64,000 nucleotides of DNA from Sulfurospirillaceae bacterium (lineage in GTDB: Bacteria; Campylobacterota; Campylobacteria; Campylobacterales; Sulfurospirillaceae). This document shows, piece by piece, positions 1-64,000 of this stretch. The stretch is from positions 32,001 through 96,000 of the forward strand of contig JAWVXD010000001.1 in the NCBI GenBank assembly GCA_033723415.1, in the 5' to 3' direction. The notes under the pieces are model-generated. The model had not been told where the DNA came from and made no database searches. It worked only from the letters and a program-made list of their open reading frames with translations. Numbering within the stretch: the first letter of the stretch is position 1; each line of letters begins with the position of its first letter. Both the position numbers and the translations under genes were made by a program.

Positions 1-1705
1 TGAAGAATTGGCATTGCAAAATGCTGTCAAAACTGAGGATTTGATCCCTCTTAGAGGCTCAATCTTAGATATCCACGGTAAGCCTTTGTCCGTAAATAAA
101 TTGGGATTTTCTGTAGGTATAGCACCAGGGCTTAGCTCTTCTAAGAAGATAAAAAAGCTTGATAAAGAGTTAAAATTTTTAAAATCGACTTTGCCTTCAA
201 TTGACATAGAAAAACTAAAAAAAACTTATCTAAAAAAAGACTCCCCTTATTCTCATGATTTTGTAAAAGTCATAGATTTTATAGCATATGATGACATTAT
301 AAAGAGTTTTACCAAAATATCTTTACATAAGAATTTGAAGATTGCGATTTCGTCAAAAAGATACTATCCATATAGTGATTTGGCTTCTCATGTTATAGGA
401 TATGTCGGTAAGTCAAATTTAAAAGAGATGGAGCATGACAAGATTGCAAAATTGACTGAATATGTTGGTAAAACCGGAATAGAAAAATATTATAATAAGG
501 CATTAGAAGGAAATGCAGGTATTAAAAAAACAAATGTTACGGCATTTAATGTAGAACTTGACGTATTGGAGAAAAAATTACCGACCAGCCAAAATGTAAG
601 ATTGACATTGGATATAGGTTTACAAAAGTATATATCTGATCTTTTTAAAGGCAAAAGCGGCGCTTTGGTAGTAATGAATGCAAAAAATGGCAAAATACTG
701 GCAGCAGGTAGTTTCCCGGAGTATAATTTAAATAATTTCGTAAGCGGAATTTCAGAGCAGGAATGGCTAGATTTATCAAGCGATTTTAATCATCCTTTTA
801 CAAATAAACTAATAAGCGGACTTTATCCACCAGGTTCAACTATAAAGATGGGTGTTGCACTTTCATTTTTAGAATCAGGGCTGATAACTGCAAAAAGTAC
901 GATTTTTGATACAGGCAGCGTAGAGCTTGGAAACAGAAAGTTTAGAGACTGGAAGAAAAACGGGCATGGGACGGTTGATCTTCGAAAAGCCATCAAAGAA
1001 AGTTGTGATACCTATTTTTATGACGGTAGTTTAAAGGTAGGTATTGATAGGATAACCCCTGTTTTAGAAAGACTTGGATTTGGGAAAAAAACCGGCATTG
1101 ATCTTCCAAATGAGTTTGTTGGCACAGTACCTGGTCGAGCTTGGAAAATGAATAAATATCAAAAGCCTTGGTATCAAGGCGAAACTTTGATTACTTCTAT
1201 AGGTCAGGGATATTTTTTGGTGACTCCAATGCAGATTGCTAGATATACGGCCTTGATCGCTACAGGATATGGGATAACGCCACATTTTGTAGATAGTATA
1301 GGCGGTTTAAATATTGTATATGGACAAGATCATACTATTATGAGCCATAGAGACAAAAGATATCTGAGAGACATAAGAGAAGGTATGTATGAAGTGGCAA
1401 ACGTTGCACATGGAACAGCCTTTTATCATATCCACACCAAATTCAAAATAGCTGCTAAAACAGGAACTGCACAAGTTGTCGGCATACCACAAAGTGAGAA
1501 AAAAAGGATGAAAGAAAATGAGCTGGAATATTACCACAGATCACATGCCTGGCTTACAACATATGGACCATATAAGGATCCGCAATATGTTGTGACGGCT
1601 ATTGTCGAGCATGGTGGACACGGCGGCTCTGCCGCAGGTGCGATCGTTTCTAAGATCTACAATAAACTCTTGGAATTAAAATATATCAAACTCAAAAAAC
1701 ATTGA
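1..1705 (+). CDS. mrdA: Penicillin-binding protein 2 (5' end probably before the window)
   Basis: PLRGSI dimerisation-domain start, PGSTIK (SxxK), SCD (SxN variant), KTGTAQ; N-terminal TM helix is absent, so truncated by the window edge. Confidence 0.93.
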   Translation, partial: EELALQNAVKTEDLIPLRGSILDIHGKPLSVNKLGFSVGIAPGLSSSKKIKKLDKELKFLKSTLPSIDIEKLKKTYLKKDSPYSHDFVKVIDFIAYDDIIKSFTKISLHKNLKIAISSKRYYPYSDLASHVIGYVGKSNLKEMEHDKIAKLTEYVGKTGIEKYYNKALEGNAGIKKTNVTAFNVELDVLEKKLPTSQNVRLTLDIGLQKYISDLFKGKSGALVVMNAKNGKILAAGSFPEYNLNNFVSGISEQEWLDLSSDFNHPFTNKLISGLYPPGSTIKMGVALSFLESGLITAKSTIFDTGSVELGNRKFRDWKKNGHGTVDLRKAIKESCDTYFYDGSLKVGIDRITPVLERLGFGKKTGIDLPNEFVGTVPGRAWKMNKYQKPWYQGETLITSIGQGYFLVTPMQIARYTALIATGYGITPHFVDSIGGLNIVYGQDHTIMSHRDKRYLRDIREGMYEVANVAHGTAFYHIHTKFKIAAKTGTAQVVGIPQSEKKRMKENELEYYHRSHAWLTTYGPYKDPQYVVTAIVEHGGHGGSAAGAIVSKIYNKLLELKYIKLKKH

Positions 1706-2636
1706 ATGAGTTCGCTATCATCAATAGCAGTACACTCAATAACAATATTCCCGAAGACTTGTTATAAAATTTATTTGCAGAGATAAAGACTAAAAGAGTA
1801 GCGGATACAAAAACACACAATATATCAAATCCATTTTTAAATAAATTTATATGTAATGGATTAACTATAGAAGCCGTTCCTAGAACAACGGCAAAATTTG
1901 CAACATTACTTCCGATGATATTACCTATAGCCATATCTATATTTTTCTTTTTTACAGCCAGTATACTTACAACAAGCTCAGGTAAACTTGTGCCAAGCGC
2001 TATGAGCAACAAACCTATGACCCACTCGCTGGTTCCTAAGTCTCTTGCTATTTGAGAAGCTGAGGATATAGTATATTTTGCACCTACTATTATGAAAAAA
2101 AATCCTGCTATCAAAAGAACAATAGTCTTGCCCCAGGCAAATTTTTCTTTTACAATGTCAGTGTCAATTACACTTTTAAACGTTGCCGAATCGGCTTTTA
2201 AGAAAAATAGATAAGCAACCATCATAAGCAATAAAATAATGCCGTCAAATCTGCTTATAATACCGTCATATGAAACAAGTAAAAAATATATCGGAGGTAT
2301 TAATATCCAAGCACTGTCGTATCTAAAGATGTCTCTTTTCGGCATGATGTCTTTTGATATAAAAAAGATAATTCCTAATATCAAAGAAATATTTATCGTA
2401 TTGCTTCCTAAAACATTGGATATGGCCAAATCTGATTTGTGTTGTAAACTTGCCGTTACCGAAGCAGCCATTTCAGGTAGGCTGGTACCAAGACCTATAA
2501 GCGTAGCGCCAATTACAAAAGAGGATATATTGAAGTGTAGAGCTATTTTCTCAGATTGTATTATTATGTGATTAGCTCCATATATAAGAGATGTCATAGA
2601 TAATATAAAAATCAAATATTCTATATAGTGGATCAT
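1692..2636 (-). CDS. Calcium/sodium antiporter (YrbG-like)
   Basis: Two GTSLPE...GSN alpha repeats, multi-TM. Confidence 0.9.
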
Positions 2637-3052
2637 CCTTCGACTCTTACTATTAAACTTTTTGGCAAGTTAAATTTTTTTATGGTCTCTTCTTCCATTG
2701 CTCTCATTTCACCGTTATCATTGTCATGATCATATCCTAAAAGGTGTAACAGTCCGTGAATAAAAAGTAATGCTACTTCTTCTTTTTGGGAGTGAGCAGA
2801 TTCAATACAGGCTTCATAAACTTTTTTTTCATTTATGACTATACTTCCAAGAGGTACGTGAGGCATCTGTTCTAGGGGGAAACTAAGTACGTCAGTGCTT
2901 TTATCTATCCCTCTGGTTTGTTTGTTTAGATTTTTCATCTCATCGTCGTTTATAATCGCAAGTTCTATCTCTTTGTCTGTAAAATTTTCAGCGATTTTAT
3001 TGAGTAGATCGATATCAATTTCACATTTTGTATCGTTGTCTATGGAAACCAT
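2633..3052 (-). CDS. ybeY: rRNA maturation RNase YbeY
   Basis: TDVLSFP and [11 protein letters not shown] motifs. Confidence 0.95.
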
Positions 3053-4047
3053 TAAAAAAGACCTCCCGTTTTTATTTTACTACTTCTAAATATATCATGA
3101 TAGTCTTTGATATTTCCAAAAACCAATGCATATCTATATGTTTCTTTTAGCTTTTCTTCTAACTCGCTCTTTGTTGTGAAGAGATAGATGTTTTTATAAC
3201 TTTTAAAATAATTGCTATATCTTTTAGGTGCACAAACGATAGTATCGTTTGTAAAATTATGAAGATATCTCATCTCAAGATCAATATAGTCTATATTTTT
3301 CTCAAAGATCACTGCTTTTGTTGCTTGTCCAAACTCTTTTTTGTTTAATTTACTATCGGTAAAAACCGGCACAAAATGTTTTGACATAGATGCTGAGTGA
3401 AAATCACCGAGAATTTTGTTTTCTTTGGCAAATTCGACTACTTTACAAAAATATTTTATAAAAATATTTGGTATTTTAATATCTTGATAAAATATTTCAT
3501 CATAAACAAAAGATGAGTAAAAAGGACTTTTTGGTTTAAAAGATTGTATTGAAGAGATATCCTTTATAGTATCACAAACAGGATCTATACTGTGTGCCAG
3601 TCTTTCATCACTACAAGTATACTTTACATTTTCGCCGTTTTTAGTGATGATAAGCAATGTCTTATAAACGTTAGGAAGAAGTTTCTCGTATGTCTTGTGT
3701 TTGATTATACTGTGAAAAATCTCTTCAGATATATCATCCAAGAAAAGAAGAGAACAATTTTTTCGACTAAACTCATAACGTGATAATTTTATACAGGCAA
3801 GTCTAAGAGAATCGACTTCAATCCATGCAATTTCATTGTCGGTAATATTTGTTATGTTCTCAGATACTATAGCATAAGCACCGTTTTCTATAGCTGTTTT
3901 TTGATTTTGCGTGGAATTGTTTACATCCAAAAACAAATCACCTCGTTCTATATTGTCAGGATTTATTCTAAAATAGTTTATATAATCAACTGATGGGAAA
4001 TTTTGCAATTTCCCATCTATAATCTTAGTAATATCTTCTATTCTCAT
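3052..4047 (-). CDS. Conserved Campylobacterota hypothetical protein (N-terminus resembles a Mur-ligase N domain)
   Basis: 331-aa ORF translationally coupled between metG and ybeY; GDLF...[10 protein letters not shown] segment. Confidence 0.65.
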
Positions 4048-5966
4048 CCAATATTAGAACCGTTTGATTTTTTACTCTCTGGTCTCATCAGTGATAAGCC
4101 GTCTTTGTCTTTGGCTGCCAGAAGCATACCTTCACTCATCAATCCCATGATTTTCGCAGGTTTTAGGTTAGCTACTAAGGCTATTTGAGTATTTATAAGT
4201 GACTCAGGACTATAATACTCCTTTATTCCTGCTATGACTTGTCTAGGTTTCTCTTCGCCTATGTCAACCTGCAATTTTAGAAGTTTGTTACTTTGTGGGA
4301 CTTCCTCGGCCTCTAAAATAGTACCGATTTTTAGCTTTGTCTCAAAAAACTGATCTATAGTGATAATAGATGCTTCTTGTTTGTCTACTTTGGCTGTTTG
4401 TTCAACTTTTGTACTAGGTTCAGGAGCAGCCAAAAGTTCAGTCTCGACTTTTGGGAACAGCGGAGGAACTTTCTCTATCTTAAAATTATCCAACAATGCA
4501 TTGTCTTCGATAAATTTTACATAAGAAGAGTGATTGATCTCAAAGTTTAAAGCTTTTGCAATTTTCTCTGTAGTTCTAGGCATAACTGGGTGTAAGAGAA
4601 TAGAAACTTTTGCTAATATATTTGCTACAGTCGCAACCGTTGCCAGTGCAAAATCAACATTTCCTTCCTTCATCTTTACCCAAGGCTCATAAATTGTTAT
4701 AGATTGATTTGCTATTGTGAGTGCTTTCCATAGCTCTTCTAAAAATCTGTTCGTTTGTAGATCTCCAAGCACATTCTCGGCATTTCTTATAATCTCCACA
4801 GCACTTGATATCTCTTTGTCATGATATTTTAAAACATCTGAAGAAGAGATCTTAAAATCACTGTACTTGCCGCTCATTCCTATAATTCTATTTAGAAGAT
4901 TTCCTAGTTCATTGCTCAGATCGGAGTTGATCCTGTCTATGAGAGCTTTTTGTGAAAAATCTCCGTCTTGTCCAAAAGGTACTTCTCTAAGCATAAAATA
5001 TCTAAAGTTCTCTAATCCGTAAGCATCGGCTACTTCTTTTGGATTTACGACATTTCCTTTTGACTTGCTCATCTTCTCACCATTTCTAGTCCACCAGCCG
5101 TGAGCTGCAACATGTTTTGGCAGAGGTAGTCCCAAACTCATCAAAAATGCCGGCCAGTAAATTGCGTGAAAACGCAATATGTCTTTTCCGACCAATTGGA
5201 CCGTAGCAGGCCAAAAATCCATATTTTTTTGATCGCTTCCGTATCCAAGAGCAGTTATATAGTTTAAAAGTGCATCAAGCCATACATACATGACATGCTT
5301 TGGATCATCCATCTCAGGCGGTAACTTTACTCCCCAATCAAAGCTTGTTCTAGTAATCGAAAGATCTCTTAGACCCTGTTTGACAAAACTAATGACTTCG
5401 CTTTTTTTACCCTTTGGCAGTACACATTTTTCATCATCTTCGTACCATTTTAAAAGCTTCTCTTGGTAGTTTGAAAGCCTGAAAAAGTAACTATCTTCTT
5501 TTACTATTATCGTTTCTTTCCCACAATCAGGGCATAGATTTTCATCTATAAGCTGTGTGTCAGTAAAAAATGTTTCGCAGCTTACGCAGTAATGACCTTC
5601 ATATTGACCTTTGTAAATATCTCCATTGTCAAACATAGTCTTAAAAGCTTTTTGCACGCCGATTTTATGCTCGGTATCCGTAGTCCTTATAAACTTATCG
5701 TAACTGATTTCAAATTCATCCCAAAGATTTTTAAATTTTCCACTGATCTCATCGGCATAATCTTGTGGAGTTCTATTTCGTATTCGTGCTGCTTCTTCTA
5801 TCTTTTGCCCATGTTCATCCGTTCCGGTCAAGAAAAAGGTTTCATAACCTTTTAGTCTATAGTATCTAGCCATTGTATCGGCTATGATAGTAGTATAAGC
5901 ATGACCGATATGTGGCACATCGTTGACATAATATATCGGTGTAGTAACGTATGCTTTTTTATTCAT
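4044..5966 (-). CDS. metG: Methionine--tRNA ligase with C-terminal tRNA-binding domain
   Basis: TTPIYYVN, HIGH, KMSKS, Zn knuckle, C-terminal EMAP/Trbp domain. Confidence 0.97.
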   Translation of the reverse strand: MNKKAYVTTPIYYVNDVPHIGHAYTTIIADTMARYYRLKGYETFFLTGTDEHGQKIEEAARIRNRTPQDYADEISGKFKNLWDEFEISYDKFIRTTDTEHKIGVQKAFKTMFDNGDIYKGQYEGHYCVSCETFFTDTQLIDENLCPDCGKETIIVKEDSYFFRLSNYQEKLLKWYEDDEKCVLPKGKKSEVISFVKQGLRDLSITRTSFDWGVKLPPEMDDPKHVMYVWLDALLNYITALGYGSDQKNMDFWPATVQLVGKDILRFHAIYWPAFLMSLGLPLPKHVAAHGWWTRNGEKMSKSKGNVVNPKEVADAYGLENFRYFMLREVPFGQDGDFSQKALIDRINSDLSNELGNLLNRIIGMSGKYSDFKISSSDVLKYHDKEISSAVEIIRNAENVLGDLQTNRFLEELWKALTIANQSITIYEPWVKMKEGNVDFALATVATVANILAKVSILLHPVMPRTTEKIAKALNFEINHSSYVKFIEDNALLDNFKIEKVPPLFPKVETELLAAPEPSTKVEQTAKVDKQEASIITIDQFFETKLKIGTILEAEEVPQSNKLLKLQVDIGEEKPRQVIAGIKEYYSPESLINTQIALVANLKPAKIMGLMSEGMLLAAKDKDGLSLMRPESKKSNGSNIG

Positions 5967-6043
5967 CTAAATTTTCCTTTCTTAAGCTAAACAAGTTTAA
6001 TAATCACAGCAAAACTTCACAGATTTGGCGGTGACATGTTATT

Positions 6044-6238
6044 TTAAAATTCAAAACCGCCGGTTTCACCTTTGGACATACTGTTATAAACGGCAGCTAC
6101 ATATGATTTTCTAATCTCACAATCAAATAACTTTTCACAATCCATACAACTTTTCATATTTAAACTTTCATGACAATCTTCCAAAGCTTTTTTTGCAATG
6201 TCAAGTTCTTGGTCATATATGCTTTTTTCTTCACTCAT
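6044..6238 (-). CDS. Small conserved Cys-rich hypothetical protein
   Basis: 64 aa with CxxC and C-terminal GGFEF; lies between fbp and metG as in other Campylobacterota. Confidence 0.75.
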
Positions 6239-7070
6239 AGTATTTGATCACCTTAGAGATCTCATCTTTTGAACCAAAAAAGCATGGTGTAGTGTCATGT
6301 GGATGTGATGGTACAAGATCCAAAATTCTTTTTCCGTTTTCATCTATCGCTCTACCACCGGCTTTTTCAAATACAAAGGCAAAAGGAAAAACTTCAAATA
6401 TCATCCTGAGTTTTCCTTTTGGGGTATCTGTCGTGCCTGGATATGAAAACAATCCGCCGCCTTTTAAAAGTATTTGGTGAAGGTCAGGTACCATGCCTCC
6501 TGAATATCTCAGTCTATAACCATCTTGAAAAATATCGTCTATAAGTTTTTTGTGATGCTTCGGCCATCCTTTTTGAGTGCCGCCTGAGGCATTTAGTTTG
6601 CCTTTTTCTTTTAGTTTAATATCATGCATATATACGAATTCATTATTTTTATTTAATCTATACATCTTTACGTCGCTATCAGCAATAACAAGTTCAACTC
6701 TAGGACCGTATACAACATAAACTGCCGCTTTAAGATCTGCACCGTTGTAGCCGTTTTCATAAATACCAAAAATAGATCCAACGCTTAGATTTACATCGAT
6801 TAAGCTGGAACCGTCAAGTGGATCATAACCTACAGTATAAATTCCATCACTGTGAAGTAGTGTTTTATCTTCTTTTTCTTCGCTGATAATCTCTTTGATG
6901 CAAGAAATTTTTTGAAATTCATCTTCTATGACAAGATCACTTTTGATATCTATTTTGAGTTGTGTATCACCGGTACTGTTTGTGGATGTAGAGTATCCCG
7001 TATCATCAAATTCTATTAGTTCTCTAATTCTTATAGCTGATCTTTTAATAGCTTCGTATATTTCTTGCAT
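6231..7070 (-). CDS. fbp: Fructose-1,6-bisphosphatase class 1
   Basis: [20 protein letters not shown] motifs. Confidence 0.95.
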
Positions 7071-7080
7071 TTCTTGACCT

Positions 7081-7578
7081 TTATTTTACTTTTTTTGCAT
7101 TTTCAAGAATCCATTCTATGATTGGATCTATATCGTTTAGATCAAAAATTTTAATATCTTTTGGCACGTCATAATCATTTAGATCAATGCTGTCATCAAT
7201 AGCAATTGCATTTGAATATTTAAAATAGCTTTCATCTAGTTTATTTCTAAAGATAGATATTCTAGGCAGAGGCAGAGTCTTCAGTCCTTCTACCATCAGA
7301 AGATCAAATTCTCCTATAGTTCTTATTATCTCATTCAGGTCTTTCCTTTTTTGAGAAAAAAAGGTAGTTCTGGTAGGAGAAACAACTAAAACTTCTGCAC
7401 CTGTTTGTGCAAATTTCCAACTATCTTTTCCTTCTTGGTCAAAGGTAGCTTTATCTGATGGATCATGTTTTACTATTGCGATCTGGTGCGATTCTTTTAA
7501 TTTATTTGATATTTTCACTATAAGTGAAGTTTTCCCACTGTCCGATGGACCGCTAAAGGCTATTGCTAAGTATTGCAT
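7081..7578 (-). CDS. mobB: Molybdopterin-guanine dinucleotide biosynthesis protein B
   Basis: GPSDSGKT P-loop, KHD, GKDS, VEG motifs. Confidence 0.9.
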
Positions 7579-7738
7579 TTGTCATCTTTATTAATTGATT
7601 TATATTTTTATCTATTTATAAAATATGAGCGATTATATCGAAAATATCTTTAGCTTTTAATGAGTTTGTTACATAAAAAAGTTTATAATCCACAAAAGAG
7701 ACTTGACGAATGAGTCTGTTATACATAATGGAGTTTAC

Positions 7739-8236
7739 ATGAAATATATTTTTTTTATAATTGCCGGCATAATATTTTTGAACGGATGCTCTTATAAACA
7801 TGACAATTTGTATATTGGATCTAAAAAAACTACGGAGCAAGCAGTTGCAAATACAAAAAAAGTTCAGATATTAAAAGACAAAAAACCTATTATTTTCGCC
7901 ACTATTACATATCTTGATTCTATTAAAAACAAAAAATTTGTAGACAAGAATATGGAACAATTTGTTATAGGATTTCATTTTAGAAATTCCGGAACAAAAT
8001 CAAAAAACAATCTTGACTTGAAAGATGTAAATTTCCAAATTGACGGTAAAACGGAAGGAATAAGCGTAATAAAACTAAATTCTGACAGCCCTATATTAAA
8101 GATAATTCCTGCATCAACTCCTTGGAGTCAGTACTTTTTCGTACAAACTTCAAGGATTCCTAAAAATATCATAAAATTCAGTTTTCAAATTCATCCCTAC
8201 GCTTGGGAGTCATTAGATTTTGAGAAAGACTTTTAA
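7739..8236 (+). CDS. Putative lipoprotein
   Basis: ATG at 7739 after GGAG; lipobox FLNGC. Confidence 0.75.
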   Translation: MKYIFFIIAGIIFLNGCSYKHDNLYIGSKKTTEQAVANTKKVQILKDKKPIIFATITYLDSIKNKKFVDKNMEQFVIGFHFRNSGTKSKNNLDLKDVNFQIDGKTEGISVIKLNSDSPILKIIPASTPWSQYFFVQTSRIPKNIIKFSFQIHPYAWESLDFEKDF

Positions 8237-9800
8237 ACGAAACACTTCTGCCCAAAAGTTGTGAGTAGATTATATAGTTTGCCAAGACTTTTTTCCCGTA
8301 TCTTCTGCTCTCAGAGTATGGGATCAACTCCATGCTTAAGTATGGTTCATACTCGCTTTTTGTGAAAAAATCCCCGGTTTTGAGAAGTCTACGTACAAAG
8401 CCTATACCTCCATTGTAAGCATAAGCTATCAAGATTGGATTATGTAGGTATTTGCTTAAGTAATCCAAATGAGTGTTCGCAAAAGAATATGCGATCTTAG
8501 GCTTGAACATATCATCTAGATCAAAGTTCTTTATCTTTTTTTTCTTTGCCATAGCTTTGGCTAGAAACGGCATAAACTGCATCATTCCAAGAGCATATGA
8601 CGTTGATATGGATGCAGGAATAAAACGGCTTTCTTGTCTGCCTAATGCAAGTATTAGTGCTATCCTATCTTTACTATAATTTTCAAGCAGGTTATAAAAC
8701 GGCATTGGAAAATAGCTATGCTCAAACCCATGAGCCCTTTCTTGTAAAAACGAGTACTGCCCTATAGTATTAATATGTCTAAAGTTTGATGATAGTTTAT
8801 CAAGTTGAGTAGTGTTTTTGTCTTTTATCTCTCTCAATAGATTAAGCCATAAAAAAGGATCTTGTATGTCGTAGTTCGCTTTTGCAGTTTTAATCTGTGG
8901 AGATATAATATTTGTGAATTTTTCAGACTTTTTTTCTCTGGCATAGATGGTATAAATGTTTACATCAAAACTCTCTAGTAACTCATCAAGATATTTGTCA
9001 TTTTTTGTTATGAGGTATCTCCAGAAAAGTGTTTTGTCTTTGTCAAATCTATAATAATATTTGTCATAAGCTTTTTCAAACAAATGAATAGCCTTGTTTT
9101 TCTGATTAAATTCAAGTGCGTTTAATCCTAAAAAAAAGATAGAATCGGCATCAAACTTTTTGTTTATATTTACACTGAGCAGAGATTTTTGCAAATTTTT
9201 AAGATCTCTTTGTGTCAAGATTATTTCTATTGTTCTGTTAAAACCTGTCATATGGCTTAATTCATCAATGTCTTCTTTTGATAATGGTTTATCAAACACA
9301 GCACTTCTATTTTTTGCACCGCAAGAGTTAAATATATCTATAAAATCTTTTTTATTTTTTAGTGATTCATCGAAAACATCATCTGAAGAGAGGACTTTTA
9401 AGGTTTCATTGATATCCCTATAACCTTTTAATTCCTTATATAGAGATCTCAATTTGTTTTTATCTAAACTCATAGCATCTCGTACACTAAGTCCTATCGC
9501 AATACATTCACTATCTGTAGCTAATAAAGCGTCTGTTTTTAATTTGAGGCATTTTGAAGCTTTCTTGAAGCCAGAATCGTCTATTCTTTTTGCAAAAGAT
9601 TTAAAAAGCTTTAGATTAACGACCTTGGCTTCACTCAGTAACTTTTCTGCATCATTGCTACTTACGTTTCTTTCATTCAGAAACCTATATATATAATAAT
9701 CTTTTTCTATGCTTTTGGGCACATGATCAAAGAAGGATATATCTTGAGGAAGTTTTGCAAAAAGCAAAACAGGCAATATTAAAGATAACCATATGATCAT
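8178..9800 (-). CDS. slt: Soluble lytic transglycosylase
   Basis: RQESRF, GMMQFMP, AYNGG SLT motifs; signal peptide. Confidence 0.88.
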   Translation of the reverse strand: MIIWLSLILPVLLFAKLPQDISFFDHVPKSIEKDYYIYRFLNERNVSSNDAEKLLSEAKVVNLKLFKSFAKRIDDSGFKKASKCLKLKTDALLATDSECIAIGLSVRDAMSLDKNKLRSLYKELKGYRDINETLKVLSSDDVFDESLKNKKDFIDIFNSCGAKNRSAVFDKPLSKEDIDELSHMTGFNRTIEIILTQRDLKNLQKSLLSVNINKKFDADSIFFLGLNALEFNQKNKAIHLFEKAYDKYYYRFDKDKTLFWRYLITKNDKYLDELLESFDVNIYTIYAREKKSEKFTNIISPQIKTAKANYDIQDPFLWLNLLREIKDKNTTQLDKLSSNFRHINTIGQYSFLQERAHGFEHSYFPMPFYNLLENYSKDRIALILALGRQESRFIPASISTSYALGMMQFMPFLAKAMAKKKKIKNFDLDDMFKPKIAYSFANTHLDYLSKYLHNPILIAYAYNGGIGFVRRLLKTGDFFTKSEYEPYLSMELIPYSESRRYGKKVLANYIIYSQLLGRSVSFKSLSQNLMTPKRRDEFEN

Positions 9801-9810
9801 GCGTTTTTTA

Positions 9811-10107
9811 TTATATAGCATTTGCCAATGAAAAAAGTAATCTTATAGCAAACAGATCTAAAAACTGCAAAGCTAATATAATAATTATAGGAGACAAATC
9901 AATTCCTCCTATAACGGTTGGAATAAACCTTCTGACAAGGGCATATACTGGTTCAGTCAGTCTCGTCAGTACTTGTACGATTGGATTATATGGATCAGGT
10001 CTTACCCAAGTAATCAGAGCAGCTATGATAACAACCCAGATATATATATTTATGACCATATGTAGGATTTGAGCTACAGCTTCAATCAATGTGGATAATA
10101 CTATCAT
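9811..10107 (-). CDS. yggT: YggT family membrane protein
   Basis: WVRPDPYNP...LTEP...GIDLSP. Confidence 0.9.
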   Translation of the reverse strand: MIVLSTLIEAVAQILHMVINIYIWVVIIAALITWVRPDPYNPIVQVLTRLTEPVYALVRRFIPTVIGGIDLSPIIIILALQFLDLFAIRLLFSLANAI

Positions 10108-11267
10108 TTTACGATCTCCTTTATATAATTTTTGATCAATGGATCAATAACAGCGAGTTTTGGTCCATTGTTACTAAATTCTTCATCAATGTTCTTAACC
10201 AGTAAGAGACTATCGATTTTTTCTTTGATCTCTAATATTGTACTTTCTTCTTCCGTATATAACTTTGCAATCTTACCGATTTTTGCATCTTTATATCCGA
10301 TACGTTTTGCTAAATCACTATCATCAAGAAGTAGTATGTGTGATCTGTTAACAAATTTCAATTTGTCAATATCAAACTTTTCAGAAGATTTTGACAGTGA
10401 TTCTATCTCAAACCAATCAAGTGCTTCTTCCAGGGTAAAGATCTCTTTTGGAGTTTTATTCCCAAGGAGTATAAGATAATTGACTATGGCTTCCGGTAAA
10501 TATCCTTGATCTAGCAGCCATTGTACACTGCTGCCATCATCTCTTGCGCTCATCTTCTTCCCATCATTATCTAATATAGCAGGAAGATGTGCATAAGTCA
10601 CACTTTCATTATATCCCAATGATTGTCTGATATGCTCCTGTTTTGGAGTGTTTGAGAGATGATCTTCTCCTCTTATAATATATGTTATACCTTGAAGCAT
10701 ATCATCTATTGCACAGGCAAAATTATATGTAGGATATTTGTCGGTATTCATGATGACAAAACTATCTAAACTCTCTAAACTCTCTTGCTCAAAAGTTAAA
10801 TCACCTTTGACAGCATCGCTAAAAGAGATATCCTGATCTGGTTTTTTTATCCTGATTACAAATGACTTAGTACTTTCCAATATCTCTTTTGAACTTAAAT
10901 TTTCACATTTACCGTCATATTTGTAAGCTTTTGATGATTCTTTTGCCATCTTTTCTTTTGCTTCAAGTTCTTCAGGTGTACAAAAGCACATAAAAGCTTT
11001 TTTTTCATCGAGCATTTTTGAAGCAAATTGTAAGTGGTACTTGAAATTATTACTTTGGTAGTATAAATCATCATAAGATATGCCACAAATTTTGAGAATA
11101 TTTAATATATCTTGATCTTTTCCTTCAATATTCCTTGCCTTGTCTATATCTTCGATTCTCACTATAAATTTATCATTTCTTTGTCTCGCACATATAAAGT
11201 TTATGATAGCAGCCCTAAGGTTGCCTATATGCATATCGCCTGTTGGCGATGGAGAGAATCTAAACAT
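10104..11267 (-). CDS. gltX: Glutamate--tRNA ligase (GluRS2-type paralog), apparently shortened/degenerate
   Basis: RFSPSPTG, HIGN, IRGEDH; KMSAR instead of KMSKR; only 387 aa. Confidence 0.8.
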   Translation of the reverse strand: MFRFSPSPTGDMHIGNLRAAIINFICARQRNDKFIVRIEDIDKARNIEGKDQDILNILKICGISYDDLYYQSNNFKYHLQFASKMLDEKKAFMCFCTPEELEAKEKMAKESSKAYKYDGKCENLSSKEILESTKSFVIRIKKPDQDISFSDAVKGDLTFEQESLESLDSFVIMNTDKYPTYNFACAIDDMLQGITYIIRGEDHLSNTPKQEHIRQSLGYNESVTYAHLPAILDNDGKKMSARDDGSSVQWLLDQGYLPEAIVNYLILLGNKTPKEIFTLEEALDWFEIESLSKSSEKFDIDKLKFVNRSHILLLDDSDLAKRIGYKDAKIGKIAKLYTEEESTILEIKEKIDSLLLVKNIDEEFSNNGPKLAVIDPLIKNYIKEIVK

Positions 11268-11310
11268 TTAAAAATCCCTTGATTTTTTTGATATTTTATC
11301 TAGTTTGGGG

Positions 11311-11454
11311 TTAAAATACTCTTTTGAGGATATCTATAAGCTTTTGAAAAAATGTTTTTTTCCTAGGCTTATAGATTCTTTTTGTCTTTTCAATTAGCCA
11401 ATCCAAGTGCTTTGAAGCTTCTTTTAGATGTATTGGATTAAAATCATTTTGCAT
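11311..11454 (-). CDS. Putative 47-aa basic small protein (not in ORF track)
   Basis: MQNDFNPIHLKEASKHLDWLIEKTKRIYKPRKKTFFQKLIDILKRVF*, start overlaps the stop of the upstream gene and fills the gap. Confidence 0.45.
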   Translation of the reverse strand: MQNDFNPIHLKEASKHLDWLIEKTKRIYKPRKKTFFQKLIDILKRVF

Positions 11455-12457
11455 CTAGTATCTTCTCTATTTCTTTCATCGCACTTTGATTTTTCAGTGA
11501 AAATTTTATCTCTATTCTTCTAGAGGCTTCTTTGTCTTCCTTGCCGTCTTTGCCATAGATCGGGTCTAAATAGGATCTTCCACTTGCAATCATGAGAGAT
11601 TTTATATTGTTCTTTTTTACAAAATCTAAACTAAGTAGATAATTCATGACTTCGTAAGCTCTTTTTTGAGAAAGCTCTAAATTATATAAAAATCCACCGT
11701 CACTATCTGTATGACCTTCTATGATGATCTTGTCGAGATGATCTTTGATCTCTTTATTTCCGAGAAGAGCCGCAACATATTCGATAAATACTTTTTTTAG
11801 CTCTTTTTTTGAATTCTCTTTAAGTACTGATTTTCCTTTGTCAAATAAAATATTTGAAGAAAACCGCAGAGACCCGTTTTTAGGATTGATCTTGATATTC
11901 TTACCAAGTATCTTTTTTAGTTCGCTTATAACTTTGATACGAATTCCCGTGAGGCTTTTTATCCTTTCTTTTGTTGTCTTCATCTGAGCAACAAGGCGGT
12001 CATATCGTGTCTCTTTTTCACCCAAAGTATTTAATAGTTTTAGCACTTCGGCATCTTTTAGTTTGATAGCATCATTTTTGTTGTTTAATTCGTTTGATAA
12101 AACTAAGACTTGCCCTTTAAAATCTTGTATACTTTTCTCTTTTTCCAATAAAGAAGCATTTGTATCATTGATAATTGATTGTAGTATTACTATTTTATTG
12201 CTAAATGAACTAAGTTGTGTGTTTTTTTGAAATAATAAAGATTTTAGTTGTTGTATTTCGTCATTTTTAAGTTGAAGCACGCTTCTTGTCTTTTCGGCTG
12301 TATTTTCACTCGACATAAGATGATGTTTCAAAATAATTGATTTCGTGACAATCGCACCAATCAAAAGTATAAAAACAAAAAGCAATCCTGCCATCAAGTC
12401 AGCATATGAGACCCAAAAGTTTGTGACATCTTCTCGTTTATTTTTTTTAAAAATCAT
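11444..12457 (-). CDS. OmpA/MotB-family protein with coiled coil
   Basis: FWVSYADLMAGL TM motif; IEGHTD, NLELSQKRA, RRIEI peptidoglycan-binding domain. Confidence 0.85.
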   Translation of the reverse strand: MIFKKNKREDVTNFWVSYADLMAGLLFVFILLIGAIVTKSIILKHHLMSSENTAEKTRSVLQLKNDEIQQLKSLLFQKNTQLSSFSNKIVILQSIINDTNASLLEKEKSIQDFKGQVLVLSNELNNKNDAIKLKDAEVLKLLNTLGEKETRYDRLVAQMKTTKERIKSLTGIRIKVISELKKILGKNIKINPKNGSLRFSSNILFDKGKSVLKENSKKELKKVFIEYVAALLGNKEIKDHLDKIIIEGHTDSDGGFLYNLELSQKRAYEVMNYLLSLDFVKKNNIKSLMIASGRSYLDPIYGKDGKEDKEASRRIEIKFSLKNQSAMKEIEKILDAK

Positions 12458-12459
12458 TT

Positions 12460-13587
12460 TTATTTCTTAAACTGTTTTAGAATTTCTCTGTGATACTCTT
12501 CTAGATCCTGAAGGATTTTTTCATTGTGTCCATCTAACAAATATGCAAAATCAGATAATTTTACAACTACCTCGGATATCTCTTTGTCAATACGCTCAAA
12601 TGTGTTGCCTACACTTTGGCTGAGCTTATCATCCATAGAAGATATTGTATAATCTAGTGTATTGGTAGCTCTTATGAACTCTTGTACAGAGTTGTCTAGA
12701 TTTTGCGTGGCGGCTATAGAATCGCTTGAAAAGTTTATTTTTTCCAAGGTTGCCAGTACATTTTTTGAGGCAGTGCTCATATCTTCTGCGATATTTGCAA
12801 AAGATGATGAGGATATATCTACAATATTTTTGAGATTGTGCAGATAATCTTCATTTAGCTCTCTTACTTTATCTGCTGTAAATATCTCTTTTAGGGCATT
12901 GACCAGATTTTGATTTTCAAGTTGTCTACTTCCGTATTTATAAGCATCAAGCTCATTTTGACTCCAGACATATTTTGAATAAAGTGATTTGATATAAGTA
13001 AACGTTTTTTCAAGTTTGCTGATTCCTCTTTTTTCAAAGAATATCCACCAAAGAGATAAGAATATACCGTAAATAGAAGCATAAAAAGCAGTCCCAACAC
13101 CACTTAAAAGTATTGTGATCTCATGATCGAGCGCATCAGTGTTTTGCGCAGAAAAATCAGGCATTGACATAGCTATAGATATAAATGTACCTAAAATACC
13201 GAGCATCGGAAATACCGTAGTTGCGATGCTTGAAAAATTGTCATTTCTCAAACCGTTGCTATAATCATCTAAAAAGGTATCAATACTAGAAAGAGATTTT
13301 TTGTTCTCTCCTATCTTGAGTAAATTTTTGTTTAAATACTCTTGCAGTTTACCGCTGATATCATAAAAGGAGTTCCTAAATCCACAAGCTGCATAGTTTG
13401 CATTGTGTTTAATGAAAAACAAAAATATTAGAAATATAAAACCTAGCATCACCAATGTATGTATCTCGACTTTGAGAGGGATAAGACCAAAATAAGCGAT
13501 GATAGCGCACAAAAACAGTATGAGAGGCGCTGATAATATTACTAGAAAATTAGGAATGCAACTGGAAGATTCTTGAGGTGCTATCAC
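12460..13587 (-). CDS. MotA/TolQ/ExbB proton-channel family protein with C-terminal coiled coil
   Basis: PMLGILGTF and GVGTAFYASIYG; GTG start at 13587 after AGGAG. Confidence 0.82.
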   Translation of the reverse strand: MIAPQESSSCIPNFLVILSAPLILFLCAIIAYFGLIPLKVEIHTLVMLGFIFLIFLFFIKHNANYAACGFRNSFYDISGKLQEYLNKNLLKIGENKKSLSSIDTFLDDYSNGLRNDNFSSIATTVFPMLGILGTFISIAMSMPDFSAQNTDALDHEITILLSGVGTAFYASIYGIFLSLWWIFFEKRGISKLEKTFTYIKSLYSKYVWSQNELDAYKYGSRQLENQNLVNALKEIFTADKVRELNEDYLHNLKNIVDISSSSFANIAEDMSTASKNVLATLEKINFSSDSIAATQNLDNSVQEFIRATNTLDYTISSMDDKLSQSVGNTFERIDKEISEVVVKLSDFAYLLDGHNEKILQDLEEYHREILKQFKK

Positions 13588-13697
13588 TATAAACTCCTGC
13601 TGTTTTTTGAATAGAAGGTTAAATAATGTAACCCTCAAAAGATTATAACATATTTGATTAAATAATATATTCCTTTTTAAAAAAGTAGTATTTTTAC

Positions 13698-13711
13698 ATG
13701 ACACAGGTCAA
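13698..13711. promoter_or_regulatory. Crp/Fnr-type box ATGAC-ACAG-GTCAA, ~30 bp before a TAAAAT -10 (13734-13739)
   Basis: Its reverse complement TTGACCTGTGTCAT matches the napA box; class II spacing. Confidence 0.65.
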
Positions 13712-13851
13712 TGCTCTGTATTTTTAAAAGGGGTAAAATTATAAATGATATTAGACGATTGCATTAAAAAAGCTATAAAAAAGTGGGCTTATGATAAAAT
13801 TGTCAAATTAAAGGAAAAAGCTAAAATACAAACATTTATCTAAGGCCCTTA

Positions 13852-14502
13852 ATGTTAGAACAATTATCATCAACTCCACTTTTACAATCTTTACCGAAAG
13901 ACCTTATAGAAGAGATATCTACATTCAGTAAGATAAAATCTTTCAATAAAGGCGATATACTTTTTTATGAAAATGACAATGTAGATATGGTTTATTATAT
14001 CTTAAACGGCTCATTGAAGTTTTATAAAGTGGATAGATTTGATAATGAAATTTTTCTGTATAAGTTGTCAAAGAACTCTCTGATATTTGATCTATCTAAA
14101 TTATGTGATGAATATATAATTCAGTGTTTTGCAAATGCAGAATTTTTAGAAAATAGTGAAATATTGGCAATAGATTCGAAAGAATTCAAATCGTTAATGT
14201 CATCAAATCATGGCTTTTTAAAAAGGGTATTAAAAGAATCATTTAAAATGATCCAACAATTACAATGTATCATCAGCAGAGATGTTGTGTATGACGGAGC
14301 GGCAAAAGTAGCTCACATGATAGATATGGATTTGGAAAATTTTAATATGTTAAAAAAACATGAGATAGCTTATATGCTTCATATTCAGCCTGAAACCTTG
14401 TCTAGGATCTTGAAAAAACTAGTAAGGACAAATGTGATAGAGATTGACAAAAACAATGTGATCGTCATAGATCAAGAAAAATTAAAAAGTATATATAATT
14501 AA
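13852..14502 (+). CDS. Crp/Fnr family transcriptional regulator
   Basis: cNMP-binding fold N-terminus, HTH IQPETLSR. Confidence 0.92.
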   Translation: MLEQLSSTPLLQSLPKDLIEEISTFSKIKSFNKGDILFYENDNVDMVYYILNGSLKFYKVDRFDNEIFLYKLSKNSLIFDLSKLCDEYIIQCFANAEFLENSEILAIDSKEFKSLMSSNHGFLKRVLKESFKMIQQLQCIISRDVVYDGAAKVAHMIDMDLENFNMLKKHEIAYMLHIQPETLSRILKKLVRTNVIEIDKNNVIVIDQEKLKSIYN

Positions 14503-14515
14503 ATAGGAAAACTTT

Positions 14516-15880
14516 ATGTTCAAGCCAACAGGAATAAGTAAAAAAATCAAAGTTGCAGGCGGATTGCTTTCATTAGTATTAGTCTCTGCAATAATATTGT
14601 CCGTATTAATGAATGAACGAAGTAAAAAAGACTCACTTATTATCAATATAGCAGGCAAACAAAGAATGCTAACACAAAAGATCAGTAAAGAGATATTTTA
14701 CAACGTTTATAAAATATCTACTGATTTTAGAGTGATAGACGAAGCGATGAGTACATTTGAAAACAATCTTTATGACTTACAAAACGGAAATAGTGCAAAG
14801 GGCATTTATCCTCCTCAAAATATCAAGATAACTGAAAAGTTAAATGAAGTAAATCAGATGTGGATACCTTTTAAAGCAAAGATATTGGATTTGGAAAACC
14901 AGTTGACAAAAATGAAACCGGACCTTGATGTTTTCACAATTAAGATAGACAATATTCTCAGCCTCTCTGATGAAGTTGTAAAAAAAATGGTAAAAAACAG
15001 ATTAGATAGGCATTACATTGATCTCTCAGGCAGACAGAGGATGCTGTCTCAAAGAATGAGCCTTTTTTTGAAGAAGTACCTTAGAACAGGTAACAATGAA
15101 GATTATACATTTTATCTGGCTGCAAAAAAACTTTATAACGAAACTATCTTGAATTTTTTAAATGACAAAAATATAAAATTGAACAAAGATGTATATACAA
15201 GCGTCCAAAAGACATATAAGAACTGGGAAAATTTTGAAAATTACGCAACAATGCTGATAGACCACCAAAATACTATAGATAGAGATATGAAATATATTTA
15301 CAACAATAATGTCAAAATCTTAAATTCTATGGATGAAGCAGTTTGGCTTTTTACTGATTATAGTGAGCATAAAAATATACTTTTTATTTATACGCAATTT
15401 TTGCTTTTGGGTATCGGTTTGATCATTATACTTTTTACATTTTCTCTTTCAAAAGAGATCATCAACCATATTAATGATTTTGTTGATAAGGCAAAGATGT
15501 TGGCAACAAGTGACATCACTCAAGCCAATCTAGACAACTTTATGTTAAAAGAAACATATGAAGATGAGCTAAAAGAAGCTTCTGATCACATCAACTCTTT
15601 TGTGACAAAAGTCAATAACGTCATGAAACATTCCCAAGATGCTATAGAAAAGGCTGAGCAGGCAGTCGCTGAATTAGAATTCTTATCTGACAATGCCAGC
15701 AGTGCTTTTTCAGAGCTTGACCTTAATGAAGTCGAGAAAAAAGGTGTTGATAAAAAAATAAGCGCTACTGAAGATATGGCTATCGAATCGACAGAAAACC
15801 TGCTTCATGTAGCACAAATGCTTAAAAAGCTTAAATCAAATCTAAGCAGTATCGCGGAGATTACAAAAACAAAAAAATAA
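14516..15880 (+). CDS. Membrane nitrate/nitrite sensor-like protein with two NarX/PilJ-type periplasmic domains
   Basis: P-box-like INIAGKQRMLTQK and IDLSGRQRMLSQR, two TM helices, short coiled-coil tail. Confidence 0.75.
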   Translation: MFKPTGISKKIKVAGGLLSLVLVSAIILSVLMNERSKKDSLIINIAGKQRMLTQKISKEIFYNVYKISTDFRVIDEAMSTFENNLYDLQNGNSAKGIYPPQNIKITEKLNEVNQMWIPFKAKILDLENQLTKMKPDLDVFTIKIDNILSLSDEVVKKMVKNRLDRHYIDLSGRQRMLSQRMSLFLKKYLRTGNNEDYTFYLAAKKLYNETILNFLNDKNIKLNKDVYTSVQKTYKNWENFENYATMLIDHQNTIDRDMKYIYNNNVKILNSMDEAVWLFTDYSEHKNILFIYTQFLLLGIGLIIILFTFSLSKEIINHINDFVDKAKMLATSDITQANLDNFMLKETYEDELKEASDHINSFVTKVNNVMKHSQDAIEKAEQAVAELEFLSDNASSAFSELDLNEVEKKGVDKKISATEDMAIESTENLLHVAQMLKKLKSNLSSIAEITKTKK

Positions 15881-15897
15881 ACATTATTTGACCTAAT

Positions 15898-15911
15898 TTG
15901 ACCTAGGTCAT
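15898..15911 (+). promoter_or_regulatory. Crp/Fnr-type box TTGAC-CTAG-GTCAT upstream of napA; extended -10 TGATACTAT at 15932-15940
   Basis: Near-palindrome at class II activator spacing; ATTTGACCTA tandemly repeated at 15886-15905. Confidence 0.7.
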
Positions 15912-15969
15912 AGAAATCTTTCTTCTCATAATGATACTATTTGTTTGAAAATACAAATAGGAGGTAATA

Positions 15970-18813
15970 ATGTCATTATCAAGAAGAGACTTTTTAAAGT
16001 CGACTGCTGCTGCCAGTGCAGCTGCTGCGGTGGGCATCTCTATCCCAAAAGATGTAATGGCCGCATCTGAAGCAACTCAGAGCAGTTGGAGATGGGATAA
16101 AGCGGCTTGTCGCTTTTGCGGAACAGGCTGTGGAATCATGCTTGCTACAAAAGGTGAAGGAAAAAATCGCAAAATTGTTGCTGTCAAGGGTGATCCTGCA
16201 GCTCCTGTAAATAGAGGATTGAATTGTATTAAAGGTTATTTTAATGCAAAGATCATGTACGGAGCGGACAGATTAACAACCCCACTTCTTAGAGTAGATG
16301 CAAACGGCAATTTTGACAAGCATGGAAAGTTTAAACCGGTTAGCTGGAAAAGAGCTTTTGATGAGATGGAAAAACATATTAGATATGCACTCAAAAAAAA
16401 CGGTCCTGAGGCAGTTGGAGTTTTTGCGAGCGGACAGTATACGATCATGGAAGGATATGCTGCTCAAAAGATGATGAAAGCAGGTTTTAGAAGTAATGCT
16501 TTCGATCCAAATGCAAGACACTGTATGGCAAGTGCCGTTGTCGGTTTTTACCAAACTTTCGGGATTGATGAACCAAGCGGATGTTATGATGACATAGAAC
16601 TCACCGATACGATAGTGACTTGGGGTTCAAATATGGCTGAAATGCATCCAATCCTTTGGTCAAGATGTACAGATAGAAAATTAAGCGACCCTAACCGTGT
16701 AAAGGTCGTCAGTATTCAAACTTATACAAATAGAACATGTGATCTAGCAGACGATACTATTATTTTCAGACCTCAAACAGATATGCTTTTATGGAACTAT
16801 ATCGCAAGAGAGATAGTATATAATCATCCTGAAGCGATTGATTGGGATTTTGTTAAAAAACATATGGTTTTTGCAGCAGGTCCTGTCAATATCGGTTACG
16901 GTATGAGAAGAAAAGGCGAGAAATCTTTGACGCCTCTAAGAGCTGATGGAAGTGCCGGAAAATATGACGCAAAAGAAATGCAAACTATAAATCATGAGAT
17001 GAAACACGTTGTATCTGAGCGGGAAGCTCCATCTCTTGCACCGTATGGATATAAATCCGGTGATACTATGAATAATACAGCCGGAACACTGGCTCACTGG
17101 GAAATCTCATTTGATGAATACAAAAAATCATTAGAACCTTATACACTTGATTATGTTGCAAAAGCTTCTAAAGGCGATCCTGATGAAGATTTGAAAAGTT
17201 TCAAGGCTAAACTACAAAGACTTGCAGATTATTATATAGAAAAAGACAGAAAAGTCGTCAGTTTTTGGACTATGGGTATGAATCAGCATACACGTGGTTC
17301 ATGGGTTAATACACTCTCATATAATGTTCACTTCTTGTTAAATAAACAAGCAAAACCCGGAGATGGCGCTTACTCTTTGACAGGACAACCAAGTGCTTGC
17401 GGAACAGCAAGAGAAGTTGGAACATTTACACATAGATTACCTGCAGACTTGATGGTAAAAGTGAAAAAACATAGAGTTATCGCTGAAAAAAGATGGAATA
17501 TCCCTGAAAATACACTCAATCCGGTAGGCAATCAGCACATCATGAAAATTCACAGAGATATAGAAGACGGATTCATAAAATTTGCCTGGGTTAATGTTTG
17601 TAATGCATACCAAGACAGTGCAAGTGCAAAACATTGGCTTAAAACAGCCAGAGAGATGGATGATCTTTTCCTAGTAACTAGTGATGGATATCCTGGAATT
17701 TCGGCAATGGTATCTGATATGGTACTTCCAAGTGCGATGATATATGAAAAATGGGGAGCTTACGGAAACGCCGAGCGAAGAAGTCAGCATTGGAGACAAC
17801 AAGTACTTCCTGTCGGACAAGCGATGAGTGATACTTGGCAGTGGGTTGAACTTTCAAAAAGATTTACGGTAGATGATCTTTGGGGACCGTATACACTTAG
17901 AAACGGTAAAAAATTGCCAGATGTCAGAGAAGCTGCAAAAGCTATGGGCTATAAAGGCGATACGACTATGTATGAGATCCTTTATGCAAACGAAAGAGGG
18001 AAATCATATAAAGCAGATAGAGTAAATGACCCGGTACAACGTGGATATGATGATAGTGAAGTTTTTGGAGACGAGAGAAACGTGATCGGAAGTGATGGAA
18101 AAGTATTTAAAGGTTATGGCTTTTTCATACATAAATATCTATGGGAAGAGTATGCCGATTTTGGAAGAGGACACGGACATGACCTGGCTCCTTTTGATGT
18201 TTATCAAAGAGTAAGAGGTTTGAGATGGCCTGTTGTCAACGGAAAAGAGACACTTTGGAGATTTAACGGAAAATATGACCCATACGTTAAGCATTTTGCA
18301 GGACCTGATGCAGAGTTTGCGTTTTATGGACCTATTGCAAAAGCTTTACCTCATGGTGACTTAAAAGGCGTACAAGTTAAACAAAAAACATCTCTTAAAA
18401 ATAAAGCTAAAATATTTGCCAGACCGTATATGGATCCACCTGAGATACCTGATAACGAATATGACACTTGGTTGTGTACCGGTCGTGTACTAGAGCATTG
18501 GCATAGTGGAACTATGACAATGAGAGTCCCTGAATTGTATCGTGCCGTTCCTGAAGCCCTGTGTTTTATGCATCCTGAGAGTGCAAAAGAGAGAGGTTTA
18601 AAAAGAGGAGATCTGGCTTGGGTAGAAAGCAGACGCGGCAGAGTAAGAGCAAGAGTTGAAACAAGAGGAAGAAACAGACCTCCAAGAGGACTTGTATTTG
18701 TACCTTGGTTTGATGAAAAAGTATTGATAAACAAAGTTTGTCTTGATGCTACTTGTCCTATGTCTAAACAGACAGACTACAAAAAGTGTGCAGTCAAAAT
18801 ATATAAGGTTTAA
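15970..18813 (+). CDS. napA: Periplasmic nitrate reductase catalytic subunit
   Basis: Tat signal [15 protein letters not shown]...C Fe-S motif, [12 protein letters not shown]-terminal DYKKCAVK. Confidence 0.98.
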
Positions 18814-18827
18814 TAAAAGGTAACGTT

Positions 18828-19712
18828 TTGAGTACTGAAAATACAAAAGAAAAATCATACAAAAAACCGCTCAGTGAAGGGAGAAGGACATTTTTAGTTG
18901 CTACTAGAAATATCGGTCTAGCGACATTGGGAGGTTTGGTCTGGAGTGCGTATGTTGATGAGGTGAAGGCAAATCAGCTTTTGCTTCGCCCTCCTGCTGC
19001 ATTGAAAGAAGATGATTTTCTAAAAACTTGTATCAAATGCGGACTATGCGTGGAAGCTTGTAGGAATAGAGAAGGAAATATCATTTATGATGAAAACGGA
19101 AAGAGGATAGGAACGAAAGATCCTACCTTGAGACTTGCAAAACCGGGTGACAATAAGCCTTTGGGCACACCGTTTTTTATTGCAAGGCAAAATCCATGTT
19201 TTATGTGCGATGATGTTCCTTGTGCTCCTGCTTGCCCAAGCGGTGCATTGGACGTACTTAAAATTACAAATAAAAAAACCAAAAGATTAGATATAAATAT
19301 GGCACAAATGGGTTTGGCAGTTATAGACAAACATAGCTGTATCGCATATTGGGGATTGCAATGTGACGCATGTTACAGGGCATGTCCTCTTATGGGCAAA
19401 GCCATAACTCTTGATATGGAGATGAACAAACGAACAGGCAAACACGCCTTTTTGCAGCCTGTTGTTCACAGTGATGTTTGCACAGGTTGCGGTTTGTGCG
19501 AGCATGCTTGTGTAACAAAAAAAGCTGCTATATTTGTTTTACCAAGAGAGATCGCCATGGGAGAAGTAGGAAGTCATTATGTGCAAGGGTGGAATGATAA
19601 AGATCAGCAAAGAGTAAAAGATGCGGGATCTATTCATACCGTCACAAAGAGAAGTCAAGAAAAAGCAATCGACAAATTGAATGATATAGGAGGGCTGTTA
19701 GATGATCAATAA
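18828..19712 (+). CDS. napG: Ferredoxin-type protein NapG
   Basis: RR leader, LRPP, four Fe-S Cys clusters. Confidence 0.95.
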   Translation: MSTENTKEKSYKKPLSEGRRTFLVATRNIGLATLGGLVWSAYVDEVKANQLLLRPPAALKEDDFLKTCIKCGLCVEACRNREGNIIYDENGKRIGTKDPTLRLAKPGDNKPLGTPFFIARQNPCFMCDDVPCAPACPSGALDVLKITNKKTKRLDINMAQMGLAVIDKHSCIAYWGLQCDACYRACPLMGKAITLDMEMNKRTGKHAFLQPVVHSDVCTGCGLCEHACVTKKAAIFVLPREIAMGEVGSHYVQGWNDKDQQRVKDAGSIHTVTKRSQEKAIDKLNDIGGLLDDQ

Positions 19713-20535
19713 CAATAAATTTCTAATAGCACGAAGAATCGCTCAAATCAGCTTTATCTTCCTTTTTTTTGCCGGTAATTATTTTGGTTGGAACATCCTC
19801 AAAGGAAATCTTAGTTTTTCCTATGTTTTTGGTCTGATCCCACTCAGCGATCCATATGCTATTATTCAAATGCTTGTAGCCGGAGCCAGTATTGCGTCCA
19901 ATGCATTGATAGGTGCGGCTATAATATTTTTATTTTATGCATTGCTTGGAGGTAGAGCTTTTTGCTCTTGGGTATGTCCTGTTAACATCATCACAGATGC
20001 TGCAAACTGGTCAAGAAGAAAGTTTGGTTTTGATTTGATTGCCAAAAAACAACCATTAAGTAGAAATGTGAGATATTGGATCTTGATTATTAGTCTTGTT
20101 ATCTCATATTTCTTAGGAATAGGAGCTTTTGAGTTCGTATCCCCGGTCTCTATGGTCCATAGAGGGATCATATTTGGAATCGGTTTTGGCGTAGCAACGA
20201 TCATCATACTTTTTTTATTTGATCTTTTTGTGCTTAAGAACGGATGGTGTGGACATTTATGCCCACTTGGTGGATTTTATTCGATCATCAGTAAATTCAG
20301 GCTTCTAAAGGTAAAACATGACAGTAGTGTTTGCACTGCCTGTATGAAATGCAAAGTCGTGTGCCCTGAAGATCAAGTTTTGAGTATGGTCGCTAAAGAA
20401 TCTACTCCAGTGCTTTCGGGAGAATGTATAAATTGCGGTAGATGTATAGATGTATGCGATGACAACGCACTTGGCTTTTTTTTAAAAATAAATCAAAACA
20501 ACAAAGAAGGAGAAATCAATAATGAAAAAAATTAA
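19702..20535 (+). CDS. napH: Quinol dehydrogenase membrane subunit NapH
   Basis: CSWVCP and CGHLCP motifs, two C-terminal 4Fe-4S motifs. Confidence 0.95.
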   Translation: MINNNKFLIARRIAQISFIFLFFAGNYFGWNILKGNLSFSYVFGLIPLSDPYAIIQMLVAGASIASNALIGAAIIFLFYALLGGRAFCSWVCPVNIITDAANWSRRKFGFDLIAKKQPLSRNVRYWILIISLVISYFLGIGAFEFVSPVSMVHRGIIFGIGFGVATIIILFLFDLFVLKNGWCGHLCPLGGFYSIISKFRLLKVKHDSSVCTACMKCKVVCPEDQVLSMVAKESTPVLSGECINCGRCIDVCDDNALGFFLKINQNNKEGEINNEKN

Positions 20536-21145
20536 TAAGATCACTATTAGTCTTATTGCTTTTGGATTATTTGCGGCGGGTTGTGCAGTAAGTAATGGTT
20601 CCGTAAGTGATACGTCACTAAGTTTAAGAAAAGTAAATGTTCAAAATGAGAATAGCATCAAGCTGCAAAATGTCAGTTATGAAAAAGCTGCCCCGGGTAC
20701 TGCGAAGCTGATCGAGCGTTCTTATGACAATGCGCCTCCGTTGATCCCGCACAGTGTTGACGGACTTGTTCCGATCACTAAGGATAACAATGCATGTCTG
20801 GGATGTCATATGCCGGAAGTCGCTGCTAGCTTAAATGCTACACCTATTCCAAAATCACATTTTACTAATTTTAGACCTTTAGAGTCGATTACAAAAAATG
20901 GGCAATTGGTTAAAAAAGGTACAATTGTTGCCAAAGCAAATAATGGAAGCAATGATGTTTATGCAACTTATACTCATGGAAAATTGTATGCGGGAAGATT
21001 CAACTGTACACAGTGTCATGTGCCTCAGTCTAATGCACAACCGTTAGTACGTAACACATTTAAACCAGATTATATGAATAAAAGTCAGATGAAGAAATCT
21101 AATCTTATCAATACATATGATCAGGGAATAAATACAGTACAATGA
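20522..21145 (+). CDS. napB: Diheme cytochrome c NapB
   Basis: APPLIPH, CLGCH, CTQCH. Confidence 0.95.
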   Translation: MKKINKITISLIAFGLFAAGCAVSNGSVSDTSLSLRKVNVQNENSIKLQNVSYEKAAPGTAKLIERSYDNAPPLIPHSVDGLVPITKDNNACLGCHMPEVAASLNATPIPKSHFTNFRPLESITKNGQLVKKGTIVAKANNGSNDVYATYTHGKLYAGRFNCTQCHVPQSNAQPLVRNTFKPDYMNKSQMKKSNLINTYDQGINTVQ

Positions 21146-21627
21146 TAAAACGAAGAGAGCTATTTAGCTCTCTTGCTAATATTAATAAAAAGCAAGAAGC
21201 TAATAGCATAAGACCGCCATATTTTTTAGATACATCTTTATTTGAAACAGAGTGCATAAAATGTGATGGGAAATGCTCATTTGCTTGTGAAGAAAAAATC
21301 ATTACTATAAAGGATGACAAAACACCGATTTTGGATTTTTCCAAAGGCGGTTGTACGTATTGTGATGCGTGTGCCAAAGCTTGTGATTTCGGGGTTTTAC
21401 AAATAAGTAATAAATCAAATATCCAAGCTAGAGTCGAGATAAATATGATAAAATGTATAAGTTGGGATAAGGTCATGTGCTTTAGTTGCAAAGAAGTTTG
21501 CTTAGAGAACGCGATTCCTTTTTTGGGTCTGTTTAGACCTGAAATCGACAGTGAAAAATGTACAGCTTGCGGCTTTTGTATAAACGTTTGCCCGACAGAT
21601 GCAATCGAGGTTTTAAAATGGCAGTAA
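21142..21627 (+). CDS. napF: Ferredoxin-type protein NapF
   Basis: RRELF, IRPP, multiple CxxCxxC motifs. Confidence 0.9.
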   Translation: MIKRRELFSSLANINKKQEANSIRPPYFLDTSLFETECIKCDGKCSFACEEKIITIKDDKTPILDFSKGGCTYCDACAKACDFGVLQISNKSNIQARVEINMIKCISWDKVMCFSCKEVCLENAIPFLGLFRPEIDSEKCTACGFCINVCPTDAIEVLKWQ

Positions 21628-21881
21628 AATTTATATCTACGATAAAAGAAAACGGAATCGGAGGATGGTGTATTGAGCTTGTAGATACGCTTGATGATAC
21701 CAGAGTCTTATGCAATAGTATCGAAGAATACGAAAGTGCAATAGAAAAAATGGGAGAAGAGTATGCCAATGATATAGAAGTGCAATGGCATAAAGATGAC
21801 AATGTGACAAAAATCCATATGGATGAAGTCAGAATAGAAATTTCAAAATTTCAAAAACTAATTGATAAAAAGATGATCTAG
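21618..21881 (+). CDS. Acidic hypothetical protein inserted between napF and napL
   Basis: ATG at 21618 overlaps napF end; stop abuts napL start; 87 aa. Confidence 0.7.
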   Translation: MAVKFISTIKENGIGGWCIELVDTLDDTRVLCNSIEEYESAIEKMGEEYANDIEVQWHKDDNVTKIHMDEVRIEISKFQKLIDKKMI

Positions 21882-22831
21882 TGAAAAAATATTTTTTATT
21901 TTTTTTATTTTTTTTAGTTGTATTGCAAGCCAAAGAGCTTACACCTTCATACACGCTCAAAGTCAACGGTGATATTGTTGACATGATGATAAGTTCGGGT
22001 AAAATATATGTCACCACTGACAGCAGCAGTGTTGATATATTTGACATAGCAACTAAAAAACTTGAAAAAGTTATAAAATTTAAAAAAATAAAAGATTTTT
22101 TAGGTGAATTATCGGATGTCAGAATCTATTCTGTAGATAAAGACAAAGATAGGCTATTGTTTGTCACACAAGGAGAGAAGGGATATAGCAGAATTTATTT
22201 GTATCAAGAGGGTGTGAACAAACTATTGCTTGATGAAAATAGTGAAATGTCTATCATGAAAGCTATGTTCTTATCGGGTAACAAGATTATTTTTGCAACT
22301 TTGAGTTCACAAGTGGTTGTGTATGATATGAAAAATAAAAAAATTGTTTACAACAAACAGATTTCAGAATCTAAATTTTCAGATTTTGTCTTAAATATCA
22401 TGAAAACCAAGTTGCTCTTAGCAGATGAGAGCGGTGATACGAAACTCGTAGATGTAAGTGATGGCAGTATAGAGAAGGTGTTTAAAGGTAAAAATTTAGA
22501 TAATGTCTATCAAATCGATTATAAAGATCATGTCATCGCAACTGCGGGAAAAGATAGACGATGTGCGGTATATTGGGATAACAATTCACATAGCTATTAT
22601 AAGAGTAGCAACTTTCTGATATACAGCGTAGGTCTTAGTCCATTTGGAAAATTATGTGCGTATGCAAGTGATGATAAAAACAATATTGTAGTTTTTGAGA
22701 CGCAAAATGGAGAAGATCTATATAAATTAAGCGGAAATGAAAGTCCGATTTCAAATATAGTTTTTGCAGATAAAAACAGTCTGTTTACCACAAACAAGAA
22801 TAAGATAAAATTTTGGAAATTATTTAACTAG
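21881..22831 (+). CDS. napL: Periplasmic WD40/beta-propeller protein NapL
   Basis: Signal peptide, WD-like repeats, position in the Campylobacterota nap operon. Confidence 0.85.
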   Translation: MKKYFLFFLFFLVVLQAKELTPSYTLKVNGDIVDMMISSGKIYVTTDSSSVDIFDIATKKLEKVIKFKKIKDFLGELSDVRIYSVDKDKDRLLFVTQGEKGYSRIYLYQEGVNKLLLDENSEMSIMKAMFLSGNKIIFATLSSQVVVYDMKNKKIVYNKQISESKFSDFVLNIMKTKLLLADESGDTKLVDVSDGSIEKVFKGKNLDNVYQIDYKDHVIATAGKDRRCAVYWDNNSHSYYKSSNFLIYSVGLSPFGKLCAYASDDKNNIVVFETQNGEDLYKLSGNESPISNIVFADKNSLFTTNKNKIKFWKLFN

Positions 22832-22843
22832 AGGAGTAATGTA

Positions 22844-23236
22844 ATGAATGTATCAAGTATAGTAGTGCAAGTTTTGCCAAAAAATTTGGATAGCGTAATA
22901 GATGATTTAAAAAATTGCGAAGTATGTGATTATCATTTTCATGATGAAAAAGGGCGTATTATAATTACAATCGAGGCTGAAAATGTATCTGAAGAACTAA
23001 AAAAATTAAAAGTTATAGAAGATATACCAAATGTAATATCAGCAGATATGCATATGAGTTACAGTGAAAATGAACTGGATGAGCAGATAAAAGTTCTAAA
23101 TAATGCAAATGCAGTTCCAAAAGTACTAGATCAAGACACGACGAAGATCGACCCTTCAAGCGTAGTATATGGCGGAGATCTTAGAAAAAAAGATATATAT
23201 GCCTTTGCAGAAAAAATGAATGATGATATAAAATAG
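22844..23236 (+). CDS. napD: Tat proofreading chaperone NapD
   Basis: MNVSSIVV...GRIIITIE. Confidence 0.92.
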   Translation: MNVSSIVVQVLPKNLDSVIDDLKNCEVCDYHFHDEKGRIIITIEAENVSEELKKLKVIEDIPNVISADMHMSYSENELDEQIKVLNNANAVPKVLDQDTTKIDPSSVVYGGDLRKKDIYAFAEKMNDDIK

Positions 23237-23245
23237 GAGTTTATT

Positions 23246-23785
23246 GTGGAAGGTTATGATTTCAATATGTTCACAGAAACTAAAGTTCCTGAACATGAGT
23301 TGATCGTCTCACGAACTGATCTAAATGGGATCATCACATACGTCAATAGTGTTTTTGCTGAAATTTCAGGATATCAAGAAGATGAATTAGTTGGAAAACC
23401 ACATAATATAATCAGACATCCTGATATGCCAAAATCAGTATTTAAACATCTTTGGAATAGTATAAAACGTAAACAAAATTGGAGCGGTTATGTAAAAAAC
23501 CTCAGAAAAGACGGTGGATATTACTGGGTTTTTGCAGAAATATCAGGTGTTTACAAGAATGGAAAATTAGTTGAATATAAATCTATGAGATCACCTGTCA
23601 AAGATGAGATGAAAGTCTATATGCAAAAAGAGTATGACGAGTTAAGGGAAAGAGAAGAGGGCATGGTTAAAATAGTGGCAAATATTACTGTTGAAAACAA
23701 ACAAAAACTCTTGAAGTATGCTCATGATAAAAATATAAATGTTGATAGAATCTTAGACAATATTTTAGATGATTATTTATTGTAA
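23246..23785 (+). CDS. Aer/CetB-like stand-alone PAS protein with short C-terminal extension
   Basis: SRTDLNGIITYVN, HNIIRHPDMP, KNLRKDGGYYWV. Confidence 0.85.
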   Translation: MEGYDFNMFTETKVPEHELIVSRTDLNGIITYVNSVFAEISGYQEDELVGKPHNIIRHPDMPKSVFKHLWNSIKRKQNWSGYVKNLRKDGGYYWVFAEISGVYKNGKLVEYKSMRSPVKDEMKVYMQKEYDELREREEGMVKIVANITVENKQKLLKYAHDKNINVDRILDNILDDYLL

Positions 23786-23813
23786 TCATAAAATAAATAT
23801 TTAGAAATCAGCT

Positions 23814-23933
23814 TTAATGAATTTGAACCTCTATACGATTTCTTCCATTTTCTTTCGCCTCGTAAAGCAATGTGTCGATTTTGTCTTTTAAATAAACTTT
23901 GTATAATTTTTTGTAGATAACATTGGCATCTTT
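23814..23933 (-). pseudogene. Remnant of a GGDEF-domain C-terminus
   Basis: Open stretch ...IDTLLYEAKENGRNRIEVQIH* with an in-frame stop upstream. Confidence 0.6.
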
Positions 23934-24085
23934 TTATGATTTTATACTTGGAAAACTATTTACGACTTTTCTTTATATATAATATCTTAGATGATAATTG
24001 AATGTAGATACTTTTCTTTCAAGTATGCTCTTAAGAAAGTGTATCTATTTGGCAAATCTAGAAAAATATTTGATATAATAAGAAT

Positions 24086-24454
24086 ATGAAAATTGAACAT
24101 ATTATAAAAGATAAAAATTTAAAATTAACACCTGCTAGGATTGAAATTTTAGAAATTCTTATAGCAAAAAACAAACCTATATCCTATGAAGACATAAAAG
24201 ATACTTTAAGTATGGATAAGGCGACATTTTATAGAAATATAGCAAAATTTGAAGAGAGTTCTATCATACGAAGTTTTGAAGCTAACGATAAAAAACGCTA
24301 TTTTAGTTTAGAACAAAATTTCCATCCTCACTTCATATGCACAAAATGCAACATGATCTCTTGCCTTAATGAAGCAAATATCATAAGGATGGAAAATTAT
24401 AAAATTGAAAGTATTGTCATCAAAGGTATCTGTCCTTTGTGTTTAAATACCTAG
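24086..24454 (+). CDS. Fur family transcriptional regulator
   Basis: LTPAR, ATFYRN, HPHFICTKC, C-terminal CPLC. Confidence 0.88.
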   Translation: MKIEHIIKDKNLKLTPARIEILEILIAKNKPISYEDIKDTLSMDKATFYRNIAKFEESSIIRSFEANDKKRYFSLEQNFHPHFICTKCNMISCLNEANIIRMENYKIESIVIKGICPLCLNT

Positions 24455-25006
24455 CATTTTCTTTTTTAAACTTTTCTGCGCAGGCTTGTTACAAAGCCAA
24501 ATACCAAAAAGAGCTTTTTTAAATTTTAATCCTTCTATGGTAGTTGCAAATTTATTGTTCTTATATATCTTAACCCCAACGCCCGGCACATATGAAAAAT
24601 CATAGATATCACCGTTTCGTATCTTTTGTGTAAAAACTGCTAAAAATTGAGATATCTCTTGTTTTATAGGTTTTATGTGCCCATCTGTTGATTTTTCAAA
24701 CCCTTCCATCGTCCCGTTTGTCATCTTATCACTGCTAATCAGTGAAGATGTGATATACAATGTTATATCCATCGGTTCATTTGCGTTTATTATTTCTTGT
24801 GCATTTTTAGTTTTTTTCTTTAGATATAAAGCACCGACATACAAGTCAAAAAAGAATTTACTTCTTATTCCTGCACCGTTTAATACAAGAGTATTGTTTT
24901 GAATTGAATCTGGAATTTTTATGCCTGATATTTTTGCGCCAAAAACACTACTACAGCTAAGTAAGCATACGATTGCAGCTATTTTAATAAACTTATTCAT
25001 GATCAA
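24443..25006 (-). CDS. Chalcone isomerase-like exported protein
   Basis: LNGAGIRSKFFFDLYVGALY, FKKALFGIWL; signal peptide. Confidence 0.85.
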   Translation of the reverse strand: MIMNKFIKIAAIVCLLSCSSVFGAKISGIKIPDSIQNNTLVLNGAGIRSKFFFDLYVGALYLKKKTKNAQEIINANEPMDITLYITSSLISSDKMTNGTMEGFEKSTDGHIKPIKQEISQFLAVFTQKIRNGDIYDFSYVPGVGVKIYKNNKFATTIEGLKFKKALFGIWLCNKPAQKSLKKKMLGI

Positions 25007-25572
25007 TCCAACCCTAATTTAGGGGCTATCTCTCTCATAGCAAGTATGACTTCTTGAATAAGATCGTTTAGCTCCATCTCAAGCATTTGTGCACCTTTTG
25101 TTATCACTTCTCTGCTGGCACCTGCTGCAAAAGATTTTTGCTTAAATTTCTTTTTAACCGAAGATACTTCCAAATCCATCACTGATTTTGAGGGACGTAC
25201 AAGTGCACAAGCCGTGATCAGCCCTGTAAGCTCATCAACCGCATATAAGGTTTTTTCCATTTTTGTTAACGGCTCAATATCCGTACACATCCCATAACCA
25301 TGTGACATTATAGCTCGTATGATCTCATCACTGTAGCCTAATGGCTTCATTATTTCTTGAGTTTTATAACAGTGCTCATCTGGAAATTTCTCATAGTCTA
25401 GGTCATGTAATAATCCAACTATTGCCCAACTATCTTCATCTTCTCCTGCTTTTTTGGCAAAATATCTCATAGCACCCTCTACGGCAAGACCGTGAGTGAC
25501 AAGTGCCTCTGAATTGTACTTGTTTAGTAACTGAAACGCATCTTCTCTGCTTGGCATATTTAAAATCCTCAA
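25003..25572 (-). CDS. HD/HDIG-domain hydrolase
   Basis: GLLHDLDYE, DELTG, FAAG motifs. Confidence 0.85.
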   Translation of the reverse strand: MRILNMPSREDAFQLLNKYNSEALVTHGLAVEGAMRYFAKKAGEDEDSWAIVGLLHDLDYEKFPDEHCYKTQEIMKPLGYSDEIIRAIMSHGYGMCTDIEPLTKMEKTLYAVDELTGLITACALVRPSKSVMDLEVSSVKKKFKQKSFAAGASREVITKGAQMLEMELNDLIQEVILAMREIAPKLGLD

Positions 25573-25730
25573 TGTAATTTTGTGGCATATTTTAGCCTAT
25601 TTCATATATAATTGCAAAAAATAACAAAAGTCTCAAAATAGTGTATATTTTATAATATCTATTATCAGATCTATATGTAGCATTGATGCATTTTTTGTGC
25701 TATAATGTATACTTTTACTTGGAGGAATGT

Positions 25731-26735
25731 GTGAAAAGAATTATCTCGAAAAATCTAATATTCTTATTATTGTCGATATCAATTTTATTATTAAGCGGTT
25801 GTGCTAAAACACAAGAACAGAAAGAAATAAAAGGTAGCGATAACAATATCAGCGTTAGAATAGAAGGTGCCGTTTATCCAATACAAAAACAAGATGTTAT
25901 ATCATCTGCTGCCGGATATGTTAAAAAAGTATATGTTAAAGATGGCGATAAAGTAAAAAAAGGCGATATTATATATTCTCTAGATAAAGGATTGATGAAA
26001 TTAGATATAGAAAATATTAAAATGCAGATTAATTCACTAGAAAAGATCAGAGACAATGCTATAGCAAAAGGTAGTATTGATGGAAGTATTCCCGCGATAA
26101 ATCTAGCGGCTATTGAGCTGAAAAAAATATCATACCTGAGATCTAAAGGTTATATAAACGATTTCGAAGAGAATGAATACAAAAAAAATTATATTAATGC
26201 TATGTATAGTAATAAAACAAATGAAACCAACAATTTTGATAAAATTAAAAACTTGAACTCTGAAATAATGAGTAAGAAGATAGACCTAAAAAAGCTTGAA
26301 TACCAATTGAAATATGCAAATGCTTATGCTCAAATAGATGGTTTTGTAGTTGGTCTGAAACTAAGTCCAAGAGAATCTGTAGATGCTTCAGTAAAAATAT
26401 GTTCCGTTGTTAATATTGATAAAGTCATTGTAAAAGCCGGTTTTGCTACGGGTCTTTTACCTTTTGTGCATAAAAAGCAGAAAGTGAATATAAGCTTTGT
26501 GACGACACCGTCTTATAGCACGACTTCTGAAATTAAACAAATTAATCCTATTGTTGATGCTGCATATGGCAGTATGACGGTAGAGATGATAGTGCCAAAT
26601 CATAATTATATTTTACAAGAAGGAACAAGAGCCTTGGTAACGGTATCACTATCAAAACAAGGACAAAAAGAGATAAAAAAATATTTTTTAAATAATAAAA
26701 ATGATACGACATTAGAAATTAAATCAAAAATTTAA
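25731..26735 (+). CDS. HlyD/RND periplasmic adaptor lipoprotein
   Basis: GTG start after GGAGG; lipobox LLSGC; GYVKKVYVKDGDKVKKGD lipoyl-like half motif, coiled coil, AQIDGFV. Confidence 0.8.
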   Translation: MKRIISKNLIFLLLSISILLLSGCAKTQEQKEIKGSDNNISVRIEGAVYPIQKQDVISSAAGYVKKVYVKDGDKVKKGDIIYSLDKGLMKLDIENIKMQINSLEKIRDNAIAKGSIDGSIPAINLAAIELKKISYLRSKGYINDFEENEYKKNYINAMYSNKTNETNNFDKIKNLNSEIMSKKIDLKKLEYQLKYANAYAQIDGFVVGLKLSPRESVDASVKICSVVNIDKVIVKAGFATGLLPFVHKKQKVNISFVTTPSYSTTSEIKQINPIVDAAYGSMTVEMIVPNHNYILQEGTRALVTVSLSKQGQKEIKKYFLNNKNDTTLEIKSKI

Positions 26736-28169
26736 TCATTGTGCATAAATAAATACTCTTCCTAAGGGCAAAGATTTAGCTGTAAAAGTGTCTTTTTGAA
26801 AATCTAGTTTGACAATGGCGCTATGTTTTTTACTTCTGATCCAAACTTTGTTATAAGCATCATAAATAGGTCTATTATTAGGTATGAAAGAGGAAATTAT
26901 CCTAAGGTATTTTTGATTGTTATATCCTTCGCTTACTAGGACAAAACCATTTTTATAAAATCTAACATAGCCATGAATTGCATCCAGTTTTATATAATAT
27001 TTACCAAGCGGTAGAGCTAAATTATAAAAATACACATTATCTCTCTCCAACTTTCGATCATATGGAACTTCTGCATAAACAAAGTTGTCGGTAAGTTTTG
27101 CCATGGCATAGCTAAAGTAAATCCCGTTTTTTGGTTTTTCCATTTTATATAGCGAGGTGCCATGAATCTTTTTGTATTCCGGAGCTAGATAATTTAAGTA
27201 TATAAAATTTTTAAATCCATACTCTTTATATTTCTTTTTATATTTTGTCAGTAGATCAATGAATTGCAATGAATCTTTTATGCTCTTTGAATTTTCATAT
27301 ATAGGAAAATAATTTGTAACAGGAATTTTATCTACCCATCCTTTGCTTTTTATCTGCAATTTTTTAGTTAGCTCATCATCTGTTGTTACGTAACTTTCGG
27401 TCATGTCATAAGATATATATGGGAGTAGGTAAGTATCTTTTCTAAATGCTTGATTTGTAACGACAAAAATTCCTCTATCTTTCAATTTTTTATAAAAATC
27501 GCCTATAATTTTAAAATAATCTTTTCCCGGATTGAGCTTTTTAAAGTTCTCATACACTGTTTTATACTCTTTGTCTAAGATATACCCGCCATCTGCCCAA
27601 TCAAAAAATAGACCATTGAAACCTTTCTCTTTCATATTTGTGATCAAATCGTTGATTTTGGCATCTAAAACAGCTTGATCACCCAAATTATAATAATAAT
27701 CTTGGCACCAATTATAATGATTTTCTTTACAGTGAATATATGGACCGTTTGGGTTAAGTGTCGTCTTGTCACGATTTTTGTATAAGTTATATATGAATTT
27801 TCTGTTCTCTCCGTCCGTATAGTAGTAAAAAGCAGGCATCCAATCGTAAGCTATATGATGTTTGATTTTAAAAATGCCTTTTTCTTGTAGTATTCGGTGC
27901 GTTATATGATTGTCGTCAATACCGCCCAATTCAGCAATATTAAATTTTTTGGCCCAGCTTATTTCATCCTTGCCTCCAAAAATTGAAGCAGTAGCATAAT
28001 CCCCGACCTTTGTTGGTATTTTAAAATTTGCTGTTTGATTTTTCCCTAAAATACGGTATTCATCTTTAGGCACGATAAAAGAATTGTACTTGACCGTATC
28101 ACAAAACAAAAGAGTGTTCCCAAGACTCAAAAAGAGACTTATGTGGTAAAAAGCTAAAAGCTTTTTCAT
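26736..28169 (-). CDS. Exported glycoside hydrolase, PelA/GH114-GH166-like TIM barrel
   Basis: GFNGLFFD, TNQAF, MTES motifs resembling alpha-1,4-galactosaminidases; in pel-like operon. Confidence 0.55.
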   Translation of the reverse strand: MKKLLAFYHISLFLSLGNTLLFCDTVKYNSFIVPKDEYRILGKNQTANFKIPTKVGDYATASIFGGKDEISWAKKFNIAELGGIDDNHITHRILQEKGIFKIKHHIAYDWMPAFYYYTDGENRKFIYNLYKNRDKTTLNPNGPYIHCKENHYNWCQDYYYNLGDQAVLDAKINDLITNMKEKGFNGLFFDWADGGYILDKEYKTVYENFKKLNPGKDYFKIIGDFYKKLKDRGIFVVTNQAFRKDTYLLPYISYDMTESYVTTDDELTKKLQIKSKGWVDKIPVTNYFPIYENSKSIKDSLQFIDLLTKYKKKYKEYGFKNFIYLNYLAPEYKKIHGTSLYKMEKPKNGIYFSYAMAKLTDNFVYAEVPYDRKLERDNVYFYNLALPLGKYYIKLDAIHGYVRFYKNGFVLVSEGYNNQKYLRIISSFIPNNRPIYDAYNKVWIRSKKHSAIVKLDFQKDTFTAKSLPLGRVFIYAQ

Positions 28170-29068
28170 TTTTTCGTCAAGTCTTTTAATTTGAGATCTT
28201 TGATAAATAAAAATATATATAGCAATACAAAATCAACAATAAATAAAAGTGCATGATAAATACTAGCACTTATCAAAGCGCTTTCTTTACTCACCCCATG
28301 ATGACTTAAGAACAAAACAACTATTCCCTCATAAGTGCCTAATCCGGCAGGAGCAAGGGGAATAGAAAGAGCAATAGTCGAAAATATAAAGAGCTCCAGC
28401 ACATCTTTAAAGTTTAGACTAAAGTCAACAGCATACATAAAGAAAAAAAGAGTACCCAAAAAATACATAATCCACAATAATCCAGTGTATAAAAAGGCAT
28501 CAAAAGGTGTTTTGAGTAGTTTATTGATGTTTTTATATATCTTTTGTCCGTATACTCTTATCAGTTGAATCGGTACCTTTTTGAAGATGTTTAACACAAT
28601 TTTGGAATTGAAAAATAATATTATCAGGACTATAAATATAGCAAGTACGAGTATAGAGTTTTTTACAATATTATCGGAAAAATAACTATATGCTAAGTAG
28701 CAGGTCAATAAAAATAGCATTATGATGTCATAAAATTTTTCAATAAAAAGGATAGAGAGTGTTCTGTGATAGTTGTAATTATAAAATTTTTTTAGATATA
28801 CGGCTTTGGAAAATTCTCCTAATTTCGCAGGCAATATCATATTTAAGGCACTAGAGACTATGATCGTTTCAAAAGAGATATTAAAAGACATAGTTGAGAT
28901 CTTCATCCATCGGAGAGTTAATACAATCTGACCTAAAAATATAGTGAATAAAGTTATGAAAATTCCTAAATAGGAAAATATAGAAAAGTCTATTTTACTT
29001 ATGTTAAACCCATAAAAAAGATAGATCATGATCGCTGATAAGAGAATTATTTGAATTATTTTATTCAT
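28166..29068 (-). CDS. UPF0104 / lysylphosphatidylglycerol-synthase-TM family membrane protein (putative flippase)
   Basis: RW, NMILPAKLGE, EKFYD, PAGLGTYE motifs. Confidence 0.8.
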   Translation of the reverse strand: MNKIIQIILLSAIMIYLFYGFNISKIDFSIFSYLGIFITLFTIFLGQIVLTLRWMKISTMSFNISFETIIVSSALNMILPAKLGEFSKAVYLKKFYNYNYHRTLSILFIEKFYDIIMLFLLTCYLAYSYFSDNIVKNSILVLAIFIVLIILFFNSKIVLNIFKKVPIQLIRVYGQKIYKNINKLLKTPFDAFLYTGLLWIMYFLGTLFFFMYAVDFSLNFKDVLELFIFSTIALSIPLAPAGLGTYEGIVVLFLSHHGVSKESALISASIYHALLFIVDFVLLYIFLFIKDLKLKDLTKK

Positions 29069-29814
29069 TTTTTAAGAATATCTCTCATTTTATTTTTTGC
29101 TAGACTTGTTGCATAAAAAGCTAAAAAAAAGTCAATATTAAAGGAGGCATGGTTTTTGAAAAATTTTATCAGATTTTGATCCATAAGTTCATATGGATGT
29201 ATGTATAATATAGGATTTATAGTTCTCTTAAATAGTAATTTTAATAATTTCAACGGAAGCACGCGTAGATAAAATCCACCACTAAAAGGAATCAAGTTTT
29301 TAGGCACAGGATGTTCTTCTATGACACCATACTCCGTGTATACTTTAAATGATTCTTTTTTGTTGATAGAATTTCCATACATGTAGTTTTTCATCGGAAA
29401 ATAAGACGATGAATACGTAAATCCGGCCTTTGCCAATTCTCTGTAATATCTTTTTTCAAAAGGCATCGACCAGCTTGGACTTCTATAGCCTAAGATTTTT
29501 TGGGCTGTTATATCTTCCAATATATGTTTGGCTTCATGTATTTCTTTGCTCCACTGTTCAAAATCCTCTTGATATACTAATTGATGATTTAATCCATGAC
29601 AAGCTATCTCAACACCGCTATTGGATAGTTTTTTTATAATATTAGGAAATTTTTTTGCAAAACTCCCTAATACAAATGCAGTGGATCTATAGCCTTGGGA
29701 GAGGCTTATAAATTGATCTATGGATTTTTCATAGTCTATATTTGGATATGTTTCCCATTTTACGTTGAAGTTCATATCGGTTACTTCTTCAACATCAAGT
29801 GTAACCCAAATCAT
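29065..29814 (-). CDS. Polysaccharide deacetylase (NodB-like)
   Basis: TLDVEE, EIACHGLNH, GYRSPSW, GGFYLR, YIHPYE. Confidence 0.85.
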   Translation of the reverse strand: MIWVTLDVEEVTDMNFNVKWETYPNIDYEKSIDQFISLSQGYRSTAFVLGSFAKKFPNIIKKLSNSGVEIACHGLNHQLVYQEDFEQWSKEIHEAKHILEDITAQKILGYRSPSWSMPFEKRYYRELAKAGFTYSSSYFPMKNYMYGNSINKKESFKVYTEYGVIEEHPVPKNLIPFSGGFYLRVLPLKLLKLLFKRTINPILYIHPYELMDQNLIKFFKNHASFNIDFFLAFYATSLAKNKMRDILKK

Positions 29815-30743
29815 AAGTCAACCAGATATTTACAAATTTTTGGACCAATAAAATCAACGACATTCTTAGGTAATTTTTTCCATATAGTAGAGGCCAATGA
29901 ATACTTAGAGTATATATCAGCTTCATTTGATGTTATTATATCTATCTTTATAGGTTTAGCTCCAAATTGAGATTTAAATTCATATGTACTGCCTCCATAA
30001 GAGGATCTTCCAAAATCAAAGATTTCTATCTGCCTTGTATCACATATATGTTGCAAAGTTTTCCAATAGATAAAATAACCCGCCAGTTTTCTGCTATATT
30101 CTATATCTACACCGCCCCAAGGGTACCAAGCAAGATTACCATCGATCATGATGCACATCGTTGCGATGACTTTATCTTTATCAAATGCGTTGTAAAAAAT
30201 TATATCGTCTTTAAATTCATCCACAAGAGAAGTAAATAAATCTTTATCTAAAACAGGCGTTCCGTGTTTGTGCATAGTTTCTGAAAAAATTTTATAAAAA
30301 TCATCAATACTTTGGCTGTCATTGCCGTATTTAAGTGTAAAATCTTGCTTTTTAATAGAGTTTCGAATTTTATTTCGGCATCTTGATTTTACACTACCGG
30401 CAAATAAATCTTCACTGCTTTGATTTTTGGTTTCTATTCTCATCGTCACTGTGTCATTTTTTTTAAAATCCGTATAATCAAAATTTAGAGCTCTTATTTG
30501 AAATTCATTCTCTTTCCCAAGTTCTAACAAATCTTTTACGTCATTACTGCATCTGTCCGTATAATTGAGCAGAGGCATATAACTCAAGGTTTTTTTGTTT
30601 AAAATCGAGGGCACGATTAAGAAATCCATATAGCTTTCATATTGATAGAGTTTTTTTAAAACTTTTTTAAAACCAGATATGAACTTTGGTGAAAACGTCA
30701 CATCAGCTTGACTAGTTACATTTTTTTGCATCACGTTTCGCAT
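29811..30743 (-). CDS. FemAB-like GNAT acyl/aminoacyltransferase
   Basis: RNKIR, HGTP, FDFGRS...FKSQFGA. Confidence 0.75.
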   Translation of the reverse strand: MRNVMQKNVTSQADVTFSPKFISGFKKVLKKLYQYESYMDFLIVPSILNKKTLSYMPLLNYTDRCSNDVKDLLELGKENEFQIRALNFDYTDFKKNDTVTMRIETKNQSSEDLFAGSVKSRCRNKIRNSIKKQDFTLKYGNDSQSIDDFYKIFSETMHKHGTPVLDKDLFTSLVDEFKDDIIFYNAFDKDKVIATMCIMIDGNLAWYPWGGVDIEYSRKLAGYFIYWKTLQHICDTRQIEIFDFGRSSYGGSTYEFKSQFGAKPIKIDIITSNEADIYSKYSLASTIWKKLPKNVVDFIGPKICKYLVDL

Positions 30744-31038
30744 CTTCTCTTATGATTTTTGTTATTATCCTGTTGTTACTCTTTTGACCTACATATAAAA
30801 CTATATTTATTAAACTTGTTATTGACATGACGATGTACAATACCAGATCGGTTCCGCTTTTTATCGAGAAAATTTGTGCGACTTGGTCAGAATATTGAGG
30901 ATTTATGACAAATAAAAAGATAACACAATAGCCAGTTATGACACTAAGCTTTTGGATTACTTTTAATCTGGTTGAAAAGGAAAAGACAACAAAAGCAATA
31001 GTTAAGATAAGAATTAGAAAGATTTTTATAATCATCAT
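30712..31038 (-). CDS. DUF2304-like small membrane protein
   Basis: Three TM helices, GTDLVLY motif, next to a GT2. Confidence 0.7.
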   Translation of the reverse strand: MMIIKIFLILILTIAFVVFSFSTRLKVIQKLSVITGYCVIFLFVINPQYSDQVAQIFSIKSGTDLVLYIVMSITSLINIVLYVGQKSNNRIITKIIREDAKRDAKKCN

Positions 31039-31721
31039 TTCATTATACTCCCGATTAAATAGTCTAAGATTATATTGATACTATTCCACATAGATTGTCC
31101 TTTTTGCAGCGTATATGAAGTATATCGTATCTTACAAGGCATTTCAATATAGTTCATCTTTAGCGTTTTAATGATACTAATGATCTCTGAAGCATGTGCC
31201 ATTCTATTTTGAGTTATTTCAAAATTTGGAAATTTGCCTATGTTAATAGCTCTTAAACCATTATGTGAGTCAGTTAATAATATCCCGGTAGTTGCCCACG
31301 TAAAAAATCTTGATGCTTTTAGTAGGTATTTCTTTTTCGTTGGCATATTTTCTGTTTGTCCCAAAAATCTTGAGCCTAAAACAATGTCAGCTTTATTGTT
31401 CTTCAACGCATCTACAAAAGGTCCTATATTCTTTGGATCATGTTGTCCGTCAGAATCAAAAGTAACTACATATTGAAATCCTTTCTCTTTTGCAAATTCT
31501 ATACCTGTTTGTAATGCTGCTCCTTGTCCAAGGTTTGCGGAATGCTTCAACAGATATATATTTTGAGAAGATGCATTTTGGTAGCTTTTATCGGTGGAAC
31601 AATCATCTACGACAACGATCTTGTAGTCTGGGTATTCTTGATTAATTTCCATCAAAACATTTTTGATTACGGACTCTTCGTTGTATAAGGGGATGACAAT
31701 GGCAGTTTCAAATGTGTGCAT
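31035..31721 (-). CDS. GT2 polyprenol-phosphate glycosyltransferase (DPM1-like)
   Basis: IPLYNE, VDDCSTD, NLGQGAA, DSDGQH, GSRF. Confidence 0.9.
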   Translation of the reverse strand: MHTFETAIVIPLYNEESVIKNVLMEINQEYPDYKIVVVDDCSTDKSYQNASSQNIYLLKHSANLGQGAALQTGIEFAKEKGFQYVVTFDSDGQHDPKNIGPFVDALKNNKADIVLGSRFLGQTENMPTKKKYLLKASRFFTWATTGILLTDSHNGLRAINIGKFPNFEITQNRMAHASEIISIIKTLKMNYIEMPCKIRYTSYTLQKGQSMWNSINIILDYLIGSIMK

Positions 31722-31729
31722 AGCGGTAA

Positions 31730-33226
31730 TTATCCTTCTTTTGCTTTAATTTTATTTATTTTTGTTTTCAAAGATTTTTCAACATCTAAAAAAGCATCGA
31801 CAACAATTGGATTAAACATCTTTTCTTTTAATTCTATCATCTTTTCAACTGCCTTTTCATGCGTTGCCCCTTCTTTATATGATCTATCAGATGTGATACC
31901 TGCATAAAATTCTCCAAGTGCAACGATTTGAGCGCTTATAGGAATTTGAGATTCTTTTAGTCCGAAAGGATATCCTCTGCCGTCAAATCTTTCATGATGA
32001 TATTTTATAATATCTGAAATCGGATATATATGGCTTATGGGTTCAACCATAATGCTCCCGATCAGCGGGTGTTCTTTAATCAGATCCATATCTTTATTTC
32101 CAAGTTCACTTTTATCTAAAATTGCTAGAAGGTCGCCTATGATACCTATATCATGTAAGTGCGCACCCAAAGAGATCGTATCTATTTCATGTTCTGATAA
32201 AAATAGTGATTTTGCCACTTCAACCGATATAGTCTGCACTATCAAAGAGTGGTTTTTATAATATTTATTTTCTAATTCTACCGCTTCATTAGTAAAATTT
32301 AAAAGTTTGAGATAGTTTTGTACCATTTCACTGTTTTTATCAATATTTACTAAAAATGCGCCTGCCATATCTAAAAAAGAACCGACTTGTGTTGTTTGTC
32401 CGGCATCTAGCGGTTTTTGATTATAATATTCAAGTTTATATGGTGAATTCCTTATATAAAATACTTTTTGCAATTTTGTATTTTTATTTGGATCATATTC
32501 AAAAATCAATTCATCATCTTTTGTCAGTAGTTTTGCATTTTCTGCTTTAGTCACTTTGATGATGAGAGCTATAAAAAATTTAAAGAACTGATATTTGTCC
32601 ATTTGTAATTTCATCAAAGATATAGAGGTGTCTTTACTGATGTTTAGAAGAGCCTCTCCTCCCTTAGATTTGAAATACGATGAGATCTTTTCATAATAAC
32701 CCAACATCACGCTGATATGCCCATGATATATCTTCGTATCAAAATCGTTTAAAGTAAAATATATGATTAAGTTTTTTTCACTTTGACTTATAAAATATTT
32801 TATAAGAAAATTACCGCTTTTTTTAAATCTTTTTAAATCTTTTTTACCAATTCTAAGTGGTGCCGCAACCTTTTTGTTATCTGTTACATTTGATTCAAGG
32901 AGAATGTATGTTTCTCCTCTTAGTTCATATAAAGCACCATATGTAGCTTTGAGAAGTTTTGAACTCTTAAGTAAGAAAATTTCAGCCTCTTTTATGTCTT
33001 TTTTCAAGCTAAATTCTTGTAAAAATTTGTCAAATTCCTGAAATATGAATTGTAATTTGATGTTTTTTCTAAAAGTTCTAATACTGATGAGAAACAATAT
33101 CAAAGCAATGATAAGAAAAATCCACCAGAACTGACTCAAAAATTCATTTATTTGAATTACATTTGATACCACTATATCAGGTAAAACATAATTAAAATAG
33201 TACCTGCTTTGCTCAAAAATAGTCAT
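31730..33226 (-). CDS. Membrane-anchored HD-GYP domain protein
   Basis: N-terminal TM; LHDIG, HHERFDGRGYP; distal motif altered (ALGEFYAG). Confidence 0.85.
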   Translation of the reverse strand: MTIFEQSRYYFNYVLPDIVVSNVIQINEFLSQFWWIFLIIALILFLISIRTFRKNIKLQFIFQEFDKFLQEFSLKKDIKEAEIFLLKSSKLLKATYGALYELRGETYILLESNVTDNKKVAAPLRIGKKDLKRFKKSGNFLIKYFISQSEKNLIIYFTLNDFDTKIYHGHISVMLGYYEKISSYFKSKGGEALLNISKDTSISLMKLQMDKYQFFKFFIALIIKVTKAENAKLLTKDDELIFEYDPNKNTKLQKVFYIRNSPYKLEYYNQKPLDAGQTTQVGSFLDMAGAFLVNIDKNSEMVQNYLKLLNFTNEAVELENKYYKNHSLIVQTISVEVAKSLFLSEHEIDTISLGAHLHDIGIIGDLLAILDKSELGNKDMDLIKEHPLIGSIMVEPISHIYPISDIIKYHHERFDGRGYPFGLKESQIPISAQIVALGEFYAGITSDRSYKEGATHEKAVEKMIELKEKMFNPIVVDAFLDVEKSLKTKINKIKAKEG

Positions 33227-35391
33227 TTTTTTGCCTCTTCTCTAAGATGGTCTATATATCTAGTGTTGTCTATTTCGTACACGGTTGTTGTTTTTGTTTT
33301 GGAGTATATCTTTATATTATCATGATTCATACTATATATTGCAACCCAGCTTTTTAAATTATCTTGTATTTTAGCTCTCCAACGATAAAACCACTCATTC
33401 ATACCTCTGTATGGATTAGGATAGTTTTCAATGAAGATGTATATCTTTGGGGTAGGTATTGTCAGATATTTATTACCAGGGGGATATCTAAAAAGAAAGT
33501 TCTGAGTATTGACATGATATCCTTTGTTTCTGACTTTTGCATATTCTTGAATATAAGAAACGACTGTCCAGGTAAAAGGTCTGTTTTCTTTATTGATCTG
33601 CAAAATTAATTCCGGTATGGATGTGTATTCTACCTCGTTGATATTTTTCCAAAAAGCAGTTGTATTTATCCATTTTGGAAGAGTTAAAGCAAAAATTATA
33701 AAGATAGCATAGCAAACGCTTATGACTATTGTTCTGGCAAATTTTTTAAATATTAAAAAAGCAGGTTTGTAAAAAAAATAAAAAAAATAAAACGAGAAGA
33801 GAAGTGTCACCGCAAAAAACATATACTCTGCCAATCTACCTTGACTGGTAAGCAGAGGCAGTCCCATATTTGGACCAAAATATATTAAATAAATTCCTGT
33901 GACGATCAATAAAAAAGAAGTATTGACAAATTTTCTTTGAGTGAAAAAAGAGAATAAAAATGCAACAAACAACATGATAAACAGAGTAATATGAATCTTT
34001 GTTATATTAACTATAGAAACTGTACTAAAACCAGCATCTGCAATATTGTTTACATTTTGTTTTGTGCCTAGAAGTTTATCAAAAATTGGAGCAGCAGCAC
34101 CAAAATCTTGAGGAATACCGTATTTTATCATGGAAAGTATCCACATATTTCCAAGTATGGCAGCAAGTATAATGAGAACAATGGATTTTTTAAATAATGC
34201 CCAATCTACTTTTCTAAAAAGAAAAGCATTGATGGCAATCAATATACTTATTATAATTAAGACTATAGCCCCACCGCCGTGAAATACAAAAACTAACATC
34301 AAAGTAAGTGCATATGGTATTAAATACCTATTTAAACGTGTTTCTAATGTTTTTATTAAAAAGTATGCATTTAGTAGAACAAAGACTGAAGAATGTTCGT
34401 ATGCCATGCCGGATATATATCTAATATATGCATTGTATCCTTCAAAGTGACCATTTGAGATGATTTCTGTAATTTTGGGTATATAAAATTTTAAACCGTA
34501 CAGATTCACTAAAACAGGAGAAGATGTGGAGATAATTCTACCAAGAAAAATATTTGAAAGAGGGCTCATAAAAATCATGCCGTGAATCATGACGGCAAAC
34601 AATGCAATGTATTTAGAATTTGTAAAATCTTTGGCAACGTAATAAATAGAAAAATAAAGAGCTAAAAGTAAAAGGATTGGATAAAGACTAAATAGGATCA
34701 TTTGGTCAATATTCGTAAAGATATTGACAAAAAATATCATTATAGATATGCCGTAAAAATCTGCTCCAAAAGTTTTGTGATCAGCATATAGTATATTTTG
34801 TTGTAAGCTAGCTACCCAGGATATAAATTGTGAGGTATCAGGTACAGGATCACCATAACTTAGAAGCCCTCTGGCGATCAGAACCGCTATAATATAAAAA
34901 AAAATACTAAAAGACAAAAGTTGCTTCATTATGCTATAAAAAGTTATTGATTGTTGAAAATGAACGAATTTTGTATGAATATAATTTTTGCCTGCTTCTT
35001 TTACGTCATTAGGTTTGTCTAGTAAATCCAAAAACCAAAGCATAGTGTTGATTCTTAAATTGTTTAGATACTCTATGACATTCCTTTTATAAAACCATTT
35101 CATAAAAGCGAGTTTTGTAGCAATGAGTACAAGAATAAATAAAAAAAGGCTAAAAACTTTGATAAAAATTAAAAAAGTGACGACTACTTCAACATAAGCA
35201 ACCATATAAATAAAGTTGAAAACAACTTTTTGCATACCTCTCCCGGTATATTCTTGAGGAAAAATTTTTGACGGTAACCAATAAAACATTACATATGAAA
35301 CCATCAATAATCTAGCAAGATACCAAATATTTTTTGAAAATATTTGGTATATGATATGCAGATCAATAAAATATACATCTTGAGGAAGCAC
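33223..35391 (-). CDS. Large polytopic membrane protein (possible GT-C-fold glycosyltransferase)
   Basis: 722 aa, many TM helices, acidic loop GDPVPD, soluble C-terminal domain; function inferred from context. Confidence 0.5.
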   Translation of the reverse strand: MLPQDVYFIDLHIIYQIFSKNIWYLARLLMVSYVMFYWLPSKIFPQEYTGRGMQKVVFNFIYMVAYVEVVVTFLIFIKVFSLFLFILVLIATKLAFMKWFYKRNVIEYLNNLRINTMLWFLDLLDKPNDVKEAGKNYIHTKFVHFQQSITFYSIMKQLLSFSIFFYIIAVLIARGLLSYGDPVPDTSQFISWVASLQQNILYADHKTFGADFYGISIMIFFVNIFTNIDQMILFSLYPILLLLALYFSIYYVAKDFTNSKYIALFAVMIHGMIFMSPLSNIFLGRIISTSSPVLVNLYGLKFYIPKITEIISNGHFEGYNAYIRYISGMAYEHSSVFVLLNAYFLIKTLETRLNRYLIPYALTLMLVFVFHGGGAIVLIIISILIAINAFLFRKVDWALFKKSIVLIILAAILGNMWILSMIKYGIPQDFGAAAPIFDKLLGTKQNVNNIADAGFSTVSIVNITKIHITLFIMLFVAFLFSFFTQRKFVNTSFLLIVTGIYLIYFGPNMGLPLLTSQGRLAEYMFFAVTLLFSFYFFYFFYKPAFLIFKKFARTIVISVCYAIFIIFALTLPKWINTTAFWKNINEVEYTSIPELILQINKENRPFTWTVVSYIQEYAKVRNKGYHVNTQNFLFRYPPGNKYLTIPTPKIYIFIENYPNPYRGMNEWFYRWRAKIQDNLKSWVAIYSMNHDNIKIYSKTKTTTVYEIDNTRYIDHLREEAKK

Positions 35392-35396
35392 TAGAA

Positions 35397-36704
35397 TTAC
35401 CTTTTAATAATTATAAAGTCGACTCTTCTGTTCTGAGCTCTTCCTTCTGCGGTTGTATTGGTGGCAATTGGTCTATCTTCTCCATAACCGTGTATTGTCA
35501 TCCTATCTTTAGAAATTCCCATTTCTATCAATGCATTCTTAACTGCATTTGCTCTATTACGGGACAAAATGTAATTATATTTTTGTGTGCCAATACTGTC
35601 TGTATGACCTAAAATTTCAATATTGACATTTGTATGAGTTTGTAAATATCTTGCTATTGGTTTTATAAGCTCAACACTGTGAGGTAATAATTTGTATGAG
35701 TTAAATGCAAAATGTAGATTGTGCAAGGTTAAAACCAAATTATTATCAAATTTTTCTTTTACTATCTGATAATTGACTTTTGAGTTCAGATACATTTTGT
35801 TAAGAAGAAAAAATACTAATTTCCATCTCAATAATTCTCCATCATACCTTTTGTCTTGAAATTCAAAAGGTCTAAGAAATACAACCCCTCCTTTACCGTA
35901 TCTAATGAAAGAGACGAGAGGTTTGCCTCTTTGTGACTCTAGCAGATAATTTCCTGTCGGCATAAAATCAGCAGAAAGAAAATTCTTTGTAATGACTTGA
36001 AGATTTCTGATATCATTAAAATATGCAATCTTACTGTGGGTTTTATATGGGATCTTGAGCGGTTCATAATTTATAAAATCTATTTTTTTGCTTTTATAAA
36101 GATAAGTTCTAACCCTATGATCAAAGAAGGTTAAGTTACTGCTCTTAGCAATAATCTTTTTATTGATCGCTTTTGCGTCAATTTCTCCACTTTTTTTAAA
36201 GGTGTCATATCTTGTTGAGTAGATTCCGCCTTCTATCCACATGATGCCTCCCTCACCGATCCACCATTTTAAGATCTCTTGCTCTTTAGATGAGAGATTA
36301 TAACTGTATCCTATATTTTCAAACAAGTCATTTGATACACGTTTGAACTCATTTGCCCACGTTGGCAGAACATAGATGAAATCTTCTAAGAAAGGGTTGG
36401 TTCTAAGTTTCCAAAAATCTACATCTTTTAATGGAGCAAATTTATATCTATAGTCGATCTTACTATAAAATTGGTCAGAAAATTTCCCATTGAAATCTAA
36501 AATCGGCTTATAAGATATAAATGGAAAATCTTTTAAGAGAATCCTTCCATTGTTGACTTTCGGCCAAATATTATCAACCGAGACGTCATACACCTCTACC
36601 GACTCCGGAGAGAGTATCTTCTTATCTAATGAGATGTCACTTTTAGTGGCACATCCGCTCATAAATAATAAAATACCGATTAAGCTCAAAACATAACTTT
36701 TCAT
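35397..36704 (-). CDS. Lipoprotein with C-terminal OmpA peptidoglycan-binding domain
   Basis: Lipobox FMSGC; GHTDSIG, LSRNRA, GRAQNRRV. Confidence 0.85.
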   Translation of the reverse strand: MKSYVLSLIGILLFMSGCATKSDISLDKKILSPESVEVYDVSVDNIWPKVNNGRILLKDFPFISYKPILDFNGKFSDQFYSKIDYRYKFAPLKDVDFWKLRTNPFLEDFIYVLPTWANEFKRVSNDLFENIGYSYNLSSKEQEILKWWIGEGGIMWIEGGIYSTRYDTFKKSGEIDAKAINKKIIAKSSNLTFFDHRVRTYLYKSKKIDFINYEPLKIPYKTHSKIAYFNDIRNLQVITKNFLSADFMPTGNYLLESQRGKPLVSFIRYGKGGVVFLRPFEFQDKRYDGELLRWKLVFFLLNKMYLNSKVNYQIVKEKFDNNLVLTLHNLHFAFNSYKLLPHSVELIKPIARYLQTHTNVNIEILGHTDSIGTQKYNYILSRNRANAVKNALIEMGISKDRMTIHGYGEDRPIATNTTAEGRAQNRRVDFIIIKR

Positions 36705-36716
36705 AATAATCCTTTC

Positions 36717-38297
36717 TTAAAACGACGAGTAATAGTAAAACTCTAATTTTTTAAACATATTTGTTGCATAATTAAAACTGAAAGCCCAAAACACAATGCT
36801 ACCTATCAGTAAACCAAAAACTGCATATTCCAATCCAAGCATCCTACTTAAAATCATGCCAAATAGTATATTTATAAATGTTGCAATAACTATAGATTTT
36901 ACTGAGAAATTTTGTCTAGAAAATGAAAAAATGAAAAGAACATTCATCAGTCCATTGACTAAAAAAGCATATGAGAAAGCAGCAATCCAAAATACAAAAG
37001 GAGTGTATCCTTTTAAAAAATTTTCTATATAAACAAATCCGGTTATTTTATACATGATACTGATAAATAAGTATGTTGCTATGATGATGATCACTGAAAA
37101 AATTGCATAAAAAATATTAAATTTTTTGAAAAATGAATATACTTGATCATTAAATCTTTCATAATGTTTGTATTCATATTTTAACACCATATCATTTATA
37201 CGATACATGAATTCGTGTATACTTATCTCTGTTAAACCCATCAGTAAAACAAGTGCTACCAATGCCCAGTCAAGCCCCAATTCATAAGGAACATCAAACC
37301 AGATAAAATACGGTCTAGCGGCAACATTGGTACTCCATGCCACCATCCTATCCGTAACTAAAAATACGAAATACAAAAAACCATAAAGATAAAATGGAAT
37401 TAGAGAATAAAAAAGTATAGAAGCTCTAGGAGTTCCTTCTCCCTCTGAAATTGAATTGTTTTTCTTCAATCCGCTTACTTTTACGTAAGAAAAAATAGAT
37501 AAAATAATATCCAGAACCACTAAAGCTACAAATTGAGCCTCCGGTAGTGAAATTTTAAAAATACTATGTGATATATAGACCAAAACAATACCTAAGAGGA
37601 TAAAATATAATATTTTTGTATATTCTTCAAACATATAATATATGGAAATATTTAAAAAAAGAAAAGATAAGAGGAAATAAAAAGAGATCAATATAAAAAA
37701 ATAATAAGTGGGCAAAATTTGAAAGAAAGAATTAAATATAATTAAAATCAAACCGGCTGCAAGAATCAAAACAAGCCCTACAAAAAAGAGTATTTTTGTT
37801 ACATTAGAGGCCAGTATCAGTTCATTTTGTTTTAAATAAAAAAGTCCTTTTCTTCCTATAGCTTGTGCAGAAGCTCCAGTAACTATCAAGGCAAAAAATG
37901 TACCTAAAGCAATGACGGTGGCTTTTGTTTTATCAAGTTCAATTCCAGACCAGAGTGCATATCCTATTGATAGAGTAAAAAAGATTTGCACGAACATCGG
38001 CATAGCAAATGCAAGTCCTCTAATATAGTTTTTAAAAATCCTTGTCCAAAATGGTGGAACTTTTTCCCATTGAATGAGGGATTTTACCGGATAATCTTTA
38101 GTGCTTTTGTATTTAATCATCTCATCTGCCATTTCAAAAACACTGTCAAAGCCATACTCTTTTTGCGCATCAATATCTCTAATGCCATAAATTTCTAAAA
38201 GTGCTGCTACTTCCCATGAATCAAGAGGTTTTCCTCGATTTTCAGTAATTTTATCATATAGAGAGATTAGATTGTTACTGTCGAGACTTGCTTCCAC
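36717..38297 (-). CDS. PelG-like exopolysaccharide transporter
   Basis: ~12 TM helices, directly downstream of pelF, C-terminal YYYSSF. Confidence 0.6.
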   Translation of the reverse strand: MEASLDSNNLISLYDKITENRGKPLDSWEVAALLEIYGIRDIDAQKEYGFDSVFEMADEMIKYKSTKDYPVKSLIQWEKVPPFWTRIFKNYIRGLAFAMPMFVQIFFTLSIGYALWSGIELDKTKATVIALGTFFALIVTGASAQAIGRKGLFYLKQNELILASNVTKILFFVGLVLILAAGLILIIFNSFFQILPTYYFFILISFYFLLSFLFLNISIYYMFEEYTKILYFILLGIVLVYISHSIFKISLPEAQFVALVVLDIILSIFSYVKVSGLKKNNSISEGEGTPRASILFYSLIPFYLYGFLYFVFLVTDRMVAWSTNVAARPYFIWFDVPYELGLDWALVALVLLMGLTEISIHEFMYRINDMVLKYEYKHYERFNDQVYSFFKKFNIFYAIFSVIIIIATYLFISIMYKITGFVYIENFLKGYTPFVFWIAAFSYAFLVNGLMNVLFIFSFSRQNFSVKSIVIATFINILFGMILSRMLGLEYAVFGLLIGSIVFWAFSFNYATNMFKKLEFYYYSSF

Positions 38298-39784
38298 TCT
38301 GCTTCCTTTTCTTCCATATATTCATTGTATAGATTTTTGTACACTTTGCTGTAGTTATCCACTATATCTTCTGTTGTAAAGCCATTGAGTATTGATTCTC
38401 TAGCATCCATTCCCATACTCCTGGCAATATCAGGATTTTTTAATACATAGATTACTTTATCTGCGAATTCTGCGTAGTCTTTTGGTTTAACAACATAACC
38501 AAATCCTTCTAGCACTTCTTTTGTGCCGCCTACATCTGAAGAGATTACTACTTTTTCACAGGCCATAGCCTCAATAACTACGAAAGGAAAAGCTTCTGAA
38601 ATACTTGTAAGCATGACAACATCACTTTCATTATAGGCAGTTTGTGGACTATCTGTTCTTCCTGCAAAGATAAAATTTTCTTCAATATTTAACTCTTTTG
38701 CTAAATCCTGACAAAAATGAAAATATTTCTCATCAACAACAGGACCATAAAGTTTAAATAATACATTTGGTATGACTTCTGCAACAAGTTTGGCTGTTTT
38801 TATAAAAGTTTCGATGTCTTTTAGCGGATCTATCCTTGCTACCATGACTACAGTCGGTCGATCTTCATTTTTTGTGACATCAAACTGTCGATATACATTT
38901 GTATCAATACCATTGTAAATCGTATGAATTTTCCGTTCATCCGTTCCCCATCTCTTCTCCCATCTAGCATTGTAATTGCATACAGGAGAAACAATGTCGG
39001 CAAAATGAAAATTGAGTTTTGAAACGAGGGTGATAAGTCCCATCAAAAACTCTTTTGTACGATATGGCATTTGGTTTCTTGAAGCTGCTAAGTATTGCTC
39101 TCTGATATAAACTCCATGTTCAGTCAGCAAAAATTTGCTACCATATTTTTTTTTTGCGATAATACAAGAAAGACCGCAAAAAGCTGCTGCCGAAGAGTGG
39201 TAGATCTGAGCTTCAGGCAGTGTTGGAATCATAGAGATGAAAAATCTATATAGATATCTAAGACCTTCGATCATGTCAAAAACAGTAGGTATATCATCTT
39301 TCTCATCTTTGTAATGATTCAATATATAATTCTTATAAATCTCCCAAAGTTCTACACTTCTAAAAGTTTCATAGTAATCATAGATTTGGAAATATTCATA
39401 AAATTGCAGAAGAGAATCACCCATAGCATCTAAATCTTCTTTTTTCCTAAAGATATGATCCAATATTAGGATGATGACAGGTTCCAATGTTTTTATCTCA
39501 TTGGTCATTTGAGTCTTTATTTTTGATGCATATATTCTTGAAAACTCAAATTGTTTGATATACTCAACAGGCTCTTCCGTACCCCATAATGGAACATTTA
39601 TGATTTCAACAACATTAGGCGGTATATCAAATTTGAGTTTTATATAAGGATGCATCTGGATCGGTATAAGAACAAAATCTATATTTTTCAGTTCATGCAT
39701 CAAAGTGTCAGCCCAAGTGCTAACTCCACCTATAGAATAAGGGTAGGTACCTTCGCCGGTCCAGACTACTTTAATTCTGCTCAT
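38267..39784 (-). CDS. pelF: GT4 glycosyltransferase PelF
   Basis: EGTYPYSIGGVSTW N-terminus, LTEHGVYIRE, RIDPLKD, SISEAFP...EAMA. Confidence 0.85.
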   Translation of the reverse strand: MSRIKVVWTGEGTYPYSIGGVSTWADTLMHELKNIDFVLIPIQMHPYIKLKFDIPPNVVEIINVPLWGTEEPVEYIKQFEFSRIYASKIKTQMTNEIKTLEPVIILILDHIFRKKEDLDAMGDSLLQFYEYFQIYDYYETFRSVELWEIYKNYILNHYKDEKDDIPTVFDMIEGLRYLYRFFISMIPTLPEAQIYHSSAAAFCGLSCIIAKKKYGSKFLLTEHGVYIREQYLAASRNQMPYRTKEFLMGLITLVSKLNFHFADIVSPVCNYNARWEKRWGTDERKIHTIYNGIDTNVYRQFDVTKNEDRPTVVMVARIDPLKDIETFIKTAKLVAEVIPNVLFKLYGPVVDEKYFHFCQDLAKELNIEENFIFAGRTDSPQTAYNESDVVMLTSISEAFPFVVIEAMACEKVVISSDVGGTKEVLEGFGYVVKPKDYAEFADKVIYVLKNPDIARSMGMDARESILNGFTTEDIVDNYSKVYKNLYNEYMEEKEAEWKQVSTVTI

Positions 39785-41546
39785 AAAAATCTCTTTTCCC
39801 GACTAAAATGCTTAATATAGAAATTTCTTGCATATATCTTTGATCTATTTTAATAAATTGATCTTTGTACTCTAAAAATGTTTGGATCGAATCTGAGTAT
39901 TCTTTATATTTTGCTACGCCTTTTAAATATCTCTCTTTTGATATTTGCATTTTTTTTGATAACAATTTCAACTGCATATCCAATATATTTTTTTGTTGTT
40001 TTATTCTTAGGATTTCATTATATGATCTTTCTACTTGTATCAAAATATCTCGTTGTTTGCCAGAAAAAACTGCTTTTTGTTGTAAAACGGCGTACTGTTC
40101 TCGCTCTTTGTTCAAGCGAATGTCATCTCTGTTATATATAGGTAGTTTAAAATAAAGACCCAATTCCCAGTATGCACCGCTTCCTGGATTACTTAGATTG
40201 AAAACTCTATCTCTGCTTAAACCATATCCCAAGTATGATTCAAATCTTAATTCTGGATAGTATCTTCTTTTCTGAAAAAGTAGATCACTCTGTTTTACTT
40301 TTAAAATATTTGATTCTCTGGCTATATCACCGCTATTATGTATAGATTCTTTTTGTAGTAATGTAAGAGAGTCTAAATTGAGATCAATTTCTTCAGGAAT
40401 TAATTTATACGGTTTTTTGCTACGAGATTTTATACTGTGTCGCAAAATATAATCATTATGCATATATTGATATTTGAGATCTATGATAGTTCTCTCCAAA
40501 TTTAATAAGTCATTTTTAGAGTCAATATAATCTAAGATAGCAGTTTTACCTTTGTCATATCCATTTTTTATAATATCATAGATAAATTTTTGTTTTTCGT
40601 AAATATTTTTATATATCTTCAGCTCTTCTTGGGCTGAATACATATTAGAATATATTTGAGTGCCAAGTATTGCCAGTCTGTCTTTTGCATTTAGTTCTTC
40701 TATATCGGCTAATCTTTTATTAAGGATATCATACTCGTTATTTACAAGTTTATATCCTCCGTCATATAGGATTTTATTTGCATTTATCGCAATTCCTGTC
40801 CCTGTGTAGTCTCCGTTTACATTTGGAGCATTACCGCCTTGTGCCGCAATACTGGTACCGGTTGAAAGATACCCATCAACATATACATCAAAGTTATATC
40901 TATCCTTCCTTATGTCAGAAATGAGGTAATCTATTTTCTTCTGATAAAAGCTTTCTTGTGCCTGGTCATTAAAATCAAACAGAGTATGGATATATCTTTT
41001 GAAATTCAATATATCATAGGTTTGAGTTTGATCAGTTTTACTAAGTTTTGGTATCTCATAAGGTTCTAAAATCGAAGGTTCCGCTAACTTAGGAGTCTTA
41101 TTGATATTTGATACCTGAAGCGAGTTCAGCGGTAAGTTATATCTGCTTGATCCTAAAGACGGTTCATTTAGAGGGATTACAGGCGTAATTTGAGTTTTAT
41201 TAGGTATTGTGGTTATATCATTTGTGATTTTACCGGTAAGTGCTTTTGTTGTAGGAATATTTGCTTTTTTTTCAGGGTTACAATTAATTATAAATGCGTC
41301 ATGATAATATTTCTGTACTTGAGGAAGCATGTTATAGGCTTGTCTATAAGTGTCAAAAGGTTGTAATCTAAATGTATATAAACCATTATTTTTACTTATG
41401 ACTCCTGTGGGAAATCTTTTTAAAAAGATATTTTTGTCAGCAGGAAATACAACTTTTGTAGAAAAAGTAACAATACATGCCTTTTTCGCATCCACTATGG
41501 ATATAAATAATGCAATTATTAAAAAAAGTTTTATAAAGAATCTCAT
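39771..41546 (-). CDS. TolC-family outer membrane channel with N-terminal SPOR-like domain
   Basis: Signal peptide; YTFRLQPF...DAFII SPOR-like segment, Pro/Thr linker, two OEP repeats (YYPEL, KLPIY). Confidence 0.7.
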   Translation of the reverse strand: MRFFIKLFLIIALFISIVDAKKACIVTFSTKVVFPADKNIFLKRFPTGVISKNNGLYTFRLQPFDTYRQAYNMLPQVQKYYHDAFIINCNPEKKANIPTTKALTGKITNDITTIPNKTQITPVIPLNEPSLGSSRYNLPLNSLQVSNINKTPKLAEPSILEPYEIPKLSKTDQTQTYDILNFKRYIHTLFDFNDQAQESFYQKKIDYLISDIRKDRYNFDVYVDGYLSTGTSIAAQGGNAPNVNGDYTGTGIAINANKILYDGGYKLVNNEYDILNKRLADIEELNAKDRLAILGTQIYSNMYSAQEELKIYKNIYEKQKFIYDIIKNGYDKGKTAILDYIDSKNDLLNLERTIIDLKYQYMHNDYILRHSIKSRSKKPYKLIPEEIDLNLDSLTLLQKESIHNSGDIARESNILKVKQSDLLFQKRRYYPELRFESYLGYGLSRDRVFNLSNPGSGAYWELGLYFKLPIYNRDDIRLNKEREQYAVLQQKAVFSGKQRDILIQVERSYNEILRIKQQKNILDMQLKLLSKKMQISKERYLKGVAKYKEYSDSIQTFLEYKDQFIKIDQRYMQEISILSILVGKRDFYEQN

Positions 41547-41733
41547 GAACGCCTATTACCTGCCACTTTTATATAAATATTGATTTGAAGTATAACATAA
41601 AAAGTTATTTTTTTATTGCTTTTTATTATTTTTTATTATTTTTGTTTCACGTATTTGCTAAGAACTCTACAATATACTTACATTAAACAAATTTTAGTTC
41701 GAAATTGTTATAATTTCAACGAGGAGTTTATAT

Positions 41734-42441
41734 ATGAATAAAAGTTTAGCAACCGATTTAGTCAGTGCATTATTTGTTGCACTATCTTTTATAGTGCCGG
41801 AGCCTTATAAAAATCTACTTTTATATACAGGGCTTTTTGCTCTCTCAGGAGCTTTAACAAACCAGATAGCTATACATATGCTGTTTGAAAAAGTACCGTT
41901 TTTTTATGGTTCAGGTGTTATAGAAGCTAGGTTTGAAGCTTTCAAAGCTTCTATCAAAAAGCTCATGATGAGCCAGTTTTTCACAAAAGAAAAGATAGAT
42001 GAATTTTTTGAAAAAGAAGAGAGAAAGATCGACTTGCGACCTATTATAGAAGAGAGTGATTTCTCTCCAGCATTTGATGCTTTAGTGAAGACGGTTATGG
42101 AGTCATCATTTGGTGGTATGCTTGGCATGTTCGGTGGTGAAAATGCACTTGCCTCATTAAAAGCTCCATTTTGTGAAAAATTGAAAAATTCTGTTTTAAG
42201 TATCACCCAAAGTGAAGATTTTACATCAAAATTAGATACTTATCTAAAAAGCTCAGGTGTCAGTGAAGATATGCTGGTATCTATAGAGGCTATGATAGAC
42301 AAAAGACTAGATGAGCTTACTCCAAAGATAGTAAAAGAGATCGTACAGGATTTTATAAAAGAACATCTAGGTTGGCTTGTGATCTGGGGCGGATTTTTTG
42401 GTGGGCTTATAGGTCTTGTTTCTGCATGGTTTTTAAAATGA
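41734..42441 (+). CDS. DUF445 family membrane protein
   Basis: GALTNQIAIHMLF, C-terminal WGGFFGGLIG. Confidence 0.8.
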   Translation: MNKSLATDLVSALFVALSFIVPEPYKNLLLYTGLFALSGALTNQIAIHMLFEKVPFFYGSGVIEARFEAFKASIKKLMMSQFFTKEKIDEFFEKEERKIDLRPIIEESDFSPAFDALVKTVMESSFGGMLGMFGGENALASLKAPFCEKLKNSVLSITQSEDFTSKLDTYLKSSGVSEDMLVSIEAMIDKRLDELTPKIVKEIVQDFIKEHLGWLVIWGGFFGGLIGLVSAWFLK

Positions 42442-43550
42442 CATGTCAATACTTTGGGATTTGCGGAAGCTGCAAACTTTACGATCTATCATATGATGAG
42501 CAGATAACTCAAAAAAAAGAGTATATCAAAGAACAGTTTGAAGAGTTTAATATAGGTGGTTTTGAGTTTTTTACATCACCGCAAGAACATTATAGAAGCA
42601 GGGCAGAATTTAGAATTTGGCATGATGGTGAAAATATAGATTATGGCATGCACAAATTGAATGAAAATGGGATTTTAAAAATCAAAGATTGTCCAAAAGT
42701 CAATAAAAAGATCTATGATCTGATGCCAAAGCTATTGGAGTATTTATCAAAATATAAACAACTCAAATATAAATTGTATGCAGTAGAGTTTTTATCTTCC
42801 AAAGAATCAATACTGGTTACTCTTATATATCATAAACCTTTAACAGACGCTTGGAGTGAAGAAGCAAAAAAACTCGAAAGTGTATTTGATATCCATGTGA
42901 TAGGAAGAAGTAAAAAGATAAAGAAGGTATTGAGTACTGATTTTGTTATGGAAAAGCTGAATATTCTTGAAAAAGAGTATAGATATCAAATCTTAGAGGG
43001 TGGATTTTCACAACCGAACACTCAAGTCAATGAAAAGATGATCGAGTGGGTTTTGAAGAATATACAGGATCCTAAAGATCTATTAGAACTCTACTGCGGA
43101 CATGGAAATTTTACACTGCCGCTGAGTGGCAGATTTCAAAAGGTTTTAGCCACAGAAATTTCAAAGATATCTATAAAATCCGCATTGGAAAATTGTAAGT
43201 TAAATGATATTTCAAATATTGAGTTTTTAAGAATGAGTGTTGAAGAGCTTACCGGAGCGCTTAAAAAAGAAAGGGAGTTTAACAGACTAAAAGATATTGA
43301 TCTGGAAAGTTTTGATTTTTCTCATGTTTTTGTTGATCCTCCAAGGGCAGGTATGGATGAAAAAAGCTTGGAGTTCATAGAAAAATTTGAAAATATAATC
43401 TACATATCATGTAATCCTATAACTTTAAAAAGAGATTTGAATATTTTGATAAAAAGGTTTGAGATTGTAAAATTTGCTGTTTTCGACCAATTTCCTTATA
43501 CAAACCATATAGAATCTGGTATAATTTTACGAAGAAAACAAAACTCTTGA
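42438..43550 (+). CDS. trmA: tRNA (uracil-54-C5)-methyltransferase
   Basis: YRSRAEF, FSQPN, LELYCGHGNF, VDPPRAG, YISCNP, DQFPYTNHIE. Confidence 0.93.
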   Translation: MTCQYFGICGSCKLYDLSYDEQITQKKEYIKEQFEEFNIGGFEFFTSPQEHYRSRAEFRIWHDGENIDYGMHKLNENGILKIKDCPKVNKKIYDLMPKLLEYLSKYKQLKYKLYAVEFLSSKESILVTLIYHKPLTDAWSEEAKKLESVFDIHVIGRSKKIKKVLSTDFVMEKLNILEKEYRYQILEGGFSQPNTQVNEKMIEWVLKNIQDPKDLLELYCGHGNFTLPLSGRFQKVLATEISKISIKSALENCKLNDISNIEFLRMSVEELTGALKKEREFNRLKDIDLESFDFSHVFVDPPRAGMDEKSLEFIEKFENIIYISCNPITLKRDLNILIKRFEIVKFAVFDQFPYTNHIESGIILRRKQNS

Positions 43551-43627
43551 AAATTCATAACTTCTGATGATTTAAATCTACAATGATTTTATTTGAATTT
43601 TAAAAAAAATCAAAAAAAGGAAAAACT

Positions 43628-44059
43628 ATGGAATGTCCTATGCCGACGATCAATACGAATGATACATCCGAGATCAAAAAAATTTTTGATGAGGTCAAAA
43701 GTATTGCTATTATCGGACTATCGCCTGATGAAAGCAAAGCAAGCAATATGGTTGCAAAATATCTTCAAAATGCAGGCTATAAGATCATTCCAATTTATCC
43801 AAAAGAAGATTTTATACTCGGAGAAAAAGTTTATAGAAGTCTTAGTGAAGTAGATGTGAAAGTAGATATGGTAGATATGTTTAGAAAACCCTCTTTTGCT
43901 GATGGTTTACTAGAAGAAGTTTTGAAAAGAGATGATGTCAAAGTATTTTGGCTTCAACTTGGAATCGTAAACAATGAGGCTTGTGAAAAAGCTAAAACGG
44001 CAGGATTAAAAGTCGTACAAAATAAATGTTCTAAAATAGAACATCAAAGGTTAGCATAA
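43628..44059 (+). CDS. CoA-binding protein (YccU-like)
   Basis: IAIIGLS, VDMFR, WLQLGI. Confidence 0.88.
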   Translation: MECPMPTINTNDTSEIKKIFDEVKSIAIIGLSPDESKASNMVAKYLQNAGYKIIPIYPKEDFILGEKVYRSLSEVDVKVDMVDMFRKPSFADGLLEEVLKRDDVKVFWLQLGIVNNEACEKAKTAGLKVVQNKCSKIEHQRLA

Positions 44060-45270
44060 TGATAGAACTTAGTGAAATAATACAAGCAAAAAGGCTAATC
44101 TCTGACGTTGTGCCTAGAACTCCATTTGTTTATGCTCCATTGTTGAGCGAGAAAATAGATGCAAATATATTTTTGAAAAAAGAAAATTTACAGTTGACAG
44201 GTGCCTACAAGATAAGAGGAGCTTTCAACAAGATAGCTTCTTTGAATGATGAAGAAAAGAAAAGAGGTGTTATCGCTGCAAGTGCTGGCAATCATGCCCA
44301 AGGAGTCGCTTACAGTGCAAGACATTTTGGTATAAAAGCGACTATCATCATGCCGGATGCTACACCGCTACTTAAGGTCTCAGGAACTAAAGATTTAGGT
44401 GCAGACGTTATCTTGCATGGCAACAATTATGATGAAGCATATGCTTATGCTCTAAAATATGCCAAAGATAATGATATGACCTTTATACATCCATTTGAAG
44501 ATGAAAAAGTTATAGCAGGACAAGGCACTGTAGCTATAGAGATGATAGACAAAATAGAAAATCTAAATACCGTGTTGGTTCCTATAGGCGGTGGAGGACT
44601 TATCTCCGGGGTTGCTTCAGCCATAAAACAGATCGATCCTAGTATAAGAGTTATCGGAGTTACATCCAAAGGAGCACCAGGGATGTACAACTCATATAAA
44701 GCAGGAAAAGCGCTCAATACAAAAAGTGTGAGAACCATAGCTGACGGTATTGCCGTTAGAGATGTCAGTGAAAAAAACCTCGCTCATATCTTAGAGTTGG
44801 TTGATGATATAGTTCAAGTGGATGATGAAGAAATAGCCAGTGCTGTTTTATTTTTGTTGGAAAAGCAAAAGATCATAGTCGAAGGAGCAGGTTCTGTTGG
44901 AGTTGCCGCCGTATTACACAAAAAATTGAATTTTAAGAAAAATGAAAACATAGGTATTGTCCTTAGTGGAGGCAATATTGATGTGCAAATGTTAGCCGTG
45001 ATCATAGAAAAAGGTTTGATGAAGTCTCACAGAAAAATGAAGCTGTTGATCACTTTGATAGATAAACCCGGTGCATTGATGTATCTGACGGATATACTGA
45101 GAGATGTAAATGCAAATATCATACAGATAGATTACGATAGAACTTCGACAAAATTAGCATATGGTGATGCAAAGATCACTATAGTTTTAGAAACAAAAGG
45201 CAAAGAGCATCAAACCGAGATAAAACAGATGCTGGAAAACAACAATTATCCTTTTGTCGTAGAAATGTAA
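44059..45270 (+). CDS. ilvA: Threonine ammonia-lyase with ACT domain
   Basis: ENLQLTGAYKIRGA, SAGNHAQG, GGGGLISG, SGGNID. Confidence 0.93.
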   Translation: MIELSEIIQAKRLISDVVPRTPFVYAPLLSEKIDANIFLKKENLQLTGAYKIRGAFNKIASLNDEEKKRGVIAASAGNHAQGVAYSARHFGIKATIIMPDATPLLKVSGTKDLGADVILHGNNYDEAYAYALKYAKDNDMTFIHPFEDEKVIAGQGTVAIEMIDKIENLNTVLVPIGGGGLISGVASAIKQIDPSIRVIGVTSKGAPGMYNSYKAGKALNTKSVRTIADGIAVRDVSEKNLAHILELVDDIVQVDDEEIASAVLFLLEKQKIIVEGAGSVGVAAVLHKKLNFKKNENIGIVLSGGNIDVQMLAVIIEKGLMKSHRKMKLLITLIDKPGALMYLTDILRDVNANIIQIDYDRTSTKLAYGDAKITIVLETKGKEHQTEIKQMLENNNYPFVVEM

Positions 45271-45291
45271 AAAAATAAGAGGTACAATAAA

Positions 45292-47535
45292 TTGAGTGAG
45301 AGTAAAGATTTTTTACGCACAATCGTAGAAGAGGACTTAAAAGCCGGTAAATATAAAAGTATTGTTACCAGGTTTCCTCCCGAGCCAAATGGATTTCCCC
45401 ATATCGGACACGCTAAGTCTATCTATATCAATTTCGGTATTGCCCGTGACTATCAGGGGCACTGCAATTTAAGGATGGACGACACCGATCCGACCAAAGA
45501 AGATATGAGATATGTAGAAGCGCTTAAAGACGCCGTGACTTGGCTTGGATTTGAATGGGGAGAGAGTGTTTATTTTACTTCCGATTATTTTCCTAAGTTG
45601 TATGCTTATGCACAAAGTCTCATCAAAATGGGCAAAGCTTATGTTGATAGCCTTAATGAAGAAGAAATACGCGAATATCGCGGTAGCGTCACGGAAGCCG
45701 GAAGACGCAGCAAGTATGCAAATCGTAGTATCGAAGAAAATCTTGACCTTTTTGAGCGCATGAAAAACGGTGAGTTCAAAGATGGCGAACACGTCCTGAG
45801 AGCACGGATCGATATGAGTGCGGCAAACATGAAGATGCGAGATCCATTGCTGTACCGTATCCGACATGCGCATCATTTCAGAGCCGGGGATGAGTGGTGT
45901 ATCTATCCGATGTATGATTTTGCTCACTGTTTGTCTGATTATATCGAGGGCGTCACGCACTCGATCTGTACGCTGGAATTTGAAAACAATCGTGATATTT
46001 ACGACTGGGTACTTGACACGCTCGCTCTTGAACCGCCGCGTCCGTATCAGCATGAGTTTGCACGCCTTGGGATCAATTATACCGTCATGAGTAAAAGAAA
46101 GCTTTTAGAACTCGTCGAGGGCGGATATGTCAACGGCTGGGATGACCCACGCCTTCCTACCATCGCCGGATATAAAAGAAGAGGGTACACACCTGAGTCT
46201 ATCTTGAATTTTTGCGACCAGATCGGCATCGCAAAAGCAAACTCGATGGTCGATGTGGCGCAGCTTGAATTTTGTATCAGAGATGATCTAAACCAAAAAG
46301 TGCCTCGTGTGATGTGTGTGCTTGACCCGCTCAAAGTAACCATCGAAAATTATGACGGTTTCGAGGAGATCGATGCATCTTACTATCCTCATGATGTTCC
46401 CAAAGAGGGTTCGAGAAAGCTACCTTTTTCACGCGAGATTTACATCGAACGCGATGATTTTATGGAAAATCCACCTAGTGGATACTTCCGTCTGACACCC
46501 GATCAGCCCGTGCGACTAAAACATGCTTATATCATCTCGTGCACCGAAGTCATCAAAGATGCGAACGGCGCGATAGTGGAGATCAAAGCCAAGTATCATC
46601 CTGATTCAAAAAGCGGATCCGATACCAGCGGTATCAAGGTCAAAAGCGCGATTCACTGGGTAAGTGGAGCGCACGCCAAAAAAGCGGAAGTCAGACTGTA
46701 TGAAAGATTGTATAAATCAGAAGCTCCAGAGGGTCTAGAAGATCTAAATCCCGATTCGCTTCGTATCATCAAAGATGCGCTTATTGAACCCGCCATCGTC
46801 ACCGAAAAGCCAGATGTCAGATTTCAATTTGAAAGACAAGGGTATTTCTATGCCGATCCGATTGATCATAGCGATGAAAACCCGGTGTTCAACAAAATCG
46901 TAGGACTCAAAGACTCTTGGAGTAAAAAAACCGAACCAAGCAAGCATACGATGAAGACTCCGGTGAAAAAAGAACAAGTAGAGGGTGAAACAGCTCCTAT
47001 GAGCGCTCAAGAACAAGCACGCTTTGACAAATATACAAAAGAGCTTGGACTCAATCATGAGATCGCCAATATCTTAGCGCGCGATGAACAGCTCGCATCA
47101 TTTTATGAAACCGCACTGTCCGTTTTAAACAGTCCTCTAAGCTTGGCAAATATCACGGCCAATGAAGTAGCCAGAGAGTTAAAACAATCAAACGCTCTTA
47201 CATTTGATGCAAAGCAAGTGGCGCAGTTGGTCGGCATGGTCGATGATGGCACGATTTCAAATAAAATCTCTAAAGAAGTGTTTGAAGAGATGGCAAAATC
47301 GGGTAAAAACCCGATCCAAATCGTCAAAGAAAAAGGCCTAGAGCAGATCAGTGATCCGGCTGAGATAGCATCCGTCATCGATGCGATCATCGCAAAAAAC
47401 CCGGACAACGTCGCCAAATACAAAGATGGAAATACGAAACTTTTAGGATTTTTTGTAGGGCAAGTGCTCAAAGCAATGGGCGGTAAAGCCAACCCGACAG
47501 TCGTGAATGCTCTTGTTTTAGAGAAGTTAAGTTAA
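45292..47535 (+). CDS. glnS: Glutamine--tRNA ligase with C-terminal GatB/YqeY domain
   Basis: RFPPEPNG, HIGH, MSKR, QFERQGYF; C-terminal GFFVGQVLKAMGGKANP. Confidence 0.93.
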   Translation: MSESKDFLRTIVEEDLKAGKYKSIVTRFPPEPNGFPHIGHAKSIYINFGIARDYQGHCNLRMDDTDPTKEDMRYVEALKDAVTWLGFEWGESVYFTSDYFPKLYAYAQSLIKMGKAYVDSLNEEEIREYRGSVTEAGRRSKYANRSIEENLDLFERMKNGEFKDGEHVLRARIDMSAANMKMRDPLLYRIRHAHHFRAGDEWCIYPMYDFAHCLSDYIEGVTHSICTLEFENNRDIYDWVLDTLALEPPRPYQHEFARLGINYTVMSKRKLLELVEGGYVNGWDDPRLPTIAGYKRRGYTPESILNFCDQIGIAKANSMVDVAQLEFCIRDDLNQKVPRVMCVLDPLKVTIENYDGFEEIDASYYPHDVPKEGSRKLPFSREIYIERDDFMENPPSGYFRLTPDQPVRLKHAYIISCTEVIKDANGAIVEIKAKYHPDSKSGSDTSGIKVKSAIHWVSGAHAKKAEVRLYERLYKSEAPEGLEDLNPDSLRIIKDALIEPAIVTEKPDVRFQFERQGYFYADPIDHSDENPVFNKIVGLKDSWSKKTEPSKHTMKTPVKKEQVEGETAPMSAQEQARFDKYTKELGLNHEIANILARDEQLASFYETALSVLNSPLSLANITANEVARELKQSNALTFDAKQVAQLVGMVDDGTISNKISKEVFEEMAKSGKNPIQIVKEKGLEQISDPAEIASVIDAIIAKNPDNVAKYKDGNTKLLGFFVGQVLKAMGGKANPTVVNALVLEKLS

Positions 47536-47545
47536 GAAACTTTCA

Positions 47546-47581
47546 AAAAGGTGCCATTGAGTTAAAAGCATGGCACCTTTT
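47546..47581. terminator. Intrinsic, probably bidirectional terminator after glnS
   Basis: Stem AAAAGGTGCCAT / ATGGCACCTTTT, 12-nt loop. Confidence 0.8.
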
Positions 47582-47610
47582 ATCATATAAAACAGTCTCG
47601 TTACTATATC

Positions 47611-47731
47611 ACTGTTCGTTCAATTTATCAGTTTTATAACTTATTGGTATGATTAAATAAAAAGCATAGATGAAATTTGGTATACTGTTCCGGAATTACC
47701 CCGTAAAGGTGGAAACTGTCCCCGGAATTAT
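47611..47731. repeat. Repeat copy 1: ACTGTTCGTTCAATTTATCA (47611-47630) plus CTGTCCCCGGAATTAT (47716-47731)
   Basis: Both blocks recur exactly at 50396-50415 and 50470-50485. Confidence 0.85.
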
Positions 47732-47757
47732 TCCCTCAGTGACGCGAGCGTTCACTG

Positions 47758-49494
47758 CTAAGCTTTGTTGTGTATATATTCATTTAATTTTAAGCAATCC
47801 ATTCTATTATCATTTTGCCTAGTGAAAAATTGATTATTAGTTAAATCTGCAATTAGTCTTATCTTGTCTGAAATTTCACAAAACTTTGTATCTTCTTTTA
47901 AATGTTGTCCTATTTTTAATTTTCCTAATCTTGCTGAAAAATTTTCTTTCATACAGTCTCTAACTATACCTAGAATATAGTCTGGGATGGATAGTAAAAT
48001 ATCATCTTTTCCACTTTTTTCTATTACTGTATTTGGGAAAAAAACACCTCTAATTAAAACAATTTGTTTTAATTTATTTAATGAAATTTTTGAGTTTTCT
48101 TCAAAAGTGATAATGTTTGTATTGTTTTTATATCTTCTTAATATATTTTTCATCAAACTATCAAATAAAGCATAGTAGTTGTTTTGGTAAACTTCTTTGC
48201 CCATTTTATCCATTGATTCATTTTCAGACTTAAACATTAATTGTGCTTCTATATTTAACTCTCTCAATATTGGTATATATTTTTCTTTCACCATTGTATT
48301 ATCTTCGCAATAATGGAAAAGTTTGCTTCTTTGTGTATCTGTCAATCCATTTCTTAGATCGGAAACCAAATCATTTTGTAATGAAGTTAATTTACCAGAT
48401 ATAACATTTTTTAAAAAATCTCCACTTATTGAAACAAGTGATAAAATTAATGTTTTTTTATCTGGTGTCTCACTTTCATCTATATAATGATATATAGATA
48501 AATTGTTCTTTTTCTGTGGAGCACTCATATAAATATTATCCAAACATAGATCATTATCTTCTAATATATTTATGAAAACTGATTGGTACTTTTTACCTAA
48601 TGATTTTTCAATTCCTACTATATAAACAATTTTCCCATATATAGCTCTTAGCTTAGGATAGCCATCTTCAATATTAAAATAATTTTCTGGATATTTGTTT
48701 AAATAATATAATTCCTGTCTAATCTTTCTTTTCATTATTTTGGGAACTCTTGGATATTGGTCATTTGATATACTCAGACCTGTAACATACTGAGGTTGCC
48801 CATATTTTAAATTGATTGTTTTTTCTTCATTGATTTCAAAAGTATATTTTTCAAAAATTTCTTTAATTTCATCTATTGAAGGAAAATTATCGATATCAGA
48901 TGAAAAAGTTATGTCATCACTATATCTACTTATTCCTACTTTATATTTTTCAGCCAAAAATTTAAGATCTAAGTCTAAATCAAAACAATATAAATTCGCT
49001 AAAATTGGGCTTGTATTAAAACCTTCATACAATATATCATTGTATGTACACAGATTCGAAAATATATCTGCTCCTGTGTCGGAAAAACCTAGTTTTAAAA
49101 AAGCATTTTTGACGCCTATTTTTGTAATTGATTTAAAATAATTCTTTATGTCAAGTTTGAATAGATACTTTTTATTTAAATGTTCTTGTGCATTTGTCAA
49201 TACACCTCTTTTCTTGATGAATCCATGTGCTATATCACTGACAAAAACATCTTTATCTTGTTTTATTTTTTGCTCTATAATATGTAGCAATTCCTTATAA
49301 AATAGATTGTATGGAGTATTGATTTTTATAACTTCTCTATATTTTTTTATACGTTTTGGGTTTTTTTTGGGTATATCAAAAAGACTAATATATGTTTGAT
49401 TTTTTTCATTGTTGCAGATAGAGTTAAGAAAATCTATTGAGGTATTAAAGCTTTTTGAGATTATCTCTAGTGAGTTTAGCTGATTTAAATTCAT
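47758..49494 (-). CDS. Retron-type reverse transcriptase fused to a C-terminal RNase H-like (DUF3800-like) domain
   Basis: AHGF, region X NAQEH (aa 101), LDIKNYF, GFNTSP, YSDD (aa 191-194), region Y VTG (aa 237); C-terminal YIDES (D339) ... PDY (D505). Confidence 0.88.
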   Translation of the reverse strand: MNLNQLNSLEIISKSFNTSIDFLNSICNNEKNQTYISLFDIPKKNPKRIKKYREVIKINTPYNLFYKELLHIIEQKIKQDKDVFVSDIAHGFIKKRGVLTNAQEHLNKKYLFKLDIKNYFKSITKIGVKNAFLKLGFSDTGADIFSNLCTYNDILYEGFNTSPILANLYCFDLDLDLKFLAEKYKVGISRYSDDITFSSDIDNFPSIDEIKEIFEKYTFEINEEKTINLKYGQPQYVTGLSISNDQYPRVPKIMKRKIRQELYYLNKYPENYFNIEDGYPKLRAIYGKIVYIVGIEKSLGKKYQSVFINILEDNDLCLDNIYMSAPQKKNNLSIYHYIDESETPDKKTLILSLVSISGDFLKNVISGKLTSLQNDLVSDLRNGLTDTQRSKLFHYCEDNTMVKEKYIPILRELNIEAQLMFKSENESMDKMGKEVYQNNYYALFDSLMKNILRRYKNNTNIITFEENSKISLNKLKQIVLIRGVFFPNTVIEKSGKDDILLSIPDYILGIVRDCMKENFSARLGKLKIGQHLKEDTKFCEISDKIRLIADLTNNQFFTRQNDNRMDCLKLNEYIHNKA

Positions 49495-49503
49495 ACACTA
49501 CAC

Positions 49504-49585
49504 AGCAATATGGGTAAATAGGTAGATTATAATTAACTTTATAACGAGCACGAATCGCACTCCACATTTATTCCCCATATTGTTC
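49504..49585 (-). ncRNA. Candidate retron msr-msd ncRNA (compact)
   Basis: Terminal inverted repeat CAATATGGG (49506-49514) / CCCATATTG (49574-49582) extended by TAAAT/ATTTA, enclosing hairpins GAGUGCG-AUU-CGUGCUC and UUAUAA-N6-UUAUAA; directly upstream of the RT. Confidence 0.65.
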
Positions 49586-49589
49586 CTTT

Positions 49590-49619
49590 ATTATATCAGT
49601 TTTTTGGTTTGATACACAA
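49590..49619 (-). promoter_or_regulatory. Sigma70 promoter of the retron
   Basis: Minus strand TTGTGT-N18-TATAAT with extended TGn; predicted start falls at the 5' arm of the inverted repeat. Confidence 0.65.
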
Positions 49620-49722
49620 CGATTCGGAGTAATTCCTGCGAAACTATACCCAATTATTGATGGTAGCTAAAAGGGAATTGTCCCAATTTTCTGCTACTAA
49701 AACGCTACTCTACGCATCCTAA

Positions 49723-50013
49723 TCACTTAAACTTTTTATAAACTTGTGAATGTGTGCCTAGCATCACAAGGTAAAGAAAACTTGCATCTACTTTAAACAC
49801 CAATAACCAATCATTTTTTACATGAAGAGATTCAAACTCTTTCATATCACCTTTTAACGCATGCCTTTGATATATACTATCTATCGCTTCATTGGATTGT
49901 AGTTTGTTGATCATTATCTTTAAGATTTCAAAGTCACTCTTCGTGTATTTTCCACACTTTTGATCTCTCAAAATATCTTTTTTAAAAGATTTTTCAATCT
50001 TAATCTCTAGCAC
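49723..50013 (-). CDS. YafQ/RelE-family mRNA interferase toxin
   Basis: FKKD, HALKG, HVKNDWLLVF, LGTHS motifs. Confidence 0.88.
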   Translation of the reverse strand: MLEIKIEKSFKKDILRDQKCGKYTKSDFEILKIMINKLQSNEAIDSIYQRHALKGDMKEFESLHVKNDWLLVFKVDASFLYLVMLGTHSQVYKKFK

Positions 50014-50015
50014 AG

Positions 50016-50273
50016 TTAGATACCTAAATCGTCAAATAATTCATCGCTGTTTTTATAACTCTTTGTGTTGGTATCTGTTTTTATATTTTTGACTCTTGAG
50101 ATAAGTTCATCACTAGGTTCAATTGAGAGTTCAAAAGGTATTTTTCGCTCCATGGCAACTTTTGCAAGAAATATATTGACACCGTCTGCAAAAGTAAGAC
50201 CGAGCTTAGAAAATACCTCTTTTGATTCATTGTAAAATTTATCTTCAACTCTTACACTTGTTTGCATTTTCAT
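50016..50273 (-). CDS. RelB/DinJ family antitoxin
   Basis: SVRVE RHH start, LGLTFADGVNIFL, IPFEL, ELFDDLGI; ATG at 50273 after AAGGA. Confidence 0.88.
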   Translation of the reverse strand: MKMQTSVRVEDKFYNESKEVFSKLGLTFADGVNIFLAKVAMERKIPFELSIEPSDELISRVKNIKTDTNTKSYKNSDELFDDLGI

Positions 50274-50291
50274 TTTATATCCTTTGAGAAA

Positions 50292-50321
50292 ATTATACAC
50301 CAATCGGTGTACACAAGTCAA
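50292..50321 (-). promoter_or_regulatory. TA promoter (TTGACT-N18-TATAAT) with operator palindrome TACACC-N4-GGTGTA (50296-50311)
   Basis: Read directly; typical RHH autorepression arrangement. Confidence 0.7.
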
Positions 50322-50395
50322 GATAATTTAACGACTGAGGGGAAATCGAGTAAATCAAGGGACGGATACCGCATTATTAAATAGTCTAAAATGTA

Positions 50396-50485
50396 ACTGT
50401 TCGTTCAATTTATCAATTTTAAACTATTAAATAAAAAGGTAAATCTATATAACATTATAATTAGGTATCCTGTCCCCGGAATTAT
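50396..50485. repeat. Repeat copy 2 (matches 47611-47731)
   Basis: Exact 20-bp and 16-bp blocks shared with copy 1. Confidence 0.85.
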
Positions 50486-50495
50486 ACCTGATTTG

Positions 50496-51200
50496 TTAGG
50501 AGAGAACATGTTCTACCATCTCATTAAATGCCTGCTTATCATCAACATCGCTGTATGCGAAGTCAGCTAAAATAGATAATCTAAGGAGTGGAATATATTC
50601 AGAAGATGCTTTGTTGATTTTGTAATCCATTAACAACTTTTCATCTATAGAACCTTTAATGCAGAACTCTTTATTCTCTGGATCAAACTCTACTAGTAGA
50701 TAGTTCGGTCCCCAGTTAGTCCATATTTCGTATTTATGAAAACATGGTTCATAAATAGCAAACTGAAATACTAATTGTCGAAAAATACGATGAGAGAGCT
50801 CGACAAATAAATGTGCAATATCAACTGCATCTTCAACTTTTTCTCGATCAGGTATAATAAAATCGTGTTCAAGCATATTGCGAATTTTATTGAGACGACT
50901 TAGAATGCGAGGGGCTATTAACCCGACTTCCTTAATACGTTCAATTTTTTTGGGAAACTGCTTTTCTTTTTTTAAGCCCAATACATTGACAATCGCTTCA
51001 ACCTGACAATCAATAGCTCGTTTAGCATTAGTTAATGCATTGATATTGCCATGATTTGAGTTTTGTTCTAAATCTTTCTCAGCAATCTTCAAAAAGTCAT
51101 GAGATGTTGTTTCAAATGGAAATTCTACATCAGTATATGCACATCTCTCAAACTCTTGTAGGATATGTTTATGCTGATGTAGAAATTGTTTGAGCTTCAA
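50496..51200 (-). CDS. HEPN-like protein (cassette gene)
   Basis: RNMLEH (Rx4H) and NAKRAIDCQVE helix; TTG start after AGGAG. Confidence 0.6.
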   Translation of the reverse strand: MKLKQFLHQHKHILQEFERCAYTDVEFPFETTSHDFLKIAEKDLEQNSNHGNINALTNAKRAIDCQVEAIVNVLGLKKEKQFPKKIERIKEVGLIAPRILSRLNKIRNMLEHDFIIPDREKVEDAVDIAHLFVELSHRIFRQLVFQFAIYEPCFHKYEIWTNWGPNYLLVEFDPENKEFCIKGSIDEKLLMDYKINKASSEYIPLLRLSILADFAYSDVDDKQAFNEMVEHVLS

Positions 51201-51207
51201 GGTTGTC

Positions 51208-51276
51208 TCCTAACGTTTGAGTTGAGAAATATTTGAGCCGTAGGGTCAAATATTTCTCTCCAATGATTTGTTATAA
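51208..51276 (-). other. attC recombination site (69 bp)
   Basis: Minus strand TTATAAC-AAATCATTGGAGAGAAATATTTGA-loop-TCAAATATTTCTCAACTCAAAC-GTTAGGA. Confidence 0.85.
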
Positions 51277-51277
51277 A

Positions 51278-51463
51278 TTAGTCTGTATCATTTTCTTCTG
51301 AATTTTCTATTATTAAGTCTTTATATTTTGTTATATCTTTTTCATAACCTTCAGTAGTATATTGAAGCTTTGGTATGCTTACATCAAAATTTGGTTGATC
51401 ATCATTTTGTTCTGAAGCATTTTCTTGACTATTATTTTGCTCTTCTGAAGTATTTTCACTCAT
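51278..51463 (-). CDS. Small acidic hypothetical protein (cassette gene)
   Basis: 61 aa, AAAGGA SD, stop adjacent to the attC inverse core. Confidence 0.6.
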   Translation of the reverse strand: MSENTSEEQNNSQENASEQNDDQPNFDVSIPKLQYTTEGYEKDITKYKDLIIENSEENDTD

Positions 51464-51483
51464 TTGAAATTCCTTTTTAGTAT

Positions 51484-51987
51484 TTATTTTATTTTGTGTA
51501 AATAATTATATGAAATATATCCTGTTGTTATCATTACTAATGCTACAGAGGCAATAGTTAAAATATATCCATATCTTAAATTTTTAGCTTTCTTTAATAT
51601 TATTTCATTGTATTCTGAAACTGCTTCTTTCATACTTTGAGATAAAGCAAATTGTATGGTTATTAATTTTTCTTCTTTAAACAAATCAAATACCTCACTT
51701 GTTAAAGGTAATTTTGGTACAGTTGTTAATCTTAATGATAAGAAATAAAATAACCATGCTAAAAATAAAAAAATAAAACTTAAAGATACAGGTATAAAAA
51801 CGAAATTATTTATTTTATATAAGCTATCAATGACTAATATCTTTAATAAAGCACTATAAATAGTTAATAAAATATATGTAAATCGTAATTGATTGTTTGC
51901 TTTATCATCTAATCGTTTAAACCTATCCACTTCCATATTAAATAAATCTTTTGAATATTCATAAAATAAAGTCCATTTTTTTTCCAA
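51484..51987 (-). CDS. Three-TM membrane protein (Pycsar-effector-like topology; cassette gene)
   Basis: LDDKA before TM1-TM2 and KKAKNLR before TM3; AAGGA SD with TTG start. Confidence 0.55.
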   Translation of the reverse strand: MEKKWTLFYEYSKDLFNMEVDRFKRLDDKANNQLRFTYILLTIYSALLKILVIDSLYKINNFVFIPVSLSFIFLFLAWLFYFLSLRLTTVPKLPLTSEVFDLFKEEKLITIQFALSQSMKEAVSEYNEIILKKAKNLRYGYILTIASVALVMITTGYISYNYLHKIK

Positions 51988-52004
51988 TAATATTCCTTAT
52001 GTAT

Positions 52005-52073
52005 TTATAACGGGGGCGCGGGTGTTCAGCCCGCCCCCCCCGTTATCTCGGATGCGTAGCGTCCGAGATAACG
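52005..52073 (-). repeat. Two abutting GC-rich hairpins forming a gene-less mini-cassette
   Basis: CGTTATCTCGGATGC-GTA-GCGTCCGAGATAACG (52041-52073) and ATAACGGGGGCGCGGG...CCCGCCCCCCCCGTTAT (52007-52046). Confidence 0.7.
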
Positions 52074-52132
52074 TTTGAGTTCACCAATAAATGCCCTGTG
52101 GGCATTTATTGGTGTGCGACGTTTTGTTAAGT
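52066..52132 (-). other. attC recombination site (67 bp)
   Basis: Minus strand ACTTAAC-AAAACGTCGCACACCAATAAATGCCC-ACA-GGGCATTTATTGGTGAACTCAAAC-GTTATCT. Confidence 0.88.
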
Positions 52133-52137
52133 TTTCT

Positions 52138-53991
52138 TTAGTCATAAGATCGCTTTAATCGAGCAACTCTATTGATTTGAGTCAATATTGATACATTCCT
52201 TTGTTCTTGATCTTTTGAACTAGTTTTATCTTCAATAAACTCCGAAAGGCTTTGAAATGCTGGAAATTTTTGCATTGCTTTTTTGGTACCTACTGTAGAG
52301 AGTTTTTTTACAGAACCTAAAAGTGGAATTATTATCCCTAGTCCATCTTCACCTAAATCCAAGAGATGCTTAGTAACATTTTTTTCGCTTAATGCTTTTT
52401 CAACTTCTGTATTGTAGATAGAGATTCTTTTATTTCTTTCATCTATTTCCAATAAAGACAATTCAGAAAATAATGAATTCATACCATTACGAATAACACT
52501 ACTTGAAATTTCATCTTCAAAATCGTGAATAGGAATATAGTCATTGACATCGAATGATGAAATCAAATCTATACTTAGATTTTTTCGGTGTTGGATATAC
52601 TCTGAATCAAAAATGTTTCCAAGGTTTTCAAGATTTGTTGTTTTAAAAAAGTTAAGCATATTTCCCATTATCAGCGCATATGGATGATCAGAATATTGTT
52701 GTCCATTAATAAAAAAAGGAAAATATGTTGCATCCAAAGCGTGAGCTAAATGAATTTGATCACTATTGACAATAAACTCAAATTCAATTTCTTCTTTATT
52801 CTTTGATGGAAGACCTTCGATTATAGGTTTGTTTACTCCGTATCTTGAAATACCCATCGGACCAGCTTCGTTTAGTGTGTCGAGACTTGCTCTTAACGCT
52901 TGTTTTGGCCAAAGTAAGAAATTGGAAACTGTATTTATGTCTTTACCTGTGATAGTAGCTATCTCTTGAATTAATGGAAATAATAATTTTGTTAATTCTG
53001 GATTACTAAAAAGGTATGATTTATTCATTGCTACTAGATCAATAGCGCATAGTGCGGATAAAGCTCTTCTGCTTACAACCGCTGCAGAGTTCGTTTGAAA
53101 TGCTTCATTCAAAAAGCCATAATCTAATCTTGACTCTGGTTGCATGTTTAAAATAATCAATCTTCCCCGTTCTACAAGATGTAATATTTCAGCCTTACTT
53201 ATTTTCTGATCATGTAAAAAAGTACTCATATCTTCGGCTAGAGGAAGAACACAATAAACAATATCATATAAAAGTAGATGATTTCGTAGATTGGCATTTT
53301 GGAATTTTGAAAAATTTACTAAGCATGATGTTTTATTAGGCTTTATAAAATACAAATCATCTTTTGAAACAGTTCCTTCATATATTCCTTCTACATTGTC
53401 AAACCAAAAACGTTCGTCTCGTTCCAAAAATGTGCAATTCAGTCTTTGTCGTGATTTTGAAGATAGAATATGAAAAACTTCATCTTGAGGTTGAAGGATT
53501 ACCTCTATATCACCCTCTTGTTTGAGTTGAAAAGAATATGGACTTTTCAAAGCATCTAATGTTTTTTGAAGATCATAGTATTCAGTCTCAGTAAGCTTTT
53601 CAATATACTTAACTATGATGGTGTGGTTTTGATGATCTTCGTTGATTCCACTTATTTTGATTTTAGGGTGTATAGAAAAAATATGATTATAGATTTGATG
53701 CATTGTTAAAGGAAAACCTTCAAACTTCGATGGTATATCTTTGTCTTCTATGCATTTTAGTTCCGCAGTATAATTACTTGGTTCACGATCTACGAGTTGT
53801 ACAGGGGCAGTTACAAACTTTATTTCATGGTTGAATATCTTTTTCAATTCGAAAAAATCTTTGATGTCCTCAGCTACAAAAATTTGAAACTCAAGATCAT
53901 TTAATTTGAATATTCTTGTATTTATGTATGGATATCTAGATCTAAAATTAAGATCAATTCTTCTACACCATCCATCATATTGCAAAGACAT
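52138..53991 (-). CDS. Hypothetical protein, 617 aa (cassette gene)
   Basis: Long ORF with AAGGGA SD, ends 5 bp before attC; no motif recognised. Confidence 0.75.
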   Translation of the reverse strand: MSLQYDGWCRRIDLNFRSRYPYINTRIFKLNDLEFQIFVAEDIKDFFELKKIFNHEIKFVTAPVQLVDREPSNYTAELKCIEDKDIPSKFEGFPLTMHQIYNHIFSIHPKIKISGINEDHQNHTIIVKYIEKLTETEYYDLQKTLDALKSPYSFQLKQEGDIEVILQPQDEVFHILSSKSRQRLNCTFLERDERFWFDNVEGIYEGTVSKDDLYFIKPNKTSCLVNFSKFQNANLRNHLLLYDIVYCVLPLAEDMSTFLHDQKISKAEILHLVERGRLIILNMQPESRLDYGFLNEAFQTNSAAVVSRRALSALCAIDLVAMNKSYLFSNPELTKLLFPLIQEIATITGKDINTVSNFLLWPKQALRASLDTLNEAGPMGISRYGVNKPIIEGLPSKNKEEIEFEFIVNSDQIHLAHALDATYFPFFINGQQYSDHPYALIMGNMLNFFKTTNLENLGNIFDSEYIQHRKNLSIDLISSFDVNDYIPIHDFEDEISSSVIRNGMNSLFSELSLLEIDERNKRISIYNTEVEKALSEKNVTKHLLDLGEDGLGIIIPLLGSVKKLSTVGTKKAMQKFPAFQSLSEFIEDKTSSKDQEQRNVSILTQINRVARLKRSYD

Positions 53992-54212
53992 TTAATCCCT
54001 TTATGAACTTAACTATTTATTAACACCATTATTATAGTTATATCATACTTAAATTAGCTCTAAACTCAACGATATGTCATATTTTAACCATATATGCAAT
54101 GTTTAGTATACTATTTGGCTCAGATAAACTACAATTTTATGATAAAAAGACATCATAGGATATAGGAAATATTTTGCAAACAGTATAAAAAAGCAATCCT
54201 TGTCTTTATGAT

Positions 54213-54293
54213 TCTAATACAACTTCCCAAACAAATCTACATGAAGTAGATAGACTCTCAGATCAAACTCTACTTGATGGTGGTTTTTTGCAT
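54213..54293 (-). pseudogene. Duplicated 3' end of the YgjP-like gene (direct repeat of 57953-58034)
   Basis: First 48 bp identical, then one mismatch and 18 more identical bases, then decaying similarity. Confidence 0.9.
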
Positions 54294-54592
54294 TTCAAGT
54301 AACACACAAAAGGCGAAGATCATTGGCAAGCTAGCAAAGCAATTTGAGATGAGAAAATCTCTGTATTGAGGTGAAATATAGAATTTAGTATACTCTTCTG
54401 GTGACTATTTTAGGTTGGATATTGCAAAGTTTACATCAATATGATAGAATATAAGTTATTGCGGTTAATTTTGCTACTCAATAAAAATTTCTAAGTACAG
54501 TGAAGTGCAAAATACAAATAGTTGAATTATAATTGCTTTTTAGGGTCATTCGAAAATTATGTAATGTGAAATACATGCATAAAAGGAGAAAC

Positions 54593-55498
54593 ATGAGAAG
54601 GCGAAATTTTATTATTTTTACTATATTTCTCCCGTTTTATCTCTATGCTCAAAATTACACTATAGCTTTTGTACAAGATACTATGGCAAATGACTTTAGA
54701 AAAGCACAAGTTTATCAGGTTAAAAAAGAACTACAAAAATACAAAAATATAAATTTTGTTTTTAGTGATGCTCTAGGTCAAACTGCACTTTTGATATTTC
54801 AGTTAGATAAATTTATTGATAAAAAAGTTGATGTGATTATTCTAGGTACAAATGATGGAAATGCGGTTGTACCTTCACTGATAAAAGCACAAAGAGCAAA
54901 AATTCCTGTTATAATCCTCGGCAGAGGTGTAGATACAGATAAATATACTACTTTCATAAATTCCGATAATGTCAAAATAGGACAAATGGCTGGTGACTTT
55001 ATCAGTAGAAAACTAGGGGGCAAAGGAACTATCGTGTTGTTTGAAGGAATAAAGACAACAGATATAGCTGTAGATAGGACAAAAGGTTTTGAAGATGTGG
55101 TTTCTCATCGTAAAGGCATCAAAATCATAAAAGTGACAGGTAACTATCTCAGACGCGACGCGATAATAGCGACAGAAAAGCTCATCGCAAAAGGTATCAA
55201 ATTTGATGCTATATTTAGTGAAAGCGACAGTATGTTAAGTGGTGCTAGACTAGCTATGATCAAGCATGGGATTGACCCTAAAAATATCATATCTATTGGA
55301 TGTGGATATATAAATGAAGCTAAAGTGGCTATTGAAGATGGTTTACAAACAGGATCTATAAAATCTCCCCATGCCGGGCAAGAGGCAGCAAAGATCGCTA
55401 TGGACATTATCAATAAAAAAAATGTAAAAAAACATATCTTAATGCCTATAACGTTAATTACAAAAGATAACGTAGACTCTATAAAGCCGATATTTTGA
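54593..55498 (+). CDS. RbsB/LacI-type periplasmic substrate-binding protein
   Basis: AGGAG + ATG at 54593; MRRRNF leader; SDNVKIG...DRTKGF...ESDSM class I binding-protein pattern. Confidence 0.85.
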   Translation: MRRRNFIIFTIFLPFYLYAQNYTIAFVQDTMANDFRKAQVYQVKKELQKYKNINFVFSDALGQTALLIFQLDKFIDKKVDVIILGTNDGNAVVPSLIKAQRAKIPVIILGRGVDTDKYTTFINSDNVKIGQMAGDFISRKLGGKGTIVLFEGIKTTDIAVDRTKGFEDVVSHRKGIKIIKVTGNYLRRDAIIATEKLIAKGIKFDAIFSESDSMLSGARLAMIKHGIDPKNIISIGCGYINEAKVAIEDGLQTGSIKSPHAGQEAAKIAMDIINKKNVKKHILMPITLITKDNVDSIKPIF

Positions 55499-57957
55499 AA
55501 CAGGTCAACTTGAGTATAAAATTAGTAACCTTTAGTGTTGTAGTATCACTAGTAGCATTATTGCTTATTGGAAATTATTTTTATATATTTTTAGATAAAA
55601 ACAGCTACAACAAAGCGAAAAGAGACATCGTACAGATATTTCAACAAGTCAAAAGAGATATGGACAAAGATGCTCAAACATTATCTGATCAGACGCATTT
55701 TCTAGATCATGACAAATCGCTATTGGCTTGTATCTATCTTATAAATAATTATGAAGATATAGAACCATATAATCACATACTACTGGATGAAGAGAAAAAA
55801 ATCATACTCCAACATCTTTTAAAACAAGTTGAGTTTTCTTTTAGTGATTCAATGTATATTTTTGGCAAAAATCGACAATTTATAGCAGGAGTAGAAAAAA
55901 ATGATGGTTTTTATAAGCTCATATTGAGAACAATGATCGATAAAAAATATAAATTTTATACATCAAATGCTATGGATAATAGCTTTATTGTGGATGATAA
56001 TATAACAGAACATATAAAGACAATACACAATGATACATACAAAGATTATAAAGGAGTTTCACCACAAATAACATACAAAATCAGCAATAACAACCTTCTT
56101 ATCACAGCCCACCATTCTTTATTTTCTGATAAAAATAAATATCCTGTTGCTCAAATCGAGATAAGTAAAACTTTAACAAAACTAAATCTACAAAAATACC
56201 TAAATAATAGAAATAATGAAATATACTTCAGTCAAGATAGTATGTATGCAAAAATGGCAAATGATCCAAAAAATCTTGATGACATTAAGATATCTGAAAA
56301 TAGTCAATATTATATTTCATATTTAGACCTTGGCACACAAAACGGCAGGCTATTTTTGGTGGTAAAACAAAATAAACAAGACATAACAAATTTACTTAAG
56401 GACAGTCGATATAACTTTTTGAATCTCTTCTTAGTAGTAGCCTTTTCTCTTACGATGCTGATGTATATTGTTTACAATCGAATACTTATAGAACCTCTTG
56501 AAATCCTAATGAAGAATATTAAAGAAGTAAATAAAAGAAATTTTTCAAAACTAATTCCGGTAAATACTAATGATGAATTAGAAAGCATTGCCTTAAGTGT
56601 TAAGAATCTAGCAAATAACGTAGAATCTACGGAGAAACAACTGGCATATTTAGCAGAACATGATGAATTGACCGGTTTATACAACAGGTATCATTTCAAT
56701 AGAACATTAAAAGAAGCAATCTTTAATATAAAGGAAGGAGAAAACCATCTTGTTCTTATCTTTTTGGATTTAGACCAATTCAAAATGGTAAACGATACCT
56801 TGGGTCACAATATAGGAGATATGCTTCTTGTAGAAGTTTCAAAAAGACTTGAGAACTTACTAAAGGACATAGGTATAGTCTCAAGAATAGGCGGAGATGA
56901 GTTTACAGTTATAGTAGAAAATGTAACAGATGAAAGATATTCTGAAGTGTTAGCAAAAAAAATAAAAAAACTTTTTGAAAATCATTTTAATATCAATGAA
57001 AATTTTATAATGACTTCTGTAAGCATGGGGATTGTGAAAGCACATGATAATCAGATTTCTCCTGAGAGATTATTTAAACACGTCGATCTTGCTCTTTATG
57101 AATCTAAAGAGGCAGGTAGGAACAGATATACATTTTATGAAGTTAGTTTTTCTAGCGAACTACATAAAAAAAGTGCGATGATCAATGAGTTAAAAGAAGC
57201 AATAAAAACGTTTAATGAATTTGAAATTGTCTACCAGCCTAAAGTATCTATGAAAACTGAGCTACCTACAAAAATGGAAGCGCTGGTAAGATGGCATAGC
57301 AAGAAGCTAGGAATCATCTCTCCAACAGAGTTTATACCTCTTGCCGAAGAGTCTGGACTTATCATTGAGCTTGGAAATTGGATTTTACAAAAATCATGTG
57401 AAGATTTTGTAGAGTTGTGTCAACAATATAATCAACTTGAGCAAGTGAGCGTAAATATCTCATCTGTACAGTTGAAACAAAAATTATTTTTAGAACAGAT
57501 AAACGATATTATAAATAAATCTCATATAGACAGAGATAAGTTGGAATTTGAGATAACAGAAAGATATATTGCTACTGATTCACAAGAAGCAATTATTTTG
57601 CTAGAAGATATTAGAAAGATGGGAATCGGCCTGTCTATAGATGATTTTGGTACAGGATATTCATCTTTGAGTTATCTGAAAAAACTTCCAATGACACATA
57701 TTAAGATAGATAAATCATTTGTTGAAGACATGCTTGAGAGTAAAGAGTCAAAATCTATAGTAAAAGCTATTATAGCACTTTCTCATACTTTTGGACTTGA
57801 GTGTACTGCAGAAGGTATCGAAGAAGAAGATGAACTTGAATTTTTGAGAAACAATAAATGTGATTATATTCAAGGGTTTTATTACGCTAAACCTATGAAA
57901 TTAGATGATCTTAAAAGATATCTGGCGCAATTTTTCATAGCCCAAAATAAAGTCTAA
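55495..57957 (+). CDS. Membrane sensor diguanylate cyclase/phosphodiesterase (periplasmic domain-HAMP-GGDEF-EAL)
   Basis: Two TM helices, DELTGLYNR, GGDEF, EAL, DDFGTGYSS. Confidence 0.92.
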   Translation: MKQVNLSIKLVTFSVVVSLVALLLIGNYFYIFLDKNSYNKAKRDIVQIFQQVKRDMDKDAQTLSDQTHFLDHDKSLLACIYLINNYEDIEPYNHILLDEEKKIILQHLLKQVEFSFSDSMYIFGKNRQFIAGVEKNDGFYKLILRTMIDKKYKFYTSNAMDNSFIVDDNITEHIKTIHNDTYKDYKGVSPQITYKISNNNLLITAHHSLFSDKNKYPVAQIEISKTLTKLNLQKYLNNRNNEIYFSQDSMYAKMANDPKNLDDIKISENSQYYISYLDLGTQNGRLFLVVKQNKQDITNLLKDSRYNFLNLFLVVAFSLTMLMYIVYNRILIEPLEILMKNIKEVNKRNFSKLIPVNTNDELESIALSVKNLANNVESTEKQLAYLAEHDELTGLYNRYHFNRTLKEAIFNIKEGENHLVLIFLDLDQFKMVNDTLGHNIGDMLLVEVSKRLENLLKDIGIVSRIGGDEFTVIVENVTDERYSEVLAKKIKKLFENHFNINENFIMTSVSMGIVKAHDNQISPERLFKHVDLALYESKEAGRNRYTFYEVSFSSELHKKSAMINELKEAIKTFNEFEIVYQPKVSMKTELPTKMEALVRWHSKKLGIISPTEFIPLAEESGLIIELGNWILQKSCEDFVELCQQYNQLEQVSVNISSVQLKQKLFLEQINDIINKSHIDRDKLEFEITERYIATDSQEAIILLEDIRKMGIGLSIDDFGTGYSSLSYLKKLPMTHIKIDKSFVEDMLESKESKSIVKAIIALSHTFGLECTAEGIEEEDELEFLRNNKCDYIQGFYYAKPMKLDDLKRYLAQFFIAQNKV

Positions 57958-58445
57958 TACAACTTCCCAAACAAATCTACATGAAGTAGATAGACTCTCA
58001 AATCAAACTCTACTTGATGATAGTTCTTTTGCATCAATTCACAAAATTTATAAAATGCCTTGTTATGTTCTTTTTCTTTAAAGTGAGCGAGTTCGTGCAC
58101 GACTATCATCTCTAAAAACTGAGGTGGCAGCTCTTTGAACATCGTCGCCACTCGTATCTCGTTTTTAGCTTTTAGTTTTCCGCCTTGCACACGTGAGACA
58201 AACGTATGCGTGCCCAGTGCATCGCGCGTGACATTGATCTTGCCATCATATATCACTTTGGCGATTTGGTACTTTTTTAGATACTCGTTTTTCAAATCCA
58301 TCACATAAGCGTAGAGTGCTTTATCTGAAGATATAGAGTGTTTTTCCGGGTATTTTGATGTGAGATACGCTCCAAGTTGGCGTTCGTCTATCAAACTCTG
58401 GATTTGCTCTTGCAATGGTTTTGGGTAGTGGCTTATGTATTTCAT
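57954..58445 (-). CDS. YgjP-like (DUF45/M48) metal-dependent hydrolase
   Basis: VVHELAH...EHNKAFY; SRVQGGKLKAKNEIR. Confidence 0.85.
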   Translation of the reverse strand: MKYISHYPKPLQEQIQSLIDERQLGAYLTSKYPEKHSISSDKALYAYVMDLKNEYLKKYQIAKVIYDGKINVTRDALGTHTFVSRVQGGKLKAKNEIRVATMFKELPPQFLEMIVVHELAHFKEKEHNKAFYKFCELMQKNYHQVEFDLRVYLLHVDLFGKLY

Positions 58446-58519
58446 CGTGACATTATATAATAAAAACGGACTTTATCAACTAGTATCCCTATGCATCCAT
58501 AAATATTAAATGAATTTTT

Positions 58520-58762
58520 CTACAGATGTTTACTGAAATACTCCGTCATATGTTCCACCGTATCTACTTTTGCATAATCAGATTCAGGCACCGCCACTCC
58601 CAGCGTATTATTAAGACCCGTTAGCATGTTGAGGAAATCGAACGAGTCGATCTCCAGTGATCTTTGTATATTTTCATTCTCTAAAATGTCTTCTTCTTCA
58701 TATTCCGGTGCAATCTCGCAGATGGCTGTTTTTATGACTTTTTTTATCTCATCTTTTGTCAT
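58520..58762 (-). CDS. Acyl carrier protein
   Basis: LEIDSFDF phosphopantetheine Ser motif, acidic, 80 aa. Confidence 0.85.
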   Translation of the reverse strand: MTKDEIKKVIKTAICEIAPEYEEEDILENENIQRSLEIDSFDFLNMLTGLNNTLGVAVPESDYAKVDTVEHMTEYFSKHL

Positions 58763-59934
58763 AGTAACTCCTCAGGCTTTTGCAAAATTTGATTGAGTTT
58801 ATCCAAAAACAGTGCTCCAGTACGGCCATCGGTAGCTCTGTGATCTCCGGCTAGTGTTGCTTGCATGACTTTTTGGACAACGAGGGTGTCTCCTTCTACC
58901 CAGGGAGCATTACTGATGCGACCTAATCCAACAAGTGCTACTTGCGGTGGATAGATGACGCCATAGACTCTCTCGACACCGATATCCCCGAGGTTGGTGA
59001 TAACTATGGTCTGCTTTGTCATCTCGGAACTTCGGAGTTTCCCGGAACGCGCTCGTGTGATCAGATCATGTAGCGCTGTCATCGTTTGATCAAGATTTTT
59101 GTTTTGAGCATCTATCAATGCCGGAGTGATCAATCCGCCTTTACGAAGGGCGATAGCGATACCTGGATGAATCTCATCACTGATCTGCAGGGCGTCATCT
59201 TTCCAAAAACCGTTGAGCTCCGGTACTTCTTGCAGCGTTTTTACTACGGCACGGATCACCAGTGCAGTTGAAAGGATACGATCTTTTATACTGCGTTTTT
59301 TGTTTTGTGCTTCAAGCCACTCCAGGGCAGGCGTCATATTGATCGAGATAGAAAGATAATAGTGTGGGATCTCAGCGTTTGAGCGACTCATGGCTTTGGC
59401 TATGGCATGACGCATACCATCGGGTTTGATCTCCTGCGTTTTTGCTGCGGCAGCTTCCACTTGCTCTAAGCCTATTTTCCCATCAGTTTTTGAGGCTAGG
59501 AGTTCTATATCTACACCGAGCTCCCGAGCTTTTTTGCGTGCCGCCGGAGAGATCTTTGCCGTCTCTATGGTGCTTGATTTTGCTTTTCGTTCTTTTAGGG
59601 TTTGTTTCTTCTCATCTTTGGATTGTTCTTTAGATACCTCTTTCTTGTCATTGAGTGTGAGTTCGGCTAGCGCTTTTTCAAGATCCTCTGAACTTTCGTT
59701 TTTTGTGCGTATCAGTGCCAGTGGCATACCCACGGCACATTCGGTTCCGGGTTCGACAAGGATCTTCTCTATGATACCTTCTTCAAAAACTTCTGTCGCG
59801 ATGACTCCCTTACTCGTTTCTACTTCGGCTATGACCTGATCTTTTTTGACATGATCTCCTTCTTTGACTTTCCATTCCATTAAAATTCCCGATTCCATAT
59901 CGGCGCCGAAACTCGGCATTTTAAAAATACTCAT
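58759..59934 (-). CDS. pdhC: Dihydrolipoamide acyltransferase (E2)
   Basis: Lipoyl domain EVETSKG, SPAARK E1/E3-binding domain, DHRATDG. Confidence 0.9.
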
Positions 59935-60914
59935 GCTTCCTCCATCAATGTATGGACCATGTCAATGATCTTGGCAGGATTTGGAAGGGCTGCTTGTTCT
60001 AAGTGATGTGCATAGGGGATAGGCACTTCAACAGTACAGACACGGCCCATCGGGGCATCCAGTTCATAAAATGCCTGCTCATTGATACGTGCCATGATCT
60101 CAGCGGAAATACTGCCGGATTTCCAGCCTTCATCTACTATCATGACTTTGTGAGTCTTTTTAACCGAAGCCATGATCGTATCATCATCGAGCGGGCGCAG
60201 ACAGCGCAGATCGATCACTTCGGCATCGATTCCTTCTTTTGAAAGAGTCTCTGCCGCTTCGAGTGCTTTGAAGAGATTGATACCATACGCTAGGATGCTG
60301 ATATCTTTACCGGTTCTTTCTACTTTTGCTTTGCCGATAGGTAGCGCCTCGATTTCCGGATCAAATGATCCTTTTGCATTATAAAGTAGGGCATTTTCAA
60401 AGATAAGCACGGGGTCTGGGTCGGATAGTGCCAGATTGACCATGTCATGTGCGTCCTGCACCGTTGCAGGAGTCAGTACCTTGAGACCGGGGATATGTGC
60501 ATACCATCCCTCAAGACTGTGAGAATGCTGTGCTGCCAGTTGTTTGCCTGCACCGGTTGCCATTCGGATGACAAGTGGGACATTGATCTGTCCGGCTGAC
60601 ATATGTAGCAGGGTCGCAGCATTGTTCATGATCTGATCTATTGCCAGCAGGCTGAAATTGACCGTCATAATCTCTATGATGGGACGCATTCCGTTGATCG
60701 CAGCACCGATACCGACTCCTGTAAAACCAGATTCGCACAGTGGTGTATCGATGATACGCTCAGAACCAAATTCTTCCAATAGTCCCATACTCACGGCATA
60801 ACTTCCGCCATAACGGCCGACATCTTCACCTGCCAAAAAAACTCTTTCATCTTTTTTCATCGCATTTTCGATCGCCTTGCGTATCGCTTCGCGATAAGTG
60901 ATTTGTGTTTTCAT
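59931..60914 (-). CDS. pdhB: 2-oxoacid dehydrogenase E1 beta subunit
   Basis: GEDVG, DTPLCE, AQHSHS, IDLR. Confidence 0.92.
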
Positions 60915-61891
60915 TGTATCTCCTCCGGCGAGTAAACAAATTTTTCCAGATCGGATTCATCTTCCCAGGTACCGTTTTCCGCAAAGGCTACGGCATCATC
61001 TATGGTTCGATTGATTTCTTCTTCGATCGCCTTTGTATCGATCTTCGACCAGAGTCCTTTATCTTTTAGTATTTTCTTAAAGGTAACTAAGGGTCCTTTC
61101 TTTTTCCAAGCTTCAACTTCTTTCTTGTCACGATAGAGTTCTGCATCGAACATGGAATGAGCTCGGAATCGATAAGTAAGGCACTCCAAGAAAACCGGTC
61201 CTTTCCCGGCATGGATACGCTTGAGCGATTTTTCGGCAGCATTTGCTACTGCCATAACATCCATACCGTCAACCTGTTGGGCTGACATATTATAACTTTT
61301 GGCTTTCAGTGAGAGGTTAGTCTCTGATTCTGCATATTTTAGAGCCGTACCCATTCCATAAAGGTTGTTTTCACAAACAAAGAGTACTGGAAGCTGCCAG
61401 AGCGCAGCCAGGTTGAGCGCTTCGTGAAATTCTCCCTCTGCAACGGCTCCATCACCAAAGAAACAAACCGTAACACGGTCACGATTCATCCGTTTATCAG
61501 CCAGTGCCATACCTACGGCTAGAGGCAGACCGCCGCCCACGATGGCATAACCTCCAAAGAAGCGTTTTTTAACATCGAAAAGATGCATGGAACCGCCGCG
61601 TCCGTGTGTGCAACCTTCCGCTTTACCGTAAAGTTCTGCCATAACTTCCTTGGCGGAGATTCCCCGTAAAAGGGCTTGTCCGTGTTCACGGTAAGTGGAT
61701 ATGATCGCGTCATCGTCATCCAGGACTTGCATGATCCCCGTCGCGACGGCTTCTTCACCGATATACAGATGCAGAAATCCTCTGATCTTCTCGGCACTAT
61801 AGAGTTCGACGCATTTCTCTTCAAAGCGTCGTATCAAAAGCATTTTTTGGTATAGATCCTTTGCTAGATCCAAGGTAAGTTTCAGACTCAT
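60911..61891 (-). CDS. pdhA: 2-oxoacid dehydrogenase E1 alpha subunit
   Basis: [20 protein letters not shown]...ENN ThDP motif, YRFRAHS. Confidence 0.92.
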
Positions 61892-61903
61892 CTGTTACTC
61901 CTT

Positions 61904-63655
61904 TTACTTTTCCAATGTAGAAGTGTCACCTTCTGGCAGTCCAAGTTCTCTGGCTTTAAGCAGCCGACGCATGATTTTTCCGCTTCTTGTTTTTGGAAGA
62001 TTTTCCTGAAATTCGATTTCTTTAGGTGCCACGGTAGCACCCAGTTTTTTGCGTCCGAAACCGATCAGTTCCCGCTTTAGCTTTTCGCTCGGTTCGAAAC
62101 CCGGTTTCAGTGAGACGAACGCTTTGACGATTTGCCAGATCAACGGATCAGGCTTGCCGATAACTCCCACTTCAGCCACGGCGGGATGTTCCATCAGGGC
62201 ACTTTCTACTTCAAAAGGCCCGACCATATGGCCCGAGGTTTTTATAATGTCATCGGCACGTCCGACAAACCAGAAGTAGCCATCTTTATCTTTGTATGCG
62301 AGATCACCGGTTACGTACCAGCCTCCCACAAAGCTTTTTTGATATTTTTCATCGTTATGTAAGTAAGCCCGAAACATGGAAGGCCAGCCGGGTTTCAGAA
62401 CAAGATCACCGTCTTTCTCAGGCTCAGTGATCTCCGTAACCGTGCCGTCTTCATTTAACTGTACGATTGCAGCCTCCACTCCCGGTAGCGGCTTACCCAT
62501 CGAGCCGGGTCGGATATCCATACACTGATAGTTGGCGATCATGATCCCTCCGGTTTCGGTCTGCCACCAGTTATCGTGTATCGGCATACCGAGTTTTTCT
62601 ACACCCCAAACCACCGCTTCGGGATTGAGCGGCTCTCCCACACTTTGTATCAGTCGCAGTTTGGAAAGATCAAATTCCTTAAGCGGTTCTACATCAATGC
62701 GCATCAGACGGCGGATCGCTGTGGGTGCCGTGTACCAGACATTGACCTTATAGTCCTCTAAAATACCGTACCACCGCTTTGCATCAAATTCCGCTTCATC
62801 GACTATATTTGTTACGCCATGTAGCCAGGGAGCGATGATACCGTATGAGGTTCCAGTCACCCAACCGGGATCAGCCGTACACCAATAGATGTCATCAGGA
62901 TGGAAGTCCAGTACTATCTCTCCTGTGAGCCAGTGCGTGTACATCGCTTTATGCACATGCACCACTCCTTTTGGCATCCCGGTTGTTCCGCTGGTGAAAT
63001 GTAACAGTGACATATCTTCAAGATCGGTTGGCTGGATCTCAAAATCATCTGATGCTTTTTCCATCAATCGCGGCAGGGAAAGGACTTTTTCGCTGAGGTC
63101 TTCTTCTGAATCGATGATAAAAACATAGCGCAGTTCAGGCAGCTGTTCAAGCAGTGAGGCGATCTTTTTGTCGTACAGTCGTTTTGTTGTCAGCAATGCT
63201 TTTGCATCACCGCGCTGCATACGCTGCAAGATAGGCTCAGGTCCAAACTGTGAAAAAAGAGGGCACATGACATTGCGGTTTTTCAAGATACCGATCGCGG
63301 CGATATAGAGTTCGGGAAGTCTGGTAGAAAGAGTAAAAATACGTTCGCTTTTTTCAAATCCGAGCGATTTCAGTACATTTGCAAAGCGTGCGCTCTGCTG
63401 TTTCATCTGAGTATATGTGTAGGTAAGTTTCTCGCCGTTTTCACCCAGCCAGATCAATGCCGTTTTTTCACCCAGTCCTCCATCGGCATGGCGGTCGATC
63501 GCTTCATAGGCGATGTTGTATCCTCCTGAAGGCAATCCGTTGAACTTTTCTGTGATCTGCTCCCACGAAAAAGAACGGTATGTTTGCTCATAATCCGTCA
63601 TATTAGGTTGGAGAATAAAATTTCCAACTTTTTTTTCTATCCACTTTTGCTCCAT
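61904..63655 (-). CDS. acsA: Acetate--CoA ligase-like adenylation enzyme
   Basis: [45 protein letters not shown]. Confidence 0.9.
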
Positions 63656-64000
63656 CTTTCATCCTTCTTTTAAAGTCTGCTTCAGTCTCAATGCGGTATA
63701 TGACAATATTATATCTCAATTTTTGCATATAGATTCCACTAAATCTATAAACATAACTTGAGTAGAAAAATCTGTAAAAAGCTATATTTTTAGTATATTG
63801 CCTGTCCACATGATATCAAAATACATAGCTTTTTTGTGGAACTTATAAATTATATATAAACTGCTATTATAGTCATATTAAATAATCTAATACTATTTTG
63901 TCATTGAACGATAGGTATTGCTTATCTCAAGAAGCTCATCAGTTATCTCCTGCTGACGATGGACATTTAACTCTTGTTCAAAAAACTTTTCTCTCTTTTT

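Follow-up and report, generated by a model that had tools for sequence, protein, structure and literature searches.

The region at 50.3-54.1 kb of the 64,000-nt stretch analysed here (the window) very probably consists of true integron cassettes and attC sites, and no integrase is encoded in the window. The array is a CALIN or a decayed integron, and such integrase-less arrays are already a known kind. It is a CALIN by definition, because no integrase gene adjoins it; in the part of the source available, a CALIN is a set of two or more attC sites (PMC9024848), and the window has two. An integrase-less cassette array with all genes co-oriented had been proposed in a first-pass annotation. Both points hold, with the same two attC hits from both covariance models used here, no integrase in the window, and 7/7 ORFs of the island on the minus strand; every sequence item of that annotation was found in its place. 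Three things are added to the account: an attI-like start of the array, a 61-nt ORF-less unit, and a non-canonical attC in cassette C.

Two attC sites are found on the minus strand: attC A (52066..52132; inverse core AACTTAAC at 52126-52133, core GTTA at 52069-52072) and attC B (51208..51276; inverse core ATTTATAAC at 51270-51278, core GTTA at 51211-51214). The covariance model R1, derived from the 98 attC-like hits that a genome scan gave, scores attC B at 60.5 bits (E 2e-12) and attC A at 39.6 bits (E 3e-7), and these are its sole significant matches in 128 kb of searched strand. R2, based on 60 attC sites from arrays outside Campylobacterota, none matching the seed pattern, again has them as the only significant matches in the window (37.8 bits, E 2.6e-7 and 28.8 bits, E 6e-5, respectively). 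Both models thus place significant matches exactly on the two minus-strand hairpins first noticed at 51208-51276 and 52066-52132. The calls rest on these models, which are our own and not IntegronFinder's attC model, and which are not fully independent, because the seed pattern behind both came from the window itself; R2 lessens this circularity but does not remove it. The L-box pairs covary in the R1 alignment of 98 sites, with 82.6% of cells paired as against 70.8% in shuffles (0/500 shuffles as high). The window contains just two copies of the string AACTCAAACGTTA, 51211-51223 and 52069-52081, and the minus strand carries both. On the bottom (+) strand, 51204-51282 folds at -14.1 kcal/mol (z -6.65) and 52062-52137 at -18.3 kcal/mol (z -7.2), with 0/200 shuffles as good in either case. 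Aligned to the model consensus, both sites have an inverse core ending in AAC, a core beginning with GTT, L boxes, spacers left unpaired and an inverse-core arm with additional bases. In the folded bottom strands the 3' arm is longer by 3 net bases, which in both attCs form one block instead of two isolated single bases. A distance of 858 nt separates the two attCs, less than the 4 kb that IntegronFinder uses as its clustering distance for attCs. The attC A type is also present in L034 and L066, and attC B has counterparts of 82-98% identity in 26 Campylobacterota loci and 4 Aliarcobacter plasmids.

Cassette A (52072..54012, minus strand) is a discrete unit common to two arrays and comprises orfA (52138-53991, 617 aa) together with attC A. 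It is 92.2% identical over 1946 nt (window 52068-54013) to positions 10000-11945 of the Sulfurimonadaceae array L034, and this homology begins at the G of GTTAAGTT and stops in attC A, so that its two ends fall on the G|TT crossover points as predicted. In L034 the copy has another attC before it and a different cassette after it, so both sides differ from the window. The 617-aa family of orfA is spread across Vibrio, Shewanella, Aeromonas and Pseudomonas. The nucleotide identity of 92% for the cassette, against at most 83% identity between the GlnRS of the window and any protein of the collection, points to cassette transfer across Campylobacterales families. Cassette A abuts the attI-like site, and is therefore probably the last insertion.

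Between attC A and cassette B lies a 61-nt ORF-less unit (52011..52071, minus strand), read directly from the sequence, that may be a minimal cassette. It has an 11-bp hairpin (GTTATCTCGGA / TCCGAGATAAC) and a GC-rich hairpin ending at the G of GTTATAAAT, and the bottom strand of 52000-52137 folds at -43.7 kcal/mol (z -11.25). Both R1 and R2 miss the unit, and no copy was found among the fetched loci. The start of cassette B is at 52011, 61 nt past the GTT of attC A itself (G at 52072). Cassette B (51214..52010, minus strand) carries orfB1 (51484-51987, minus strand; 167 aa, membrane-like) and orfB2 (51278-51463, minus strand; 61 aa, acidic), neither with a family match in Pfam, PADLOC or NCBIfam, and is closed by attC B.

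Cassette C (50326..51213, minus strand) holds orfC (50496-51200, minus strand; 234 aa) and, as its inverse core, TCTCCTAAC (50495-50503). Its attC region is non-canonical, with GTTATAT (50447-50453) or GTTAAAT (50326-50332) as the candidate core. Behind this inverse core there is no significant attC with R1 or R2, which give weak matches of 12-12.5 bits (E above 1). The product of orfC is predicted to be HEPN-like. An Rx4H motif is invariant in its family (R107 and H112 kept in 28/28 sequences), and the top 13 PDB matches of its AF2 model (pLDDT 89.9) are HEPN or uncharacterised proteins of HEPN-like size, all of them weak (E 0.007-0.04, 0 reaching E 0.001). Pfam DUF4145, presumably a member of the HEPN clan, scores below cut-off in 6/28 members of the family. 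A relative of orfC with 36% amino acid identity sits 1.5 kb from an attC in locus L076.

The start of each cassette is complementary to its own inverse core, as first described: GTTAAGTT at 54013 pairs with AACTTAAC ending at 52126 in cassette A, GTTATAAAT at 52011 with ATTTATAAC ending at 51270 in cassette B (9-nt complementarity), and GTTAGGAGA at 51214 with TCTCCTAAC ending at 50495 in cassette C (9-nt complementarity). Complementarity alone is not above chance, because 20 GTT...AAC pairs with at least 8 complementary bases turn up when the 7-kb island is searched without constraints, where 16.8 are expected from shuffles. The positions of the three pairs are not chance: one member is fixed by a model match or a homology break, and the other coincides with the cassette start or with the stop codon that ends the last ORF. 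The same rule holds beyond the window, with an exact run of at least 7 nt in 24/39 cassettes of related arrays, against 121/2440 non-self pairs. The claim that these boundaries are footprints of IntI is supported by the generality of this rule in relatives, by the discreteness of cassette A, and by integrases adjoining the same attC type elsewhere.

The array begins with what would be an attI site. This attI-like core (54013..54078, minus strand) ends in AATAAATAG, the last G of which (54013) is the crossover base before cassette A; AATAAATAG|TT is exact at the crossover and ends at the first base of the cassette. It is regarded as attI-like because the same site sits between intI and the first cassette in two integrase-bearing relatives, L025 (Arcobacteraceae MAG) and L036 (Sulfurimonas MAG). 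In these complete integrons the motif is 226 nt and 275 nt, respectively, from the intI start, whereas in the window a periplasmic-binding-protein gene, without intI, lies 520 nt from the crossover. Their attC type (86-94% identity), the crossover core AATAAA[T/G]AG|TT, the small size of the cassettes and the occurrence of a TA cassette are points in common with the window. At 15 other sites of Campylobacterota loci the first cassette is likewise preceded by the 12-nt motif; a profile of these finds its best window match at 54010-54073, but weakly (E 0.11-0.17). Farther upstream, blastn gives no alignment to intI-linked platforms. In 10/16 sites, window included, the bases after the crossover complement, over at least 8 nt, those just before a downstream attC-like sequence, the calls for L025 and L042 being made from sequence context alone. 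A TATAAT-containing stretch at the window junction is in register with L025 and L036, and the array may be expressed from a promoter in the attI region.

No tyrosine recombinase was found among the ORFs of the window (0/59, Pfam), and tblastn with 6 integron integrases gave a best E of 0.77 against it, in agreement with the first-pass annotation; the window extends 10 kb beyond the attI-like end of the array and 50 kb beyond the opposite end. Six scan-fetched loci encode integrases that exceed the TIGR02249 cut-off (265 bits), and those of L025 and L036 score 408 and 415 bits, with co-oriented attCs of type B of the window pointing away from intI. It is likely that intI was lost here, rather than never present. 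A non-classical route, through attG, yields SALINs and small CALINs, and cassettes could have been inserted in this way by a trans-acting integrase into an ordinary chromosomal site where no platform ever existed. This seems improbable. The array is small, no intI remnant is seen in the 520 nt upstream or elsewhere in the window, and the upstream part does not align with platforms linked to intI, all as that route would have it; however, the junction carries the 12-nt core and the register of the TATAAT stretch seen in L025 and L036, and is the best profile match in the window, albeit at the weak E values above. Moreover, in the integrase-less L042, L061, L043 and pAFAEC, platform homology crosses attI and ends 22-87 nt inside intI, a pattern that looks like intI loss. 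The attG route itself has been demonstrated experimentally, with a GWT consensus, and proposed as the origin of small CALINs, according to the accessible portion of the report (10.1101/2022.09.11.507474). That the hairpins are instead ordinary terminators or repeated extragenic palindromes, complementary by chance, is scarcely credible: neither attC has a T-run after it on the coding strand, the outer pairs covary over the 98 sites, such sites occur in co-oriented arrays beside integron integrases, and the L034 homology breaks exactly at the crossover points. These outweigh the chance level of unconstrained complementarity, the lack of an Rfam match, and one extra hairpin (52041-52073, + strand) that fits the terminator pattern.

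Downstream of cassette C is a RelB/DinJ + YafQ module (49723..50321, minus strand; Pfam, NCBIfam). It consists of a RelB/DinJ antitoxin gene (stop at 50016, probable ATG at 50271-50273; Pfam RelB, E 5.7e-12), a YafQ toxin gene (49723-50013; YafQ_toxin, E 8.9e-20) and a promoter with a palindrome (50292-50321), the best promoter-like site of the island (11/12), all on the minus strand. Chromosomal integrons commonly include TA cassettes that carry a promoter of their own. A retron module follows (47758..49620, minus strand), with an RT-DUF3800 gene (47758-49494) and an upstream non-coding stretch. The gene matches PADLOC RT-DUF3800_VII-A1 (PDLC02957; E 2.4e-81, full length, residues 32-562 on profile positions 55-573/577) and is assigned by this match to a type VII-A1 retron, with RT fused to DUF3800 in one gene; the msr-msd search upstream of it gave an RNA fold z of -1.94, only short inverted repeats and no Rfam match. 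The first-pass proposal of a defence hotspot is thus upheld in part: the retron, a real RelB/YafQ pair and the HEPN-like orfC speak for it, but orfA, orfB1 and orfB2 have no defence-family match in PADLOC.

Further cassettes, degenerate in form, may be represented by the RelB/YafQ pair and the retron. The TA pair has 6/8 complementarity as a cassette, and the possible limits of a retron cassette are GTTGTGTAT (49612-49620) and ATACACAAC (47767-47775), with 9-nt complementarity. Nearly as good a prospect is that only cassettes A-C are integron-derived, the TA pair and retron being a separate 2.8-kb insertion marked by direct repeats of 110-150 nt. These repeats, aligned pairwise, flank exactly the RelB/YafQ-retron module: copy 1 (50375..50485, minus strand) lies inside the attC region of cassette C, and copy 2 (47585..47731, minus strand) behind the attC-like hairpin of the RT gene, next to the glnS terminator. 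An exact 14-mer and an exact 20-mer of the repeat each occur only twice in the window, and no third copy was found in the fetched loci or the plasmid collection. After the RT gene and after yafQ, R1 and R2 both lack a significant attC, the sequence in the place of an inverse core behind yafQ is AAG instead of AAC, and GTT...AAC pairs of such length are as common as chance in the island. However, the RT gene ends in ATACACAAC, an AAAGC spacer and a hairpin, the 35 nt past the inverse core being 86% identical to an in-array attC of L043, and the 9-nt complement of that inverse core lies 1.85 kb upstream. In addition, the module is without a recombinase of its own, and a TA cassette is first in the array of L025.

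In integrons, the bottom strand of attC folds into an imperfect hairpin, which is bound by IntI and cleaved at the G/TT junction of the core site. Recombination of attC with attC excises a cassette circle, which is re-inserted mostly at attI, and the cassette then starts with TT and bases complementary to its own inverse core. Under our preferred reading, a chromosomal integron of a Campylobacterales genome would have decayed, and 50.3-54.1 kb would be its head, laid out as an attI-like crossover site (G at 54013) and co-oriented, presumably promoterless cassettes, each closed by an attC whose bottom strand is the + strand of the window. With no intI in cis, the array would be frozen, unless IntI from elsewhere in the genome or from an incoming element acts in trans.

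A complete integron has intI adjacent to attI and the array, and no such arrangement is seen in the window. A sedentary chromosomal integron has tens of cassettes with homogeneous attC sites; the window has 2 significant attCs of two types and at most ~6 cassettes. The Vibrio superintegron is chromosomal, with cassettes of unknown function, TA cassettes and very similar, lineage-specific attC sites. The window resembles it in all these respects, but differs in having only 3 to 6 cassettes, at least 2 attC types within 1 kb, and no integrase. With CALINs it shares co-oriented cassettes and no intI nearby; however, it keeps at its head an attI-like core, which is not recorded for that class. IntegronFinder reports CALINs in Sulfurovum sp. 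NBC37-1 and Sulfurimonas autotrophica, in Table 1 of PMC10295459, and integrons are listed as present in Campylobacterota in that of PMC8618304. Like attG-inserted SALINs and small CALINs, as described in the part of the source at hand (10.1101/2022.09.11.507474), the window has cassettes outside a complete integron and beside housekeeping genes, but its junction resembles a lineage-specific attI, not a bare GWT site. Integron cassettes encoding defence systems are described in the available portions of two reports (10.1101/2024.07.02.601719; PMC12614218). As in such phage-defence cassettes (BRiCs), a HEPN-like cassette gene lies in the array, with a TA pair and retron adjacent; unlike BRiCs, no cassette here matches a PADLOC family.

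A broader picture, tentative and on balance doubtful, is that Campylobacterota have a phylum-wide cassette pool with attC types of their own (82-98% identical, in at least 5 families). Most arrays would be integrase-less and attI-headed with a built-in promoter, located at varied chromosomal and plasmid sites and in need of rare trans integrases; the window would be one such unit, and its VII-A1 retron a cassette with an attC invaded by a small repeat element. The find leaves the understanding of how integrons work unchanged, and shows the cassette footprint in clear natural form in bacteria other than the well-studied Gammaproteobacteria. The cassette genes of unknown function, the 617-aa family and the HEPN-like protein, are candidates for defence or addiction functions. 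The conserved crossover element is a candidate attI for Campylobacterota, and with it one could tell decayed integrons from genome-inserted cassettes among integrase-less arrays.

The integrase-less cassette array proposed in the first-pass annotation is upheld by attC model matches, by integrase-linked relatives and by a cassette shared with another genome. The array is part of a 7-kb island bounded by glnS (45292-47535, plus strand) and a periplasmic-binding-protein (PBP) gene (54533-55498, plus strand). All seven ORFs of the island are on the minus strand: orfA (617 aa), orfB1 (167 aa), orfB2 (61 aa), orfC (234 aa), RelB, YafQ and a reverse transcriptase (RT, 578 aa). The window around it is AT-rich (G+C about 30%), and its housekeeping genes are of Campylobacterales type, a napAGHBFLD-like cluster and a GlnRS-YqeY fusion among them. 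The periplasmic nitrate reductase cluster at 15970-23236 fits the Campylobacterota assignment; its order is napA, then two ferredoxin-type genes, napB, another ferredoxin-type gene, a gene for a beta-propeller protein, and napD. The top non-self matches of the window GlnRS are 83% identical at the amino acid level and carry the names Sulfurospirillum, Sulfurovum, Sulfurimonas and Epsilonproteobacteria, which places the host in a Campylobacterales lineage. In addition to the full GlnRS-YqeY fusion (45292-47535), the window has a shorter class I Glu/Gln-tRNA-synthetase-like gene (10104-11267, minus strand), whose 387-aa product consists of the catalytic domain alone.

The shared motif, the hairpins and the three pairs of complementary cassette ends reported in the first pass were all recovered where it had placed them. 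The 13-mer AACTCAAACGTTA occurs exactly twice in the window, and the bottom-strand folds of the two sites have z scores of -6.65 and -7.2. In an unconstrained count, the island has 20 GTT...AAC pairs with at least eight complementary bases, versus 16.8 in shuffles, and boundary complementarity is therefore informative through its location alone. The word AACTTAAC at the end of glnS (47526-47533), complementary to the start of cassette A, was accordingly set aside as chance, about 17 such pairs being expected. Rfam gave no match in the whole window at gathering scores, and in the island at E values up to 1 it gave a chance U7 match alone, with no attC family among the matches.

To model the sites, one genome per GTDB species was scanned with a seed pattern of the ends that the two sites share (TAACAAA, 30-60 bases, AACTCAARCGTTA), which gave at least 123 stretches and at least 120 distinct matches. 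Among the matches listed, 101 of 120 distinct ones have a bottom-strand fold of -7 kcal/mol or better. By eye, most follow one layout: inverse core, 5-base spacer, GTTC-AAG type L box, stem, CTTAAC, 6-base spacer and core. A first covariance model, R1, was built from 98 of the 101 sites, with those of loci L057, L071 and L112 left out as chance matches. In this alignment, pairing over the 16 outer pairs amounts to 82.6%, versus 70.8% in shuffles (0/500 as high), and the L-box pairs alternate between GC, AU and CG. The only significant R1 matches in the window are at 51208-51276 (attC B; 60.5 bits, E 2e-12) and 52066-52132 (attC A; 39.6 bits, E 3e-7), and R1 has no match in nine searched loci with a chance-looking pattern match. 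As the training set of R1 partly included near-copies of attC B, a second model, R2, was built from 60 attC sites that R1 had found in non-Campylobacterota arrays, none of them matching the seed pattern. Its only significant matches in the window are the same two sites (37.8 and 28.8 bits), and both models return exactly the coordinates at which the first pass had seen classic attC hairpins. A net asymmetry of +3, considered as a peculiarity of Campylobacterota sites, was dropped, since 22 of 70 other attCs also have it. A further attC type, ...CTCACGA[N]AAAC-GTTA, is frequent upstream of cassette starts in five loci of other genomes (L036, L061, L066, L034 and L058); as R1 and R2 mostly miss it, array sizes in Campylobacterota loci are lower bounds.

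When the ORFs of the fetched loci were clustered, one family, present in at least nine loci, was the integrase family. At least six distinct proteins of this family score above the TIGR02249 integron-integrase cut-off (265 bits), including those of an Arcobacteraceae MAG (L025, 408 bits) and a Sulfurimonas MAG (L036, 415 bits); the protein of L079 is slightly under it (255.7 bits). Co-oriented attCs lie on the strand opposite intI in L025 (four) and L036 (five). The attC B type is found at 82-98% identity in at least 26 loci, all titled as Campylobacterota lineages (Arcobacteraceae, Halarcobacter, Malaciobacter, Marinarcus, Sulfurimonas, Sulfurovaceae, Helicobacteraceae and Sulfurospirillaceae), and also on four Aliarcobacter plasmids. 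The plasmid pAFAEC (Aliarcobacter faecis) has eight co-oriented attCs, with cassettes encoding HNH, DUF262 and DUF2971 proteins. On its flanks this run has genes for a serine recombinase and a Tn3-family transposase, and an attI-like element occurs three times inside it (862, 9826 and 12512), as if several integrase-less arrays had been joined head to tail. The complementarity of a cassette start to its own inverse core, described in the first pass for the window, is also seen in related arrays: an exact run of at least seven bases is present in 24 of 39 cassettes, versus 121 of 2440 non-self pairs. These 39 cassettes are intervals between consecutive model matches, and the short runs among them probably mark attCs missed by the model.

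Cassette A (orfA plus attC A) is a discrete unit. The window sequence 52068-54013 is 92.2% identical over 1946 nt to L034, a Sulfurimonadaceae MAG, and the homology starts at the G of GTTAAGTT, which in L034 is the final base of another attC. The cassette behind attC A differs between the two genomes. In 20 kb of L034 there are seven attCs and no integrase. Since an accessory gene matches at 92% nucleotide identity while GlnRS is at most 83% identical in amino acids to any relative, horizontal transfer of cassette A is indicated, although the comparison is indirect in that L034 and the window share no core gene. The interval from attC A to attC B in the window gave a complementary run of only 5 in the boundary test, because another boundary lies inside it. 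The attC A core has its G at 52072 and GTTATAAAT has its G at 52011; the 61 bases between them are ORF-less. An 11-bp hairpin comes first, with the attC A core at the start of its first arm and ...GATAAC at the end of its second. Next is a GC-rich hairpin, which closes at the G ahead of cassette B (orfB1, orfB2 and attC B). With its own start and inverse core complementary over 11 bases, the unit would be a minimal cassette. Neither R1 nor R2 detects it as an attC, and no second copy of the GC-rich hairpin was found in 122 loci, by sensitive blastn or in plasmids.

At the head of each Campylobacterota array, the complement of the first cassette's inverse core was sought upstream, and several array junctions, including that of the window, were found to be preceded by identical words. 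The pattern A[AT]TAAA[TG]AGTT is present at 16 such heads, among them that of the window, where the core reads AATAAATAG-TT with its last G (54013) as the crossover base. In L025 and L036 the crossover G is 226 and 275 nt from the start of intI, respectively, the position that attI occupies. Upstream of the crossover there is a conserved element, with TATAAT about 18 nt ahead of the crossover. At 10 of 16 sites, with L025 and L042 counted from sequence context alone and L036 left out as its complementary run ends 40 nt short of the attC, the bases past the crossover complement (at least 8 nt) those just before the downstream attC-like sequence, as would be expected of cassettes inserted at an attI-like head. 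Over the 128 kb of strand searched in the window, the pattern has two copies, one of which ends exactly at the first base of cassette A. A profile of the 15 other heads has its top window match at 54010-54073, although this is weak (E 0.11-0.17). In L058 (positions 2013-7098), a Campylobacterota MAG, an attI-like element lies immediately upstream of glnS, the gene also bordering the island in the window. Genes for a ThsB-like TIR protein (with an attC), a BrnT toxin and a flavodoxin-like protein come before this element.

The array could be a decayed integron or a bare insertion of cassettes into the genome, genomic attG sites being described as cassette insertion targets in an excerpt of one source (10.1101/2022.09.11.507474). 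No fetched locus has the glnS-to-PBP synteny of the window (L058 has glnS, but flanked by other genes). The sequence upstream of the window's attI-like head does not align with other platforms, and blastx and tblastn of four non-coding stretches for intI or a cassette pseudogene gave nothing below E 0.2. A 25-nt likeness of 54261-54285 to orfC was taken as chance, as blastx gave it no support. Among 13 chromosomal heads in other loci, intI adjoins two, two are too close to a contig end to judge, and nine have no integrase within the fetched 3.7-9 kb upstream; seven of these nine instead abut housekeeping or regulatory genes (TruD, SOD, YchF, histidine kinase, PurH, response regulators and RidA). 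In L042, L061, L043 and pAFAEC, homology to integrase-bearing platforms runs from the crossover through the attI/intergenic region and ends 22-87 nt into intI, counted from its 5' end, which looks like integrase loss. For independent deletions, these end points are oddly alike. Given the attI-like head and the apparent intI loss in other loci, a decayed integron is favoured for the window over a bare insertion.

The limits of the array are less clear at its tail. Cassette C (orfC) starts at the attC B core, and its 9-base complementary inverse core overlaps the orfC stop codon; behind it the models give no more than 12-12.5 bits, and the core could lie at either 50447-50453 or 50326-50332. The RelB/YafQ pair and the retron stand between two copies of a direct repeat about 110 nt long (minus strand, 50375-50485 and 47585-47731), which share an exact 20-mer and an exact 14-mer. 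Copy 1 is within the attC region of cassette C and is bounded by an imperfect inverted repeat (50465-50478/50360-50371); copy 2 is behind the attC-like hairpin of the RT gene and is internally duplicated. Further copies were found neither in 122 loci, nor by sensitive blastn, nor in plasmids.

All six units may be cassettes, with a small element that may target attC sites sitting in two of the attCs. The retron module (47758-49620) may be a cassette, as ATACACAAC at the end of the RT gene is followed by an AAAGC spacer and a hairpin. Over 35 nt this stretch shares 86% identity with a compact L043 attC (15172-15222) between two cassettes, and a 9-base complement of the RT-end inverse core is present at 49612-49620. 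However, its attC is truncated, without a core, and the direct repeat begins at the expected core position. For the toxin-antitoxin pair, the points against a cassette are a strong predicted promoter of its own that includes a palindrome, candidate limits complementary at only 6 of 8 bases and an inverse core of AAG. Alternatively, the tail may be a separate, repeat-flanked insertion behind an array of three cassettes.

PADLOC identifies the RT as that of a type VII-A1 retron, in which RT and DUF3800 are fused (E 2.4e-81). The search for its ncRNA gave a fold z of -1.94 and short inverted repeats only, and set no limits for it. The orfA family has 151 detected relatives, all hypothetical, in Shewanella, Vibrio, Aeromonas, Pseudomonas, Sulfurimonas and others; its Atlas neighbours are all unnamed, and orfA has no match in Pfam. 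Its AF2 model (pLDDT 77.3) has no PDB match at E 0.001, and weak PrgH-like fold matches (TM 0.3 on the target) were dismissed as not meaningful. For orfC, 81 relatives were detected in similar taxa, one of them in the attC-bearing L076. Its Rx4H motif is invariant, and HEPN proteins, HEPN toxins among them, head its fold matches, with weak E values; its sequence profile has chance immunoglobulin matches alone in the PDB. Recognised cargo of the island thus amounts to a single defence system and a single addiction module, with a HEPN-like protein as a candidate. The 'defence hotspot' of the first pass is a reasonable guess rather than a result; orfA, orfB1, orfB2 and orfC have no match in PADLOC, nor in NCBIfam.

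In excerpts of the literature, a CALIN is defined by at least two attC sites with the integrase absent (PMC9024848), Campylobacterota are among the integron-bearing groups (PMC8618304), IntegronFinder CALINs are tabulated for Sulfurovum and Sulfurimonas (PMC10295459), and defence functions are reported in integron cassettes (10.1101/2024.07.02.601719). The titles and abstract openings covered, mostly outside subscription journals, mention no Campylobacterota attI, none of these attC types and no retron cassette. The array in the window is a real integron cassette array without its integrase, of a known kind, and its extras are modest: its head resembles an attI, one cassette is shared and has exact limits, one mini-unit lacks ORFs, and the retron may be cassette-borne.
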